This document shows positions 1 to 64,000 of a stretch of 64,000 nucleotides of DNA, piece by piece. A program made the translations under genes and the position numbers. The DNA is taken from positions 1 through 64,000 of IMG/VR virus record IMGVR_UViG_3300025141_000016. One strand, written 5' to 3'. Numbering within the stretch: position 1 is the stretch's first letter; every line of letters starts with the position of its first letter. Below the pieces are notes generated by a model. That model did no database searches, had not been told where the DNA came from, and saw only the letters and a program-made list of their open reading frames with translations.

Positions 1-121
1 GGACAGCCTATCAAGATGGTCGCCCGGAGCATGAGATCGGGCAAGCCGCCCGTGTTTTGCGTAAGGGACTCGTAGAGGCTTCCGCCGATGTTCGTGTGGC
101 TCGCCACAGGGGCCGGACGAG

Positions 122-2050
122 ATGAGCCTTGCTGACCTCGCTGCCGCCGTAGGACGGCGCTCTGTTGACGAAGCGGTTGATGAGAGCGTGGACATAATCA
201 CCTTCATCGAGTCCCAATGGGGACTCGGACTACGGTTGTTTCCCGTCCAGCGTGTGATCTTGAAGGCGCATTATGGGATGCCCCTCGATGACAATGCCGA
301 GGGTTTCCCCCTTGATGGGCCTGTTCCTACGGACCACCCATCTTTTCCTACGGCCTCTTTGGATGAAGACGGGTGCTACCTCTACCGTATCGTTGTTGCC
401 GACTTTCGCCGCGATAACCCACAATACATGACGGAGGCTGGGTATCTCCGGCACTTGTTTGACGAGGGGCGCTGCAACATCCGTGAAGTGGTTGCGGGGG
501 AGCAACGACGGGAGATGGTGCTCTCCGTGGGCCGCCGCTCGGGCAAGACTCTGATCACGTCGTGCATCGTGGCCTACGAGAACTACCGGTTGCTTCTGAA
601 AGGCAACCCCCAGCGGTACTACGGCTCGTCACAGTCGAACGTGATCCAGTTGATCTCGGTTGCAACGGACAAGGACCAAGCGGGGCTCCTTTACCAAGAG
701 GCTGCGGGACACTTCACCAAGTGCGATTTCTTCCGACCTTACATGGCGAACGCCACCCAGTCGTTTGCCACGTTTCAAACGCCCTTTGACATTGACCGGT
801 ATGGTTCCTATGCGGACAACCCCAAAGCCCGGTACAGCCTCAAGGTGACCTTCCGGTCTTGCGTGGCCAAGGGGCTCCGAGGTGGGGCCAACATTCTTGT
901 GGCATTGGATGAGGTGGCTCACTTCGGGGAGAAAGGTCAGGCCAGTGCCGATGAGGTCTACCAAGCCGTTGAGCCGAGCACCCGTACTTTCAGTCCCAAA
1001 GACCCCGCCAACCTCACCCGTCCTACCGGGGAGAACGAGGGTCGAATCATCTTGATCTCATCCCCTCTCGGGAAGCAGGGGCTTTTCTACAAGCAGTTCC
1101 GGCTTGGCTTTGGGAACAACAAGGCTGCCGACAACCTGCTGTGTATCCAAGCGCCGACATGGGAGGTCAACCCGACAGTGCCCGCCGAGACGTTTGTTGC
1201 CTCTTACCTCAAAGATCCCAACGTCTTTTTCACGGAATACGGAGCAGAGTTCACGGACAGGACGCGGGGGTGGATTCCAGATGCGGCGGATCTGCTGGCA
1301 TGTGTGGACCCTACTGCTCGCCCCAGGCTGCGAGGGCCGACCCGTGCTCCTCACTTCATGGGGCTCGACGTGGCTCTGGTGGGTGACTACACCGCTGTAG
1401 CCATTGGCCACAACGAGCCATCGGGTGAGGTGGTCCTCGATCACATTGAGCGGATCCGGGCCGGAGAGGGTGACTTCGTAGGCCAGGAACGTCTGGAGTT
1501 TGATGACGTGGCGGATTGGGTCTACGACTTGTCCCGGCGCTACTACATCACGGATGGGATCTTTGACCAGTGGGCCGGGATCCCGATGGAACAGGCGTTG
1601 AGGAAGCGGGGGCTCTCGACGCTGAAATCGGTTCACCACACTCGGCAGTTATCGAGCCAAATGTTCCAGAACTTCAAGGACATGATGTTTGACAAGAGAC
1701 TGGTCCTCTACAACTGGCCTTTGCCGGAGGGGGAGGACCACTGTGCCTACCTCGCGGAACTGCTTGAACTCCAGGCAGACCACATCAGCAAGTACATCGT
1801 GAAGGTCGAGGCCCCCAACATCGAGGGCAAACACGATGACTTTTCGGATGCCCTTGTTCGGATGGTGTGGAGTGCCACGACCAACTCGACCAAGGTGGTG
1901 AGGATGGTGGGGTCCAAACGGTATAGTGGAGAATCTGTTGCGGTTTCTCGTTTTGGTCGGAAGGCCACGGCACTCAAAGGTCGGAGTGGTTCTCATCCTT
2001 CACGCATGATCCCCAAGGGGGGCCGGGGTTCCGGGGGCACTGGTCGGTAG
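122..2050 (+). CDS. terL: Terminase large subunit
   Basis: Walker A VLSVGRRSGKT, Walker B VALDEVAH, coupling motif ISSP, and RNase H-like nuclease acidic motifs MGLDVA, IFDQW and HDDFSDALV. Lies two genes upstream of the portal. Confidence 0.95.
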   Translation: MSLADLAAAVGRRSVDEAVDESVDIITFIESQWGLGLRLFPVQRVILKAHYGMPLDDNAEGFPLDGPVPTDHPSFPTASLDEDGCYLYRIVVADFRRDNPQYMTEAGYLRHLFDEGRCNIREVVAGEQRREMVLSVGRRSGKTLITSCIVAYENYRLLLKGNPQRYYGSSQSNVIQLISVATDKDQAGLLYQEAAGHFTKCDFFRPYMANATQSFATFQTPFDIDRYGSYADNPKARYSLKVTFRSCVAKGLRGGANILVALDEVAHFGEKGQASADEVYQAVEPSTRTFSPKDPANLTRPTGENEGRIILISSPLGKQGLFYKQFRLGFGNNKAADNLLCIQAPTWEVNPTVPAETFVASYLKDPNVFFTEYGAEFTDRTRGWIPDAADLLACVDPTARPRLRGPTRAPHFMGLDVALVGDYTAVAIGHNEPSGEVVLDHIERIRAGEGDFVGQERLEFDDVADWVYDLSRRYYITDGIFDQWAGIPMEQALRKRGLSTLKSVHHTRQLSSQMFQNFKDMMFDKRLVLYNWPLPEGEDHCAYLAELLELQADHISKYIVKVEAPNIEGKHDDFSDALVRMVWSATTNSTKVVRMVGSKRYSGESVAVSRFGRKATALKGRSGSHPSRMIPKGGRGSGGTGR

Positions 2051-2059
2051 CCCCCCTAT
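2045..2059 (+). promoter_or_regulatory. Late-type motif CGGTAG-N5-CTAT
   Basis: CGGTAG CCCCC CTAT; the TAG is the terL stop codon. Confidence 0.65.
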
Positions 2060-2086
2060 GGGCCAACCCTCGGTAGGAGACTTCAC

Positions 2087-2662
2087 ATGGCTACCTTCGT
2101 TCAAAACTCCTCGCTCCCTGATGCGGGGGATGTAGAGTTGATGTTCCCAGGAGATCGCTTTCCGGTGATCGCTGGTCCCCTATTGCGTGCGTCTGGTTGG
2201 CGCGGTGGTCAGTTCGTCATGTACGCGACGGCGAATGATGACTTCACTGTCGAAGCGAGTGATGGTACGGGAGCGGCAGGGTTTCTACTGTTCCAGTCCG
2301 AGAACTACCAGACGACCCCTCCCACTGGGGCAGGTCCGGGCAGCCCAGAGAACTGGACCTCCCAACAGTTTTTGAACCCACAGGGTGGAAACAACGTCGC
2401 CACGATGGTCAATGGGGGAACACGGGCTTACTTCCGTGTTTTTGAGACGACTGCTCTCGTGGGAGCAGGCACCCGAACGGGTGGGGCTATCACCTATGTC
2501 CTCAATGAAGACCTCAAAATCTCCGAGAACGGGCTTCTGTGCAACGATTCCGACGCGAATCTTATCGCAGCCGGGATCGCCACCCCCATTGTCGTCGGTA
2601 TTGTGTCAGCGATACCTGCTGCTGCCAACGCCAACCGCCTGTGCATGGACATGAAATACTGA
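2087..2662 (+). CDS. Head decoration/cement-like virion protein, paralog of 22685..23323
   Basis: RBS GGAGA upstream. FETTAL...TYVLNEDLKISENGLLCN...VGIVSAIPA aligns by eye with FESQTL...TYTTGEHLYSSMNGYLTN...IGILKMPA of the pre-MCP gene. Confidence 0.55.
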   Translation: MATFVQNSSLPDAGDVELMFPGDRFPVIAGPLLRASGWRGGQFVMYATANDDFTVEASDGTGAAGFLLFQSENYQTTPPTGAGPGSPENWTSQQFLNPQGGNNVATMVNGGTRAYFRVFETTALVGAGTRTGGAITYVLNEDLKISENGLLCNDSDANLIAAGIATPIVVGIVSAIPAAANANRLCMDMKY

Positions 2663-2672
2663 TGAGGATGCT

Positions 2673-2996
2673 TTGAGTCGATACCGCTCCAGTAATGCCC
2701 CCACGGATACTGACCGTCAGATCCAGGCTCTCCTCGACCGCGCCTCCCGCTCGGTAGGGGAGGCGATCCGTCTGGCTTCTTCGGCTCCTGTGGCGGCTGG
2801 TCGTGGGAAACGTCGGGTGTCAGGGGACTTGGAGCGGGCGATGGCAGCCCTCCAGACGGTTCGATATATCGGAGCATCCCCCACAGGCCGCGATGAAATG
2901 AGCGAAGTCGAACTCAATCGCCTCCATCGGGAGCGCCTGTCGAATGAAAGGGCCGAGCGTCGTGCAGCGGTGAAGGAGCAGATCGATGTCGGATAA
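2673..2996 (+). CDS. Hypothetical protein (head cluster)
   Basis: 107-aa ORF with RBS GAGG, overlapping the portal start. Contains an IRLAS motif. Confidence 0.6.
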   Translation: MSRYRSSNAPTDTDRQIQALLDRASRSVGEAIRLASSAPVAAGRGKRRVSGDLERAMAALQTVRYIGASPTGRDEMSEVELNRLHRERLSNERAERRAAVKEQIDVG

Positions 2997-4707
2997 AACG
3001 ACCTCCGGTGACGGTGTTCCTGTTCGCAAGGTCAAGTCTGGCGACGGGAAGCGGAAAGCGAAGACGGGCAAGCCCCGTCGCGTCACTTCCTCCATGATGA
3101 GAGCCCACAATCGCACAGCCAGCTTCTCGTCAAGCATGGGGAACTCCGAGGCTGTTGAAGGGTTTGGCGGCAACTTCTACTCCCCAGAACTATCTACGGA
3201 CTTCTTGGAGTTGCCGCAGAGTCTCCATGAGCAGTGGAACTACTACCGGTTTTTCTACCGGAATGAGCCTTTCGTTGGTCAGGCGGTGGACCTCCACACG
3301 GAACTGCCGATCAGCAAGGTCAGGATCGGGATGGCTCACGCCAAGAATCGTGAGATCGCGACTGCCGCTACCCGTTTTTGCGAGCGTTGGGCGAAGCGCA
3401 TCCATCTCCTCGACAGGCTGTTGGCTATCACCCATGACCGCAACCTCATCGGAGAGGTCTTCGTCTGGTGTGAGGATGCCAATGGGGAGATGCCCCGAGA
3501 GATCCGTGAAGAGGAGCGCCGGACACTGACCGAAGACGGGGAAGTCAATGAGGAGTGGGTTGAGTACGATGACGCAGATGAACGCGCCGTCAAGTGGCTC
3601 AAAAAGAACTACAAGGGGTGGACGAACATGCGTGTTCTGCCCCCCGAACAAGTCCAGATGCAGAGTTTCAACTTCACTGATGAGCGCATCTTTGAACTGA
3701 TCCCTGACAGCAAGACGAAGGACATTGTTGAGAAAGCCCGGATGGGGGACAAAGAAGCTAAACGCATCGTGGAGTCGATGCCTCCCGAGGTCGTCCAGGC
3801 GGTCACGGCGGGAGAGAACATCCCTCTCAACACTGACCCCATGGCAGGGTCATTCATTCATTACGTCGCCAACCGCAAGTCAGACTACGACCCCCGAGGC
3901 CGTTCCATTTTGGAACGCTGTATGCGTGCTCTGGTCTACCGGGACAAGCTGCGGCAGGCGCAGACCAGCATCGCTTCCCGGCACATGACCCCGATTCGGA
4001 TCGTGTCTGGGGATGACCTTGACATAGCGGATGTGGAAGCCTTGCGGGAGCAGGTAGACAACGCTCTGCAAGACCCCGACTACTCGATCATCGCGAACTT
4101 TGAGGTCAGGTGGGAAGAGATGGGTGCTGATCAGCGTCTACTCGATCTCTCGTCCGAATATGACCTCACTGACCGTCAGTTGTACGCTGGGCTCGGTGTG
4201 ACCGAGGGGCTTCTCTCTGGTGAGAGTGCCTACGCCGGGGACCGGATCAACCTTGAAGTCATCAACACGCGGTACATGCTGCTCCGTGAACAACTCCAAG
4301 ACCTCGTTGAAAACTACTTTTTCAAGCCGATGTGTGCTCGCATGGGTTTCGTGGAGGAGGACGAGGACGGAGAGGAGCGCGTGATTGTTCCCACCTTGTC
4401 GTTCACTCGACTGGCCCTGCGGGACAATCGGGACACGTTCGATGCCCTCTACAATCTCTACACCAAGGGCAGCTTGGACGTGGACACCATCTTGGAACTG
4501 CTCAACCTTGACCCCATCGCGGTCAGGGAGCGCATCGAGCGTGACCTGTTCACCGTCAATGACCCCACGTTCAATGAAGTGCTCCGAGGTGTCTACGGAG
4601 ATGCAGGTCGGGCTATCGCGGAGAACTCCAATGCAGCCGAGAAGATTGCCAAGGTGCTTGGCTTGAAGTTTGAGAAGCCCGCCGAGGAAGAGGGCGGCAG
4701 GTTCTAA
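2986..4707 (+). CDS. Portal protein
   Basis: 573 aa, downstream of TerL. Portal-like segments RFFYRNEPFVGQAVDLHTELPIS, YDPRGRSILERC and REQLQDLVENYFFKP. Confidence 0.85.
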   Translation: MSDKTTSGDGVPVRKVKSGDGKRKAKTGKPRRVTSSMMRAHNRTASFSSSMGNSEAVEGFGGNFYSPELSTDFLELPQSLHEQWNYYRFFYRNEPFVGQAVDLHTELPISKVRIGMAHAKNREIATAATRFCERWAKRIHLLDRLLAITHDRNLIGEVFVWCEDANGEMPREIREEERRTLTEDGEVNEEWVEYDDADERAVKWLKKNYKGWTNMRVLPPEQVQMQSFNFTDERIFELIPDSKTKDIVEKARMGDKEAKRIVESMPPEVVQAVTAGENIPLNTDPMAGSFIHYVANRKSDYDPRGRSILERCMRALVYRDKLRQAQTSIASRHMTPIRIVSGDDLDIADVEALREQVDNALQDPDYSIIANFEVRWEEMGADQRLLDLSSEYDLTDRQLYAGLGVTEGLLSGESAYAGDRINLEVINTRYMLLREQLQDLVENYFFKPMCARMGFVEEDEDGEERVIVPTLSFTRLALRDNRDTFDALYNLYTKGSLDVDTILELLNLDPIAVRERIERDLFTVNDPTFNEVLRGVYGDAGRAIAENSNAAEKIAKVLGLKFEKPAEEEGGRF

Positions 4708-4710
4708 CCT

Positions 4711-4725
4711 CGGTAGGAGTCCTAT
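4711..4725 (+). promoter_or_regulatory. Late-type motif
   Basis: CGGTAG GAGTC CTAT. Confidence 0.6.
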
Positions 4726-4754
4726 TCCCGTGGTTGGGTGTGCCAAGACCAAAA

Positions 4755-4798
4755 AGGTCGAGGTCGAGGTCGAGGTCGAGGTCGAGGTCGAGGTCGAG
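4755..4798. repeat. Perfect hexanucleotide tandem repeat (AGGTCG)x7
   Basis: Read directly at 4755-4796 plus AG. Lies between a late-type promoter motif (4711) and the RBS AAGGAG (4803). Confidence 0.95.
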
Positions 4799-4817
4799 TA
4801 AGCAAGGAGATCCCACC

Positions 4818-5834
4818 ATGTCCAAAACCATTACCGCAACTGATCGCTCCCGCTTGATCCGGCTCGCATCCTCGATGCCTGCTGGATCTCCCAAGCGGAA
4901 GGCAATCCTCAATGCAATCGCAAGTACGGATCAAACGGATTTCCTCGACACGAGACTCGACCGGGCCTGGAAAAAGGCCCTGAAGTCGTATTTCGCATGG
5001 AAGCAGGATGGGGAAAAGACCGATTCCCGCCTCTACCAGCAGCTACGCCAAGACCCCACAAACGAGCGTGCCAACTCCACGATGCTGGAACTGCTTGCCC
5101 AATACCGAAAAGAGGGTGGGAAGCTGCTCAAAACTGTGAAAGCGATCTACGCTGCCGCAGAGGGCCACCCCATCAGCAAGCAGTCTGACTTCCGTCAGGG
5201 GAAGGGGAACTTGGACCATGCAGAGCATGGTCTCAAGTCCTTCACCCCCTCCAAGTACGACAACCCCGTGGACATGATGTACCACGGCTCGTATGGCTAC
5301 CAGATGTTGATGAGCGCAATCGAACACTTGGCCTACGCACGCCACAGTGAGGGCCTGAAGACTGCTTCTACGCGGACCCGAACTGCAAAGTACAACACGA
5401 AGCTGCGGGCGACGGACACGTTGTCAGAGGCCGCCATGTTGGGTGTGGCTGCCCCCATCCCCCGGAGGGGGTTGAAGACTGCTTCGACTGGTTGGGTCAC
5501 GGATTTGTTCACCGCGTGGCAGGACAAACGCATTGACAAGCACGACTTCTATACTGCTCTTTGGCCTTTCTGGAAAGACGGTCAGATCCGGCCTGCCGAG
5601 GTAGCTGCCCTTACCCTCGCTGCTGACTCCACCTTTGGTAAAGGAGTTCCTGCTGGCGTGGTCAAAATGCGGTTGGGGGACATTGAAAAGGGTTTTGATC
5701 TCGGTGAGGATGTGGATGCCATTATCCGACCCATAAGCCGCAACATCCTACGTCGTCTTGGGTTGAAGACTGCTTCTACGCGGACCCGAACTGCAAAGTA
5801 CAACACGAAGCTGCGGGCGACGGACAGGTTCTAA
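4818..5834 (+). CDS. Modular head-associated protein with GLKTAS linkers
   Basis: Start reassigned to ATG 4818 (RBS AAGGAG). N-terminal DRSRLIRLAS motif, three GLKTAS linkers and a duplicated KTASTRTRTAKYNTKLRATD. Confidence 0.75.
   Translation: MSKTITATDRSRLIRLASSMPAGSPKRKAILNAIASTDQTDFLDTRLDRAWKKALKSYFAWKQDGEKTDSRLYQQLRQDPTNERANSTMLELLAQYRKEGGKLLKTVKAIYAAAEGHPISKQSDFRQGKGNLDHAEHGLKSFTPSKYDNPVDMMYHGSYGYQMLMSAIEHLAYARHSEGLKTASTRTRTAKYNTKLRATDTLSEAAMLGVAAPIPRRGLKTASTGWVTDLFTAWQDKRIDKHDFYTALWPFWKDGQIRPAEVAALTLAADSTFGKGVPAGVVKMRLGDIEKGFDLGEDVDAIIRPISRNILRRLGLKTASTRTRTAKYNTKLRATDRF
5356..5826 (+). repeat. 63-bp exact direct repeat pair (5356-5418 and 5764-5826), plus a partial copy near 5469-5485
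   Basis: TGAAGACTGCTTCTACGCGGACCCGAACTGCAAAGTACAACACGAAGCTGCGGGCGACGGACA occurs twice, identical. Confidence 0.9.
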
Positions 5835-5998
5835 CTCCCCACCCCTCGGGCTTCGGCTCCAGCCCGTACATGAGATTGGTACACACCTCGCCAGTGCCCT
5901 CTTTGGTCCCAGAGATGGTGGCCGAGGAAGATGAGCCCGGTGGGCGTGGTCCACACGCCGAACCAGACCAGAGGAGATGGGTAGGAGGGAGGAGTCAT
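5831..5998 (-). CDS. Possible small hypothetical protein (55 aa)
   Basis: ATG..TAG frame MTPPSYPSPLVWFGVWTTPTGLIFLGHHLWDQRGHW... fills an intergenic gap. No clear RBS. Confidence 0.25.
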   Translation of the reverse strand: MTPPSYPSPLVWFGVWTTPTGLIFLGHHLWDQRGHWRGVYQSHVRAGAEARGVGS

Positions 5999-6041
5999 AG
6001 CACAAGCCCGGTATAGAGAGAGTAGAGAGAGTAGGGGGTGT

Positions 6042-6056
6042 CGGTAGTCCTGCTAT
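6042..6056 (+). promoter_or_regulatory. Late-type motif
   Basis: CGGTAG TCCTG CTAT. Confidence 0.7.
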
Positions 6057-6096
6057 ACCCCTCCTCCGGGTAGACACAGATCGGAGTGCCCTACCG

Positions 6097-7656
6097 ATGG
6101 CCCAACCACCTTATCTTCTCGACGTACTACAGATCGAACCCGGCAGTGGGGATACCCTCACCATCGCTCGGGATTCGACAGCAGGTGCGATGGAGTTCGT
6201 GGACGCTGTGGTCACTGGCGGCGTTCTGCTCCCGGCTCTCGTTGGCTTACGCAACGTCACCGGAATCTTTGTCGTGGGTCGAGCGGGCGACGGAGCCCCT
6301 TACACCACGATCCAATCAGCGATAGACGCTATCCCTGTGTCTTCCAGTGCGGCTGCACCCTCGGTGGTGCTGATTCTCTCTGGGGTCTACACCGAGAACC
6401 TGACCATCCAGCGCGATGGGGTCTGTCTCGTGGGGCTCGGTGGGGTCACCATCGCGAACAGCGGTGCCTCGGACACGATCACTGTCAGCGCGGCTACCGA
6501 CTCGACTCCCCAGGACGCGCTGTTCCGGGGGCTCACGGTTACGAATGACCAAGCGGCCCAGTCCTGTATCAACATCCTCGGTGCGGATACCTTTGCGACC
6601 GCAACGGCTACTGTGGTCAACGCCCCCCTCGCTACGGGGGACACTCTTACCATTGGGGGAGTGGTGCTCACCGGCACCGCAGCCGCCCGCACCAGCGGAA
6701 GTGATGACTTCTGGGCTGGGGGTGGAACGGTGGATGCCATCGCTGCGGAGATCGTGGATGCGATCAACGACCCAGCCAATGGGTTTACCGCTACGGCTAC
6801 CGCTACCTCCGCACTCGGCGTGGTCACTTTGACCGCCGTTACGGCGGGGTCTGGCGGAAACGCCATCACCTTGGCCTCAAGCACCACACCTGCGGCTGGG
6901 ATCACCCTTTCTGGTGCCACCTTCGCAGGCGGGACTTCAGCAGGGTCCATGGTCGGGGATGGCCTCATCACTATTGAAGATTGCGTCCTCGTCGCCTCTG
7001 GCGCTGGGGGTTTTCAGGTCAACGCTGACACCGTGGGCCATATCCGTGTGCGTGGAGGCACCTTCCGAGGCTCCGCTTCTAACTCTCTTTCCCAAGCCGC
7101 CAACTGCGCGGCTTTCCGGCTGTCGGGGATTGAGTGGATCAATGACATTCAAGTTGCCTACGACACCACTCTTGACCGGCCCAGTGACACCGCCTGCGCC
7201 TATGAACTGACCTCGTTGGGTCGGGTTCACGCTGTTCTGTCGAATCTATCTGGGGCTGGGACGCTTACGCTCCGCGCCTGTGCCGAAGTATCCACGATTT
7301 CCCAGGATGGGGACCAGACTCTCGATGTGCTCCACTCGACGCTCGGGACGCTCACCCTCGACACCACTACCGCTGCGACCCTACGGCAGAGCACCCGAAC
7401 CACATTGACGGTTGCCGGGGGAACCCCAACCCTCCAAGAGCCCGTCTTCGTCGGCACCCAGGCATTTCTTGGGACACTGACCCAGACGATCACGTTGCCT
7501 ATCACACAGCCAGATGCCCTTTACACCGTGCTCTTGGAGAGTCCCGTTACCACTTCCGTATTGGCGGTGACGAACAAGACAACCACTACTTTTGACATTG
7601 AAGCGGCACCTGCTCTAACGGGTACCGTGACCTATTCCGTGGTCCGCGCCCTTTAG
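6097..7656 (+). CDS. Virion structural/fibre protein with beta-helix-like start
   Basis: YTTIQSAIDAIP...VLILSGVYTENL is typical of pectin-lyase-like beta-helix starts. Ala/Thr/Gly-rich, and carries the shared IAAEIVDAIND module. Confidence 0.7.
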   Translation: MAQPPYLLDVLQIEPGSGDTLTIARDSTAGAMEFVDAVVTGGVLLPALVGLRNVTGIFVVGRAGDGAPYTTIQSAIDAIPVSSSAAAPSVVLILSGVYTENLTIQRDGVCLVGLGGVTIANSGASDTITVSAATDSTPQDALFRGLTVTNDQAAQSCINILGADTFATATATVVNAPLATGDTLTIGGVVLTGTAAARTSGSDDFWAGGGTVDAIAAEIVDAINDPANGFTATATATSALGVVTLTAVTAGSGGNAITLASSTTPAAGITLSGATFAGGTSAGSMVGDGLITIEDCVLVASGAGGFQVNADTVGHIRVRGGTFRGSASNSLSQAANCAAFRLSGIEWINDIQVAYDTTLDRPSDTACAYELTSLGRVHAVLSNLSGAGTLTLRACAEVSTISQDGDQTLDVLHSTLGTLTLDTTTAATLRQSTRTTLTVAGGTPTLQEPVFVGTQAFLGTLTQTITLPITQPDALYTVLLESPVTTSVLAVTNKTTTTFDIEAAPALTGTVTYSVVRAL

Positions 7657-7664
7657 GAGTTTTG

Positions 7665-9014
7665 GTGGCTATAACATTCCCTACAACAGTCCAGTACAAG
7701 CGAAGACAACGACCCGCTCTGGAGGTTGGCACGCTTGGGCGCAGTCGCGTTTATCTTGTGCAGATGCCCCCTTCCCTGCTGCGGCTTGTCTACAAGGAGG
7801 GCAGGCGCATAGAGGGCTTGGGTGGGTCCAGCTATGACAAGGTGAAGTGGGATTCCGGCCCCAACGAGGGCAAAAAGGTAGCCATCAGGACATTGGAGGC
7901 TTGGGCTCAAAACGCGGAATCGGGTGGCCACGCGGGAAGCCAGGATGCCGCTCGCTACAGGGACCAGATTACGAACATTACAGGGAAGACCGCTATGAGC
8001 AACCCCGACGATTTTTGGACCAAACTGGCTACCGGACACACAAACACCGTGCTCGCTCACGGGATGGACCGCCATCTGGGTGCCCCCCTGGGTGACTCTT
8101 TTGAGGGAGTCCGTGTGTTGAGTGACGTGGGCCGTGCTGCTCATGCTCTTTCGCTTCCTGTGGCCGCTGGGGTCAAGGTGTCCTTTGCTGGAACCCTGGG
8201 TGCTCTCATGGCCCACGATGACTCGCCTGCCGATGGTGCCATCGGAGAGGTGGTCACGGTCAAGTCAGCTACGGGGGAGATCACCCACCATGATGGCAAG
8301 GTCTTCGTGAAGTGGGACGACGGTAAGTTCCGCCCCATCCACTCCGAGCACCTGCGTCTGGCTGGGTCCACGAGCAAGACTGCTTCCAAAGTCGTGAAGA
8401 TTCGCAAGGACGACAAGGGCAACGGCCTTTGGATTGAGGCGCGGGGGAAGCTGGAGGGACCGCTCACAGCGGCACAGGTGCTATCAAAGGTTGATAGCTA
8501 CCTTGATGACTCCGACGTGGTTGTCATGGGGCGTGATCATTCGCTGGGTCGGAACCAGACAGCGGTTCCCTACAGCAAAGCCCTCTATGTGATCCGCAAC
8601 AAGCGTGGGGATGTGATTGATGAGGGCTACTCCCTCAAAAACCTGTGGAATAAGTGGTTCGACCGGTTCCTTGGATGGAGGATGGCTTCCCAGGACAAGG
8701 AAGTCGCTGAACTGTTGAAGGCCAAGCCTGATAATGAGTTCCTACAGTCCGTGGAGGAGCAACTGGATGACGACCGCTCCCTGTCGGACAAGCAAGAGGA
8801 AGTTCTCGATGAGATTCAGGATGAGGTCAAGTCTGACAAGGCAGCTTCGTTCCGCGTGGGCACCCTTGGTGACCTCACGAACTTTTTGAAGGTTGCCGAG
8901 GGCAAGCTGATTCACACCAGTACCGCAGACCTGTGGTCCTATACGAAGGATGCGGATGGGGCTTTCCTCGTCTCACGCCTGTTTGACGATATGGGCGAGC
9001 CCTTGAAGGGGTAG
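7665..9014 (+). CDS. Modular head-associated protein
   Basis: RBS AGGAG, GTG 7665 (or TTG 7662). Segments are separated by GKTA|M, SKTAS|, WRMAS| and DKAAS|. Confidence 0.7.
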   Translation: MAITFPTTVQYKRRQRPALEVGTLGRSRVYLVQMPPSLLRLVYKEGRRIEGLGGSSYDKVKWDSGPNEGKKVAIRTLEAWAQNAESGGHAGSQDAARYRDQITNITGKTAMSNPDDFWTKLATGHTNTVLAHGMDRHLGAPLGDSFEGVRVLSDVGRAAHALSLPVAAGVKVSFAGTLGALMAHDDSPADGAIGEVVTVKSATGEITHHDGKVFVKWDDGKFRPIHSEHLRLAGSTSKTASKVVKIRKDDKGNGLWIEARGKLEGPLTAAQVLSKVDSYLDDSDVVVMGRDHSLGRNQTAVPYSKALYVIRNKRGDVIDEGYSLKNLWNKWFDRFLGWRMASQDKEVAELLKAKPDNEFLQSVEEQLDDDRSLSDKQEEVLDEIQDEVKSDKAASFRVGTLGDLTNFLKVAEGKLIHTSTADLWSYTKDADGAFLVSRLFDDMGEPLKG

Positions 9015-9024
9015 GACGGCTGCT

Positions 9025-9039
9025 CGGTAGTCGGCCTAT
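9025..9039 (+). promoter_or_regulatory. Late-type motif
   Basis: CGGTAG TCGGC CTAT. Confidence 0.7.
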
Positions 9040-9067
9040 CGCATCGCCCTCGATAGGAGAAACGTCC

Positions 9068-9748
9068 ATGAGTGCAGATCCAACCCGCGTTGCTTCGGCC
9101 TTCGCCAAGAAAGCGGCCATGAGCCGTGTCGCGGGGGAGGTCCGTTTCATCAAGGACCGGTCTGGCGATAAGTCAGAGTGGGGTTGGGGTCCGACTGGAC
9201 CCAGCGAGCGCCACATCCAAGAAGATTTTGTGTTCAATGCACGGGAACTCAAACCGCTGGCCAAGACCCTACGATCCGCTTTGATGGCCCTCGGCCATGC
9301 CACGTCAGCCCACAACCGGCTGGTGAAGGTCAAGTCGCGCAACGTGAGCCCGGATGGGAGTCTCGGCGGCAAGGGCTACATCCAGACGATCCCAGACATG
9401 CGGCGGCAGTTGATGAACTGCGTAGAGGCTTTGTCGGCCTTCACCGATACCATCTATGACGAGATGAACGCTCCCCACTGGAACCCCAGCGAGGACACTC
9501 TCAATGCTCGTGACCGCGATGAGGTCAAGGAGATCATTGAAGATGCGGAGGAGATCAAAGAAGATCCCGAAGGCTGGGCCGAGGAACAGGAAGAGGACAT
9601 GGATGATGAGGATGAGGACGAGGACGACCTCGACCCATCAGGAACCAAGATGGCCCGCAGGACGAAGGTAGCGGCTTCCCGTCGTGTTTCCGAAGGCACA
9701 GTATCTTCTCACCGGGTTCTCGCCCGGTACACTGGGAGGCTCCCATGA
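9068..9748 (+). CDS. Head-associated protein with N- and C-terminal RVA-type motifs
   Basis: RBS AGGAGA. N-terminal DPTRVASAFAKKAA, acidic tail, C-terminal HRVLARY. Confidence 0.75.
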   Translation: MSADPTRVASAFAKKAAMSRVAGEVRFIKDRSGDKSEWGWGPTGPSERHIQEDFVFNARELKPLAKTLRSALMALGHATSAHNRLVKVKSRNVSPDGSLGGKGYIQTIPDMRRQLMNCVEALSAFTDTIYDEMNAPHWNPSEDTLNARDRDEVKEIIEDAEEIKEDPEGWAEEQEEDMDDEDEDEDDLDPSGTKMARRTKVAASRRVSEGTVSSHRVLARYTGRLP

Positions 9749-11553
9749 GCAGTAACAAGAATGATCTCGATTTTGCAGGGACACACCTCCCGTCTGACCT
9801 GTTGACCCCGAGCCTGGGTTCCAACTACGGAATGGATGGCTTTGAGGACATGCAGTACGGCTTGGGTGTTTTGGAAGGGGTACTTGACCCCGCTCTCCAT
9901 CGTGCCCCCGCACTCCCCGACGGGGTGACACAAACTGCCGCCGCCGAGATGAACCTCACCGCCATGATGGAAACTGAACTGGCCGACTTGAAGTGGCTTG
10001 ACCCCTCCCAGGAACAGGATGAGGAGAGGCTTCCCCAGACCCCCGAGATGATCCCAGAGTTGGTGAACGCCTGGGGAGTGGACCGTCGCACCGACGGCGT
10101 GTCTGTTGAGGCTCATCAAAAGGAACTTTCCCGAGCGAGGTACGAACAGTCCCTCGCTGATAAGGGGACACCCAAACGAGCCAACGAACGGACCATGACG
10201 CGGGTTGTGACCCATGCCATGCGACGTTCTGTCGAAGGCCAGCACATTGACCGTATCGTTCGTGAGGCGTGTGAGAGCATGGGAGCCGAGTTCTCCCGCA
10301 TCGTTCCCCACCTTCGCATGGTCAAGGCAGAGCATGGTCTTGTGGGCAACGTCTTCGTTCGTGCCGCTGCCTACCCTGGATGGAGTAACGGCAAGGGGAA
10401 GAAGCACGTCAAGAAACACGCTCCGTCAGCCAAGTACATCATCGTCACCGCTGGCGATCTGGAGCAGGCCACTTGGATTCAGGATGGTCGTTGCGCCTAC
10501 ACAGGCAAGAAAGCCGTGGTCGAGATCCCGTGGAAGGAAGCCTACGCCCACTACGCCCCGCGTCTTCGTGCGACGGGACGTAAGGTAGCGTCGGGTGACC
10601 CGAGGGCGGCTCTCCAAGCCTCCTTCCTGTCACTCCCCGAAACCAAGACCGCCGAGAGCCATAAGCCTCGCGAGATTCGTGCGGGAGAGGTGTCTTTTGG
10701 ACATGAGTTCCGCCAACAGTTCGATGTAGACCCCGAAGCGGTGGGCATCAATCATGTCGCCACCGTAGATGGATTCCTCTGGGATGGTGACCCCACGGGT
10801 TCTCGGGTGAAGGCAGCGGACGACCTGCGAACCGCACTTGAAGGGGTGGCTGCACTCCGTGAAAGCGGGACATACAGCGGTGATGTGCTTGGGATTGCTC
10901 CCATGACGCGCACCGAGGTCACTCTGTCTGATGAGAACGCCGCTATCGCGAAGGCTGCTTCCGAGGGTGGTGTGTCTGGCAACGAGATCAGGAACACACT
11001 CCGCGCTGCTCGTCGTGCCATGTCCGAGGGACTGGCCGGGAAGGATCTCACTTCCTACATCACGCATCGGTTCGCTTCCAGCGTCCTCTCTGCGTCCAAG
11101 GGTCTTCTGGCGGGGCTTCGCTCACGCCATGAGGGTGCTTCGGGATTCCTCTATGTGGATGCCCAAGCCTATGCCTCGGCATCGGGGGCCGGAGGATGTG
11201 AAAAGGCTGCGTCCAAGCACCGCGCCAATCAGATCCCTTCCGTTGCCGCGATGCCTCGCTGTGCTTCCTGCACTCTGGCCCGTCCGTTGGAGGACGGGAC
11301 TCGCAAGTGTGGGGTCTACAACAAGTTGCTCCTGACAGACACCACGGGCAACGAGATCGAGCAGATCAAGGCCAAGAACATCAAGCAGGCTGAAATGTCA
11401 GACGCGGAGACGGTGGCTTCCTATTTTGCTCCCTCGTATGATCCCGCCGAGTTTGGGCTCCACAACGCCAACCTCGACAACATCGAACAGGCTCCTCTTA
11501 CCGAGACGGAAAAGCTGGGTGAGATCCTGTTTGATGGGTGGACCATCTCGTAG
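9745..11553 (+). CDS. Hypothetical head-cluster protein with internal duplication and C-terminal Cys cluster
   Basis: ATGA overlap with the previous gene. Two related segments (EHGLVGNVFVRAAAY / HEGASGFLYVDAQAY) and RCASC...RKC. Confidence 0.75.
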   Translation: MSSNKNDLDFAGTHLPSDLLTPSLGSNYGMDGFEDMQYGLGVLEGVLDPALHRAPALPDGVTQTAAAEMNLTAMMETELADLKWLDPSQEQDEERLPQTPEMIPELVNAWGVDRRTDGVSVEAHQKELSRARYEQSLADKGTPKRANERTMTRVVTHAMRRSVEGQHIDRIVREACESMGAEFSRIVPHLRMVKAEHGLVGNVFVRAAAYPGWSNGKGKKHVKKHAPSAKYIIVTAGDLEQATWIQDGRCAYTGKKAVVEIPWKEAYAHYAPRLRATGRKVASGDPRAALQASFLSLPETKTAESHKPREIRAGEVSFGHEFRQQFDVDPEAVGINHVATVDGFLWDGDPTGSRVKAADDLRTALEGVAALRESGTYSGDVLGIAPMTRTEVTLSDENAAIAKAASEGGVSGNEIRNTLRAARRAMSEGLAGKDLTSYITHRFASSVLSASKGLLAGLRSRHEGASGFLYVDAQAYASASGAGGCEKAASKHRANQIPSVAAMPRCASCTLARPLEDGTRKCGVYNKLLLTDTTGNEIEQIKAKNIKQAEMSDAETVASYFAPSYDPAEFGLHNANLDNIEQAPLTETEKLGEILFDGWTIS

Positions 11554-11562
11554 GGGGTTCCC

Positions 11563-14280
11563 ATGCGGGGATCCCCGTCCCAAGTAGCGCGTCGATGGAT
11601 GCAGGCTCGTGTCGAGCCTCTGAACCCCGAGCAGGCCAAGAAGTTCCGTAAGGAAGTGCTCATGCTTGCGAAGGCGGCGGAACGTGCGTCTTCTTACGCT
11701 GATGTGGAGCAGATTGTCCCTGCGGTGGCGAAGTGGAGACAGGCGTTTGACTATTACAACGCCGCTATCCGCAAAGAGTTGGAGGCTCGTGTCCGAGAGG
11801 GTGAGAATCGGAACATCCCTGTCCCCGAGGGTGCGACCCGACCGGATGCAGGGTGGGCAAAATACTACATCGAAAATGCCAAGCCGGTCTGGGATCTCTC
11901 TTACGAGGTAGGTTCGTTGCCGAGCGTCCCCAAAGTCACGAATCGACACGGTGGCGCTTTTGAGGAGCCCGAGGTGGCTCGTGCTCGGATGGTTGAGTTC
12001 TGGCTGGGCCGGGGGGATTCTCAACAGGAGGCAGAGCGGAAAGTAGAGGATTACCTGTTGGGGTCGCCCTCGTGGACCCGAGAGGAAGCCGAACAGAAAG
12101 CGGTGGATCGGTGGAAGGGGGAATCCCGTAAGTGGGCCAACCGTGTGCGTCGGAAGGCCAGGAAGACTTGGGCTTTCTACGCGGATCTGGCCGCATGGGC
12201 ACAACGGTCTATGGGAGGGGCGCGGGAGATAGCGATTGCGGTCCCCGACGAGGAAGTCGTCTCCCTGGAAGGGTTCCGTGTCATCTTCCGGGGCTTTGCG
12301 GAGTCCCCCTACCAAGACAAACTCCCCGCTGTGAAGCACGGGTTGAAGATGTACCGGCAGTTGGCCCAGAAGCGAGCCCCCATCCTGCTGAAACGGCAGA
12401 CACCGATCTTCATCGAGTGGACGTTTGAGCCGACCACCTCATCCAGTGCGGGAGCCTACTACCTGGGGAGTAAGATATTCGTGACCCCATGGAAGATCGG
12501 CAAGGACATTGGTGACTTCGTGAAGACGATGGCTCACGAGATGGGCCACCACATTTTCAGGACTTACCTGTCGGGGGCTGCAAAAAAGGCGTGGACTGCG
12601 TTCATTCGGGGTGACTACAAGGAACTCGACCTCCGCGAAGCACTTGCCATCATGCAACGGGTGGGGGCAAGAACCATCGTTGGTGATGAGTTGGCCGAGG
12701 AAGACCCCATCCTCTACCTCCAGATGAACACCCTGATGCACGACTCCAGATTCAAGTACATGGACCTTTTCAGTGTTGAGGACATTCAAGAATACCTCAA
12801 TGCAGGGAAAGACCCTATGGTCGCCGTTCCCATCAATCCCATCACAGGGTACGCGGGGAAAAACCCCGAGGAGGCGTTCTGTGAGGCTTTGGGCCTGTTA
12901 GTGGCCTATGGGAAAAAGGCGGTCCTGGGTCCGGTTCGGATGATGCTCCGGGGTGTTCTGCCGGAAGTCCGCATAGCGTCCGAGAAGACCATGACCGAGC
13001 GGGTAGCCCAGCGTAAGCACGCTGAAATGACGGGTGAGGCTTCCGTCGCCTTGATGAAATGGCTCTCCAAGGTCACCCAACGGATAGGGGTGGCGCGACA
13101 CGTCTACGTCGTCGGGGGAGCCGTCAGGAACTTTCTGATCGACAAGCCCATCAAGGACATTGACATGGTGGTGGACTCCCTCTCCTTACGAGGGAACCGG
13201 GACGCTGCTTGGGTGGCAAAGGAGATTGCCCGCGCCATCCCTACCAGCACGGACATTGTGACTGACGCTCTGATGGTGTCCAAGGTGTTCATCCAGGGGG
13301 AGTGGGACTTGGATGGCCACCAGATGAAGGATGAGGTCATCGAGATCGTCAACGCCCGAGCCGAGATTTACGAGCAGGACGAGGAGGGCAACTACCTGGG
13401 ACACAAGCCCGTCCGAGTTGACCCCACGACCTTGGAAATCGACGCAACTCGACGGGAGTTCACTTTCAACACCCTCATGTGGTCGTTGCTCTCGTTGGCC
13501 GATGGCCCGGAAAAGGCTGAAATCATTGACCTTACAGGGTGTGGAGTGCGGGATTTGGAGGCTCGCGAGATGCGTTGCCCCCAGGATCCCGACAAGACCT
13601 TCACGGAAGACCCCACACGGATCATCCGCACCATCAAGTTTGCGTTCAAGTACGGCTTCAAGCTGCCCCCGGACGTGAAGGCAGCGGCTACCCGGCAGGC
13701 TCGGGGACTGAAGCGAATCCCCTCAAAGGCGTGGGGAGCCCTTCGCGACATTGTGCTGGAGAACCCCCAGTACAAAAAGGCTCTGGGAGTCATGGATGAC
13801 CTCGGGGTCATTGACGTGCTCGCTGACATGGTGCGCGACGACCAGCAGTTCGCCACCACCCTGCTCAACTACTCCCAGAAGCGGGGAGTGGCGTTCATGT
13901 TTGACCTCATGGACCTTGGGATTCCTGTGGGTGCGCCCATGGGATTCATGGACTCTGCCCAACAACGCCAGTTCCGAGCGTTGTCTGTGGACATGGACCG
14001 AGATGAGGCCCTCCACTACCTTGAAGCCATCAAGAACCCAGGGGTGGCGTACAAAGATAAGAAGTTCGTGCCTTCCCTGGCCAGGGAGTACGGGGTGGAC
14101 CCGAAGAAGATGCGGGATTTCATGCCCGTGGTCACCCAGATTGGCAGGGATCTTCTTCTCGATGACCCCGAACTTCTGCACGATGCCCCTCGGCTGAAGC
14201 GAATGGTGAGGCGAGATTTGGGGTCCGCAAACGTGAGGGTGGCCTCGGAGTGGTTGCCGACTACTCGGGGAGGGTTTTGA
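11563..14280 (+). CDS. Multi-module protein: unknown domain + zincin (HExxH) + class II tRNA nucleotidyltransferase (CCA/PAP family)
   Basis: Zincin AHEMGHH...PEEAFCEAL. Nucleotidyltransferase motifs VYVVGGAVRN..DIDMVV, RAEIY..KP loop, DATRREFTFN and FTEDPTRIIRTIKF. Confidence 0.85.
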   Translation: MRGSPSQVARRWMQARVEPLNPEQAKKFRKEVLMLAKAAERASSYADVEQIVPAVAKWRQAFDYYNAAIRKELEARVREGENRNIPVPEGATRPDAGWAKYYIENAKPVWDLSYEVGSLPSVPKVTNRHGGAFEEPEVARARMVEFWLGRGDSQQEAERKVEDYLLGSPSWTREEAEQKAVDRWKGESRKWANRVRRKARKTWAFYADLAAWAQRSMGGAREIAIAVPDEEVVSLEGFRVIFRGFAESPYQDKLPAVKHGLKMYRQLAQKRAPILLKRQTPIFIEWTFEPTTSSSAGAYYLGSKIFVTPWKIGKDIGDFVKTMAHEMGHHIFRTYLSGAAKKAWTAFIRGDYKELDLREALAIMQRVGARTIVGDELAEEDPILYLQMNTLMHDSRFKYMDLFSVEDIQEYLNAGKDPMVAVPINPITGYAGKNPEEAFCEALGLLVAYGKKAVLGPVRMMLRGVLPEVRIASEKTMTERVAQRKHAEMTGEASVALMKWLSKVTQRIGVARHVYVVGGAVRNFLIDKPIKDIDMVVDSLSLRGNRDAAWVAKEIARAIPTSTDIVTDALMVSKVFIQGEWDLDGHQMKDEVIEIVNARAEIYEQDEEGNYLGHKPVRVDPTTLEIDATRREFTFNTLMWSLLSLADGPEKAEIIDLTGCGVRDLEAREMRCPQDPDKTFTEDPTRIIRTIKFAFKYGFKLPPDVKAAATRQARGLKRIPSKAWGALRDIVLENPQYKKALGVMDDLGVIDVLADMVRDDQQFATTLLNYSQKRGVAFMFDLMDLGIPVGAPMGFMDSAQQRQFRALSVDMDRDEALHYLEAIKNPGVAYKDKKFVPSLAREYGVDPKKMRDFMPVVTQIGRDLLLDDPELLHDAPRLKRMVRRDLGSANVRVASEWLPTTRGGF

Positions 14281-14780
14281 TGCTGACCCCATCCGCCGTG
14301 CGGGTAGCTGCGAGGGCAGCCTCCTATGAACGAGTGTTTTACAGCCCGACCCCGTTCACGCGATTCCGGGCCGTTTCCCAGAAAGCCCCCACCCTTATGG
14401 GGAAGCCCCAGGGGCTTTGGTACTCGTGTGGTAGTTCGTGGGAGGACTTCACTCGGAATGAGATGGGGGGTTCCCGATTGGGTGCCTACGCCTACCGGAT
14501 CGAGATCAACCCCTCTGTGATGCTCATCATCAAGGACAAGGCTTCCTTCCTGTGGTTTGAGGAGAAATACGGGGTTCCCGCCAAGTTCGGGGGGGAGGCT
14601 ATTGATTGGGGGAGGGTGGCTCAACACTACCCCGGCATCGAAATCTGTCCGTACCGGTCGAAGCAACGAATGGACCACGATTGGTACTATCCATGGGATG
14701 TGGCAAGTGGTTGCATCTGGTCTGGGGTCGCGATCAAGTCGGTGGAAGAAATGTCTTCCCTTGAACGTGGGTCGCGGTAG
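14280..14780 (+). CDS. Uncharacterised protein (KPxGLWYS...WDVASGCIW type, possibly ART-like fold)
   Basis: TGATG coupling to the previous gene. N-terminal SAVRVAARAAS leader, then a compact aromatic-rich domain. Fold assignment is tentative. Confidence 0.6.
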   Translation: MLTPSAVRVAARAASYERVFYSPTPFTRFRAVSQKAPTLMGKPQGLWYSCGSSWEDFTRNEMGGSRLGAYAYRIEINPSVMLIIKDKASFLWFEEKYGVPAKFGGEAIDWGRVAQHYPGIEICPYRSKQRMDHDWYYPWDVASGCIWSGVAIKSVEEMSSLERGSR

Positions 14781-14789
14781 CGAGACTAT
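14775..14789 (+). promoter_or_regulatory. Late-type motif
   Basis: CGGTAG CGAGA CTAT; the TAG is the upstream stop codon. Confidence 0.7.
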
Positions 14790-14815
14790 CAAACCCTCCG
14801 GGTGAGGAGTGTTTC

Positions 14816-17800
14816 ATGCGCCCGAAGGTGGCCAAATCCTACAACCGCATAGCGATGTACGACTTCGACGGAACCTTGTTCCGAAGTTGGGAGGCTACAC
14901 CTGAATGGTGGGCCGGGTCATCCCTCGATACTGGTCCCTACTCGTTTTTCGTGCGCCACGAGTCTCTGGGTGAGCCCTGTGTTCCTGATTCCCCGGAATC
15001 CGATTACTGGATCACCAAGACGGTGGCAGCAGCCAAGAAGGACTCCTCCGACCGAAATGTCTTTGTGGTCGTAGTGACTGGGAGGGTTCGGACACACAAA
15101 CGGCGAGTATTGGAACTTCTCAAAAGCAAAGGGATCAATCCCGAGGCTTCCTACTTCAATCCAGGCATGTCGGCTGCCAAGTTCAAGGTGGCGGTCCTCC
15201 GCAACTTGTTGGCGGGCCACCGAATGGTCAGTGCGGTGGATGTGTGGGAGAACGAGAATCAGACGTACTACGAGAACGCCCTACGCCAAGCGGCAAAGAA
15301 ACTGGACCGTGAGATCACGGTGACGATCCACAGCATCCATGTGCCGCCCAAGCCTCTCGTGTGTGGTCCCCGCGATTTTGGGTTGTCGAAAGATGCCTCC
15401 GTCGGTCGGGTGGTGGCCAAGTATCAGGGGAAGAAAGAAGTCCCCACGGCTGATGGGAAGGGTACGTCTACGGTCTACGAGTACGGCCCCCGTCAAGTGG
15501 CCAAACGCCACAAGGAAAAGGCCAAGCGGATCGAATCCCTCCGGCAGAAGATGGCGGAACTGCGGCAACAGGCTCGGGGTGACCTCACGAGCAAAGACCC
15601 TCAAACGCGCCTCACGGCGTTGGCAGTCTGTCTCATGGATGAGACTTACGAGCGCGTGGGCAACGAGAAGTCTGCCGAGGAAGGTCACCATGGGGTCACC
15701 AACTGGACGGCAGGTCATGTCTCTCTCGGGGACAAGAGTGCCACCGTCAAGTACACCGGGAAGTCTGGGGTCAAGCAAGAGAAGACGGTCACCAACGCTC
15801 GGGTGTTGAAGGCCCTGCGGGAAGCCATGAAAGGCAAGGGTAAGGGCGACAAGATCCTGTGCGATGGGGATGAGTGCGACATTCTCGCCAAGGATGTGAA
15901 CGCCTACCTCAAACCATTCGGGGTCACCGCGAAGGACATTCGGGGGCTCCATGCCAACGAGGAGATGCGTCGTCGTCTTCAAGAGGTACGAAAGGGTGGT
16001 CCCGATCTCCCGGTCGCCCGGAAAGAAAAGGACAAGATCCTGAAGGCCGAGTTCCAGCAAGCCTTGAACGATGCTGCCAAAGCTGTTGGCCACGAAGCCA
16101 GCACCCTACGGAGGCAGTACCTTGTACCGACCATGGAGGAGACATTTATCCACGACGGCACCGTGATTGACCAGTTGGCCAAGAAAGCTGGGGGCAGCCG
16201 CATCCTCTACTACATCGGTAAGAACAAGGCACAGCCCAAGCCCAAGCGGGTCAACCACTGGAAGGACCGGGGGCAGCCCGAACCGGCTTGGGTGCGTCCG
16301 TGGCTCGATGCTCCGGTTCAAAATGCCGTGTTTCTCACCACCAATCCCTTCGGTGTGGCAACGAACCACGGGGTGGTGGGGCATGTCTATGCCTATGACG
16401 TTCCCCAGTGGGTGCTCAAAGAGGCCAAAGGGCTCCACCGCTATGATTGGGCTACCGAGGTCATCATCCCCGATGTGCTGTGGAAGCACGTCAAGTTTCG
16501 GGGCAAGTCGATGGACCGGCAGGAGTTCGACCAGATGATCAGGGAGGGCCAGAACGAGCGGTCCTTTGCCCAGTGGAATCGGAACATGGGATTGCGAGAG
16601 AAGCGCAAGCCAGAGTTGGTAGGACAGCCTGTTTGGGTCACCGCCACCAAGTCGGATGCGGAGAAAGAGGAGGAAGAAGACCAGAGGTTGATCCGGCAGA
16701 GCCCCAAGAAGAAGCCCCCTCGTCGGGATCTGGAACGGGGTCGTGTTGAGGACACACACGAGACGGATGCCGATGAGGACCAAGACCGGAAGGACCGCTC
16801 CCGCAACTTCAAGGACGCGGCTGCTTGGGTCGCCCTCCGGTATGCCGCTGGGGCTGCCGCAGCCGAGGCCGATGACGAAGGTAGTTCAGGCGGTGGGGTC
16901 AGCGGTAAGTTCCTCATGTTCTTGGAGGAAAAGGGTGGCGATCAGGTCACCAACCCGGACACCGGGAACAAGGTCAAACTCAAAAGTCTCAAAGGCCCGA
17001 AGGGGAAGGAGTTACAGAAGCGGGAGTTCCAGAAGTGGCTGGACTCCGAGAGCGACGGAGATGCCGGTGCCGAGCCCTCGGGACCGAAGCCGAAACCGAA
17101 GCCGAAACCGAAGCCGACAGGCCCCTCTGCCGATGCGAAACATGCAGAGTCCCTGGATAAAGTAGTGGGTGCCCAACAGAAGCGTGAAGATTTGGTCGCG
17201 GAGGGAGAGCCCTTTGATGTGGAGGCCATCAAGGCAACCATACGTGAGGAGTTCTCCGCGATCCCTGGGGTAGATCCCACCACGATCAAAAACACCCTGG
17301 GGTCTATGACGTTGGTCCCCCCCAAGGGATCCCACGACACTCCCGAGATGCTACTGGAGGCAGCGGTGGCGAGCCTCACCAAAGCCAACGGTGGGGCGGT
17401 CAAGGCTTTCGGCAAGAAGACCAAGATTGTCGAGAAGAAAGCATTGGAACAGGTCACGGAACTTGCGGGGGAAGCCGCCAAGGGGTTGAGCAAGTCCCTG
17501 ATGCCACATGACTTGCTCGCCGTCGCGGCTCACATGGAAGCGGCTAAAGACGAAGCGGTGGCAGAGATTCTGGATGGACGTGCCCGTAAGGATGCTCGGT
17601 CCAAGGCGCAGTTCGCGGATCGGGTGCTGGAAAGGATCGATGGTGACAACCCGCCCTCTCCCGAGGAGATCGCGGAAGCCCTGGTGGCGAAGCGGGCAGT
17701 CGGGGTGCTTGATGATCCCACGATGCTTTACCCCCACAAGCCCCTGACGAGTTTGAGCACCGAACCGTTGTCGTTCGATAACCCTGGGGCCGAGGCGGCC

Positions 17801-18583
17801 TACCGGGAGAAAATGACCGAGGTGGCTGTTGATGCCATGGACGCTTACCGAACCTTCACCCCGGAGGACCGTGAGACGCATCGCAAGGGGCTGGAAAAGC
17901 ACATCAAGAAAATGACGGAGGGAGGGGACACCGAGTCGGAACAGTACGCCCAAGCCATCTCCCAGATGCGGGGCATGGCGCTTGCGTCAGCCTTGGAAGA
18001 CGGGGACAAGGCCAAGGGGGTCAATCCCACGTTCCAAGCGTTGCTGGTAGGGGCTGACAATGCGGGACGAGTGGAGGAGTTTGCCAGGGTCAACCTTTCC
18101 GGTGCTGCGGAAGGGGATAGTAGTGCCCAGCAAGTATTCCGTGACGTGATGGAAGATACCTCCCATGAAGACATGGCGAAGATGCTTCCAGACGATCATC
18201 CGGCCCAATCTGCCTTGAAGTTGTTGACCGGCTGCCCGTCTGGCGCAGACCCCAACAGTCAGGGGTGCCGGGAACTGGCGAACCTCCCCCAAGATTCCAT
18301 CGACATGCTGAACACGATGGTCAACGATGCGGTGATGGGAGAGGTGCTGTTCACGGATCAAGCCCTGGTATCGGCAGACCCTAACGCCTCGGTCGGGTCC
18401 ATCAAGCAGAAGAAGAAGCAGACCAAGCAGACGGGCAAGGGGAAGTCTTTTGCGGACATGATGGCGGCTTTTCTTGCAAGCCTCAAAGCAGGTAAGAGTG
18501 CCGCGCAGTTGCCCACGGGGATATACGACTTTGATCCTTGGAGGGCATCTATTTCCGGGCAAAGGGATGAGTTCAGCCGGTAG
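14816..18583 (+). CDS. Multi-module protein: HAD phosphatase (RNA-repair SAK type) + DNA topoisomerase IB + ART-like module + acidic helical region
   Basis: HAD: MYDFDGTLFRS...VVVTGR. TopoIB: YERVGN, GKSG, DVNAYL..TAKDIR, VGH, RRQYL. ART-like: YYIG...AVFLT...EVIIP. Confidence 0.85.
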   Translation: MRPKVAKSYNRIAMYDFDGTLFRSWEATPEWWAGSSLDTGPYSFFVRHESLGEPCVPDSPESDYWITKTVAAAKKDSSDRNVFVVVVTGRVRTHKRRVLELLKSKGINPEASYFNPGMSAAKFKVAVLRNLLAGHRMVSAVDVWENENQTYYENALRQAAKKLDREITVTIHSIHVPPKPLVCGPRDFGLSKDASVGRVVAKYQGKKEVPTADGKGTSTVYEYGPRQVAKRHKEKAKRIESLRQKMAELRQQARGDLTSKDPQTRLTALAVCLMDETYERVGNEKSAEEGHHGVTNWTAGHVSLGDKSATVKYTGKSGVKQEKTVTNARVLKALREAMKGKGKGDKILCDGDECDILAKDVNAYLKPFGVTAKDIRGLHANEEMRRRLQEVRKGGPDLPVARKEKDKILKAEFQQALNDAAKAVGHEASTLRRQYLVPTMEETFIHDGTVIDQLAKKAGGSRILYYIGKNKAQPKPKRVNHWKDRGQPEPAWVRPWLDAPVQNAVFLTTNPFGVATNHGVVGHVYAYDVPQWVLKEAKGLHRYDWATEVIIPDVLWKHVKFRGKSMDRQEFDQMIREGQNERSFAQWNRNMGLREKRKPELVGQPVWVTATKSDAEKEEEEDQRLIRQSPKKKPPRRDLERGRVEDTHETDADEDQDRKDRSRNFKDAAAWVALRYAAGAAAAEADDEGSSGGGVSGKFLMFLEEKGGDQVTNPDTGNKVKLKSLKGPKGKELQKREFQKWLDSESDGDAGAEPSGPKPKPKPKPKPTGPSADAKHAESLDKVVGAQQKREDLVAEGEPFDVEAIKATIREEFSAIPGVDPTTIKNTLGSMTLVPPKGSHDTPEMLLEAAVASLTKANGGAVKAFGKKTKIVEKKALEQVTELAGEAAKGLSKSLMPHDLLAVAAHMEAAKDEAVAEILDGRARKDARSKAQFADRVLERIDGDNPPSPEEIAEALVAKRAVGVLDDPTMLYPHKPLTSLSTEPLSFDNPGAEAAYREKMTEVAVDAMDAYRTFTPEDRETHRKGLEKHIKKMTEGGDTESEQYAQAISQMRGMALASALEDGDKAKGVNPTFQALLVGADNAGRVEEFARVNLSGAAEGDSSAQQVFRDVMEDTSHEDMAKMLPDDHPAQSALKLLTGCPSGADPNSQGCRELANLPQDSIDMLNTMVNDAVMGEVLFTDQALVSADPNASVGSIKQKKKQTKQTGKGKSFADMMAAFLASLKAGKSAAQLPTGIYDFDPWRASISGQRDEFSR

Positions 18584-18592
18584 CCCGTCTAT
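18578..18592 (+). promoter_or_regulatory. Late-type motif
   Basis: CGGTAG CCCGT CTAT; the TAG is the upstream stop codon. Confidence 0.7.
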
Positions 18593-18658
18593 ATGGCATG
18601 TCTATGGGTAAGACTTGTCATACTCCCTTTTGGGATTCCTACGTCGGAGAAAAACAAC

Positions 18659-19060
18659 ATGAGCACGCTCACTCGCCACGGTGCCCGCAATCTAACTGCG
18701 GCTATCGACCGGATCGCTTCCGCAGTTCAAGACAACCCCACGATGTTGGGCATTGATCCCAAGATCGCCAAGGATTTCGCCTATCGCTGCGATCTGATTT
18801 CGGATGCGGTTGAGACAAAGGCTGTCTCCAACTTCCCCAAGCAGGGTGAGGCGGCAGTACAGGAAATCGGAGCCGAGACAACCGGTCCCGTCTATGAGGA
18901 GGATGCGAGCCCTGACCTGAAGGGTCAGTTCACGCAGGAATCCTTTACCGAGTTGACCGACATCGCGGAGAAACTGGAAAAGGCGGCTTCCGCCATCGCT
19001 TCTTCTCTCTCGTCGGCCCCGTCGCAGGTTGCTGACCACGGGTTCAATCTCACCAAGTGA
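18659..19060 (+). CDS. Hypothetical head-cluster protein
   Basis: Start reassigned to ATG 18659 (RBS GGAGA). Contains DRIAS and EKAAS motifs. Confidence 0.7.
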   Translation: MSTLTRHGARNLTAAIDRIASAVQDNPTMLGIDPKIAKDFAYRCDLISDAVETKAVSNFPKQGEAAVQEIGAETTGPVYEEDASPDLKGQFTQESFTELTDIAEKLEKAASAIASSLSSAPSQVADHGFNLTK

Positions 19061-19075
19061 CCCGAGGGGTGTCCT

Positions 19076-19609
19076 TTGCGCCGTAACGCCGTAAATAATG
19101 TCAACTGGCAGCAGCGAGCCCTCGCCTTTCAGGTTGGGGACGTTGTGGGGCCGTTTGGCCTATTCGATGCACAGTCGGGCCGCGTCACAGCGGTTTGGCC
19201 TGCCATCGGTATGGTTGATGTGGAGATGGCCTCGGGCAACAAGCGGTATCCAGTCGAAGACCTCCAGCGATTTGACAGTGAGGGTGATTCAGAACCCCCC
19301 TACACTGACTCTGCCCCAGGTGGGCAGCCCACAGTACAGGTGCCCGGTGGCCCCGTTGACAAGTCGGCGGCTCGGGTGGCATATGCCTATCGCAAGGCAA
19401 TCTACTGGGCTGACAAGGACCGACAGTACAGGGCCAACCGAGATGAAATGGCCTCGGGCCAGCCTGGATGCCCTCGTTGTGAAGAACAGCCCCATCTCCG
19501 ACGGGCAGTCTACAAGCGACGTGATGGCAGCAGTGAACGTCTCCTGGGATGCCCAGGTTGCATGTTCCTCATCAAGAGATCCGACATTATGAACCTTGGC
19601 GGCGAGTAA
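19076..19609 (+). CDS. SH3-like + zinc-ribbon head-cluster protein
   Basis: FQVGDVV..GRVTAVWP..VDVE; linker SAARVAYAYRKA; CPRC...CPGC. Confidence 0.65.
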   Translation: MRRNAVNNVNWQQRALAFQVGDVVGPFGLFDAQSGRVTAVWPAIGMVDVEMASGNKRYPVEDLQRFDSEGDSEPPYTDSAPGGQPTVQVPGGPVDKSAARVAYAYRKAIYWADKDRQYRANRDEMASGQPGCPRCEEQPHLRRAVYKRRDGSSERLLGCPGCMFLIKRSDIMNLGGE

Positions 19610-21045
19610 TGGCGTTCTTGAAGCAGGCGAAGGCAGTTGTCGTCCATCCTCGCATTAGCGGGCGTGTGTGGGGAGGTATCCGTAAGGCTGCTTCTGGTCC
19701 CACGCGGGATCTGACAGCCCAGGCTCGGGAGATTCTGGGTGAGGGCCTTCATTCGGACGACTATCTGGTCACCCACTGCACCATCGTTGCCTCGGTGGAT
19801 GTGGATGCGGTGCCTGGAGTTCGCCTGGGCAACGTCAAGATCGGTAGCGCCACGGTCAACAGGAAGTGGGACGACTACTACATCAAGCCCCAATGCTCCC
19901 AGTTCGTAAACAACAACGGTGACGCTTGGTCCCGGTCGGTGTTGCGGATGGCGTACCCCACGTTTATCGGGGGGCACAACTTCCAAGAGCACGTCCAGAT
20001 TGAGGAACAGAGCAAGGGTCGGATCATCGACGCTGTTGCTCGTGACATAGGGGATTCCCTCTATGTGGACATTCTGGTCGCCACCAGCCGCAAGCACGCC
20101 GCTCTGGTCCAAGACATTCAGTCTGGAAAGATGGCTACCCTGTCGATGGGTTGCACCACTGACTTCACCGTCTGTACCAAGTGCGGCCACTATGCCGTCG
20201 ATGAGACGCAGTTGTGTGAGCACGTTCGCTACGCCAAACTCAATACCTTCATGGATGAGGCTGGGCAGAAGCGGGTCATCGCGGAGTTGTGTGGACACCA
20301 GACCTACGACGAGAACCCTGATGCGCCCGGTGGGGTCAGATTCATTGAAGCCTCATGGGTTGCGGTGCCAGCGTTTGCTGGGGCAGTGATGCGGAACATC
20401 CTCGCTCCTGGCGAGGTGGTTGAAGCCGAAGTCCGTAAGGTCATGGCTTCACCTCCTACCGAGTGGTCTTCACAAGCTGTGGTCAAAGCCGCCAACCTTC
20501 GTGGTGTCCAAGCCTTTGAGTTTGGGGACGAGGAGGGTGAAGGAGAGGGTGAAGGAGGGGGAGAGCCCGCTGCCGATGACGCTGCTCCTTTCCAAGCGGC
20601 TGAAGACACCCTCTACAATGCTTTGAAAAGTCGGGTGGTTGAGCGTCTACAGCGAGAGATCGCACAAGAGAACGTGGAAGACGAGATGGGGTCCGAGGCC
20701 CCAATGGACCCCAACGACAACATCATCAAGGAAGGAGCAGCGCAGAACTATGCCGCATCCCTCCAGATGATGACCCGTGTCGCATCCAGCCCTATTGCCC
20801 TCATTGATGGGGTCGCCACGATCAACTCTTCCTACGGGATTCGGGTAGGTCGTGACGTATATCGAACCGCTTTGCGGGTAGGGGCTCATAGCCAATACCC
20901 TTCCCTTACCCATTTCCGACGAGCGTGCCGCAAGGTTGCTGGTCGCGATTTGTCCTCTGCCGAGATCCGGGTTGTTGTCCGGCTTGGCTCGCTGCTCTCA
21001 CGGTGGGAGCAACACAACAACCCTCCAACCACCCAATCTGAATAG
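19609..21045 (+). CDS. Prohead (maturation) protease, assemblin/HK97 fold with Zn-ribbon insert
   Basis: TAATG coupling. HNFQEH, SMGC..CTKCG..CEH and FIEASWVAVPAF. Lies directly upstream of the scaffold and MCP genes. Confidence 0.75.
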   Translation: MAFLKQAKAVVVHPRISGRVWGGIRKAASGPTRDLTAQAREILGEGLHSDDYLVTHCTIVASVDVDAVPGVRLGNVKIGSATVNRKWDDYYIKPQCSQFVNNNGDAWSRSVLRMAYPTFIGGHNFQEHVQIEEQSKGRIIDAVARDIGDSLYVDILVATSRKHAALVQDIQSGKMATLSMGCTTDFTVCTKCGHYAVDETQLCEHVRYAKLNTFMDEAGQKRVIAELCGHQTYDENPDAPGGVRFIEASWVAVPAFAGAVMRNILAPGEVVEAEVRKVMASPPTEWSSQAVVKAANLRGVQAFEFGDEEGEGEGEGGGEPAADDAAPFQAAEDTLYNALKSRVVERLQREIAQENVEDEMGSEAPMDPNDNIIKEGAAQNYAASLQMMTRVASSPIALIDGVATINSSYGIRVGRDVYRTALRVGAHSQYPSLTHFRRACRKVAGRDLSSAEIRVVVRLGSLLSRWEQHNNPPTTQSE

Positions 21046-21054
21046 GAGACTGCC

Positions 21055-22431
21055 ATGCGCCGTCGTATGACTTGGAATGACACAGGGGATGCTCGGCAGC
21101 GTCGGGCCTCCAGTACCGAAACCCCCAACACGAAGAACGCCGAATGGGGCGAAGACCCCCATCCTGGCCCTTACGAGAACGGAGAGCACCCGGCCACCCC
21201 CGACGAGGAATCGTCTCACCCGGCAGCCAAGGCAGCAGCCCTGGAGCGCAAGGCGGCGAAGTGCATTCGCATCGCCACTGCTATGCTTGGTGAAGGCGCG
21301 ACCGTGGCCGCCATCGAAGATCAGGCTCTCGTGCTCATGGACCTCCCTGACCGCTCCATCAAGGCCAGCCTTTCCCGTATCGCCGGAGACGACGATATGG
21401 ACGAGGATCTGGACGACGATGATGCCGCCGCTGCGGAAGGTGTCGAGGAGGCCAAGGGCAAGAAAGCCTACGTTCGGATGCTGGAGCAGCGCGTTGCTCG
21501 GATGGAGCGTATCCTCACTCGTCTCGCAGACAGCGAAGACCCCGAGGGCGATGACGACGACGACGGCAGCGAAGATCCCGGTGAGGAGGCCAAGGGCAAG
21601 AAGGCCCGCGCTCTCCGCGCCAAGGCCCTCCGTATGCTCCGACTCGCTGACGAGGAAGAAGCATCTGACGAGGAAGAAGCATCCGACGAGGAGGAGGCCA
21701 AGGGCAAGAAAGCCCGCCGCCGCCGACTCGCTGATGACGAGGAGGCTTCCGACGAGGAGGCTTCCGACGAGGAGGCATCCGACGAGGAGGAGGCCAAGGG
21801 CAAGAAGGCCCGCGCTCTCCGCGCCAAGGCCCTCCGTATGCTCCGACTCGCTGACGAGGAGGAGGCTTCCGACGAGGAGGCTTCCGACGAGGAGGAGGCC
21901 AAGGGCAAGAAGTCGGCTGGATACATGGACGAGGAATCCATGCTGGACGAGATGTTGCTGGAGGAGATGCTTGCCGAGGAGTCCATGCACGAGGAAGGTC
22001 ACATCGTTGAGACTGCCGACGAGTCCATGGGCGACGAGATGGTCGAGGTCAGCATTGATCCCGTTGGTGACCCCATGGGACTCATGGAAGGCGACCTCAT
22101 GGCCGAGGACGAGATGATGGTTCTTGCCAAGCTGTTCGGAAAGGAAGGCGGCGAGGCTGACGAGGACAAGGCTGAAAAGGAAGACCACGACAAGGGTGCC
22201 ATCAAGGATGATGAGGACCACATCGCGGATCTGGAGGAAGACAAGGATGAGGACAAGGAGGACTTGGCAAAGGAAGAGTCCAAGGGCAAGAAAGCTGCCC
22301 GTCGTCCCCAGCCCAAGCGAGCCAGCGCAGGCGCGACCCGTCTGGGCGGTGTCTCCAAGGAAGCCGCTTCCGAGATCAGTGACCTCTCCCAGCTTTGGGA
22401 GTCTGCCCCTGACGTGAGCAAGTTCTTCTAA
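21055..22431 (+). CDS. Scaffolding protein (highly acidic, repetitive)
   Basis: Glu/Asp-rich with EEAKGKK, ASDEE and RMLRLAD repeats. Lies between the protease and decoration/MCP genes. Confidence 0.75.
   Translation: MRRRMTWNDTGDARQRRASSTETPNTKNAEWGEDPHPGPYENGEHPATPDEESSHPAAKAAALERKAAKCIRIATAMLGEGATVAAIEDQALVLMDLPDRSIKASLSRIAGDDDMDEDLDDDDAAAAEGVEEAKGKKAYVRMLEQRVARMERILTRLADSEDPEGDDDDDGSEDPGEEAKGKKARALRAKALRMLRLADEEEASDEEEASDEEEAKGKKARRRRLADDEEASDEEASDEEASDEEEAKGKKARALRAKALRMLRLADEEEASDEEASDEEEAKGKKSAGYMDEESMLDEMLLEEMLAEESMHEEGHIVETADESMGDEMVEVSIDPVGDPMGLMEGDLMAEDEMMVLAKLFGKEGGEADEDKAEKEDHDKGAIKDDEDHIADLEEDKDEDKEDLAKEESKGKKAARRPQPKRASAGATRLGGVSKEAASEISDLSQLWESAPDVSKFF
21583..21900 (+). repeat. 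Scaffold internal repeats, including a ~74-bp duplicated block (~21583-21656 and ~21787-21860)
   Basis: GAGGAGGCCAAGGGCAAGAAGGCCCGCGCTCTCCGCGCCAAGGCCCTCCGTATGCTCCGACTCGCTGACGAGGA occurs twice, with short TCCGACGAGGAG repeats. Confidence 0.85.
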
Positions 22432-22457
22432 ATCGACCCTCCGGGCCGACGATCTAT

Positions 22458-22496
22458 GAAGACCCCCCCTCGGACTTGTCCGGGTGGGGGTCTTTC
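22458..22496 (+). terminator. Intrinsic terminator after the scaffold gene
   Basis: Hairpin GAAGACCCCC..CGGAC-TT-GTCCG..GGGGGTCTTTC. Confidence 0.65.
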
Positions 22497-22684
22497 ACGT
22501 CGGGGGGGAGGACTTTCCCTCTTTCCGGGTCGATTTACCCTGGGGGTTCAATAGGCCGCCTATACCCACCCCCTATGTGTAGGCGGAAACGTCTTTCATG
22601 GTCGTAGCGGTAATCGTTGCGGCTTTTACAAACCCTCGCCCCTGTAAACAGGGAGCACAAGCCCCCCCTCATTAGGAGATCATC

Positions 22685-23323
22685 ATGGCTTTGCTTGGAC
22701 AGGCATCGGGTGGTTGGACCGAGAGTTCTTCGGCGCTTCGTATTCTGCATGTCGGAATCCGAAACACCGTCGGTATCCTCACGGCTGACGCATTCACCCA
22801 GACAAACCCCGTTGGCATCAGCAGCAGCGGTTCTTTCTCAACCTCCAACGGTATGAACACGGCCACCCTTGGTGTGCTCGGTGGTTCTGTTGCCTACGCT
22901 CGCCCGGATGGCGGCTCCAACGAAATCGGTGGGCCTTCCAATACTGGCGCTGCGGCCAGCATCGCCACTCCCCCCGTCGGAGTCAATGACGTTCGTCCAC
23001 TCGGCGTGTTCCTGAACACGGCAGTCGGCCTCGCCTACGAGAACACCCCTGGTGTTGCTTCTGGCAAGGGACCGTATGTCTCGGGTCAGGGAACCTACGC
23101 CAACAGTCTCTTTGAGTCACAGACTCTTGCGGCTGGCTTCGCGGCTCTCACCTACACGACCGGTGAGCATCTGTACAGTTCGATGAACGGCTATCTCACG
23201 AATGTCGTCACCGACCGCTACGGCCTTTTCCTTCCTGCTGGTGCTGAAACCACCGTCATCGGTATCTTGAAGATGCCTGCCGACGCGGTTCAGGCTGAAA
23301 TGGTCTACGACCAGCGCATCTGA
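22685..23323 (+). CDS. Head decoration/cement protein
   Basis: RBS AGGAGA, immediately upstream of the MCP. Gly/Ala/Thr-rich; paralog of 2087..2662. Confidence 0.65.
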   Translation: MALLGQASGGWTESSSALRILHVGIRNTVGILTADAFTQTNPVGISSSGSFSTSNGMNTATLGVLGGSVAYARPDGGSNEIGGPSNTGAAASIATPPVGVNDVRPLGVFLNTAVGLAYENTPGVASGKGPYVSGQGTYANSLFESQTLAAGFAALTYTTGEHLYSSMNGYLTNVVTDRYGLFLPAGAETTVIGILKMPADAVQAEMVYDQRI

Positions 23324-23353
23324 TCAACCACCTTCCCACATTTGGAGACAATC

Positions 23354-24226
23354 ATGTCCGTATCGAACTCTGTGAAGGCCAAGCTGATCAGCGACTACAT
23401 TAGTACCGCCGCTGGTCGGGCCAAGTTGGCCGCCTCAATGACTCAACCCCTCCGGCTTCGCCGGGACTACCATAGTGTAGGTAGAAAGACCTTTTTGGTC
23501 GAGCAGTTGCCAGATGGCGCTCTGCCTATCTACGATAAAGACCCCGATGTTACGGCATTCGTGGTCGGTGAGGAAGGTGAGAACATCATCGCCGTCACCA
23601 AGCCCCGTCGTGTCATCTTCCCTCTCTTTGAGATCGCCTCCAACCCGGAGATCCCACTGACGCAGGTGAAGGAACGTCGCTTCGATCTCATCGAGCGGTC
23701 GCAGGACCTCGCTCGTGCCCAGATCCAGGCTGCTGAAGACGAGCGTGTCTTCGCCACCCTCGATGCTGTCGCTGCCAACGGCTTCGACTCGGTTGGTGCG
23801 GTCAACGCCGACACCGCCGTCGTCGCACCGATCAGTGGTGACGTGCTCGCGGATGCTTTCTCGCTCATCGAACGCCACGATCTGCGTGTTGCTCGCGTCT
23901 TTATGAACGCTCGCGACTACGCCGATCTGCGGAAGTTTGGCCGGGACATTCTCGACATCGAAACCCAGCGCGACCTGTTGAAGACTGGTCTGATGGCAAC
24001 CCTTTGGGGAGCCCAGATCATCGTCAGCCGCCTCGTGCCGGTCGGCACCGTGTACGTCTGCTGTGAGCCCGAGATGTTCGGTCGGATGCCTGTCCGTACC
24101 GAGTTGACGGTCCTCTCGGCTGACGATCCCAAGGCGCGGACCATCGGGTTCAGTTGCTTTGAGAACCTGGGCATCGGTTGTTTCAACCCGCGTGGCCTCG
24201 CTCGTCTGACTGTCACCCGTCCGTAG
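23354..24226 (+). CDS. Major capsid protein (HK97 fold)
   Basis: Start ATG 23354 (RBS GGAGA), about 290 aa. GRKTFLVEQLPDGALPIYDKD, FEIASNPEI, AQIQAAEDERVF and WGAQIIVS..VPVG. Followed by a strong terminator. Confidence 0.85.
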   Translation: MSVSNSVKAKLISDYISTAAGRAKLAASMTQPLRLRRDYHSVGRKTFLVEQLPDGALPIYDKDPDVTAFVVGEEGENIIAVTKPRRVIFPLFEIASNPEIPLTQVKERRFDLIERSQDLARAQIQAAEDERVFATLDAVAANGFDSVGAVNADTAVVAPISGDVLADAFSLIERHDLRVARVFMNARDYADLRKFGRDILDIETQRDLLKTGLMATLWGAQIIVSRLVPVGTVYVCCEPEMFGRMPVRTELTVLSADDPKARTIGFSCFENLGIGCFNPRGLARLTVTRP

Positions 24227-24254
24227 TCCCTGACTACTCGGTCGTTTTGACCCT

Positions 24255-24290
24255 GGAACCCCTACCGGACTTGCTCCGGTAGGGGTTTCC
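24255..24290. terminator. Bidirectional terminator after the MCP gene
   Basis: 13-bp stem AACCCCTACCGGA-CTTGC-TCCGGTAGGGGTT between convergent genes. Confidence 0.8.
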
Positions 24291-24299
24291 TCGTCTTGG

Positions 24300-25043
24300 T
24301 TACCGTAGAGAGGGCGGGAGCCGTAGGTCTTCGGTGGCCATCAGGAGTTCGCGGGCAGGCCCGTAGGGCTCTGTGAACCCGAACGTCTCGATGAGGGGGG
24401 CATCCGCCTTCGCAACCCATCCCAGCATTTCCTCGTCGTACAGCTTGGCTGCATCGGGGATGTGGTGTTGGGGTCGGTGGGAAGCGCAGTTCTGGGATTG
24501 GATGGCTTCAATCATCTCGCGGGGCCTGTTGAGTAAGAGGGCCATTCCCTCTTTCAGCCTGGAGGAGTCGAGGAACATGGCTGGGCGGGGAGGTCTGCCG
24601 TAAACGTACCGGAAGGTCCAACTACACAACCCAAGCCCTGACCCCAAGTAGTTGTTGAGGGCACCCTCGTAGTGGTCCTGCATCACATCCCAGACCACAG
24701 TGAAGTTGTCGGGCATCTCTTCCACGTCGAGGGGGTGGGTGAGCCCGAACAACACGTCGCGGAACTCGTTGCTCCCGTTGCCAAACTTGATCAGGTCGTC
24801 CTTCATCCCCCATAGACAGTGCTGATAGAACGACAGATACCATGACCATGGGTCGCGGACGGTTCCGAACAACATCCGATTCTGCAACGCGCTGACCGGG
24901 ATCTCACTCGGGGGTCCGTGTTTCTTCGGCCCTTGGACACAGATGCCGCCCACATCAGGGATGCGGACCATAATCCTCCCGACGGTGGTCCCTCCTGTCT
25001 TTGGCATGTGCCAGTAGGCGAGGTTGTCGGTGACGTAAATCAT
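24300..25043 (-). CDS. Sulfotransferase family protein
   Basis: 5'-PSB-like YWHMPKTGGTTV and 3'-PB-like FGTVRDPWSWYLSFY. Confidence 0.8.
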   Translation of the reverse strand: MIYVTDNLAYWHMPKTGGTTVGRIMVRIPDVGGICVQGPKKHGPPSEIPVSALQNRMLFGTVRDPWSWYLSFYQHCLWGMKDDLIKFGNGSNEFRDVLFGLTHPLDVEEMPDNFTVVWDVMQDHYEGALNNYLGSGLGLCSWTFRYVYGRPPRPAMFLDSSRLKEGMALLLNRPREMIEAIQSQNCASHRPQHHIPDAAKLYDEEMLGWVAKADAPLIETFGFTEPYGPARELLMATEDLRLPPSLR

Positions 25044-25163
25044 AAGGTTCTCTTGGTGGGTGCGTACTGCTAAATGTTACCCGCCGTGTGAAGGTATGAG
25101 CCGACACCCTCTCGTGGCGGGTACAAGTATAGGTGAGCGTGTAGGTACAGAGATGGAGGCATC

Positions 25164-25328
25164 ATGGCGTTCCGAAAAACAAGCGTTGCCGTGGAACCCC
25201 CCACGCCAGTTGACCTTCCGGCCCCCGCCGTCGGGGAAATCCGTGATGACGGGAAGGTCTGGGATGGGGGGAAGTGGATCCCACAGGATGAGTGGAAAGC
25301 ACGAGAAATGGACCAAGGCGCAACCTAA
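25164..25328 (+). CDS. Small hypothetical protein (54 aa), absent from the ORF track
   Basis: RBS GGAGG. MAFRKTSVAVEPP...DDGKVWDGGKWIPQDEWK; its TAA abuts ATG 25329. Confidence 0.65.
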   Translation: MAFRKTSVAVEPPTPVDLPAPAVGEIRDDGKVWDGGKWIPQDEWKAREMDQGAT

Positions 25329-25640
25329 ATGACGCTTATGAGCCTGCTTGCGGCCTACGGCCTCTGCTTTGGCCTGATGAATGACAAGGCCAAGTGGATC
25401 ACCGATAGGCTGATCGCCCTCCCACTACGCAAGGACGGGGAGGGGGCGACCCTCTTTGGCCGGATGTTCGCGTGCCCGTATTGCACGGGGTTTCACGCAG
25501 GATGGGTTGTGTGGGTAGGGGTGTCACCTGAAGTGGTTGGGAGTTTGGTCTGGGCCATTGGCATCCTGACGTTTGCCTTTGCCTCGGCTGCTTTCTGCTA
25601 CGCCTTGGACACCGCCTTGCGGTGGATAGAGGAAAGATGA
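25329..25640 (+). CDS. Small membrane protein (DUF1360-like)
   Basis: Hydrophobic segments and FACPYCTGFHAG motif. Confidence 0.6.
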   Translation: MTLMSLLAAYGLCFGLMNDKAKWITDRLIALPLRKDGEGATLFGRMFACPYCTGFHAGWVVWVGVSPEVVGSLVWAIGILTFAFASAAFCYALDTALRWIEER

Positions 25641-25912
25641 TGGACAACATTTTATGTCCCGTTGAACTGGGAGGCTCCTCTTTTGGGGAGTACGCCAATG
25701 CCTTTCGTGTCATGCAGGATGGCCAAGACATTCTGCTTGATTTCTGCGTCTACTCCGAAGAGGGGAACAAGGCGCGGCTTGTGTCAAGGGTAAGGGTAAG
25801 CCATGCGTTTCTTGGGGTGATCTTGGATCGTCTGAAACAGGACACAACCCCAGTGGAGGACGATCAGGGCAAGACTCTCTTCATCCTCCCACCGGTAACA
25901 GGCGAGAACTGA
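25637..25912 (+). CDS. Hypothetical protein (DUF3467-like)
   Basis: ATGA overlap with the previous gene; YANAFRV..QDILLDF motif. Confidence 0.55.
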   Translation: MMDNILCPVELGGSSFGEYANAFRVMQDGQDILLDFCVYSEEGNKARLVSRVRVSHAFLGVILDRLKQDTTPVEDDQGKTLFILPPVTGEN

Positions 25913-25967
25913 ATCTACTACCGCAACTTCGCGGGTATCTATGAAGGTAAGGGACAAGGAGACCTCC

Positions 25968-26855
25968 ATGAACTACACCAAGGGCGAGTTTCAACATTTC
26001 CGGGCCATCACCAAGATTCACCTGGGGGCTATCAGCGATAACCTCTATGAAGGTGAGGAGGTCGCCTATGACGGCTACACCATGAAGCGTGGGGAGGATG
26101 ATCATGCTCTCCACACTCTGCGTGCTGCGGTCAAGGTAGGCTGGCTCGTTCCCGTTGAAGCCCCCGAGACGCAATATGTTCCGCAACCGGCTGGGGTCAA
26201 GGTCCATCGCGCTGATGGGCTCTCAACGGAGGAGATTGGAATCCCCACCATCACACAAGAAGACGTGTATGTGGGTGATCTGCGCGAGGTGCGTCCCGAT
26301 AACGCCCTGCCCATGCACAAAGCCTCCAAGGCTGGGGAGTTGCGTAGCGAGGGGAAGCCGGACAAGCCCAAGAACCCTGATGAGGGGGTGGTTGTGTCTA
26401 CCTTCAAGACGGCAGCGAAGGCGGCGACCGTCGAGGTAGGGAAGGATGATCGGCGTATCGTGCAAGAGTTGGACAACAAGACCAGCGTGGACGCGGAACG
26501 GACGGCCATCGCTACAGGTGACGTGGATGAACCCATTGGGGGACATGACCTCACGGAACTTCTCCCTGATGCTGCTTCCTCTGGAACTCCCGAGGCTGGT
26601 GTTGCTGGTGAGGGGAGGGGAGATGAGGCAGACTCCCGAGCAGCCCAGATCAACACGTCCTCGGAAAGCCCTCTCGCTCACATCCGCCAGTTCATCCCTG
26701 GTTTTGAGTGGGACATGGACATTCAATGGGCCAAGCGGGCCAAGATTGCCTGTGAGAAGTACGGCCACATCCCGCCTGTGCTCGCGTACATCAAGTCCGT
26801 CGAGACGGACACGGTGAAAAAGCACATTGAAAGCCGCATGGCTGGGAACAAGTAG
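25968..26855 (+). CDS. Hypothetical protein
   Basis: Start reassigned to ATG 25968 (RBS AAGGAG). Coding-like composition. Confidence 0.7.
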   Translation: MNYTKGEFQHFRAITKIHLGAISDNLYEGEEVAYDGYTMKRGEDDHALHTLRAAVKVGWLVPVEAPETQYVPQPAGVKVHRADGLSTEEIGIPTITQEDVYVGDLREVRPDNALPMHKASKAGELRSEGKPDKPKNPDEGVVVSTFKTAAKAATVEVGKDDRRIVQELDNKTSVDAERTAIATGDVDEPIGGHDLTELLPDAASSGTPEAGVAGEGRGDEADSRAAQINTSSESPLAHIRQFIPGFEWDMDIQWAKRAKIACEKYGHIPPVLAYIKSVETDTVKKHIESRMAGNK

Positions 26856-26861
26856 GGCTAA

Positions 26862-26876
26862 CGGTAGATTCCCTAT
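26862..26876 (+). promoter_or_regulatory. Late-type motif
   Basis: CGGTAG ATTCC CTAT. Confidence 0.7.
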
Positions 26877-26906
26877 CATCCGCCCCAGGGCAAGTAAGGA
26901 GGCACC

Positions 26907-27446
26907 ATGCGACACACCTTGTTCGCTCTGATCTTATTCGTTTCTGCTCTCTCTGCTCCTGTGGCCTACGCCCAGGAAGGGGCACCCCCCGATGCGGTGG
27001 AGGTTTCTGACGAGGCCAAGGTCGAGGCCGAGGAAGCAGCCGCAGAGAACCAACCCGCTATTGAGGCTTCGGATGAGGCTTCGGATGAGGCTCCCACGGA
27101 AGGTGAGGCACCATCCGAGGAAGACCTTGAAGCTACGGCAGATAGCACCAGTATGCTGGTCCAGGCTCTCCAGAACAAACAGTGGGGCCTTGCCATCGGC
27201 ATGATGCTCTGTCTCCTCGTTGCTTTTGCCAATAAGTTTGGCATGAAGGACAAGGTGGGGTCCAAGGCTGTGCCCTGGGTCACCTCCGGTATCGCGGTTG
27301 CAGGCGCAATCGGCGCGGCTCTGATGAGTGGCGTGGCGATCACCGAGGCTCTGACGCAGGGGCTTGTAGCCGGTATGACGGCTATTGGTGGATGGGAGAT
27401 GGTGCTGAAACACATCTTCAAGAAGAACGAATCGGCCTCCAGTTAG
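26907..27446 (+). CDS. Signal-peptide membrane protein (holin-like or envelope protein)
   Basis: N-terminal signal ending AYA, acidic linker and 3-4 hydrophobic helices. RBS AAGGAGG. Confidence 0.6.
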   Translation: MRHTLFALILFVSALSAPVAYAQEGAPPDAVEVSDEAKVEAEEAAAENQPAIEASDEASDEAPTEGEAPSEEDLEATADSTSMLVQALQNKQWGLAIGMMLCLLVAFANKFGMKDKVGSKAVPWVTSGIAVAGAIGAALMSGVAITEALTQGLVAGMTAIGGWEMVLKHIFKKNESASS

Positions 27447-27462
27447 GGGCCAGGAGAGTCCC

Positions 27463-28101
27463 ATGAGTGTTGCCCATCGTGATCGTTTCCAGCGCCCTGG
27501 AGAGGAGGCCCATATTGGTCTTGCCCTCACCCATGCTGCTGACCTTGCCCCCGTGAAGGGAGAGGTGTTCATCAAGGTGGTGGACGCTCCTACGGGGGAG
27601 GTGCTGCATGAGGAGCACATCCAGAACGTGATCACGCTTGATGCGGGTATCCTCGCGGCTATCCTGCTTCGCGACCCCGAGTCCCGAACCCATGGGTTCA
27701 ACATGTTGGCGGTGGGAACGGGGGCCACAGGAGCAATCCTGTCTCCCGATGCTGCCGACCCCAAGCAGCGGAAGTTGAACGCCGAGATTGAGCGTAAGGC
27801 TTGGTCCAGCACCACTTTCCGAGATGCGAGCGGGGCGGCTGTGGCGATCCCTACCAATGTCGTGGACTACACAGTCACGTTCGATGAGGGGGAAGCGGTG
27901 GGTCCGTTGAACGAGATGGGCATTGTGAGCACCATCTCTTCCAACGTGGCGATCACCAACCCCAACCCGGACACCTTTCCGACGCGGGATCTCGCTCGGG
28001 ACTTGACCCTCTACGACATTCTGGGCAACTACCTGACTTTCAGCGTGATCAGCAAGCCGAACACCGCTCGGCTCACCATCACTTGGCGCATCACGCACTA
28101 A
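27463..28101 (+). CDS. Virion tail/baseplate-associated structural protein
   Basis: NVIT..G, LAVGTG, GEAVGPLNEMGI and KPNTARLTITWRIT resemble conserved phage tail-associated proteins. Confidence 0.6.
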   Translation: MSVAHRDRFQRPGEEAHIGLALTHAADLAPVKGEVFIKVVDAPTGEVLHEEHIQNVITLDAGILAAILLRDPESRTHGFNMLAVGTGATGAILSPDAADPKQRKLNAEIERKAWSSTTFRDASGAAVAIPTNVVDYTVTFDEGEAVGPLNEMGIVSTISSNVAITNPNPDTFPTRDLARDLTLYDILGNYLTFSVISKPNTARLTITWRITH

Positions 28102-28179
28102 CCAAGTAAGACGCGCCTACTGTCCGAAATCGGACAAACCACCGGCAGTGGTTTCTCTGGCCGCCGTCAGTGGTGAGAT

Positions 28180-28207
28180 GAAAGCCCAGGTTCTTCCTGG
28201 GCTTTTC
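28180..28207. terminator. Hairpin/terminator between convergent genes
   Basis: GAAAGCCCAGG-TTCTT-CCTGGGCTTTTC. Confidence 0.6.
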
Positions 28208-28374
28208 GCTGTGCAGGGGCGACGAGAACTTCTCGCTGAAGCTCGCTGAAGCTCAGAGGTGCCTCCCAAGAAACCTTGTTGTGGGGTCATCGCTGACCCC
28301 ACACGCGAAGAACCCCCGTCGGGCAGAAGCGCCTAACGGGGGTTCCTGTCTCTGTCTGGGCTCAATGCCCTCAC

Positions 28375-28575
28375 TTACTGGCTGGCGGTATCGCCCGTAT
28401 CGGTGTCCGTATCGGTATCCGTATCGGTATCCGTATCGGTGTCCGTATCGGTATCCGTATCGGTATCCGTATCGGTGTCGGACTCGGCGGTGTCAGAGGG
28501 TTCGGTTCCGGTGTCGGAATCCTTGTCTCCACACGCTGCCAAGAGAACCGCCGTAAGGAACAGGTACTTGTACAT
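28375..28575 (-). CDS. Small lipoprotein with (DT)n repeat
   Basis: Start ATG 28575. MYKYLFLTAVLLAAC lipobox followed by about 14 DT dipeptides. Confidence 0.75.
   Translation of the reverse strand: MYKYLFLTAVLLAACGDKDSDTGTEPSDTAESDTDTDTDTDTDTDTDTDTDTDTDTDTDTGDTASQ
28388..28480. repeat. Tandem 6/12-bp repeat (GTATCG/GTATCC/GTGTCC) encoding DT
   Basis: Read directly from the sequence. Confidence 0.85.
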
Positions 28576-28688
28576 GGTGCATCTCCAATGTGAGCCGGGG
28601 TGGCTCACAGGTATGGGGACGGTATCGGCAGTCTACCGATACTCCCTCTATCGACGCACACCCGGTAGATTCCCTGGAGTGAGCCCGC

Positions 28689-30617
28689 GTGTCTGTTGTT
28701 GACCCTGTTCAAATCGTGGCCCGCTACCTCAAAGTGGCCGACCTCGCACCCCCTTTGGGGTATCCGGGTGGGTCATGCCACCTGATGGAGCGGATACGCG
28801 AGGAGGTGCGGAACCCCTCACTCCGAGAGGTGATGGTTGACAACCACCAGAACCAAGAGGATGGGTACGCTCGTGGGGAGGAGAGGGCGATCTATGATGA
28901 GTTCGATGAAGGGCCGATTCGTGGAACGTCCTTCAAGAAAGTCCTCATCACCCCTCACACCCAATACCGCATGGACCTGCGAGGGGTCACGCTAAAGGAT
29001 CTTGCACGCTTCTTCCAGGCGCTCCAACAGGAGTGGAACAAGGATCGGTCAAAGGGGAACACCTACTGGACACGCAAGCTGGAAATGCGCGGAAAGCAAC
29101 AGAAGGCCACCCTCAACAACCTCACCGTCGCCTTCCGGGTGCTGAACTTTGAGCCTCCCAGCGGGTCGGGGCGCACCAAAACCAAGGCCAGGATCGAGGT
29201 GATGGTCCACACCGCGTTCTGGAAGGGGCGCAAGAACCCGTCTCCTGTTCCCGAGAGTTCCTGTCAAGGTTGGGAGGGGTGGTCAAAGGAGTACCCGAGT
29301 GGTCAAGGGCTTGACCGGCTGTTCCCGAAGCGGGTAGCGGCTCGGTATGCGGATCGCATAGCCTCTCCCTCTGGGTTCATGTCCGAATACAAGGGGAAGA
29401 CCTGGGATAACCCCCTGGACCCCAGGATGCGTGTGTGGTCCTTCCAGAGAGACGGGGAGGATATGCCCCTCATCACCACCGAAATAGAAGCCAGCCGCTT
29501 TGATGGGGAGCCCGCGATCTGGTTGAAGGCTCTCATCTCTCCCCAAAAGAGGGGGACTGGAATGGCCTCTTCCATCTTGAAGATGATTACAGCGATGGCA
29601 GACAAGCATGACACCCTCGTCTACCTCACCGCGAAGCCCATGCCTGTTTGGGGGGCTGATAACCTCCTTTCCACATCCCAACTAAAGTCTTGGTACAAGA
29701 GGAACGGTTGGGTCCAGGCGCAGGAATACGGGGACATGATGGTGCGCTACCCCAAGGGTAAGACCGCCGATCTATCGCCCCCTCTCGGCTTCCCAGGCGG
29801 TCCCTGTCAGGTCATCGAGCGGATTGATGAGGAGATCCATGACCCAGGGTTGCGTGACCGTCTGGTGGACCAAGTAGAGGACGGCACTTCCCTGTCGAAC
29901 TCCAACGCTGCCAAGGTTTATGAACTGGAGGCAGAGCCAGGAGTTCCACGCTCCAAGTTCAAGAAGATCCTCATCACCCCCCACGCGCAGTACCGCATGG
30001 ACCAACGTGGAATCACGGTAGGTGATCTTCGGGTTGCCCTCATGGGGTTCGCGAAGGCGTGGAACGACGCACGTTCCACACAGAGCGTACAGGCTCGCAT
30101 GTGGGAAGACGACATGGCCTGGGGCGAGAAGATCGAGTGGGTTGACCCTCGTATCGGTTTGCAGATCGTCTTCACAGCCAGCAAGGGCACCGTTCGCCTC
30201 GTGACTGCTTTCTGGAAAGGTCAGTCTGACCCCCGACCGGTGGACGAGGAGTCGTGTGGGGTCCACCGCCATGCGGGAGGGGCTGGGGATTGCTACGAGG
30301 CCAACGGGCGGTATTTTATGAACCAAGCGGTCTTTCCCGGTTCGGATAAGGGGATGCGGCTGGTTCACGGTGAGGTCACAGGACAGGGCTCCCTGTCGGG
30401 GGTCAACTATGGCCACGCCTGGATTGAGGACGGGAACACTGTGATCGACAAGTCCAATGGCCGGAACGTCAGGATGCCCAAAGACGTGTACTACGCCTTG
30501 GGGCAGATTGACCGGAACGACAACATCCATGTCTACAAGCCAGAGGAGTTCCGCCGCAAGGTGATGCAGCATGAACATTGGGGTCCGTGGGATCTCCGCA
30601 CCTCGACGGGGCTTTGA
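28689..30617 (+). CDS. Four-module protein: RelE/DUF4258-like + GNAT + RelE/DUF4258-like + papain/transglutaminase-like
   Basis: Duplicated LxPPLGxPGG..ITPH(T/A)QYRMD.RG..TAFWKG. GNAT QKRGTGMAS..WYKRNGW. C-terminal GDCYE..HAWIE..VID. Confidence 0.75.
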   Translation: MSVVDPVQIVARYLKVADLAPPLGYPGGSCHLMERIREEVRNPSLREVMVDNHQNQEDGYARGEERAIYDEFDEGPIRGTSFKKVLITPHTQYRMDLRGVTLKDLARFFQALQQEWNKDRSKGNTYWTRKLEMRGKQQKATLNNLTVAFRVLNFEPPSGSGRTKTKARIEVMVHTAFWKGRKNPSPVPESSCQGWEGWSKEYPSGQGLDRLFPKRVAARYADRIASPSGFMSEYKGKTWDNPLDPRMRVWSFQRDGEDMPLITTEIEASRFDGEPAIWLKALISPQKRGTGMASSILKMITAMADKHDTLVYLTAKPMPVWGADNLLSTSQLKSWYKRNGWVQAQEYGDMMVRYPKGKTADLSPPLGFPGGPCQVIERIDEEIHDPGLRDRLVDQVEDGTSLSNSNAAKVYELEAEPGVPRSKFKKILITPHAQYRMDQRGITVGDLRVALMGFAKAWNDARSTQSVQARMWEDDMAWGEKIEWVDPRIGLQIVFTASKGTVRLVTAFWKGQSDPRPVDEESCGVHRHAGGAGDCYEANGRYFMNQAVFPGSDKGMRLVHGEVTGQGSLSGVNYGHAWIEDGNTVIDKSNGRNVRMPKDVYYALGQIDRNDNIHVYKPEEFRRKVMQHEHWGPWDLRTSTGL

Positions 30618-30618
30618 C

Positions 30619-32925
30619 ATGCCAAAGGAACTTTTTGACCAACTACAGAAGAAGCGCGTCCGAGTAGACCGGGACACCATGGAGATGCTGGAAGACTCGT
30701 CGGCCCGCAACCTCCGTGCCTCCACCGTTGCTGCTGCGCGGATGCAGGACAGCTTGGTTGCCATGGTTGCCGAGGTGGACAAGTGGCGCGGCAAGAAAGG
30801 GACTGTTCCTGGCCCTGGGGTCTTGTATTTCCGCCGTGACCCTTGGGATCTCCAGAAAGTCGGCAACGAGTTCTACCGGAGCAGCCGCGTCTGGATGGAT
30901 TACGTCATTGACCATCTCGCCATCCCGGCCTCCAAGGCCAAGTCCGTCGAGATGCTGGCGCGGTTGTTCAATCGGGTCAAGGCACCCAAAGACTATGTGA
31001 AGTGGTTTGACAAGAACGCCAAGCGGTGGACCTTGATGCGGCAGACCGTCAACTGGGAACCCCGAGGTGAGGGAGAGGAAGGGACGTTTTCAATCGGCCC
31101 CTTCACCGTCCACAACACCATCGGAGCGAGCGGGAAGACTCTGGAGCGGATCGTTCGTATCGTGGAAAAGGCAGTCAAGAACGCCCGTAAGGGAACGGGG
31201 CTTCCCGGCTTTGCCCGCACCCTTGGGGGCAATCTCTACATCGTAGGGAAGATCGGTCGTCCCAAATGGGCCGCGTGGTACATGGCTGGGAAGGATGCCA
31301 TCTACCTCCGAACTGTGCGTGGAATGTCCGAGAACGAGTCTGCCCAGCACCTCATACATGAACTGGGTCATCGCTATAAGAGCAAGATGATGGACCGGGG
31401 AATGTGGGACCGCTGGGTCCGTCACCATCGCCAGATGAAATCCAACCCGACCTCGACAGGCTTTCCTGATGTTGGGGTCAAACTCCCCCTGAAAGTGAAC
31501 AACAAGGATGCCGAGGTTGGCGAGTACATCGAAGGTGGGGCCAAGATCGTAGAGGTGGGGTCAGGCAGGGAGATCGGGACTGTCACCAAGAGTAAACTCT
31601 TGAAGTGGGTGATGAATGCAGAGGCCCAACTCGCTTTTCCGTCTATCTATGCGAGTAGTGATGCGGAGGAACATTTCGCGGAGGCATTGGCCATGAAAGC
31701 CATGGGAACCTTGGGAGCCGACCACGAGAGGGCGTTCGACGCAGTAGTGGCAGACGAGTCTGCTGCTCGTGTGGCGGCCCGTTACGCACTGAAGATCGCC
31801 CCCACCCCTGGCATGACCACCTATGTCACGGACAAGTCGAAGGAGAACCTGCCCACGGACATTGATCGTGAGGAGCAGGTGAATCTCCCATTACCGGGGT
31901 CAGCCACTCCGGGGGGAGAGGGCAGAGACATTCCGCAGTTCGTCTTCAACACACCTGACGTGGGGGACAAGATTCTACCGCGTACCTTGGGGATCCCAGG
32001 TGAGCAGTACGGTGACCCCACGAAGTTCGACTACAACACTCCGACACGCCGGTCGTTGACAGGCGCAGACGAGGAAGAAGAATCAGGTCAGAGCCGGTCC
32101 AACTCCTACGTCACTGATGTAGTCCGTCAACTGGTGGACGATGATGATGACGATGACGAGGGGATGGACAAGGAAGCCTACCGGCAACGCTGGACGAAGG
32201 GCAAACGGCAGCGCAAGTCACGGGGGCGCAAGAAGGAGAAGCGGAGGATGTACAACCGCCGCAACAAACAGACACGGAAGACGTACTCCAAGAACTGGCG
32301 CAAGAGGAACAAGAACAACAGTGCCTTCAAGCGCAGCAACAAGCGGCGTAGGAAGTCGAACCGCAAACGGCGTACTGCAAGTGCCCTGTTGGTAGCCCAC
32401 GCTCACCGCACAGCGGGAGTCTTGACGGTGCCGGACATCGCCTTTGCTATCGGCCCCGAGCAGATGCTTGGGTACGTTCGGTCTGTCTCCCCCATGTCGG
32501 GGATGGTCACCATCGAGTTGGACGAGGCTAATGCGGTCCCCTTGGACTCCCTGCCCGTCGATGTGTTCCTGCGGATGGCGGTCTTCCTGACAGACGAGGA
32601 CATTGATGCGTTCTATGACCTCGTGGACGTGGAGATCGGTCCCGAAGCCTACGACGACATTGATGAGGAAGGGGTACGGGAGTGTGCTCGGCTCTATGAC
32701 CGTGATCCCGACTCCAGCGAGTTTCAGAACGACTGCTTTGAACTGACAGGGGAGCATGAACTCGGTGCGATGGAGGCCCATCAACTGGAGTCTGTTTCCC
32801 AGTCGGTGATCACCGGAGCCATGGAATCGGGCCATGCCCGTAGCCTGGAAGATGCGGCCAACGAAGACATTTCCGAGGAATATGACCCCAGGTTGTACTA
32901 CGGCGAGGTCGAAGTTGAGCGGTGA
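30619..32925 (+). CDS. Multi-module protein with zincin (HExxH), basic tract and acidic C-terminal module
   Basis: Start ATG 30619. LIHELGHRY..YAS..EEHFAEAL; linker SAARVAARYALKIA; Arg/Lys-rich tract. Confidence 0.75.
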   Translation: MPKELFDQLQKKRVRVDRDTMEMLEDSSARNLRASTVAAARMQDSLVAMVAEVDKWRGKKGTVPGPGVLYFRRDPWDLQKVGNEFYRSSRVWMDYVIDHLAIPASKAKSVEMLARLFNRVKAPKDYVKWFDKNAKRWTLMRQTVNWEPRGEGEEGTFSIGPFTVHNTIGASGKTLERIVRIVEKAVKNARKGTGLPGFARTLGGNLYIVGKIGRPKWAAWYMAGKDAIYLRTVRGMSENESAQHLIHELGHRYKSKMMDRGMWDRWVRHHRQMKSNPTSTGFPDVGVKLPLKVNNKDAEVGEYIEGGAKIVEVGSGREIGTVTKSKLLKWVMNAEAQLAFPSIYASSDAEEHFAEALAMKAMGTLGADHERAFDAVVADESAARVAARYALKIAPTPGMTTYVTDKSKENLPTDIDREEQVNLPLPGSATPGGEGRDIPQFVFNTPDVGDKILPRTLGIPGEQYGDPTKFDYNTPTRRSLTGADEEEESGQSRSNSYVTDVVRQLVDDDDDDDEGMDKEAYRQRWTKGKRQRKSRGRKKEKRRMYNRRNKQTRKTYSKNWRKRNKNNSAFKRSNKRRRKSNRKRRTASALLVAHAHRTAGVLTVPDIAFAIGPEQMLGYVRSVSPMSGMVTIELDEANAVPLDSLPVDVFLRMAVFLTDEDIDAFYDLVDVEIGPEAYDDIDEEGVRECARLYDRDPDSSEFQNDCFELTGEHELGAMEAHQLESVSQSVITGAMESGHARSLEDAANEDISEEYDPRLYYGEVEVER

Positions 32926-32926
32926 T

Positions 32927-33997
32927 GTGCCATCGGCAGTGCGTGTAGCCAGCCGCTTCGCCTACGAGAAAGGGGACATTGGTGCCCCTACTCGTCCGGG
33001 GGGGCAGGACAACAAACGCCAGCACAAGCAAGAGCGGGGCGAGGCACGGAAACGCCGTATGAGGTATCGGAAGACTCGGATGCGTGACAAGCGGAACGTC
33101 CTCATCAACTGGCACACGAGATTGAAGCGTAAGCCCAAAGTCCGAGAGCGTCGTGAGCGGTACAAGGAAGATCCAGAGCGGTATAAACGCCGTGCTCCGA
33201 AGGAGTATGAGCGTCCCGATCCCGATAAAGTGGCCGCTCGGTTTGTAGAGCGTCTGGCGGGGGATGTGATCCTCTATGACCAGTGGAATCCGGCCAATGG
33301 CCAAATCAACCAGCCGGGGCTCGATGTGAACTACCGGGCAACGAGCCCCACCACTTACGAGATGGCACCGGATGAGGAGATGGGTGTCCCGGCAGGGGTT
33401 CGGGCTCCCAGCAACCAGACCGAGAACGTCCCTCCCGCTTCTTCTCGGGTCATCCCCGATGCCATGAAGGAGACGCTACGGGAGCAGTTGACCTATGTGC
33501 CCGCCCAGCGGCAAGCCGCAGCCACCATTCCCCAGATCCAGCAGAACTGTGGCCCCCTCGTTCACACACGTTCCCAAGGGCTGAAATACCGGCGTAAGCG
33601 TCTCTCACCGAGTGGCATGTCCACATGGACCGTCACAGGCTCCACGGGGAACTCCTACACGGTGAGGATCAAACCCATCCAAAAGGACAAGCGGGTCAAG
33701 CTGGTGAAAAAGATGCCCGTCAAGGTGTCCTGCACCTGCGAGTTTTTCCGCTGGCAGGGACCGGAGCACTGGGCCAAGGTCAATGATTTCCTGTACGGCA
33801 AGCCCCGTGGTACGGCATCGTTCCCCATCATCCGCGACCCCAAGAGCAAGCATTGGGTTTGTAAGCATGTGTTGGCGGTACTTCGGTTGGCCGTGAAGTG
33901 GCGGCGTGCTTCGGAAGGGGAGTATTCCTACGAGGGTCCGTTGGAGCCCATGGCTGACCCCACGCAGGTAGCCGTCCGCTTTGCCCTCGGTTGGTGA
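32927..33997 (+). CDS. Multi-module protein with basic tract and SWIM-type zinc finger
   Basis: Probable GTG start 32927. SCTCEFF..VCKHVLAVL, and three RVA/KVA/QVA-x-RF motifs. Confidence 0.75.
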   Translation: MPSAVRVASRFAYEKGDIGAPTRPGGQDNKRQHKQERGEARKRRMRYRKTRMRDKRNVLINWHTRLKRKPKVRERRERYKEDPERYKRRAPKEYERPDPDKVAARFVERLAGDVILYDQWNPANGQINQPGLDVNYRATSPTTYEMAPDEEMGVPAGVRAPSNQTENVPPASSRVIPDAMKETLREQLTYVPAQRQAAATIPQIQQNCGPLVHTRSQGLKYRRKRLSPSGMSTWTVTGSTGNSYTVRIKPIQKDKRVKLVKKMPVKVSCTCEFFRWQGPEHWAKVNDFLYGKPRGTASFPIIRDPKSKHWVCKHVLAVLRLAVKWRRASEGEYSYEGPLEPMADPTQVAVRFALGW

Positions 33998-34001
33998 TCG
34001 T

Positions 34002-34352
34002 CTACTTCTTGGACTTCTTGGGTGGTTCGGGATCTGCCGCTGCCAACATCTTGCGGGCTGACCCCTCGGGGGGGAGGCGAGGAACGGCAGCATCCAGAAG
34101 ACTCGCATCCAGAGCAGACTTGATCTCGTTGAAGGCTCGCTTGTAGTCAGGCTCAAAGCGGAGTTCGGTCTTGCCACTATGTCCATGGATGGCCTGGACT
34201 TCCCCTACACTGTCGTAGACAGTCACGCTGGGATGTTCAGACAGCCAGAACAAGGCGGCTCGCCCGTTGTCTGCGACGAATCCTTGTGCCACACGCCCTG
34301 TTCCCGAGATGCCACTCTCGTCTTCAGCGCGGTAGAGGTAAAACACTTTCAC
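34002..34352 (-). CDS. Conserved phage hypothetical protein
   Basis: GTG 34352 with RBS GGGGAG. EDESGISGTGRVAQG..IHGHSGKT. Confidence 0.7.
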   Translation of the reverse strand: MKVFYLYRAEDESGISGTGRVAQGFVADNGRAALFWLSEHPSVTVYDSVGEVQAIHGHSGKTELRFEPDYKRAFNEIKSALDASLLDAAVPRLPPEGSARKMLAAADPEPPKKSKK

Positions 34353-34390
34353 TCGGGCTCCCCGTTGGGTGGTCCTGCCCAGAGGAAGGT

Positions 34391-34405
34391 ATAGGCTTCC
34401 TACCT
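34391..34405 (-). promoter_or_regulatory. Late-type motif variant on the minus strand
   Basis: AGGTAG GAAGC CTAT upstream of GTG 34352; the TAG is the upstream stop codon. Confidence 0.5.
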
Positions 34406-34828
34406 TCGGGTCGTGCGACTTCGGAGGGGGTACGCCCGGACTTCGGCCTCCCCCCACGGGGCTTCGGAGAGCAATCTGTACCCCTGCTTTCGGAGCATGG
34501 CTTCTGCTTGGTGCTTGGCAGCGGCGAGAGAGTCGAACGGCCCGATCTCTGACAGGTCGTTCTGGACGATGAACCACCCCTCCGATCCTTGGAAGAGATC
34601 CAAGAGGGGGGTCACTTCCTCTTTCTTGGCGGTGAGGGCTGGGTGGCGTTGGAACTCCCGCATCGTAACGAACGAAAGCCCCCCATCCGACTTGCGGATG
34701 GGGGGCGGTATGAATCCCTTGGGCCACGTTGGTCCCACGCGACGTGCCAGTTCCCGCTCAACGCACACTCGGTTGAGTGGGTCGTCAAGCATGGCAACGA
34801 TGGTGGTGTAGCGGGGATCAAGCGGCAT
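34400..34828 (-). CDS. Hypothetical protein
   Basis: 142-aa ORF tiling the minus-strand island. Confidence 0.5.
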   Translation of the reverse strand: MPLDPRYTTIVAMLDDPLNRVCVERELARRVGPTWPKGFIPPPIRKSDGGLSFVTMREFQRHPALTAKKEEVTPLLDLFQGSEGWFIVQNDLSEIGPFDSLAAAKHQAEAMLRKQGYRLLSEAPWGEAEVRAYPLRSRTTRR

Positions 34829-34834
34829 GAGTGC

Positions 34835-35080
34835 CTACTTGCTATGGGACACGAACTCGTTGAGGCGCTGGGCCGTCGAGATCACTTCTTCTGTGGTGTA
34901 GAAGGTCTGGTGGGGGTTTTCTGTATCCTTGTCCTTGTCCTCCCGCGCCATGTGTGCGTTGGTTTCAAGGATGGACTGGGCCAGATGCAGCAGGTCGAAC
35001 CTCATCTCGTAAGGGTTCCGGCGACCACCGACGTTAGGATTTTCATTGGCGTGAACGGGCGTAGGGATCTGGGAAGGCAT
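34835..35080 (-). CDS. Small conserved phage protein
   Basis: RBS GGAG. NPYEMRFDLLHLAQ..EEVISTAQRLNEFVS. Confidence 0.7.
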   Translation of the reverse strand: MPSQIPTPVHANENPNVGGRRNPYEMRFDLLHLAQSILETNAHMAREDKDKDTENPHQTFYTTEEVISTAQRLNEFVSHSK

Positions 35081-35092
35081 AGCTTACTCCGC

Positions 35093-35128
35093 GTGTGTGT
35101 GTGTGTGTGTGCCCCCGGAGGGGCACAC
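35093..35128. repeat. (GT)9 dinucleotide repeat overlapping a 9-bp hairpin
   Basis: GT x9 at 35093-35110, and GTGTGCCCC-CGGA-GGGGCACAC at 35107-35128. Confidence 0.85.
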
Positions 35129-35130
35129 CA

Positions 35131-36297
35131 CTATACCCCGGCAGCACTCCCCCACACCCCGGCGTAGTCCTCGGGAACCTCTTTCTGGACACGGACTCCG
35201 CGCATTATGGGTCCGGCATAGGATCCCCGTGAGTCGTGGGCCACGATGGGAGGAATGGAGGAGGCTTTGATGCCGAACATCTCGGCCACCTTTGCGTGGT
35301 CCATGACCCGAGCGAAGGATGCAATCGTGGGTTTCAGACCCTCCAGACCTTCCTGTAGGGTCAAGGCTCGGTAGGGGAGGGGGACGTTCTGCATCGCCCA
35401 ATAGACTTGGGGCCATTGGGAGGTCCGGTACACGATGTAGATTCCCGTCACGAAGGGGGTGCCTCCCCCTTCCTTGGTGCCCGAGTGGTAAGCCAGGGTT
35501 CCGACTTGCTGGATGCACAGTTGCTCGTGCGGGGGGAGTCCGATCTTCCGGTCGATTCCTTGGGCGGTCCACACAAGTTCGATGGCGTGGTGCATCGTGG
35601 AAACTCGGAGCAGGGCAGTCCCGAGGGGGCCTAACTTCCCCTTGTGGGTCATCATCCTGACCTCGGAGAGTTCGTCAGCCGAGAACATCTCTGGGGACAG
35701 CGTGCGGAACCTCGTCTCCTCCGAGGCCAGCAAGAGGCGAGGGTCCAGCTTCTTGTTGGAGTAGATGTGCTGGCCGAAAGCGTCCCCTTTCTTCCTGGCG
35801 GCAAGGAACAGCCGTCTCCGAACACTACGGGACACTCCTGCCATGAGCCCGGTGGAGCCGAGGTATTCACGACCTTTCAGCATCGTGACGGCGAACACCG
35901 CTGGGTGCGTGTAGGCGTTGCCCATGATGTTGGCGGCGGTGAGGATGTTGTCTACGGAGATCCCCCCGCAGAAGTCGATGTGGGCGGTGTTGTAGGGGAT
36001 GCTCATGGAGGCCACGTCTGCCAGATCCCCCGTGATTCCATTGATGGTGGGATAGCCGTCCTTGCACCAGTCGATGAGGAAGGGGTCACGGTCTACAGCG
36101 GTGACCGTGCTCATGTCGAATCCGAGTCCGTTGAGGACGGCGAGATCCCCTCCTTCCCCGGCCAGGACCAAAGTCCCTCGGTAGGGGAGACGGGATGCTT
36201 CCGCGAACTCGCGGAGGGCGACCCAAGCACGGAACCGAATCAGTTTCTTGCCGGGGCTGTCCCCTTTGTAGGTGGTTTCTTTGGCGGCAGCGGACAT
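35131..36297 (-). CDS. Putative SAM-dependent methyltransferase-like protein, possible C-terminal HTH
   Basis: Rossmann-like LVLAGEGGD..VTAVDRD..GD..HIDFCG. C-terminal HAKVAEMFGIKASSI. Confidence 0.5.
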   Translation of the reverse strand: MSAAAKETTYKGDSPGKKLIRFRAWVALREFAEASRLPYRGTLVLAGEGGDLAVLNGLGFDMSTVTAVDRDPFLIDWCKDGYPTINGITGDLADVASMSIPYNTAHIDFCGGISVDNILTAANIMGNAYTHPAVFAVTMLKGREYLGSTGLMAGVSRSVRRRLFLAARKKGDAFGQHIYSNKKLDPRLLLASEETRFRTLSPEMFSADELSEVRMMTHKGKLGPLGTALLRVSTMHHAIELVWTAQGIDRKIGLPPHEQLCIQQVGTLAYHSGTKEGGGTPFVTGIYIVYRTSQWPQVYWAMQNVPLPYRALTLQEGLEGLKPTIASFARVMDHAKVAEMFGIKASSIPPIVAHDSRGSYAGPIMRGVRVQKEVPEDYAGVWGSAAGV

Positions 36298-36305
36298 AGG
36301 AACTC

Positions 36306-36866
36306 CTACTCGGATGGAGAGGTGGAGGGATGGTGGGCTCCCTGATGGAGCAGTCGCTCTCCGTCAGGGGAGACGAGATAGGAGTCTTCGTCCATGTGAA
36401 GGTGGCCCTTCCAGAACGGTTCCTTCAACTGGATGACGTTTGTGGGCTTCCCATTGGACGCATCGCTGTAGATGCCGTTCCCGTGGCGGGTCACCTCTCG
36501 GAACTCCCCCGGCAACGTCTTGGAGGGGTCAATGAAGTGAGGGGCGACCGACGGAAGGGTAGACCAGAAAGAGGTGAGGTCTTTGGCCGACATACCGGTC
36601 CACCAGACCCAATGGCGATAGCCATACTCTTCCACCAAGAACAGGACTGCTTGGTCTTTAGTGCTGACCACCGATAGAGGGAAGTCTGCACTGTCGAAGC
36701 CGTGGGGTGCTTCCGTGGAGGCGTTTTCTTGCCATCCGTGGGGTTCCACTTGTTCTGCGGCCCAATCGCAGGCTGCGTCAAACGCATAGCGACGGGTGCC
36801 TCCGTTCATCCACCAAAAGCGGTGGAGGGTAATGGTTTGGGGTTTCATGGGGTGCTCCAGATTCAT
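36306..36866 (-). CDS. Hypothetical protein
   Basis: Start ATG 36866 (ATGA coupling) or ATG 36848 (RBS GGAG). Trp-rich. The longer upstream extension in the ORF track looks non-coding. Confidence 0.6.
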   Translation of the reverse strand: MNLEHPMKPQTITLHRFWWMNGGTRRYAFDAACDWAAEQVEPHGWQENASTEAPHGFDSADFPLSVVSTKDQAVLFLVEEYGYRHWVWWTGMSAKDLTSFWSTLPSVAPHFIDPSKTLPGEFREVTRHGNGIYSDASNGKPTNVIQLKEPFWKGHLHMDEDSYLVSPDGERLLHQGAHHPSTSPSE

Positions 36867-37009
36867 GCTGCCGGGAGGGCGATTGCCTTCCCGTCGATGG
36901 TGATGTTGGTGATGGTGTGGCCTGCTTCGCGGAGTACCGCGATGGCTTGCTCCAAGGCCCACCCCTTTGGGAGAGGGGCCTTGCCTTTGTCGGTGTGAAT
37001 GATGGTCAT
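36863..37009 (-). CDS. Small hypothetical protein (48 aa), absent from the ORF track
   Basis: RBS GGAG. MTIIHTDKGKAPLPKGWALEQAIAVLREAG..., with ATGA overlaps at both ends. Confidence 0.6.
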   Translation of the reverse strand: MTIIHTDKGKAPLPKGWALEQAIAVLREAGHTITNITIDGKAIALPAA

Positions 37010-37650
37010 GGGGCTGCTCCTGGCTGGAAGGACACCGACCACACTTGGGATTGGGGGGAAGTCCCCCGACCTGCAAGCAACTCACGGTAGGCTCCGATGA
37101 GGGCTTCCAAGTGCTCGGTGTTTCGTTTGGCCACCCACTCCATCTCGGGGGGGCAGAACAGGGAACGGGGGTCATCCTCGACAGATTCAGCCAGCGCCCT
37201 CTGCACCCGGAAGAACATCGCCGTCAAGATGGGGGGCGGGATGTAGAGGATCTCTTCTTCTTCTGTGTATTCGTCGGGGTCGTGGAGTTTCCGGCCTTCC
37301 GCGATTCGCCCTATGACAAGGGCTTGAACCTCATAGGCACGCTTACCCCACACCTCACCCATCTTTGGGATGATGCCATCGTCGTGGAGGTCCAGGGCGT
37401 GGAAGACTGCTCCGATAAGTTCGGTGTACACCATGTTCCGCCCTTCCCAGAGGCGTTCAATCCGGCGAAGCAACAGAGGCCACTCGTATTTGATGATGGC
37501 CTCATGGGTCCACCGGCTCCCCCTGGTCTTGTCCGAATCGAACGCCATCAGGTGCAGAATGTCTTGCACCTCCGGTACGGAGAGCAGGACCGTTCCTCGG
37601 TAATCGTGGCGAGGAAGACTGGAAGCGAGGTTTGTGGGGTCGGTTTTCAA
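37006..37650 (-). CDS. Hypothetical protein
   Basis: 214 aa, TTG start, downstream of the promoter at 37717-37745. Confidence 0.6.
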   Translation of the reverse strand: MKTDPTNLASSLPRHDYRGTVLLSVPEVQDILHLMAFDSDKTRGSRWTHEAIIKYEWPLLLRRIERLWEGRNMVYTELIGAVFHALDLHDDGIIPKMGEVWGKRAYEVQALVIGRIAEGRKLHDPDEYTEEEEILYIPPPILTAMFFRVQRALAESVEDDPRSLFCPPEMEWVAKRNTEHLEALIGAYRELLAGRGTSPQSQVWSVSFQPGAAP

Positions 37651-37716
37651 TGAAGTCTCCGATGGCCTCTCAATGAGGCGCGGGTAAACGTATGGGAGGC
37701 ACAGGGTATGTGCCTC

Positions 37717-37745
37717 CCATACGGAGATAGGTGGGGGGTTTGAAC
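37717..37745 (-). promoter_or_regulatory. Sigma70-like early promoter, copy 1: TTCAAA-N17-TATGGG
   Basis: Shares GGGGGTTCAA and TCTCCGTAT with the copies near 38693 and 60231. Confidence 0.7.
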
Positions 37746-37756
37746 CCCCTTGTGGT

Positions 37757-38164
37757 TCAAGAGTTGAACTTTGTCTTGGGCATCTTCCCGCCCTGTGCTT
37801 TCAGGCCGTTCCTGACCTGATCAACGGTGAACTTGTAGCGCCCACCTCTCGGGCCGATTCCGACGAGGGGGTACTTGGGGCGGCTCGTCTTGATCCCCGA
37901 AACCGTGTAGATGGTTCCGTTCCCGCATCGGAAGGGTGCTCCCCAGCAATCGGGGGGGATCCCCAGGCGTGTGGCTGTGGCAGCGAAGTCAGCAGGAGCC
38001 CCGTCCGTGGCGACGGTGACGAACTCCCACTTCATAGTTAGTCGATCCCCACTCCAGCGGTAGGGGCCTTGGGTGAGCATCAGACCATACTTGGACGCGA
38101 CCTCTTCAAGCGCGTCCTTGGCTTCGGCGGAAAGAATCTTGGCGGTTTCTCGGTCAAAGGACAT
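37757..38164 (-). CDS. Conserved phage hypothetical protein
   Basis: Start ATG 38164. AKDALEEVASKYGL..YTVSGIKTSRPKYP. Confidence 0.65.
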   Translation of the reverse strand: MSFDRETAKILSAEAKDALEEVASKYGLMLTQGPYRWSGDRLTMKWEFVTVATDGAPADFAATATRLGIPPDCWGAPFRCGNGTIYTVSGIKTSRPKYPLVGIGPRGGRYKFTVDQVRNGLKAQGGKMPKTKFNS

Positions 38165-38660
38165 GGGCTTCTCCGTGGGTGTGGCTGTGGATGTGGTGGA
38201 TAGAGGTAGGGTCAAAAACAACGACCTCCCCCTCGTCGTGGGGAGTCTCGATTCCGGCGTGTCCGTGTGCGAGAAAGACCGCCCGTACCTTCCGGGCAGC
38301 GTGTTCTCGTTCCTCTGCCGTCCCTTTGACGGTGGTCATCCTCCACCACTGATCGTCGGCCAAGGTGAAAACCGTCTTGTGGAATAGCCGTTCGGCCTCG
38401 GTGGAGGGCTCAACGGGGGTAAGTGACCCCCGTTTGAGGAAGTAGGGGTATGGGAGGTAGGCGAAGGTGCTGGTGTCCACTACGACTTCCAGCACCACTT
38501 CCCCGCAAGCCCGCGCCCGAGAAATACTGGCGGTGAGGTAGAAACCCCAGCCAAAATCGCCCGGATCTCGGGTTCTCGGGGCCTCCAAGTCCACGCCCCC
38601 TGCCAAGATCGAGGCGGCTCGTTCCCGGCTTGTGCCGTGGTAAAGGGTGCGGAATCCCAT
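38154..38660 (-). CDS. ADP-ribosyltransferase-fold protein (HGT-type)
   Basis: Start ATG 38660 (RBS AGGAG). LYHGTS, GDFGWGFYLT and GEVVVF. Confidence 0.65.
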   Translation of the reverse strand: MGFRTLYHGTSRERAASILAGGVDLEAPRTRDPGDFGWGFYLTASISRARACGEVVLEVVVDTSTFAYLPYPYFLKRGSLTPVEPSTEAERLFHKTVFTLADDQWWRMTTVKGTAEEREHAARKVRAVFLAHGHAGIETPHDEGEVVVFDPTSIHHIHSHTHGEAHVL

Positions 38661-38691
38661 GAAATCTCCTGATGGCGGGGGGTGCTTACCC

Positions 38692-38720
38692 TCCATACGG
38701 AGATACCGGGGCGAGTTGAA
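38692..38720 (-). promoter_or_regulatory. Sigma70-like early promoter, copy 2: TTCAAC-N17-TATGGA
   Basis: Minus strand GGGGGGTTCAACTCGCCCCGGTATCTCCGTATGGAG, upstream of ATG 38660. Confidence 0.7.
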
Positions 38721-38761
38721 CCCCCCTACGGCAAATCAGTTGAAATCAGTCGGGGTGTTGT

Positions 38762-38776
38762 CGGTGGCCCGTCTAT
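38762..38776 (+). promoter_or_regulatory. Late-type motif
   Basis: CGGTGG CCCGT CTAT. Confidence 0.65.
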
Positions 38777-38816
38777 ACCCCTCCGGGGGTAGGGTTCGTC
38801 TTGGAGGCCCGATTCG

Positions 38817-40493
38817 ATGGCAGCCGAAATACGAAGTAGTATCCCTGCTAAACCAACGCTTGATAGCGTTAGCCGGGACGATCTTGCGCTCGCGGAAGTA
38901 GTTACCGTTGAGCAAAAGCCTCCCGTGGTGGGGACAACTTGGGCGTGGACCTTGGTCTACGTCCCCGAGGGCAGCGCGGCTGTTCTCACTCCTCCAGCGG
39001 CGGTAACCACTTCTGGACCCATGGATTTCACCGTGGACCGCGTGGGGTCGTACCTCGTTCGCCTTGTCGTGGACGCAGGACTTCCGACGGAGAGCACCCA
39101 GTATGTGCGTCTCCGGGCGCTGACCGCTTCTCTGGGCCTCAAACTGGTGGCTGCGGGGGAACGACGGGACGCGACGGGAGTGATTCCCGTTGACGTGGAC
39201 ACCGAGGGGTGGGCCAACGAGCAGAACTTCAATCTCTTGGCCTTGGAAACGGCTGCGGCAACTGACCCCCTTGCAGATGTTCTCGTTGTCGGGAACATCA
39301 CGGGCGGGACCGACATTCTGATGACGACCGGCGACAGGATCGTTGGTCAAACGCATGTGGTGGTCGCCTCTACCGGGGCAGGCACCAACATCGTGCTGAA
39401 CCCCGATGCCACAGGGTCGGTTGTCGTCAACGGTAAACTCACCGTCACCGGACTCATCGATCCCACTGGGGTCATCTTCGATGAAGCGGCAAGCCCTACT
39501 GTGGTGGGAACCAAGGGCGGCCTCTTTGTCTCGGACGGCAGCGGAGCCCTGACCCAGAACCACCTTTACTACCAGCCCACGGGCGCGGGTGTTCCGGTAG
39601 ACCTTTCCCACGCTCATGCAGCGGAGAGTCTGGCGGATACCCTGGTAGCCGGAAACACCACGGGTGCCACTGACCTCGTTGTTTCGGCAGGCCAGCAGAT
39701 CCAAGGTCAGACCAAGATTATCTTGGACGAAGGCCCCGATGTAGCAGGGGCGGCGAACAAGGGTGCCCTCTTTGTCTCTGATGGGTCGGGTGCGTATGTC
39801 GCCAACGAACTTTACTTCCAGCCCACTGTTGGCGTGGCGGTCAACCTCTCTCATGCCCACGCTGCGAACACCCTGTCTGCCGTCCTGGCAGCCGGAAACA
39901 CCACGGGTGGGACCAACATCCAGATCACCGCTGGCGATTCGATTATCGACCAGACGCGGATCGTGCTCAACGAAGCAGCCTCTCCCACAGTCGTCGCCAC
40001 CGAGGGTGGCCTCTTTGTCTCCGACGGGACGGGGGGTTTGGAACAAAACGAGCCCTACTACAAGAATGATGCTGGGAACGACAGGCGCATCCTCCACGTC
40101 CCCGCTGGTGACCCTGCCTACCTGATCCCCTACAACATCAACATGCCCGATGTGCCCAACGACACGGTGCAGTACCAAGGGTGGGTTCCTACCGCCTGTG
40201 TTCTCCAAGCAGTGCGGGCCATGATGGTGACCCTCAACACCCAAGGGAACTACACGCTCGCTGTGACCAACGTGGCTTCCGGTAACACCTGCCTCTCCAC
40301 AGCGACCTTCGACATGAACGGCCTCGTTGCGGGTGGGGTGACTGATGTGGCTCTCACGGGGACGCCAGCGGATCTTGCCTTTAGTGCGCCGGGTGGGGCA
40401 ACGGCGGGCCGATGGAATGTTTCTCTTGTTTCCGATGATGCCGCCTTCGATGGGTCGGACATATACATCGAACTCGTCTTTGGAGTGCCCTAA
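38817..40493 (+). CDS. Fibre/structural protein (short paralog of 41689..46869)
   Basis: PKD/Ig-like N-terminus (WAWTLVYVP..FTVDRVGSYLVRL), three GxLFVSDG repeats, and a C-terminal domain shared with the paralog. Confidence 0.75.
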   Translation: MAAEIRSSIPAKPTLDSVSRDDLALAEVVTVEQKPPVVGTTWAWTLVYVPEGSAAVLTPPAAVTTSGPMDFTVDRVGSYLVRLVVDAGLPTESTQYVRLRALTASLGLKLVAAGERRDATGVIPVDVDTEGWANEQNFNLLALETAAATDPLADVLVVGNITGGTDILMTTGDRIVGQTHVVVASTGAGTNIVLNPDATGSVVVNGKLTVTGLIDPTGVIFDEAASPTVVGTKGGLFVSDGSGALTQNHLYYQPTGAGVPVDLSHAHAAESLADTLVAGNTTGATDLVVSAGQQIQGQTKIILDEGPDVAGAANKGALFVSDGSGAYVANELYFQPTVGVAVNLSHAHAANTLSAVLAAGNTTGGTNIQITAGDSIIDQTRIVLNEAASPTVVATEGGLFVSDGTGGLEQNEPYYKNDAGNDRRILHVPAGDPAYLIPYNINMPDVPNDTVQYQGWVPTACVLQAVRAMMVTLNTQGNYTLAVTNVASGNTCLSTATFDMNGLVAGGVTDVALTGTPADLAFSAPGGATAGRWNVSLVSDDAAFDGSDIYIELVFGVP

Positions 40494-41689
40494 TGCCTGC
40501 ATCACCATGGTCTGCCGCTGTTCGCGCTAACGTCTTCCTGGCCCCCGGAGCCCAACGGGACGCTGCGTTCCGTCTACGGACGAGTCAACCCACCGATGTC
40601 TTTGCTGGTGACTGTGACCAGAGCCTCAACCTCCTCGTATTTGAGGATGTGCTCACAGGCGGTGGCACCACCTCTTACATCAGTGCCCAAGCTGGGGTCA
40701 GGATGCAGACGGCGGCTGCGGCGGGGGACAGGGTGGTTCGCCAATCCAGAGAGTATGTGCGCTATCTCCCCGGAAAGAGCCAGATGGTGATGGTTTCCGT
40801 TGACTTCCAGGGAAGCACGGCAAACGTGATCAAGAGGGCGGGCTACTTCGATGACAACTCCACTGGATACGGCGCGGGGATGTACTTCTATGTCGATGCA
40901 GGTGGGATCAAGACAGGCCACCGCGTAGGTGCATCGGACACCCTGGTAGATCAGGTCAACTGGAATGTGGACAAGTTGAACGGCGGTGGACCGTCTGGGG
41001 TCACGTTGGACACCACGAAACCACAAACGATGGTCTTCGTCTTCGGGGGGATGGTTCCCTCGGTGATGCGATGGGGTTTCATCCTCGATGGGAACATCGT
41101 TATTTGTCACGAGGAGTTCCAGACCAACACAGCCGCAGGCCCCCAGATGCCTCACCCCTCTCTCCCTGTCCGTTGGGAACTGGAGAGCACCGGGGGTGTT
41201 GGGGAGATGTTCGCTTTCTCGGCCTCGGTCCAATCCGAGGGGGGCTTTGACGACAAGGGACGCGCTTCGGGGCTGCCTCGCAACGCTCCTCTCTCATTGA
41301 CGGCGGTTGGGGTGAAGCCTCTCCTGTCAATCCGGCTGAAGACCTCGTTCAAGCGGGGACAAGTCCATCCTACTTCCCTCTCGGTCCTGGCCGATGGAAG
41401 CGAGAACTACTACTACCTGCTTCTCCTTCGGCCTACTCTGACGGGTGCCACTTTCGCGACTGGGGTGGACCATGTAGAGGGGGACATAGCGGCTACCGCT
41501 TATGGTGGCGGCCATATCGTTGGTAGTGGGTGGGGAGAGGCCGGGAAGGTTCTCAACGTGCCCCTCGACGGCATCCTACTGGGGGCTGATTATGCGGGAA
41601 CGACGGACATTCTGACCTTGGCGGTCAGCCCCGTTGGCACTTCCCCGACTGACTTCTATGCCGCGATCAACTGGCGGGAGTTCATCTGA
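40493..41689 (+). CDS. Virion structural protein (lectin-like)
   Basis: RQSREYVRYLPGKSQ..QxxWNVDKLNG. Translationally coupled within the tail operon. Confidence 0.65.
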   Translation: MPASPWSAAVRANVFLAPGAQRDAAFRLRTSQPTDVFAGDCDQSLNLLVFEDVLTGGGTTSYISAQAGVRMQTAAAAGDRVVRQSREYVRYLPGKSQMVMVSVDFQGSTANVIKRAGYFDDNSTGYGAGMYFYVDAGGIKTGHRVGASDTLVDQVNWNVDKLNGGGPSGVTLDTTKPQTMVFVFGGMVPSVMRWGFILDGNIVICHEEFQTNTAAGPQMPHPSLPVRWELESTGGVGEMFAFSASVQSEGGFDDKGRASGLPRNAPLSLTAVGVKPLLSIRLKTSFKRGQVHPTSLSVLADGSENYYYLLLLRPTLTGATFATGVDHVEGDIAATAYGGGHIVGSGWGEAGKVLNVPLDGILLGADYAGTTDILTLAVSPVGTSPTDFYAAINWREFI

Positions 41690-44600
41690 TGGCTGTTGCG
41701 AGTATCCATAGCCTCCGAAACGGCGCTGACCCGTATACTGGTACGAGTCGGGACGACCTCGCCCTTACGGATGTGGTCACGGTCAATGCTGTTCAGATTG
41801 GCACCGCCTATCAGTGGAGTCTTGCCTACATCCCAGAGGGTTCCGCTGCGGCGTTTTCAGGGAGTGTGGTTGCTCGGAGTCCCGGCACCTTTACCGTAGA
41901 CAGGGAAGGACCGTATCTGGTCCGGCTTGCCCTCACGGCTCCCCAGATCACTGTGAACGCAGTCCTCACGGCGGGGTCAAAGTTCACCATCAATGGCGTA
42001 GACCTAACGGCGGTTGCCGGAGCGTCTACCCCTGGAAGCAACGACTTCTCCGTGGGGAGTGGCACCGTTGCTGGGATCACCGCTGAAATCGAGGCCGCCA
42101 TCAATGATGGTGCCAACTCCTTCACAGGCATCGTCACCGCTTCGGATGCCTCACCGGATGTGGTGTTCTCTCCCGTCGTGGACGGGGTTCCGATCACCAT
42201 CACCCACACTTGGCCTGCCGCAGACGTGACGGTAGGCAACTTGGAGACGGAGCAGTACGTCCGTCTCCGTGCTCTCACAGCCTACGGCGCATTGAAGCTG
42301 GTGGCGGCGGGAGAGAGGTACGACACTCTCCGCGTCCCTGTGGACACCACCTTTGACGGGTGGGCCGACGAGCAGAACTTCAACCTGCTCGCTCTCCTCG
42401 GCCTCGCCAGCGTGACTGCCGCATCCACCCGTGTCCTCTATGTGGACCCGGTGAATGGGGACTACCAGACCATCCAGGCGGCTATCGACTACGCCGATTC
42501 CCAGACACCCTCTATCGCGACCCAGTGGGTTGTTCTGGTTCGTCCTGGGGTCTACGTCGAAGACCTGACCTTTTACCCGTGGGTCAACCTTTTCGGGTGG
42601 CCGGGAGGGGAACAATCCCCCCTTGTCACGGTGCGGAACGCCACGGCGGGGCTCCCTCATCTTATCCACCTGCCGAACCCCACCCACTCCATCAATGTCG
42701 TCAACATCTCTTTTGAGCGTCTTGTCGCAAGTGCCGTCTCTACGTTGCGCCAGACGGGGAGTGGAAGGGCTACCTTTATTCGGTGCTCCTTGCGGGCACA
42801 GGGTACAGGCGTGGCGTATCAGGAGTTCGCGGGCGTTGCCCAGTTCTTTGAGTCCCAGATTTATGGGGGCACCAGCACTCCTGCCGACTACGCCATCCAT
42901 GTCCAGAACGGGGCCAACATCCTTGCCATGCACCGTTGCTCGGTCGAGGGGCGGTCAGGGTTGTTGCTCGGGACGCAGGTCCAAGCTGAAATCCGAGACT
43001 GCTCCATCACAGGTAGCGGTGACTTCGGCATCAACACGAACGCCGACAGCTTGGAAGTCGAATACTGCACCATCCAGAACTCCACCACTTCGGTCGCGTT
43101 CAACCCGGCACCTTTTTCTGGGGCTGCGGGTAGCACCGACACTACTATCCGGTGGTCACGGGTAGGAAACCTCACCGCAGACGGAACCAATGTCTTTGGT
43201 GTGGGTCGCCTCGACCTCGGCTCCACTGAACATGGCACCATCACGCGCACGAATGGTGCAGTCGGTGTGGCCACTGTCCCTGCCGACACCATCTTCTATG
43301 ACAACGCTCTGGTGGCTCATAGCCGCATCGTGAACGCGGTGGAGATCGGGGGCGACCTCACCGCCACGAACGTCCAAGATGCCCTCGATGAGATTTACAC
43401 CTACGCCATCGGGGTGCGGACCCTGGACGATGCCTATGATGGTGGGGTCACCGCTACCGGCGTGGGCCGGACCATCGTTGCTGACCAGGGAGCCGTCCAG
43501 ATCGTGGATGCGGTTGCCCCCTCCGATCCCATCCCACCTGACAACCCCAACGGGAGCCTTGAAGTGGTGGGGGCCATCAAGGTTGGAGGCATCAACAAAC
43601 CGGAAATCACAGTTGACCCCAACCCTTTTGGGAACGGTCCTGCGGTTCATCTGGGACGCGAAATCTGGGCCAATGATGCCCCAAGCGGAAGCACCGCGCT
43701 GATTCTCGGAGATGCCACAGGCTCCCCGATGTTTCACAACTACAACCTCCGAGTGGGAACTCAACACGCTGATGGCGGGGCTCCCCATGGGGTTGGGGAA
43801 CTTTTCCTCCGAGCAGGAGACTCCCACGCCGCAATCAACGCGGGTTCCCTATACATCCAGGCAGGCACGGCAACCCAAGCGGGCGGCGAGGGTGGAGACA
43901 TTTACGTTGTGCCCGGAGGCAGCACCCTGGGGGCTACCGAAGGGTCCATCATCCTCGGAAGACCCCGCACCGCTACTTCTGCAACCCTCACAGCGAACGC
44001 CGCGATGGGTGCGGGGACGGCGACGGCGGGGATTATCCAGTTCGGCATCGACTCGGGGTCTTTCAAGATCACCCTGGCGGGCGGCGAGAACTTGGCAGCC
44101 GTACACGCGCTGTTCAACGCCACGGGAGTTGTGACCACCAATCCAGCCGATGATCCCATCATCCTGACGACGGTGGCCGCAGGCCCAACAGCGGAAGTCT
44201 TCTTCCTCAACGCGGGCGCTGGGGTGGATGCCTCAATCGGCACCTTTTCGGGTCAGCCGATGGTGGCAGGTACTTGGCCTGACACCGTGAAGGTGGATGC
44301 TACTGCTCTGAACGAGATCACCATTGGTGCTGGTGGCACAACCGGTCCTCTGGTCTACAACGCCGAAACCGGGAAGTTGACCGTACCAGGGATGATTGAC
44401 CCCACGGGGATGATCTTCTCCGAGTCCACCTTGGCAGCTACGACAGCCGCAGTGGCCGGGTGGACGGCTGGTAACCAGGGTGCCCTCTTTGTCTCCGATG
44501 GCACAGGGGGTTTGATCGACAACCACCTCTACTACGTCTTCGACACCGGGGCTGCCCTCGACATATCCGGGGGAGGCACTGGGGATGTGGTCGGACCAGC

Positions 44601-46869
44601 GGGTGTGGCCGCCGATAATGCCGTGGTTCGGTGGGATGGGCTGACGGGGAAACTCGTCCAAGATTCCAATGCCATCTTGGACGACACAGGGAACCTTTCC
44701 TTGGTGGGGTCCGTCACGGCAGGCACAGAAGTCATCATCACCGAGACAAGCGTTCCTCCCTCCGCTTCCCTTACTACAGGAAGGCTTTGGGTTTCTCCGG
44801 GGCAGAACCCAAACGGTTTGGGGTTCGTCTCGGATAACGGCACTCTCCAAGCCCTTCCGGGGGCGTGGCAGATAGCTGTCATGCACTCCAGCCAACTGGC
44901 TATCAAGTCCTCACAAGGGGTGATCCTTCAGGCGACCGCTTTCTTTATGACGGCCCAGCCAAACAACGGTGACCTCTTTACCATCACGGATGGAGCGACG
45001 ACCCGTGTCTATGGGGCCGTTGCGGGCGGGGATGTTCAGTACACTCTCGGAGCCACTGTCTCCCTCACCCTGGACAACCTTGTCGCCGCCATCGTTGCTG
45101 ATGGTGGGGCAGGGCAACCGTGGACAGCCCTTCATGTCGGCTCGATCAACTTCGCGCCTGCCACCACAGATGGTGTGGTCATCATCCATCGGGTCAGCCA
45201 AACCGCCGCCAGTTTTCCTGACCGGATCTTTGGGGACGCCAACTTCGTCACCAACACGGTGGCTCGCTACATGCGGTTCGATGAGGCCCCTGACTACCGG
45301 AGGATTGGGGACGATTCGTTCAATGACGAGGTTTTGCCCAACGCTGACCCCGGAGCCAAGCGGTTCGGTGTGGGCCGGAATCAAGCGGCCCTGTTCAGTG
45401 GCGACGTGTGCATAAGCATCTTCGACCAGACGGTGCAGATTCTCGACAAGGCTGTCCACCCTGACACATGGTCGAGTATCGGTGGCGGTGGCGGGGCCAG
45501 CCTTGCTACCACTCTGGGGATCGGGAACACGTCAGGTGGGACCGACATTCAACTGACCACAGGGGATGAAATCACTGGTCAGACGGATGTGATCATCAGG
45601 TCCGGTGGTGCTGGAGACATTGAGTTCCACCCAACCAACAATGTGCTCCTTCAGAACAATAAGGGTCTTGCGTTTGGCACGAACGCAGGCAACCTTTCGT
45701 CCGGCCTGGGCGCTGGCATCGTGTACGACGCTGGAACGAACCTACTCCTTGTTGGCGTTTCAGCAGTCCCACCGGTCGCCTACAGCGGAGGAGCGACCGC
45801 CGCTGGACTTGCGCTTATGTCAGATGCGACAAACACAGTTACGGCTGGCGCGGGCGTAAACTCTGGAAGTGTCGCTCTTTCCAGTGGCGCTACTCTGTTC
45901 ACGGGTCCAGGCACTACCGCAGGCAATACCGGCGATGCTCGGCTGTTCTCCGGGCCTACCCTTATGGATGGGAATACCGGGATGGCTTTGGTTTTCTCCG
46001 GCGATGCTGCCGGAGGGGACTCGGGACAGGCTCAACTCCGCAGCGGGTCCGCCTCTGGAGTCTCCGGGCTTGCCTTGGTGGTCACCGGCGATGCCGCCAC
46101 GGGAGCCAGCGGTGGTGCCTATCTCAATACCGGTTCTTCCCCGACTCTTTCGGGCTCAGTAAATGTATATAGCGGGAACGCACTCACAGGAGCCAGTGGT
46201 GGTGTGAGCATTACAACGGGTCTTGGTCAGAGTACCAATGCAGTTTCTCTTACGACTGGAGCGGCATCCGCTGGAAATAGTGGGGATGTCCTGATTACCA
46301 CAGGCACCGCAACGGGAACTCGGGGCACCCTTCACATCAACACACGGGGGATGGAGGTCAGAGAGTCCAAGCCTGCCTCGGAAGGTGTGGGCAAGGCGGG
46401 ACTGTTCGTCTCTGATGGGACAGGAACACTACCGGGTGGTGTCACCCCGATCCAGAACGCCCTCTACTACTTGGGGCAGCCAGCGGGTCGCGACATTCGC
46501 CTCGATCTGCCTTCCCTGGACCGGCACCACATCAACATGCCCGAGAGTGGCGGCAACACTGTCCAGTACCTCGGGTGGGCAGTCCTTCCATGTCGGCTCA
46601 CCAAGATCAAGGTGCTCATGTCCACCGTCAACACGGTCGGGAACTACACCCTGGCGATCACCAATCAAGCGGGGAACACCGTTCTCAATGCGGCCACCTT
46701 CGATATGAACTCGTTGGGGGCGGGGGCAGTAACAACCCTCACCTTGACAGGTGCGTTGGCTGATCTGGACTTCGCCGTGGATGACAAGTGGACCATCGCC
46801 TTGGCGAGTTCTAACCCCGGCTTCAACGGTCAAGGGATCTACATCGACCTCACCTTTGAGTTGACCTGA
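41689..46869 (+). CDS. Long tail fibre/spike protein
   Basis: 1726 aa, Gly/Thr/Ala-rich. YQTIQAAID beta-helix start, glycine-rich repeats, and both ends shared with 38817..40493. Confidence 0.8.
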   Translation: MAVASIHSLRNGADPYTGTSRDDLALTDVVTVNAVQIGTAYQWSLAYIPEGSAAAFSGSVVARSPGTFTVDREGPYLVRLALTAPQITVNAVLTAGSKFTINGVDLTAVAGASTPGSNDFSVGSGTVAGITAEIEAAINDGANSFTGIVTASDASPDVVFSPVVDGVPITITHTWPAADVTVGNLETEQYVRLRALTAYGALKLVAAGERYDTLRVPVDTTFDGWADEQNFNLLALLGLASVTAASTRVLYVDPVNGDYQTIQAAIDYADSQTPSIATQWVVLVRPGVYVEDLTFYPWVNLFGWPGGEQSPLVTVRNATAGLPHLIHLPNPTHSINVVNISFERLVASAVSTLRQTGSGRATFIRCSLRAQGTGVAYQEFAGVAQFFESQIYGGTSTPADYAIHVQNGANILAMHRCSVEGRSGLLLGTQVQAEIRDCSITGSGDFGINTNADSLEVEYCTIQNSTTSVAFNPAPFSGAAGSTDTTIRWSRVGNLTADGTNVFGVGRLDLGSTEHGTITRTNGAVGVATVPADTIFYDNALVAHSRIVNAVEIGGDLTATNVQDALDEIYTYAIGVRTLDDAYDGGVTATGVGRTIVADQGAVQIVDAVAPSDPIPPDNPNGSLEVVGAIKVGGINKPEITVDPNPFGNGPAVHLGREIWANDAPSGSTALILGDATGSPMFHNYNLRVGTQHADGGAPHGVGELFLRAGDSHAAINAGSLYIQAGTATQAGGEGGDIYVVPGGSTLGATEGSIILGRPRTATSATLTANAAMGAGTATAGIIQFGIDSGSFKITLAGGENLAAVHALFNATGVVTTNPADDPIILTTVAAGPTAEVFFLNAGAGVDASIGTFSGQPMVAGTWPDTVKVDATALNEITIGAGGTTGPLVYNAETGKLTVPGMIDPTGMIFSESTLAATTAAVAGWTAGNQGALFVSDGTGGLIDNHLYYVFDTGAALDISGGGTGDVVGPAGVAADNAVVRWDGLTGKLVQDSNAILDDTGNLSLVGSVTAGTEVIITETSVPPSASLTTGRLWVSPGQNPNGLGFVSDNGTLQALPGAWQIAVMHSSQLAIKSSQGVILQATAFFMTAQPNNGDLFTITDGATTRVYGAVAGGDVQYTLGATVSLTLDNLVAAIVADGGAGQPWTALHVGSINFAPATTDGVVIIHRVSQTAASFPDRIFGDANFVTNTVARYMRFDEAPDYRRIGDDSFNDEVLPNADPGAKRFGVGRNQAALFSGDVCISIFDQTVQILDKAVHPDTWSSIGGGGGASLATTLGIGNTSGGTDIQLTTGDEITGQTDVIIRSGGAGDIEFHPTNNVLLQNNKGLAFGTNAGNLSSGLGAGIVYDAGTNLLLVGVSAVPPVAYSGGATAAGLALMSDATNTVTAGAGVNSGSVALSSGATLFTGPGTTAGNTGDARLFSGPTLMDGNTGMALVFSGDAAGGDSGQAQLRSGSASGVSGLALVVTGDAATGASGGAYLNTGSSPTLSGSVNVYSGNALTGASGGVSITTGLGQSTNAVSLTTGAASAGNSGDVLITTGTATGTRGTLHINTRGMEVRESKPASEGVGKAGLFVSDGTGTLPGGVTPIQNALYYLGQPAGRDIRLDLPSLDRHHINMPESGGNTVQYLGWAVLPCRLTKIKVLMSTVNTVGNYTLAITNQAGNTVLNAATFDMNSLGAGAVTTLTLTGALADLDFAVDDKWTIALASSNPGFNGQGIYIDLTFELT

Positions 46870-46911
46870 TGCCCCCGCACGTCCCGGTGATCTGTCGATA
46901 CGCAGAGGTAA

Positions 46912-47364
46912 GTGATGCCTGACTATAGCCGCCCATATTTTTCCGCCTCACCCCCAACGGCACCTGCCGACGTTCTGGGATCGTCGGGGGCACCCGTGAC
47001 CCTCGGGGCCACCATAGTTCCCGCCAACATATCGACAGCGGTGGATGTGGATGGGCACAAGTACGTCGTCTTCTTTGTCCATCTCCTGGCACTTGGGGGA
47101 GCAACCAAGGTCATGGCTGAAGTCTTCTTTAGCCCAACAGGGGGCGCGGCTCCGACAGAGTGGTCCTCCGTGAAAACCGAGGATGTGACTGCGGGTGTAG
47201 CTGTCCAGAGCAAATACGAGATTGAGCAAGGGGTTGGTGGACCTGGGCTGGTGATCGTGGCCCCGATACCCACCCGAGGGGTACAGTATTACAGCATCGG
47301 GTTGAGGTCCGACGGGACTCCCGACGTATACGTTCAGTACCGAGGGTCAGGAGGACCGATCTAA
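46912..47364 (+). CDS. Structural hypothetical protein
   Basis: 150 aa, beta-rich, within the tail operon. Confidence 0.6.
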   Translation: MMPDYSRPYFSASPPTAPADVLGSSGAPVTLGATIVPANISTAVDVDGHKYVVFFVHLLALGGATKVMAEVFFSPTGGAAPTEWSSVKTEDVTAGVAVQSKYEIEQGVGGPGLVIVAPIPTRGVQYYSIGLRSDGTPDVYVQYRGSGGPI

Positions 47365-47627
47365 TGGCGCTCTACTACTACACCCCTGTTTTCATCGTCC
47401 CTCCATCAGAGGGTAACCCTTACGGAAGCATCGAACCGGGAGAACTGGATAGCGATGATGTGACCATCATCGACTCACAACCACCATTGGGAACCTCGGC
47501 TCCGAAGTACGACGACGTGGCAGAGCGGTTTGTGCTTGTGTGCCCTGATGGAACGACCCCCCCGAATGGTTGGGTCGAGAAGACCAAGGCCGAAGTGAAC
47601 AGTGATTATCCGGGCTTGATCCCGTAG
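47364..47627 (+). CDS. Small hypothetical protein
   Basis: TAATG coupling, 87 aa. Confidence 0.65.
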   Translation: MALYYYTPVFIVPPSEGNPYGSIEPGELDSDDVTIIDSQPPLGTSAPKYDDVAERFVLVCPDGTTPPNGWVEKTKAEVNSDYPGLIP

Positions 47628-47636
47628 GAGGCCGCG

Positions 47637-48698
47637 ATGGCATTGATTTGGTCCTGGGGAGTAGGCGAAGAATCCCCAACTTTGTTGGAGTCTATGGGCT
47701 TCGACTGTAGCAGCACGAGCACGAACAGTATTGAGCCGAGGCAGACCTATCAGTACAGGCCGTCTGGCGGTGCTGCTCGGTGGTCTTGGGCACTTGACCA
47801 CAACGCCTGGGTCACCCCTCCCGTTGGCGCGAAGCCTACCAATGCGATGGGGTGCCTAACCACTGCTTTTTTCGCGGAGCCGGGAACTGGTCCTTGGAAC
47901 AACACCACCTTATTGAACATATACGGGGGAAACAGCGGTAGGAACATCTATGTTCAGGTCACATCGGGAGGGGCGCTGAAGCTGTTTGTGGACAACACCT
48001 ACAAAGCTACTTCGACTTCGACGTGGCAGTGGAGTGGGCAGTGGCACCAAGTCACCCTGAAGTACGATATGAGTGCGGACCCGTGGAAGGGAAGCGTCTG
48101 GGTCGATGGCGTACAGGCCATCGCAGAGCAAACTGATGCGCGTGTTGCGGAACCCAGCGGGGCCACCATCTCCTTCACCATGGGCCAGGGTTTCGTCAAC
48201 GCGGACAGGGCAACCTACATCGGCCAGTGCATCATTTATGACAACTACACGGACCCGGCTGAAAATGTGCGCTTCGTGAGCCGCATCGCACCAGACACCG
48301 ACAGCAGCACGACCGGTACATGGGCCTCCACTGGTCCCAACAACCATTCGGTGCTGGGGTCAGACCCCTTTGACGCGGCTACCTACACCGAGAACTCGGG
48401 GCCTCCCTCTGCGGGAGATGATGTGATCACCACTTTCGCGGGAAACCTGGGAGTCGCCTTGGGCGGGGTGCCGCCATCGGTGGATGGGGTCACGGTTCAT
48501 TCGTTCAGCACAGGACTTGCCAACACGGCGAGAGCCGAGGTCGGAGATCAAGCAGGGGCCACAACGACTCCAGGGGTTACCAGCACCATGTCGAACACGA
48601 CCACCTACGCCACGGCCACGGCACCGACGAAGCCCAGCGGAGGGGCGTGGACCGCTACAGACACCCCGAAAGCGAAATATGAGATCATAAGTGTCTGA
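47637..48698 (+). CDS. ConA/LamG-like structural protein
   Basis: RBS AGGAGG. QWHQVTLKYD..VWVDG pattern. Confidence 0.65.
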   Translation: MALIWSWGVGEESPTLLESMGFDCSSTSTNSIEPRQTYQYRPSGGAARWSWALDHNAWVTPPVGAKPTNAMGCLTTAFFAEPGTGPWNNTTLLNIYGGNSGRNIYVQVTSGGALKLFVDNTYKATSTSTWQWSGQWHQVTLKYDMSADPWKGSVWVDGVQAIAEQTDARVAEPSGATISFTMGQGFVNADRATYIGQCIIYDNYTDPAENVRFVSRIAPDTDSSTTGTWASTGPNNHSVLGSDPFDAATYTENSGPPSAGDDVITTFAGNLGVALGGVPPSVDGVTVHSFSTGLANTARAEVGDQAGATTTPGVTSTMSNTTTYATATAPTKPSGGAWTATDTPKAKYEIISV

Positions 48699-51600
48699 TG
48701 GCTACAGCCCAACTACAAGGGCTGTTTGCAACAGTCGTACATGAAGCACCCCCTGACCCAGCCCAACTACAAGGGCTGTTCACTACGGTCGTGCATGAAT
48801 CGCCGCCTGATCCAGCCCAACTCCAAGGGTTGTTCACGACGGTCGTTCATGCAAACTGGGGGAGTGATGCCCAACTCCAAGGGCTGTTTACGACGGTTGT
48901 TCACGAGTCCCCGCCTGACCCCACACGTCTGGAAGGGCTGTTCACAACGGTTGTGGCGGGTGACCCCCTTGCAGCGACAGTTTCCAACATCTCGGGGAAC
49001 GTCGGAGTTCTCGCTACCTTTGACGGGTCGGCTTCCGTAGCGGATACCCTTCGGTGGGCATGGCAGTCCGTCCCTGGCGGGAGTGCCATCGCGAACCAGA
49101 TCCTACCGTTCCCCGACAATGGGGCGCAGTTCCCGGTTGATATGACTGGGAACAAAGGGCTTTGGCACTTTGAGGTGGATTCTGGAGCCACGCCGGTTCC
49201 CTTCCCCGACAACGGGGCTGCCACTCCTTTAGACATGACGTGGAACACGTCGCTTTTCCACTTTGAGGCAGCATCCGGGGCCTCCCCGATCCCGTACCCT
49301 GACAACGGAGCAACGACCCCGGTTGACATGACCGACAACCTGGGCCTGTACCACTTTGAGACAACCTCGGGGCTTACCCAGGTTCCTTTCCCCGATAACG
49401 GGGTGGCGACCCCCATTGACATGACCGCCAACGAAGGGCTTTGGCACTTTGAGGGGAACGCCAACGACACTTCGGGCAACGCTCGGAACGGCACGGTCAC
49501 CGGGGCCACCCAGGTCGCGGGCAAGGTGGGTTCCTTTGCCTACTATTTCAATGGCACCAGCGATTACATCGACTATGGGGCGATCCTCGCTTTCACGACG
49601 GGTGACTTCACGTTTTCGTTTTGGATGAATCCCAACGCCTCCCAGGTCAGTTGGGCCAAGGTTTTCGGTTGCCAGGGGGCTGGAGCGGGGGACGGATACG
49701 CCTTTGAGAACCACTCTGCCAACCACTACCGATTCCAGAGCGGAGACGGCTCCAGTTGGTTCGCTAACGGCAATACGATGTACATCCCACCGGGTAGGTG
49801 GTCGCACATCACTCTTGTCCGAGTCGGGCAGGTGATCACCGGCTACCTCGATGGGGTAGCAGTGTATACCGACGTGGCCCCTACGACGATTGCTGACCTC
49901 GCGGACTTTGAGATGGGGCGACAGACTGGAGCGTCGGCGTACTGGGAAGGGATACTGGACGAGTTCGCCGTTTGGTCCCGTGCTCTCTCCCCCGTAGAGA
50001 TCGCTGACATTTACACCAAGCAGTTGGCACCGCAGATCAACGACACCTCGGGTCAGTCTGCTTGGCTCCAAGACGTAGGAACCACCCAGACAGCCGGGGT
50101 GGTCGGTTCCTTCGCTCGGGCCTTCAATGGCACCGACCAGTACATCCAGGGGAACATCCCCAATGCCCCCACGACGGAGGGGAGTTGGGCGGGCTGGTTC
50201 AAGATCAACGCAGGGGTCGCTGCCTACGATATGATTGCGGGCTTCGCGCCGTGGTCCACTTCTCCCAACGGCACGGCCCGAGGGTTGCTCTACCACAACA
50301 GCGGCTACCTCTACTGGTGGGGCTACAATGCTGATCAATCCCTGAACAACGCCAAGATTGTCCTGGGTCAGTGGCATCACCTCGCGGTGAGTTGGGAAAA
50401 CACTGACAATGTGAAGGTGTACCTCGACGGGACGATGTACTACAGCATGACCCACGCGGGCCTCAACACCCCTTCAAATCAGTTCTGGATCGGGGCACGT
50501 CCCGACACCACTGACTACACCCCGATGGAGTGTGACGAGATCGCCATTTGGGATCGCGTGATTTCCGAAGCCGAGGTCGCTGCCATCTACAGCAAGCAGT
50601 CAGCGGGACAGATCAGGGACTCCTCCGGGTCGGCAGGAAACCTCGTAGACCACAGCACCACCCAGGTCACAGGCAAGGTCGGGTCTTTCGCCCGTGCCTT
50701 CAACGGGACGGACCAGTACATCAACGGCCCGATTTTGAGCCCGGACTCCCCAGTGGTCCCCTTCCCCGATAACGGGGCTGTGACCCCGATTGACATGACG
50801 GACAACAAACTCCTGTTCCACTTTGAGGGGAACGCCAACGACACCTCGGGTGAAGGCCACAACATGGCGGTCGTGGGATCGCCCGCAGTTGTACCGGGCA
50901 AGGTCGGGTCTTTCTGCTATGACTTCCCAGGGACGAACACAGATTATCTCTCGACCCCCTACCCTCCTGGGGCTCCCAAGTCCTTCCAGATCACGGGAGA
51001 TGCTACTGCCTCTTTCTGGTTGAACGCCGATTCTATTGGTCCTCACAACACCGAATCCATGATTCTCCTTGGGAATCCGGCATACGCGGATGAAGCCGAT
51101 AATGTCCTGTTCTTTGTGCGCTGGGCGACTACGGCAGGTGATTTAGAGTACACCCACCAGTCTGGGCCGGGTAGCGGCTTCACGAGGACTCAATCCCACG
51201 TCTTCAACACCAACCTGTCAGCAGGTGTCTGGTATCATTTGGTGTTCGTGCGAGACACCACCGCAAAGACGATCACGCTCTACATTGATGGGGTGTTGAG
51301 CGGGGTTGGCACTTACTTATTGAACCCCACCGGAGGATCAAACGGGAGCTTTGCCTCCGGCTACATGATCGATGGGAGAATGGATGAGATGGCGCTCTGG
51401 TCCCGCGCCCTCCCCGCGTCCGAAGTTGCTGACATTTACAGGAAACAGCAGGGATCCCATGTCAGCCTCCACAGTGGCTCCCTCTCATGCTGGTTCAAGC
51501 GCGTTTCGGGTACGGCCAGTCGCATCATCGTCGGATTGGCCGACAATCGCGTCACCAAGAACGGGACGTGGAGGACGATCAGCGTCAACAACAACCTCCT

Positions 51601-52714
51601 CCAGTTCTGGGGCTACAGCGACGACATCAATAACATCCACCCCATCACCTTGGGCCAGTGGTACCACGCCGTGGTCACCTGGGAGAACACCAATGATGTA
51701 AAGGTGTATTTGGACGGGGTGTTGCAGGCTTCACACACCCTCACCCTCCTCCCCCCTCCCGCCGAGTTGTGGATGGGGGCCGAACCCCACAACAGCAACT
51801 ACACCGATATGGAACTCGATGAGGTCGCCGTTTGGGGTCGGGCTATCTCGGAAACCGAAGTCGTAGACATTTATGTGGAGCAGGCAGCGGGGATCCTCGG
51901 GGACACTTCGGGGCAGGGCGTGAACCTCGTGAACTACGGGACCACCCAGGTCGCAGGTCGGGTGGGGGCGTATGCTCGGGCTTTCAACGGGACCGACCAG
52001 TGGGTGCAAGGCGTTGTACCGAACGCCCCCACCACCGACGGGACGATCTCGGCTTGGGTCAAGCTGGGGGCGAACACCCAATACCGCATCATCTGTGGCT
52101 TCGGAGATGACCGTCAGGCCAGTGTCTCCTCCATGAACGGCACATGGCGGTTCCTCGTCGTTGGGAACACTGCCGGTCAGTTGGGCTTCTATGGGTACAA
52201 CAACGACACGACCAATCTCGGGACGCTGAATGTGGGCACTTGGCACCATGTGGCCTGCGTCTGGTCCAGCACTACCTACCTTGAAGTCTATCTGGACGGC
52301 GTGAGGGTAGCGAACCAGACCATCGCTGGTCTGGTGGTCCCATCTTCGCAGTTCTGGATGGGAGCCCGACCCGACAACACCAACCGCACGAACATGGAAC
52401 TCGATGAGGTGGCGGTGTGGAATCGTGCCCTTTCCCAAACCGAAATCCAGACGATCTACGACTTTCAGAACACCGCGTCCTACGCGGGTGGCGGCCCCAC
52501 TTTCCCCTTCACCCCCGACGTGATTGGGACGTACACGGTCCAGCTTCAAGCCAGGGGGTCAGTCGGCAATCAAGTAAACGCGAGCGCGGATGCTTTGATT
52601 ACAGCAGCCGGTGGCAAGAGGCACCTGTTCACAGGTATGGTCCTTCACCATCGCTTTGGGGGCATGGGCCAGTTCACTGCCGAGCAACTGCCCGGAAGCG
52701 AGGACGATGATTAG
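48698..52714 (+). CDS. Multi-LamG (ConA-like lectin) fibre/receptor-binding protein
   Basis: About five LamG-type domains (WHHLAV.W..VYLDG..DE.A.W.RAL), N-terminal AQLQGLFTTVVH repeats and PFPDNG..DMT repeats. Confidence 0.85.
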   Translation: MATAQLQGLFATVVHEAPPDPAQLQGLFTTVVHESPPDPAQLQGLFTTVVHANWGSDAQLQGLFTTVVHESPPDPTRLEGLFTTVVAGDPLAATVSNISGNVGVLATFDGSASVADTLRWAWQSVPGGSAIANQILPFPDNGAQFPVDMTGNKGLWHFEVDSGATPVPFPDNGAATPLDMTWNTSLFHFEAASGASPIPYPDNGATTPVDMTDNLGLYHFETTSGLTQVPFPDNGVATPIDMTANEGLWHFEGNANDTSGNARNGTVTGATQVAGKVGSFAYYFNGTSDYIDYGAILAFTTGDFTFSFWMNPNASQVSWAKVFGCQGAGAGDGYAFENHSANHYRFQSGDGSSWFANGNTMYIPPGRWSHITLVRVGQVITGYLDGVAVYTDVAPTTIADLADFEMGRQTGASAYWEGILDEFAVWSRALSPVEIADIYTKQLAPQINDTSGQSAWLQDVGTTQTAGVVGSFARAFNGTDQYIQGNIPNAPTTEGSWAGWFKINAGVAAYDMIAGFAPWSTSPNGTARGLLYHNSGYLYWWGYNADQSLNNAKIVLGQWHHLAVSWENTDNVKVYLDGTMYYSMTHAGLNTPSNQFWIGARPDTTDYTPMECDEIAIWDRVISEAEVAAIYSKQSAGQIRDSSGSAGNLVDHSTTQVTGKVGSFARAFNGTDQYINGPILSPDSPVVPFPDNGAVTPIDMTDNKLLFHFEGNANDTSGEGHNMAVVGSPAVVPGKVGSFCYDFPGTNTDYLSTPYPPGAPKSFQITGDATASFWLNADSIGPHNTESMILLGNPAYADEADNVLFFVRWATTAGDLEYTHQSGPGSGFTRTQSHVFNTNLSAGVWYHLVFVRDTTAKTITLYIDGVLSGVGTYLLNPTGGSNGSFASGYMIDGRMDEMALWSRALPASEVADIYRKQQGSHVSLHSGSLSCWFKRVSGTASRIIVGLADNRVTKNGTWRTISVNNNLLQFWGYSDDINNIHPITLGQWYHAVVTWENTNDVKVYLDGVLQASHTLTLLPPPAELWMGAEPHNSNYTDMELDEVAVWGRAISETEVVDIYVEQAAGILGDTSGQGVNLVNYGTTQVAGRVGAYARAFNGTDQWVQGVVPNAPTTDGTISAWVKLGANTQYRIICGFGDDRQASVSSMNGTWRFLVVGNTAGQLGFYGYNNDTTNLGTLNVGTWHHVACVWSSTTYLEVYLDGVRVANQTIAGLVVPSSQFWMGARPDNTNRTNMELDEVAVWNRALSQTEIQTIYDFQNTASYAGGGPTFPFTPDVIGTYTVQLQARGSVGNQVNASADALITAAGGKRHLFTGMVLHHRFGGMGQFTAEQLPGSEDDD
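48707..48960 (+). repeat. Five imperfect ~54-bp repeats encoding (A/T)(Q/R)L(Q/E)GLFTTVV
   Basis: Visible in both DNA and protein. Confidence 0.8.
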
Positions 52715-52715
52715 G

Positions 52716-52730
52716 CGGTGGGTATCCTAT
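52716..52730 (+). promoter_or_regulatory. Late-type motif
   Basis: CGGTGG GTATC CTAT. Confidence 0.65.
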
Positions 52731-52778
52731 CGGGGGCCTCTGTCGAGGCTCCTTTGGTGCCTCTGACAAGGAGTTCCT

Positions 52779-55700
52779 TTGCCCGTCTACCTCCCAGGAC
52801 TTACCTTCGGTGGCCTCGGCTATGGCGGGGCCTCTTACGGGTATTCCCCTTATGGGTCTGGGGTACATCCTCGACTTCCCGTCCCTACCACTGGGGGATA
52901 TGGCGGGGCACCCTACGGATTTTCGTCCTACGGCTCGGTAGACATTACCCCTCCTCGGGTCACGGGAGTCCAAGCCCTCGACGGCTACCGGGCAGAGGTG
53001 TTTTTCTCGGAGGAGATGGCCAATAACGCTGCTCTCGTAGCGGCAGGCTCCTATACTTTTGTGGCTGCCCATGGTGTAGCCATCACCGCTGTATCGGTGG
53101 CCAAGGGCACCAGTGGCTCCCATGGGGGGTACACATCAGTCATCGTGACCCACACAGGATCTACCCTGGGGGGTCAGTACACACTGACGGTGGCTGGGCC
53201 GACGGATATAGCGGGCAACCCTGTTGGACCGCCTCCCACAGACTCCGCTGCTTTCTATGCCTTTGGGGACACCGCAACGGTAGCCGCCTCTCTCCCATCG
53301 CCAGATGATGGTCGCACTGTCCGGTTGGACTTCACGAACTCTCTGGGTGCCGCCCAAGCGTTGCTGACAGAAGCCGAGTTCACCCCCGGTGTGGATGCCA
53401 CGGCTTCGTATGGGATCTCTACTTCGTATCCAGTGGCCCCCTTCATCGGGTCGGCCACACAGGATCCCGCAACTCTTTCGCGGGTGGACCTTGATGTTCA
53501 CCCCATGACTTCGACCACTTACACCGTTACCGCAGGTCCGAGTCTCGCGTACAAGTACCAGGGACTTCTCCTTCCCGACGATGACCCCACGTTCACTGGG
53601 GTCGAGATCGGTACGGGAACCAGTGTTGCCACCACCACTCATGGACTCTTGCTCACCAAGGGAGCAGCGGTTCAATACGGTTGGGGGTTCGGGGACACGA
53701 CTGGGCGGATGATCACAGGGACGACGTTCCAGGCAGGGTTCACTTTCGACCCTACGTCGGCAACGATCACCCCGGCTGTCCTCAACTCCACCTTGGCGAC
53801 CCTTTCCGTCTCGGACGGCGTGGTGCAGATCAACCTGACCCTATCGGATTCCGGTGGGGTCAAGGTGATTGGCATCTCTTCCGGGGCCTATACCGCTTCG
53901 GTTGCAGCGGCCTGGGACACGGGTGAGCACTCGGTCGTTCTGATCCGCAACCAGAGGGGCACTTTCTATACCGTCCTATTTGACGGTGAACCTCTCCATA
54001 CTTTTTCTTCCACCACGCCGGGGCTTGGACCTGCCGCCGACCCAGCGGGGACAGCGTTTGTCCTCTCCCCTGCCCATTCGGTGTCCCTGTTCAAGTTGAA
54101 GAGAGTGGGGCTGACAGCCACCACCACCTTGTTTACGAGTGCGTGGAACTTCATCCATGGGCTTCCTGTTTCCTTCACCGGGTCAGACGTTCTGACCGGA
54201 GATCGGATCAAGACTCACTACGGTCCTCTCGTCCGAGGCTGGGGTGACGCGACCCCAGCCACGAAGGAGGATGTGGAAGTCCGCTTGGATGGCGGGACCA
54301 TCGAGATCGCTGGGGTCAACCCCTACGTCGGAGAGATTTACCCGGTGCCCCCCATCCCCCTGGCTGCGGGGCCGATGGCTGCATCGGGGACCATCGAGAT
54401 CGGGCCGGGGCAGCCGGTTGCAGGTGCCGCCCAGATCACCGTGAACAGCGTGACCCTACAGGAAGGCGTTGGGGTGGGGTGGGCGAACGGAGTCAGCATC
54501 ACGGCCACGGCTACTGCCATCGCAGCGGCGGTCGTTGCTCATTGTGGGTGCCAAGCAGTCGGTGTGGGGAACGTGGTGGAGATCACCGCTCTCTCTACCG
54601 GGGTGGCTGGGAATCTTATCGGTCTGGCCAACACCAGCGGTGACCCCAACGTCGTGGTATCAGGGGTGTTCCTCGCGGGTGGGGTGGATGGGTTCGCCGT
54701 AGAGGTGGACTACATCTGGTTCGTCAACCCAGCGATGGAAATGTCGGGGTTGAACACGAGGGGTCTGACGCTCAACACCTGGGATCGTGCCGTGGGGCAC
54801 ACGGCAGGCGATGTGTCTCCGCTACCAGATGGAAGCACAGGCACTACCAAGACCAATCGGTTCCCCATGGGGGTCGCTCTCGGCCCTTATGAGCGCAAGT
54901 CCCCCAAGAGGATCGCCCACAAGTACATCGGTTGGCAGATGGACTACTCGGCGCTCACCAACCAGCCGACGACCCTCCTGCTCAACCAGAACCCCCATGC
55001 GATCTCCGTGGGTGCTCTTTCTGTTGATGCTTTGAGCGACATAGGAATCTATGACGGGCAAGTCTCTCCCCCCAATGCCCCGACCCCCTGGCAACTGGAC
55101 GGGGTTGACACGGGGCACTCCATGGGGGATGGCACCTATTCCTTGGTGGACGCTTCTACCGGCCCTTATGGCATTGGAACCGCCGCTTTCTACAAGCGAG
55201 AGGCAGACCTCTCGATCACCACATCAGTCACAGACACCGCTCGTTTCCGTGTTGTGTCTTACGTCGCGGACGGGGTGTTCACAGGCGTTGCCTTGGGCCT
55301 CCATGATGGGGCGCATCTTGTCCTCGTTGGAGCCTTGGTCATTGATGGTGTGTCTCATGTGGGTGTCCTGCTTGATGCCACGAAGGCGCACTTGGAGGAG
55401 GGGTGGGAAGTTGGGCCGTCCGTCACAGGTACAGGCACATCCCAGACCACCTTTACGGTGCCTTATGCGGATCTGCCGTCAGGAATCGAGTCAGGGGACC
55501 GTTTCCGTATTGCGTCTGGGACGCAGGCGGGGGTTTACACCATCGCAGAGTGCGGGCTTGATCTGGACTCCGACACTCTCGACGTTGAAGTCACGATAAC
55601 AACTTCCTTCCCCGCCAACGTCACGGAATACGGCTCGGGCTCCTTCAAGGTGTACTTTGAGACTCCTTGGGCCACCGACCTCATCTCTTTCCGCCTCTAC

Positions 55701-58700
55701 TGTGATTTTCCCACTGGGTCGGCACAGGCACACCTGGGAGGAGGTATTGCGGGGCTCATCGCGGATGTGGCCGAGGTCGCTCCTTTCCCAGCCCAAAGCG
55801 CCCTCCTCCTCCCCGCAACCGAGAAAGGGGTTCTCTTTTGGGGAAGTGTGTCCCGTCGGGCCACGTCCACTTCGATCTGGGATCTGACCCAATACTCCGT
55901 CACCCCTGCCCTACAGAAGTATACGGCACAGGGCATCACGGCTCTCACCGAGATGGGAACGCTGCCCCAGGATGACCCGAACGATCCTTGGTACATCATA
56001 GGAGACTTCGGCTACGCAGAGGTGGATGCCAGTGGTGACCATGTGCTTCTCAAAAGCACTTCCGGGGACACCTCCATCCCCTTGCAGTTTGCCTACGAGC
56101 GAGTTGAGCCCTTCCTGACCTCCAAGGTCAGGACTGATTCGGAGGCTACCTTCAGGGTGGAGTCCGGCATTCTGGGGGCTGGAGATGCCACCTTCCGCCT
56201 CCGAGATGGGCAACGAGAAGTCCTCGTCAACACGCTGATTTATCTCCAGACAGGGGGGAACCCCAACGAGTTGCTTCCTGTGCGGCCCAACGTCTCTCTG
56301 TCGGGGCTCCAGGCACCCGCGAGTGCGGGATGGTTGGCATCGAACATCAACTCGGTTCCCAACCCCTTTGTGCGTGGGCAAACCCTCCAGTTCACCAAAG
56401 CCACGGGGCAGGTGGCCGAGTGGACCAACACAGGAGTTGATCCACTCCCCTATGTGGATGAGGGGGCGATCATCGAGGGAAGGTTCTCGGTCGAGAGCCA
56501 TACCGTTGGGAGCTACGGGATCGGTATCGCTTTGGGGGGTAGCTTCCGTCTTCCAGCCAGCGTAGTAGAGCGCAAAGTAGTTCTGACCCTGGGCACAGGC
56601 ACCGTTGATCTACGGGACCGCGACGGTGTGTTGGTACAGTCCTTTGCTTATGCCTGGGACGACAAAGCAGCCCACACTTATCGGGTGCTGTGTGATCCTG
56701 TCGCAGACCTCGTGGTCCTTGTCATTGATGATGTGGTGGTTGGCTCAACCCCGATGGTGGGGTTCTCCCAGCTTGCCGTGGAAGCCCCCAACATTTACCT
56801 CACGGGCTTCCTGGGCTTCCTGGGGACGGGTGCGTGTGCGGTCACCCTTGGTTCCTTCCATGTGGTGCCTCTCCGGGCCGTAGCCCCAACAGGGACGAAG
56901 CTGGTTCGCACTTTCGGCGTGCTCCTCCGTGGAGGGGACGACACTGACCTTGACTCGTACCGCATCCCGCGTACAGACGGGACGACTCTCCCGAACTCCA
57001 ACCCCGCCGTCACGGTGGAGGAGATGGACTGGCGCGATCACTGTCGGGTTCGGGCTTTCCTTGACCCCACATGGGGCGTGTCGGTCTATCGACCGGATCT
57101 TCCGTTGCCCCCAGGGGCCTCCGAGGACTTCATCACAGAGACGACAGATCCATCGGCGGCTTGGATCAATGTCGAGTATCGCGATCTCCCGTCCTATGAG
57201 GCAGCCCGTGGATCAGTAACCTTTGGGGCACTCAACCGTAAAGCCATCACCCAGCAAAGATGGGCTTCGGTTCGTTACCGGATTCGGGGAGCCGCAGATG
57301 GCTTCGGGGTCGCCCCGCAAGGGATGGTCCTCAACCAAGCCGTCACGCTGACCTCCGGCGAGTACAACCTCGATGCCACCCCAGAGACAAGGGTGATCAC
57401 ATCGAGGTCACCGTACTCTGTCTACATCCCAGACAGTGCCATCTACGCTGATCGGGTGTTCGTCGTCCAAGTGGATGGGAGCATCGTTGCACCGGCAGAT
57501 TGGGACTTCGACAGTGATACGCAGTATCTAAAGTTTCAGTCCACGAGCCCTCTCCCTTCCGATGAGCACGCCGTCACCGTCACCTTTGTCGTCGGGAAGC
57601 CTGTCACCAAGACCTATCTCTGCTCCCAGCCCATTGATGAGTCGGTCACGGTGCTCAACGAGGGAACTCCCCCCATCCCGACGGGTCGGGATGAGGCTGT
57701 TACTCGTGCGGTGGAGGCAGGCAGCGAGATCAATGACCCAGCGGATGTGCTGGACTCTGCGGAGTCAATGGTCCTCAATGACCCGTACCGCGTTGTCACC
57801 TTCACCGAAACGGAAGAGTCCCTTTACGCGGACCTCCAGTTTTGTGAGACGGAAGACGGGGAGAGTGTCCATCTCTCCACCATCTGCGATGGTCCGGGTC
57901 CGGGTGCAGGGCTCTCCCACATCGGGATAGACGGCCATTTCACTGTCGATGACTTCACCGTCCCCGAAGGCCCAGCCGGTCCTTGGGGTGGGTCTTCCCC
58001 CGTCTTCAAGGGATCGTCCACGCACTTCGACCCTGCTACGGTTCTCGTCGCGTCAGGCGGGTTCGTCCTGGGAGGGAACCTCGGGCCGGGTACGGCGATT
58101 TTGTACCCCAACCAGCGCGGTCCTTCCGGGCTGCCGCCCGAGGGGGGGATGGGGATCAATCAAGATTTCGTCCTGCGTCTGGAGGATGTGACTCCCCGCG
58201 AGGAAGACCTCGCCATCCAGACTCTCCTCGGGGACAACGTACCTCCCACCTACGCTGACCCCACGATAGATCCGAACCCCGATGGAGTCCCTACGGGGAA
58301 CGGCCACGGGGCTTGCGCCTATACGATGGTGGACCGCGCTACCGTGAATGTCTCGCGTCTGGGACCATGGGGTGCCAACACATGGTTCGGGGTGGTCACT
58401 GTTCTCAACAATGCTGCCATCGTGGCAGGGGACACCATCACCTTCTCGGGCCTTCCCCTTACTGCTTCTGCGGCCCCTGGAACAGACGAGTTTCTGATTG
58501 GGGCCGATGCTGCGGAGACGGTGGCAAACATCCGAGATGCGGTCAACGACACCTCAAACAGTTTTGTGGGCCTGTGCCATGCCCAAGTAGATGCACCCCC
58601 TACGACCAATCAAGTGAGTATTTCATCGGCACGAGAGCTTACCTTCGCCCTAAGCAACGGGGTTGCTTTCCAACCCAACCCTGCGACCGGGTTTTTCAGC

Positions 58701-58820
58701 AAACGGTCCCTCCTGGGAGGGGGCGCACAACTGGACGGGTTCCAGTTCATTCTCGTTGGCGGCAGCCAACTTCCCACCACTACCGTTGTGACCAGCGGGT
58801 ACATCAGATCCGCCAACTGA
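52779..58820 (+). CDS. Large baseplate wedge/tail structural protein
   Basis: 2013 aa, TTG start with RBS AAGGAG. GYGGxxYGxSPYG repeats, Ig-like DITPPRV..VFFSEEM and lectin-like segments. Exact role uncertain. Confidence 0.65.
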   Translation: MPVYLPGLTFGGLGYGGASYGYSPYGSGVHPRLPVPTTGGYGGAPYGFSSYGSVDITPPRVTGVQALDGYRAEVFFSEEMANNAALVAAGSYTFVAAHGVAITAVSVAKGTSGSHGGYTSVIVTHTGSTLGGQYTLTVAGPTDIAGNPVGPPPTDSAAFYAFGDTATVAASLPSPDDGRTVRLDFTNSLGAAQALLTEAEFTPGVDATASYGISTSYPVAPFIGSATQDPATLSRVDLDVHPMTSTTYTVTAGPSLAYKYQGLLLPDDDPTFTGVEIGTGTSVATTTHGLLLTKGAAVQYGWGFGDTTGRMITGTTFQAGFTFDPTSATITPAVLNSTLATLSVSDGVVQINLTLSDSGGVKVIGISSGAYTASVAAAWDTGEHSVVLIRNQRGTFYTVLFDGEPLHTFSSTTPGLGPAADPAGTAFVLSPAHSVSLFKLKRVGLTATTTLFTSAWNFIHGLPVSFTGSDVLTGDRIKTHYGPLVRGWGDATPATKEDVEVRLDGGTIEIAGVNPYVGEIYPVPPIPLAAGPMAASGTIEIGPGQPVAGAAQITVNSVTLQEGVGVGWANGVSITATATAIAAAVVAHCGCQAVGVGNVVEITALSTGVAGNLIGLANTSGDPNVVVSGVFLAGGVDGFAVEVDYIWFVNPAMEMSGLNTRGLTLNTWDRAVGHTAGDVSPLPDGSTGTTKTNRFPMGVALGPYERKSPKRIAHKYIGWQMDYSALTNQPTTLLLNQNPHAISVGALSVDALSDIGIYDGQVSPPNAPTPWQLDGVDTGHSMGDGTYSLVDASTGPYGIGTAAFYKREADLSITTSVTDTARFRVVSYVADGVFTGVALGLHDGAHLVLVGALVIDGVSHVGVLLDATKAHLEEGWEVGPSVTGTGTSQTTFTVPYADLPSGIESGDRFRIASGTQAGVYTIAECGLDLDSDTLDVEVTITTSFPANVTEYGSGSFKVYFETPWATDLISFRLYCDFPTGSAQAHLGGGIAGLIADVAEVAPFPAQSALLLPATEKGVLFWGSVSRRATSTSIWDLTQYSVTPALQKYTAQGITALTEMGTLPQDDPNDPWYIIGDFGYAEVDASGDHVLLKSTSGDTSIPLQFAYERVEPFLTSKVRTDSEATFRVESGILGAGDATFRLRDGQREVLVNTLIYLQTGGNPNELLPVRPNVSLSGLQAPASAGWLASNINSVPNPFVRGQTLQFTKATGQVAEWTNTGVDPLPYVDEGAIIEGRFSVESHTVGSYGIGIALGGSFRLPASVVERKVVLTLGTGTVDLRDRDGVLVQSFAYAWDDKAAHTYRVLCDPVADLVVLVIDDVVVGSTPMVGFSQLAVEAPNIYLTGFLGFLGTGACAVTLGSFHVVPLRAVAPTGTKLVRTFGVLLRGGDDTDLDSYRIPRTDGTTLPNSNPAVTVEEMDWRDHCRVRAFLDPTWGVSVYRPDLPLPPGASEDFITETTDPSAAWINVEYRDLPSYEAARGSVTFGALNRKAITQQRWASVRYRIRGAADGFGVAPQGMVLNQAVTLTSGEYNLDATPETRVITSRSPYSVYIPDSAIYADRVFVVQVDGSIVAPADWDFDSDTQYLKFQSTSPLPSDEHAVTVTFVVGKPVTKTYLCSQPIDESVTVLNEGTPPIPTGRDEAVTRAVEAGSEINDPADVLDSAESMVLNDPYRVVTFTETEESLYADLQFCETEDGESVHLSTICDGPGPGAGLSHIGIDGHFTVDDFTVPEGPAGPWGGSSPVFKGSSTHFDPATVLVASGGFVLGGNLGPGTAILYPNQRGPSGLPPEGGMGINQDFVLRLEDVTPREEDLAIQTLLGDNVPPTYADPTIDPNPDGVPTGNGHGACAYTMVDRATVNVSRLGPWGANTWFGVVTVLNNAAIVAGDTITFSGLPLTASAAPGTDEFLIGADAAETVANIRDAVNDTSNSFVGLCHAQVDAPPTTNQVSISSARELTFALSNGVAFQPNPATGFFSKRSLLGGGAQLDGFQFILVGGSQLPTTTVVTSGYIRSAN

Positions 58821-58832
58821 TGAGGAGGCCCC

Positions 58833-58967
58833 ATGGACTTTGATTTCTCAACTGACTCCCCCGATCTCGGTACGATCTTCGCCTACGTCTTGGGGCTTCC
58901 CCCCAAAGAGGGGGGCGCGTCCCCCCATGGGTTCGTCGTGGTTGAGCCCTTTCCTTTTGAGGGCTGA
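58833..58967 (+). CDS. Small hypothetical protein (44 aa), absent from the ORF track
   Basis: RBS GAGGAGG. MDFDFSTDSPDLGTIFAYVLGLPP... Confidence 0.5.
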   Translation: MDFDFSTDSPDLGTIFAYVLGLPPKEGGASPHGFVVVEPFPFEG

Positions 58968-58971
58968 ACGC

Positions 58972-59008
58972 AAAAAACCCCCACCCGGCGTGAGCCAGAT
59001 GGGGGTTT
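58972..59008. terminator. Bidirectional terminator
   Basis: AAAAAACCCCCACCCGGC-GTGA-GCCAGATGGGGGTTT between convergent units. Confidence 0.65.
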
Positions 59009-59065
59009 AGGGTTGGGGTTAGGAAATAACCGCTCTACTTCAGATGTGGTCGGCCACCCACTCCA

Positions 59066-59404
59066 TCACCCAGCCCCGCGCAAGAGGTGGTTGCGGAGAG
59101 ATTCGGCTACCAGATTGGGGAGGAGTGCAACCAGGGTTCCATCACCAGCTAACCCGTGATGCTCCCCCCCAACCCACTTCACGGATCGGATTTCGCAGAA
59201 GGGTGGGGGGAGGTGTGCGAGGGGATTCTCCCCGCCCCTTATTTCTCGGTGGCCGCATACGTTGGGGGTTGTGGCTTGTGTGACCACGGGGGGCGTGGGG
59301 GGCGCTGTGTTGGCAAACAGGGCCAGGAACCCCATCATCTCTTTGTGCTCTTGGGGGGATAGGTCAGAACAACCGGCTCCGACGGCGGGGACTCCTTTTG
59401 ACAT
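59066..59404 (-). CDS. Possible hypothetical protein
   Basis: Fills the minus-strand island; weak support. Confidence 0.3.
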   Translation of the reverse strand: MSKGVPAVGAGCSDLSPQEHKEMMGFLALFANTAPPTPPVVTQATTPNVCGHREIRGGENPLAHLPPPFCEIRSVKWVGGEHHGLAGDGTLVALLPNLVAESLRNHLLRGAG

Positions 59405-59430
59405 GATGGGTTCCGTGGTGGTGGGGAGGT

Positions 59431-59637
59431 TTAGCGGCCCGTTTCATCGACCCCGGACTCAACCAGGGAGTGCGCTAACGCTTCCTCTGCTTCGGTCAGG
59501 ATGATCTCATTTCCATATTCATCGAGGATGTGGGTGATGGCCCACCTTCCTTCAAGGACGAAGGCTACGGTAATGTCCATATCGCTCTTGTCAGGTAGAG
59601 AGCGATGGATGCTCACAGTTCGGATTTCGGGGTCCAT
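59431..59637 (-). CDS. Small hypothetical protein
   Basis: 68 aa, with AAGGAAGG upstream. Confidence 0.6.
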   Translation of the reverse strand: MDPEIRTVSIHRSLPDKSDMDITVAFVLEGRWAITHILDEYGNEIILTEAEEALAHSLVESGVDETGR

Positions 59638-59699
59638 GGATGTTCCTTCCTTTTACTTTATCGGTTCCTGGCTTTCTTCCGGGCTTTCCGGCGTTGGGA

Positions 59700-60203
59700 T
59701 CAGTTGCCTTTGCTGGGGAGGGGCCTTTGTTGAGCCCCTTCGCTGTGGGGGGTGGAAACCACATCTCTGCCGTAGAAGTATCCGATAGGGATCATCGCGG
59801 TTTCCCACGATGCACTGTCGGGGTATCTCGGATCGAAGTCATCAGGGACGAAGGTGAAGAGGTGGTACTGGTTGCAGGAGTCCACAAGCCTGGATTCAGC
59901 GGGGAAAATCTGGATGGACTCGGCCTCGGGATGCACAAGTTCATTCTTGATGCGCTGGAAGTCGCGGAAATCCGTGATAGCGAGGTTGGAAACATGGCGG
60001 ATGGACAGATGAATGATGCGGGGGAACCCCGGACTCTGTTTCCTGGGGGGGTAGACATGGACGATATATCGACTGTTGCGGAAGACCGGAGCCCTCATCT
60101 CATCGGTACTTCTCCCGCCTGGAACCCATGGGGTCCACTCGTCTTCTTTGAGACGAACTTCAAGCCCGTCTTGGACGGATACGGTGGCGGTAGGCTTTCC
60201 CAT
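59700..60203 (-). CDS. Conserved phage protein (HLSI..FQRIKNEL..FPAESRLVD..NQYHL type)
   Basis: Recognisable widespread phage motif of unknown function. RBS AGGAG. Confidence 0.75.
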   Translation of the reverse strand: MGKPTATVSVQDGLEVRLKEDEWTPWVPGGRSTDEMRAPVFRNSRYIVHVYPPRKQSPGFPRIIHLSIRHVSNLAITDFRDFQRIKNELVHPEAESIQIFPAESRLVDSCNQYHLFTFVPDDFDPRYPDSASWETAMIPIGYFYGRDVVSTPHSEGAQQRPLPSKGN

Positions 60204-60230
60204 GATTCTCCTAAAGGGTCGGGGTGTAGC

Positions 60231-60259
60231 CCTATACGGAGAAGCACGGGGGAGTTGAA
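60231..60259 (-). promoter_or_regulatory. Sigma70-like early promoter, copy 3: TTCAAC-N17-TATAGG
   Basis: Minus strand GGGGGGTTCAACTCCCCCGTGCTTCTCCGTATAGG, upstream of ATG 60203. Confidence 0.7.
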
Positions 60260-60303
60260 CCCCCCTGGGAGCAAAAAGTTGAGGGGGGGTGGACTCTCCC
60301 CGT

Positions 60304-60318
60304 CGGTAGCCCCTCTAT
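60304..60318 (+). promoter_or_regulatory. Late-type motif
   Basis: CGGTAG CCCCT CTAT. Confidence 0.7.
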
Positions 60319-60343
60319 CGCCACTCCGTAGCTGGAGGCTCCT

Positions 60344-60490
60344 ATGGGATGCGGCTGCCGCAAGAACAAGAACGCGACCAAGAAAGCAAACGCTGGCAAC
60401 ACGTCTGCTCCGCGTATCAGGGTTGCGCGAACAACTCCTCGGGTGCCGGTCACTAAACGACTCCCCCGTGGAACGCGGGTGCGTCAATGA
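60344..60490 (+). CDS. Small basic MGCGC protein (48 aa), absent from the ORF track
   Basis: Late motif at 60304 and RBS GGAGG. MGCGCRKNKNATKK...RVRQ. Confidence 0.55.
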   Translation: MGCGCRKNKNATKKANAGNTSAPRIRVARTTPRVPVTKRLPRGTRVRQ

Positions 60491-60534
60491 TGTACCCACA
60501 CTTCCGGGTAGGGTAGCCCTTGATGGAGAGTTGA

Positions 60535-63500
60535 ATGGCCATCCGAGATAAATACTTTACTGGATCGACGGTTTCCCGGTATCTCTCACCAGGGGAGCAC
60601 TCCTGGGATGAGGCGGTGTACCAGAGCGGGAAGCCCGTGCTGGATGCCGAACTCAATCTTTCCCAGGAGATCAACCGAGAACTTCGCCGTCTGGTTCAGG
60701 ATCGAGAAACCCCCTCGGGTTTTCTACGGGGACCAGTGCCATTTGCCGAGGAGGGAGATTTCGACTTCCCTGCCCCGGTGGATGCCGACTTCGTGACCAA
60801 CGCCTTTTACATGAGTAAGCGGACGGCTCTTGTCGCCAACATGCCCATCACCGTTGAGTACACGGGCACGACAACCAAGGGACTCAACCTCATCCAGTTG
60901 GATTCAGCGCCGGTCAATGGGGGTGCTCCCCCCGATGTGAAGCGCACGGATTTCGTTTTTTTAGAGGTATTCCAGGCGCTTGTGAGCCATTCCCCTCACG
61001 CCTCTGGGACCATCTTGGTGATCCAGAACACCGTGACGGGCACCATCAACATCGGAGGGGTGAACCTCACCGATGCTGCTGGACCCCGCACCTCGGGGGC
61101 CAACGACTACAACGGTACGGGTCCAAATGCAGCCGCCATCGCGGCTGACATTCGTGATGCGATCAACGATGTGGCCAACGGGTTCGCGGCGACTGTGACC
61201 GCAGAGATCGATGTGACGACTGCGGAACAAGTCAACTTGCGGGCGACCGATGCTTTTGCTGGGGCTGCGGGCAACGCCGTCGTATTCAGCACAGCGGCAC
61301 CCGCAGACTTCACCCTCAACCCTCTGGGTGGGTTCCTCACGGGCGGTGTCGATACTCCCAACAAGCCAAGCCAGAGCACCATCTACCGGAACGGTAATGT
61401 GGATGCTCCGGCGGGTGTGAACTTGCTGGGAGCGATTGCTGACCCCACCATCGGAACCGAGTCCACCAAGCGTGTTCAGATCCAGTATCGGGTCCGAGCC
61501 ACTGGACAGGCCGAGGCAGTCAACTTCAAGACCGAAAACGGTTTCAGCAACCCGGAACTGGAAGCCCAGGGCACCCAGGCTATTCCTGTGAACCGATACC
61601 GGTTCATCCCGGCTGACGGGACAACAGTTCTGGCCTACGTTGAGATCAGCGGGGCCATGACAGCGGGCGACACCATCACCGTGAATGGCACCGTGCTGAC
61701 CGCTGTGAACGGCGCACCTGCCGCTGGTGAGTTCGACATTTCCTCTGGGGTTCCGGCCACCATGGCCACCAACCTCACAGCTACCATCACGGCATCGGTG
61801 GCAACCGTGGCAGCTTCGTCGGCCTCGGGGATCGTCACCATCGTTCCCGCTGTGGCTGGGACCAACGTCACCCTATCTCATGTGACGGTCGCTAATGTGG
61901 ACACCGCAGTCAACTCGGCTGTGTCCTATGACACCGTGGACAATGGGCTGTTCATCGCAGGAGATGGGACGGCACAGGCCGCCGCCGCCCTTGGAACGGT
62001 CACGGGCTACGTTTACGCCATCCCGATCTGCTTCATCTTCCGACGCAACGACGCGACTACTACCGGTGGCTTTGCGCCGGTAAACAACACCAATGGGGCT
62101 CTCGCAGCCACCCATGCGCTCTACACCAACACCAACGGCATCGGGTCCATCCCGGTGGATACGTCCGACCGGCCTGACCGCAACTTCCATGACGCTATCG
62201 TCAGGGGGGATCTTCTCGACCTACGGAGGCATGTCTCTCCCGGTGGTGTAGACCTCAAAGCCGAACTGGAATCCCAGATGACGGCGCTGCTTGACGGCAC
62301 TACTCGTACCTGGGCCATCGACACCCAAGGGGTCACCGAACTTGGCGGGGGTTCCGGGGATGTGTCCTCGGTTTACCTCGTCTGCAACGAGATCGGAGAC
62401 ACAGACACGGTGCGTGGGGAGACGATTGGGACTTGGGACCATATCCGTCGCCGCTTCGGTGACCAGTCAGTCGTGGAACGACGAATCTTCCCGATTATCC
62501 CTACCGCTGCCTCTGCTGCCAATCCGGGCCTCTTTATGAACCCCAGTGCAGCGGGGTGGGCACAAGGGTCGGTAATCAACATCGACTTGGACAATCTCGA
62601 TGCGACAGGTCTGGGGAACTGGGTTCCTACCGGGGCACCCGATTTCGTGACTAACCTGTGGCCTGTGGGAACCAAGATCACTAACGTCCTGGCGGTCACC
62701 CACGATGACGGGAACTATGGGGCTCCCATTTCACAGGACGTAGAGATTGACCTCATTCAAGGGATGGGGACACCCCACATCCAGATCACTTTGGCCGAGA
62801 ACATCCTCCAGGCCAACGGTGGGGTCAGTGGGGCAGCCAACTACGACCTATGCCCTCTTGCTGTGGGCACGTCCGCTCGACGCATCTATGTGGAGTTGGA
62901 GATCACCTATCCCGTTGGTTCCGGCTCCTCCGCAACCCCCGATGAGGTCATTTCGGCAGACCCGACCGTGACGATCTACCATGGCGCAGGCTTGGAGAAC
63001 GACACTTCCAAGCGACCTACCGATTGGGAAGACCTCATGGACCCGCAGTTCCGTACAGGGAAGCGGGAACTGGGGATGGAGTATGTGGCCAATGATGGGT
63101 TGACTGTTCCAGCTTCGGGGGATCCAATCTCTGACTCGGTGGTGAGCCAGACCGCTCTCCTATTGGAACTCCCTCGACGTTTGAACGGCAACAAGAGTGC
63201 CCTTACGACGGTCACCGAGGTCGGTAATCCTGGCCCTGCCATCAACCATCTGGTGGACGTAACCAGCACTTACTGGGGATCATCTTCCCGGCTCTTGCAA
63301 GTCCAGGCTGGCCTCACGGCAGCCCAGAGCCTCTGCAACATCGAATACTTTGCCCAAGATCCGGTCCCGAACTTCAGTAGCCCTGGCCCGCGCTATCAGG
63401 TCAGTGTTTATTACCGCTCCAATGCCCCCCAGACGGTAGGCGTGCAGGCGGGCGCTCCGGCGAGTATCCCACTTCCTGACCCGCTGACCCTACGTCCCCT

Positions 63501-64000
63501 GGTCATGTCTCGTGACCTGTGGACCGATACCGTTTCGGTGGGGTCCGTTGACCTGCCGTACCCCTACAACAACCCGTCCGACCAGATCGCGGTAAACGCA
63601 GACCTGACGACGGGGGGCTCTCCCGCCTTTCCGGGGGAATGGGCCTTGATGAGTCTCGCCAAGATCAGCGTCGGTGACTTCGACGCGGAGACAGGGCTTC
63701 TCAACCTTCACCAGATGGTTCCCGTTGACCCCAACACTGATTTGGCCTTCTCCAACTTGGACTGGGATACGGATTTCCGAGCCCACTACAAGTCTGGGGA
63801 TCCCACCGCTTACCGACCGACTGCTATGGCACAGCCCTTGTCAGGGGTGGCTACCCACAAGGTTTGGTTCCCCTTCCTCGCGCAAGCCACCGTGGACACG
63901 GTGTACTTCCGCAAGGGAGAGGTTCTTCTCGTGGTAGTCAGTCGATACGCCCTATTAGATGGAGACAACGTGGTTCGGTTTACCAGCACCGACAACGAGA
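60535..64000 (+). CDS. Large baseplate/tail structural protein, 3' partial (absent from the track, no stop in the window)
   Basis: RBS GGAGAG. MAIRDKYF..AVYQSGKPVLDAELNL is a DUF4815/DUF6519-like start. The frame appears open to the window end. Confidence 0.8.
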   Translation, partial: MAIRDKYFTGSTVSRYLSPGEHSWDEAVYQSGKPVLDAELNLSQEINRELRRLVQDRETPSGFLRGPVPFAEEGDFDFPAPVDADFVTNAFYMSKRTALVANMPITVEYTGTTTKGLNLIQLDSAPVNGGAPPDVKRTDFVFLEVFQALVSHSPHASGTILVIQNTVTGTINIGGVNLTDAAGPRTSGANDYNGTGPNAAAIAADIRDAINDVANGFAATVTAEIDVTTAEQVNLRATDAFAGAAGNAVVFSTAAPADFTLNPLGGFLTGGVDTPNKPSQSTIYRNGNVDAPAGVNLLGAIADPTIGTESTKRVQIQYRVRATGQAEAVNFKTENGFSNPELEAQGTQAIPVNRYRFIPADGTTVLAYVEISGAMTAGDTITVNGTVLTAVNGAPAAGEFDISSGVPATMATNLTATITASVATVAASSASGIVTIVPAVAGTNVTLSHVTVANVDTAVNSAVSYDTVDNGLFIAGDGTAQAAAALGTVTGYVYAIPICFIFRRNDATTTGGFAPVNNTNGALAATHALYTNTNGIGSIPVDTSDRPDRNFHDAIVRGDLLDLRRHVSPGGVDLKAELESQMTALLDGTTRTWAIDTQGVTELGGGSGDVSSVYLVCNEIGDTDTVRGETIGTWDHIRRRFGDQSVVERRIFPIIPTAASAANPGLFMNPSAAGWAQGSVINIDLDNLDATGLGNWVPTGAPDFVTNLWPVGTKITNVLAVTHDDGNYGAPISQDVEIDLIQGMGTPHIQITLAENILQANGGVSGAANYDLCPLAVGTSARRIYVELEITYPVGSGSSATPDEVISADPTVTIYHGAGLENDTSKRPTDWEDLMDPQFRTGKRELGMEYVANDGLTVPASGDPISDSVVSQTALLLELPRRLNGNKSALTTVTEVGNPGPAINHLVDVTSTYWGSSSRLLQVQAGLTAAQSLCNIEYFAQDPVPNFSSPGPRYQVSVYYRSNAPQTVGVQAGAPASIPLPDPLTLRPLVMSRDLWTDTVSVGSVDLPYPYNNPSDQIAVNADLTTGGSPAFPGEWALMSLAKISVGDFDAETGLLNLHQMVPVDPNTDLAFSNLDWDTDFRAHYKSGDPTAYRPTAMAQPLSGVATHKVWFPFLAQATVDTVYFRKGEVLLVVVSRYALLDGDNVVRFTSTDNE

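Follow-up and report, generated by a model that had tools for sequence, protein, structure and literature searches.

A type IB topoisomerase module in a multi-domain protein encoded among the head genes of a huge phage

The locus described here raises the question of what a type IB topoisomerase (TopoIB) does in the middle of a 1255-amino-acid (aa) protein encoded among the head genes of a phage. The TopoIB of poxviruses is a virion enzyme that supports early transcription by the virion RNA polymerase. To our knowledge, TopoIB enzymes are known as virion components in poxviruses alone, and in phages they had so far drawn notice only as DNA-topology genes of sporadic occurrence. The window analyzed, 64,000 nucleotides from IMG/VR record IMGVR_UViG_3300025141_000016, is the structural end of a huge phage resembling phage G; the record spans 297 kb and is 67% complete according to CheckV. 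The protein encoded there, P0001, belongs to a large phage-specific TopoIB family. One lineage of huge phages keeps this family linked to its head-assembly genes, and there the fusion partners of TopoIB come in shifting combinations of phosphatases, a nucleotidyltransferase and what is probably an ADP-ribosyltransferase (ART).

Layout of P0001 and its topoisomerase module

The open reading frame (ORF) of P0001 is a genuine 1255-aa frame, as proposed in an earlier sequence-only reading, and can be read without an alternative genetic code (Table 1). The late-type promoter that the same reading placed ahead of it was not found: the gap between the preceding stop codon and the ORF is just 35 nt long and contains no promoter-like site, and a scan for sigma-70-type promoters 5' of the ORF gave no site, with counts at or below the shuffle expectation. 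The N-terminus runs directly into the HAD domain, with no obvious targeting peptide there. This domain matched Pfam HAD_SAK_1 (E 1.3e-8, 35 bits against a cut-off of 25.6) and, weakly, phrog_415 (polynucleotide kinase/phosphatase). A Pfam/PHROG search with the C-terminal region (aa 801-1255) matched nothing, and this region is kept in the closest relatives only, each time alongside TopoIB. When a widely shared C-terminal delivery domain was sought with aa 800-1255, just two proteins were recovered, both with TopoIB; the tail is therefore no general carrier. Both boundaries proposed for the topoisomerase module proved to be true domain junctions, at which natural relatives recombine exactly, and in relatives the charged linker comes straight after TopoIB. 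The polyprotein label, taken to mean a cleaved precursor, was not confirmed, and P0001 is better read as a modular fusion in which a HAD phosphatase and TopoIB are followed by a probable ART-like insert, a charged linker and a tail of helices.

Table 1. Positions of P0001, its parts and neighboring head-block genes in the window
Feature	Position	Strand	Evidence or remark
1255-aa multi-domain protein P0001	14816..18583	+	RBS-like GGGTGAGGAG 7-16 nt 5' of ATG
HAD-type phosphatase domain, aa ~10-185	14843..15370	+	motif I D16-F-D-G-T20 intact
Type IB topoisomerase module, aa 198-458	15407..16189	+	Pfam, model, alignments
Tag copy 1, R-V-V-A-K-Y, aa 198-203	15407..15424	+	HAD/TopoIB junction
Catalytic R280 (ERVGN)	codon 15653-15655	+	alignment
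Catalytic K316 (GKSG)	codon 15761-15763	+	alignment
Catalytic R376 (KDIRG)	codon 15941-15943	+	alignment
Catalytic H426 (VGH)	codon 16091-16093	+	alignment
Catalytic Y435 (QYL)	codon 16118-16120	+	alignment
Inserted ~150-aa domain, aa 459-608	16190..16639	+	probably ADP-ribosyltransferase fold; matches all weak
Charged 'post-Topo' linker, conserved, aa 609-680	16640..16855	+	ends in second tag copy
Tag copy 2, W-V-A-L-R-Y, aa 671-676	16826..16843	+	end of charged linker
Low-complexity stretch with (PK)5 repeat, aa 681-800	16856..17215	+	sequence
C-terminal region, aa 801-1255	17216..18580	+	family match absent
Large terminase subunit	122..2050	+	weak Pfam TerL_ATPase; 42-63% identity to the pre-portal gene of all related loci
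Portal protein	2986..4707	+	weak Pfam Portal_Mu; E 2e-55 to phage G portal gp14
905-aa protein, PolyA_pol/CCA-type nucleotidyltransferase domain at aa 505-900	11563..14280	+	fused to TopoIB in some relatives
Small conserved gene, 155 aa	18593..19060	+	between TopoIB and protease genes
Small conserved gene, 177 aa	19076..19609	+	between TopoIB and protease genes
Prohead (head maturation) protease	19549..21045	+	phrog_18299 E 1.3e-12; similar to phage G gp19 and Tunturi_5 gp331
Major capsid protein, HK97 fold, no delta domain	23342..24226	+	phage G gp27; weak Pfam Phage_capsid

The identification of aa 198-458 as a small TopoIB of the poxvirus/bacterial type with an intact active site is supported by domain searches, alignments and a structural model. 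Topoisom_I (PF01028) matched aa 230-430 with E 2.9e-24 (86.1 bits against a cut-off of 23.7) and was recovered in the genome search at 89.5 bits; the extent suggested earlier, 15390-16190, agrees nearly exactly with that of the module. All five residues of the suggested catalytic pentad are present and are invariant in 11 relatives and 53 family members. They fall on the motifs of the variola and Deinococcus enzymes in a profile-to-PDB alignment (E 4e-15 and 2e-17, respectively), and the His-to-Tyr spacing is 9 residues, as in these two enzymes. The AlphaFold model of the module (pLDDT 90.1, pTM 0.83) matches variola, Deinococcus and human TopoIB, with TM values of 0.70 to variola and 0.65 to Deinococcus. 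Foldseek ranks 1-22 were all TopoIB, with E down to 5e-11, and tyrosine recombinases appeared from rank 23. The module is predicted from its sequence to be enzymatically active.

The likeness to the poxvirus and Deinococcus radiodurans enzymes extends over fold, catalytic motifs, His-Tyr spacing and the size of the catalytic domain, although identity to them is only about 18-20% and the module, unlike them, forms part of a 1255-aa fusion and is bordered by a lineage-specific tag. The N-terminal DNA-binding domain, about 80 aa in the poxvirus and bacterial enzymes, is incomplete. The alignment starts at residue 66 of variola and 73 of Deinococcus, so that ~65 poxvirus N-terminal residues are absent; the remnant is the last hairpin only (T-V-Y-E-Y region), and in the model two short strands precede the helical domain. 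Because of this loss the substrate preference may differ, and the CCCTT-type site specificity of the poxvirus enzyme has no support for the module. A TopoIB catalytic domain is likewise encoded by the cultured jumbo phages of phrog_23460 (Xanthomonas PhiXhv/Ep026 and Rhizobium RHph_N46). Those proteins are ~24-27% identical to the module, have 600-670 aa with a different N-terminal half, carry no tag and branch far from the P0001 family. TopoIB has also been noted for phages phiRSL1, Lu11 and PaBG (PMC7824862).

Head-gene neighborhood and relatives

The P0001 gene lies within an 18-gene co-directional block that runs from terminase through major capsid protein, and its assignment to a head cluster was borne out by the terminase, portal, protease and major capsid protein genes that flank it. 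The major capsid protein is 41% identical to phage G gp27, 50% to that of Tunturi_5 and 83% to that of LR745208. Comparison of the head-block proteins of the window for paralogy, as a shared targeting domain might leave, revealed none. Across the 297-kb record no further topoisomerase was found, whether type IA, type II or other, and a nucleotide search of GenBank phages with the P0001 gene gave zero matches.

The family comprises at least 2000 phage-specific TopoIB proteins in metagenomes. At 17 related loci (~50-77% TopoIB identity) the TopoIB gene is found directly after the portal gene or, in L006 and L014, between terminase and portal, and always upstream of the protease; the order is portal, TopoIB protein, two small genes, protease, scaffold-like, decoration-like and capsid. 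The head context occupies all deep branches of the TopoIB tree, and the non-head context forms a single nested clade whose members (L021, L023, L024 and L027) adjoin genes for RNase HII, DNA methylases and a homing endonuclease. RNase HII is the neighbor in L023 and L024, and GIY-YIG/NUMOD3 homing endonuclease genes stand directly 3' of several stand-alone TopoIB genes. In the distant jumbo phage RHph_N46, whose TopoIB is ~24% identical, the head maturation (prohead) protease gene is directly upstream of the TopoIB gene, an adjacency to the protease as in the P0001 lineage.

The partners of TopoIB are swapped among relatives and include HAD, PAP2, 2H phosphoesterase and PolyA_pol nucleotidyltransferase domains, or none. 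The closest relative, P0123 (78-86% identity), has a different partner set, with TopoIB fused to the N-terminal half of the 905-aa protein. L009, L015 and L026 carry the 905-aa PolyA_pol protein and the TopoIB protein as one fusion, and in L008 the C-terminus of the TopoIB protein is extended by the homologue of the 155-aa protein. TopoIB is absent from phage G and Tunturi_5, the cultured relatives identified through the capsid protein. The slot equivalent to that of P0001 is annotated in Tunturi_5 as a DNA ejection protein, and the proteome paper on phage G is silent on the slot after the portal.

Peptide tag and inserted domain

The TopoIB module is flanked by a peptide tag that typically reads S-R-V-A-x-R-Y, also with F or W at the end. 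Genome-wide, 28 occurrences were counted against about 2 expected, and Pfam ART-PolyVal was found in other tag-bearing proteins of the same genome. The tag marks module borders, and the prohead protease is encoded 1 kb downstream of P0001; copy 1 falls within the N-terminal tail, which is modeled with low confidence. The classic protease substrates, namely the portal, scaffold-like and capsid proteins, were examined for the tag and lack it. The prohead-protease motifs L/I-x-E and S/A/G-x-E were also sought by eye in the conserved linker, gave no convincing fit and were dropped. One reading of the tag is that it marks enzyme cassettes for entry into the capsid, for cleavage at their borders or for both, such that the virion would deliver a shuffled arsenal that includes TopoIB. 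We consider this unlikely. The tagged set would include TopoIB, ADP-ribosyltransferases, a nucleotidyltransferase and phosphatases. If the cassette reading were true, the module would be the first virion TopoIB of a bacteriophage and would act on an incoming genome of at least 300 kb. The tag is a concrete candidate for a targeting or processing signal and could, from sequence alone, allow prediction of every protein that is delivered.

The insert at aa 459-608 probably has an ADP-ribosyltransferase fold. ART-fold proteins dominate the Foldseek, VIA and Atlas lists, albeit with E >= 0.5, Z <= 6.0 and TM < 0.5, and the best Foldseek match, Tpt1, is non-significant. A Pfam search with the insert gave no match, and R462, T508 and E548 are invariant in 4 sequences only. 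The assignment stays tentative because the fold model is poor (pLDDT 60) and a stand-alone search found a single homologue, P0122. The insert is missing from most relatives and lies N-terminal to TopoIB in L003 and L004. The P0122 gene adjoins a gene with a weak tRNA_lig_CPD match.

Candidate roles of the topoisomerase

Our preferred reading, which we put forward tentatively as a real possibility, is that the module is a competent TopoIB cassette of a head-operon fusion that is packaged as an internal protein and acts on the phage's own genome. Closed around duplex DNA, the module would cut one strand with Tyr435 and become joined to it by a 3'-phosphotyrosyl link; the cut helix would swivel and the strand would then be resealed without ATP. 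P0001 would enter the prohead as an internal protein, possibly cleaved at the module junctions, and TopoIB would act on the very long genome during packaging, after ejection or both, with the variable partner enzymes co-delivered as in the 'polyvalent proteins' and T4 Alt. The conserved linkage to the head module and the architecture, which resembles that of polyvalent proteins, make carriage in the virion plausible. Modularity like that of injected effectors is further suggested by the variable partners, the distinct set of P0123, the ART-PolyVal domains of other tagged proteins and the annotation of the Tunturi_5 slot. Against packaging count the non-head clade, the absence of another topoisomerase from the record, the N-terminus with no obvious targeting peptide, the shortened DNA-binding domain, the protease substrates devoid of the tag and the cultured phages G and Tunturi_5 devoid of TopoIB. 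Literature searches found neither a phage virion TopoIB nor a virion proteome for this phage lineage. If packaged, P0001 would represent a new class of co-injected phage enzyme and could help to explain how phages pack and eject genomes of 300-500 kb and ready them for expression.

Several known systems resemble this arrangement in part. The poxvirus parallel is limited in that nothing found in the phage of P0001 corresponds to a virion RNA polymerase engaged in early transcription. We know of no topoisomerase IB in the T4, phiKZ and SPN3US systems, whose targeting peptides and cleavage motifs (L/I-x-E; S/A/G-x-E) are unlike the tag; T4 Alt has an ART-fold domain, which is probably present in P0001 too. 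Head-gene-encoded enzymes of these phages, such as T4 Alt and the internal proteins, are loaded into the prohead, trimmed by its protease and injected along with the DNA (PMC13282480; PMC5694885), and the enzymes packaged by phiKZ are among those that are injected (PMC13282480). The polyvalent proteins (Iyer et al. 2017, PMC5512222) join unrelated enzyme domains in one polypeptide, in varying architectures and in the vicinity of head genes, as P0001 does. P0001 has this multi-domain character in its HAD, TopoIB and ART-like parts, with variants in its relatives. The ART, 2H phosphoesterase and nucleotidyltransferase domain types are common to both groups, but TopoIB is not among the domains named in the text of that paper, and the MuF, Zn-peptidase and ArdC-N anchor domains were found by Pfam/PHROG in neither P0001 nor nine relatives. 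The injection of polyvalent proteins is likewise a prediction (PMC5512222).

Since no other topoisomerase, type IA and type II included, was found in the 297 kb, TopoIB may be the general swivel of the phage, a cytoplasmic enzyme outside the virion that releases the supercoils built up as a genome of at least 300 kb is replicated and transcribed. Its place in the late operon would then be incidental or driven by mobile elements, and the GIY-YIG/NUMOD3 genes after stand-alone TopoIB genes do suggest gene mobility. The RNase HII and DNA methylase neighbors of some family members fit this role, and phage TopoIB has been counted among DNA-topology functions (Iyer et al. 2021, PMC7824862). However, the head-module place has been retained over deep branches and through several rearrangements, and the TopoIB protein has been joined with neighbors from that module (the 155-aa gene in L008, PolyA_pol in L009 and L015). 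Moreover, the record is only ~67% complete, and other topoisomerases may reside in the missing part. We regard a swivel outside the virion as somewhat unlikely. A different partition of labor, in which TopoIB cuts at ribonucleotides in DNA, or acts on RNA, to leave a 2',3'-cyclic phosphate and a 5'-OH and the ends are processed by fused or adjacent phosphoesterases (HAD, PAP2, 2H) and the CCA-type nucleotidyltransferase, appears distinctly unlikely. Such an end-healing machine could serve in ribonucleotide removal or in the repair of tRNA cut by host defense nucleases. Sekiguchi and Shuman reportedly observed in 1997 that vaccinia and human TopoIB cleave at ribonucleotides with formation of a 2',3'-cyclic phosphate, which counts in favor of this role. 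HAD_SAK_1, PAP2, 2_5_RNA_ligase2 and PolyA_pol all act on 3'-phosphate, cyclic-phosphate or RNA 3' ends; RNase HII is a neighbor in L023 and L024, P0122 stands beside its weak tRNA_lig_CPD gene, and Tpt1, though non-significant, is the top Foldseek match of the insert. Nonetheless, of a Pnkp-type healing and sealing system P0001 has the HAD_SAK_1 phosphatase and, by Pfam/PHROG search, neither a polynucleotide kinase nor an RNA ligase or other ligase domain. The partner domains would fit independent counter-defense enzymes equally well, the head-module position is left unexplained by repair, and the 2H domains of polyvalent proteins have been argued not to serve ligase-type repair (PMC5512222).

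The location of the gene between terminase and portal in L006 and L014, and directly after the portal elsewhere, would also suit a helper that removes twist or topological obstacles from the concatemer at the portal or terminase during packaging, and that either stays out of the finished virion or does nothing once the DNA is ejected. The review literature includes a torsional model of packaging. This helper function is nevertheless highly improbable in our view: it leaves unexplained why TopoIB is joined with phosphatase, ART-like and nucleotidyltransferase modules, an interaction with terminase or portal is without support, and a cytoplasmic enzyme needs no gene in the head operon. The shortened N-terminal DNA-binding domain, relative to the poxvirus and bacterial enzymes, might instead point to a catalytically silent clamp that merely tethers the fusion protein to DNA, an idea we find barely credible. 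The five catalytic residues and many nearby positions are invariant in 53 diverse sequences, a pattern expected only if catalysis is selected.

The TopoIB module and its fusion partners

The 1255-aa protein P0001 is encoded by an uninterrupted frame at 14816..18583 (+), as seen in the ORF listing and its translation. The type IB topoisomerase (TopoIB) proposed within it from the sequence alone, at 15390-16190, was recovered by Pfam, a PDB profile search, and AlphaFold/Foldseek, which agreed on a module matching those coordinates (15407-16189). Pfam Topoisom_I (PF01028) scored 86 bits on aa 230-430 against a curated cut-off of 23.7, and a phmmer search of PDB sequences matched the Caldiarchaeum, human, Deinococcus, and Leishmania TopoIB enzymes. 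A profile built from 11 relatives matched Deinococcus TopoIB (E 2.4e-17) and variola TopoIB (E 4.3e-15). In this profile, E-R-V-G-N, G-K-S-G-V, K-D-I-R-G, V-G-H, and Q-Y-L align with the variola catalytic Arg, Lys, Arg, His, and Tyr motifs, and the His-to-Tyr spacing is 9 residues in both the P0001 family and variola. The catalytic pentad named in the sequence-only reading corresponds to R280, K316, R376, H426, and Y435, which are invariant in the 11 close relatives and in 53 diverse family members. The AlphaFold model of the module, obtained from a 53-sequence alignment, had a pLDDT of 90.1. In a Foldseek comparison with the PDB, ranks 1-22 were all TopoIB, the best being variola (E 5e-11, TM 0.70), and tyrosine recombinases entered only at rank 23. 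Unlike in a textbook TopoIB, the alignments begin at variola residue 66, and the N-terminal DNA-binding domain is reduced to its last hairpin. The enzyme itself belongs to a family already known.

Both proposed module borders are real domain junctions, because natural relatives recombine at them. Called a polyprotein on sequence, P0001 was shown by the architectures of its relatives to be a modular fusion protein; a cleaved precursor was not demonstrated. In its closest relative, P0123 (78-86% identity), the first 491 residues of the 905-aa protein encoded nearby are joined to TopoIB at aa 193, and aa 458 continues directly into aa 600, with neither the HAD domain nor the insert. Similar fusions occur in P0123, which comes from an independent assembly, and in related IMG/VR contigs. 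The 905-aa protein (11563-14280, in the head block) carries a PolyA_pol/CCA-adding-type nucleotidyltransferase domain in its C-terminal half, and in relatives its two halves recombine with TopoIB independently of each other. The TopoIB-bearing ORFs of 14 loci range from 356 to 2094 aa. Their partner domains are HAD_SAK_1 (window and L002), PAP2 (L003, L004), 2_5_RNA_ligase2, a 2H phosphoesterase (L007, L013), and PolyA_pol nucleotidyltransferase (L015 and, by BLAST, L009), with none in L006 and L014. L022 encodes these modules as individual genes with a homing endonuclease gene between them.

Most relatives lack the insert, L003 and L004 carry it N-terminal of TopoIB, and a homologue occurs as a free-standing 154-aa protein; judged by these arrangements, the insert acts like a movable cassette. 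It was modelled poorly (pLDDT 60). Matches from Foldseek, VIA-align, and Atlas, weak throughout (E >= 0.5, Z <= 6.0, TM < 0.5), were nearly all of the ADP-ribosyltransferase (ART) fold, including Tpt1, the diphtheria-toxin catalytic domain, ParT, MbcT, PARPs, and DarT, so that an ART fold is probable for the modelled insert. The sole stand-alone insert homologue (L016, 5408-5965) adjoins a gene with a weak match to tRNA_lig_CPD (cyclic phosphodiesterase).

Regions of P0001, head-block genes, and tagged genes elsewhere in the record
Feature	Location	Basis
HAD phosphatase, motif I D-F-D-G-T intact	P0001 aa ~10-185	HAD_SAK_1, 35 bits as fragment; sequence
TopoIB module	P0001 aa 198-458	Pfam, profiles, model
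Insert, probable ADP-ribosyltransferase fold	P0001 aa 459-608	weak structure matches
Charged linker, directly after TopoIB in relatives	P0001 aa 609-680	relatives' alignment
Low-complexity stretch with (PK)5 repeat	P0001 aa 681-800	sequence
C-terminal region, no family match; kept in nearest relatives only	P0001 aa 801-1255	family searches, comparison
Portal	in block	E 2e-55 to phage G gp14
Head maturation protease	in block	phrog_18299
Terminase, scaffold-like, decoration-like, and capsid genes	in block	family matches and gene comparison
L035, tagged, ART-PolyVal	G000:C1:195141-196478	
L036, tagged, ART-PolyVal	231505-235248	
L032, tagged, weak NUDIX match	128323-130137	

Head-gene context and a recurrent peptide tag

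As proposed, the TopoIB gene belongs to a head cluster, with terminase, portal, protease, and capsid genes in the same 18-gene co-directional block (122 to 24226). The late-type promoter ascribed to it was not recovered: the 35 nt between the upstream stop codon and the ORF contain a Shine-Dalgarno-like sequence and no promoter-like site was found there. It is simpler to suppose that the gene is co-transcribed with the head genes.

The order terminase, portal, TopoIB protein, two small conserved genes, protease, scaffold-like, decoration-like, and capsid is found in L002, L007-L013, L015, and L022; L026 covers its portal-to-protease part and L025 its TopoIB-to-protease part. L006 and L014 have TopoIB placed between the terminase and portal genes, and in the window, L003, and L004 seven additional genes separate it from the portal. 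Fusions link the TopoIB protein to its neighbours: it is joined to the PolyA_pol protein in L009, L015, and apparently L026, and in L008 its C-terminus carries the 155-aa product of a neighbouring gene. A maximum-likelihood tree of 20 TopoIB modules, a small, partly redundant sample biased to the query's relatives and with very long outgroup branches, had head context on all deep branches and the non-head loci (L021, L023, L024, L027) in one nested clade (support 89/82). Independently of these loci, in Rhizobium phage RHph_N46, whose TopoIB is 24% identical to the P0001 module, the gene immediately upstream of TopoIB encodes a head maturation protease (phrog_18299, E 4e-56).

A short peptide, typically S-A-S-R-V-A-(A/S)-R-(Y/F/W)-A, recurs in the genome. 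The pattern [RQTW][VI][AVL][ASVRL][RKE][FWY] occurs 28 times in 261 crude ORFs, against 2.1 +/- 1.4 (maximum 6) in residue shuffles, and conservation extends to Ser at -3 (19/27 sites) and Ala at +6 (14/27). The codons differ synonymously between sites and, therefore, the tag is a peptide signal rather than a DNA signal. Copies lie at the N-terminus (residues 7-9), close to the C-terminus, or at an internal domain border. P0001 has one copy at aa 198, at the start of the TopoIB module in a low-confidence tail of the model, and another at aa 671, where the post-Topo linker ends. Copies occur at corresponding positions in relatives and border the TopoIB module in all of them; stand-alone TopoIBs of 283-309 aa have one copy per end. 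Tag bearers in the window start at 9068, 11563, 14816, 28689, and 30571, with variants at 14250 and 32834; two tagged proteins elsewhere match ART-PolyVal, the Pfam family for the polyvalent-protein ADP-ribosyltransferase. Related loci are enriched in the tag, the phage G, Tunturi_5, Xanthomonas, and Rhizobium loci lack it, and a pattern scan found no copy in the portal, protease, scaffold-like, or capsid proteins of the genome. Our leading idea is that it may mark a guild of delivered enzymes for targeting, docking, or processing.

Possible roles of the TopoIB protein

The functional statements made here derive from sequence, predicted structure, and gene order. It is quite possible, if by no means assured, that P0001 is a modular protein that would be assembled into the prohead, where its small, active TopoIB would act on the phage genome at packaging and/or entry and its partner domains would travel along as co-delivered enzymes. 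Such a protein might be likened to T4 Alt and to the polyvalent proteins of Iyer et al. 2017 (PMC5512222), among whose listed domains TopoIB does not appear. An ordinary cytoplasmic swivel is a rather unlikely alternative. Several findings run counter to the head-gene evidence. The TopoIB family includes at least 2000 members at E <= 1e-5, most of them stand-alone proteins (270-400 aa) and on contigs of up to 570 kb, and some have RNase HII, DNA methylase, and homing endonuclease genes as neighbours; TopoIB is absent from phage G and Tunturi_5. A search of the 297 kb record (67% complete) for type IA and type II topoisomerase families gave no match, leaving TopoIB as the sole topoisomerase detected, and hence there is room for a general intracellular role.

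Every identified partner acts on 3'-phosphate, cyclic-phosphate, or RNA 3' ends, as would suit an end-healing or repair machine in which TopoIB makes or joins breaks and phosphoesterases process them; however, the protein has no ligase or kinase domain, and we consider this role improbable. Help at the time of packaging, for which the impaired packaging of T4 topoisomerase II mutants is a precedent as cited in PMC10893049, seems more doubtful still, and a silent DNA clamp is very improbable because the catalytic pentad is invariant. The prohead-assembled protein is the reading that we tentatively favour. Our literature search found no report of TopoIB in phage virions or ejection-protein sets. 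In a few cultured jumbo phages, Iyer et al. 2021 (PMC7824862) noted a phage-specific TopoIB, counted there as a DNA-topology function. What is new here is the conserved head-module linkage, the cassette-like fusions, and the flanking tag.

Source genome and neighbouring genes

The IMG/VR record has 297,104 bases (67% complete by CheckV), of which the window is the first 64 kb, with a GC content of about 59% throughout. Identities of the major capsid protein (23342..24226) are 83% to its counterpart in uncultured phage LR745208 (485 kb), 50% to that in Tunturiibacter phage Tunturi_5 (309 kb), and 41% to gp27 of Bacillus phage G; therefore, the source is a phage-G-like huge phage. The sole three TopoIB matches among 185,579 species genomes (L025, L026, L027) are all on MAG contigs, two of them with phage head genes, and are probably phage contigs binned with their host. 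Two of the three are labelled Actinomycetota, a weak hint of actinobacterial hosts.

A NUMOD3/GIY-YIG homing-endonuclease-like gene directly follows the stand-alone TopoIB in L022 (10861-11628), L023 (10852-11643), and L024 (10939-11646), suggesting that homing targets the TopoIB gene or carries it as a passenger. Relatives have terminase, portal, and protease genes 400-850 aa longer than those of the window, with the window-like sequence in two blocks (L008 655-3837 and 4368-7655, L009 3409-6708 and 14916-17600, L003 13605-16400, L013 12655-16683), as expected for inteins or other large insertions. The 366-aa protein directly after the portal (4734-5834) begins with an (S-R) repeat (R-S-R-S-R-S...) and has no family match. 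A 1338-aa protein (48698-52714), which has five Laminin_G_3 (ConA-like lectin) repeats, and a 1726-aa protein with a right-handed beta-helix (41689-46869) are probably fibres or receptor-binding proteins.
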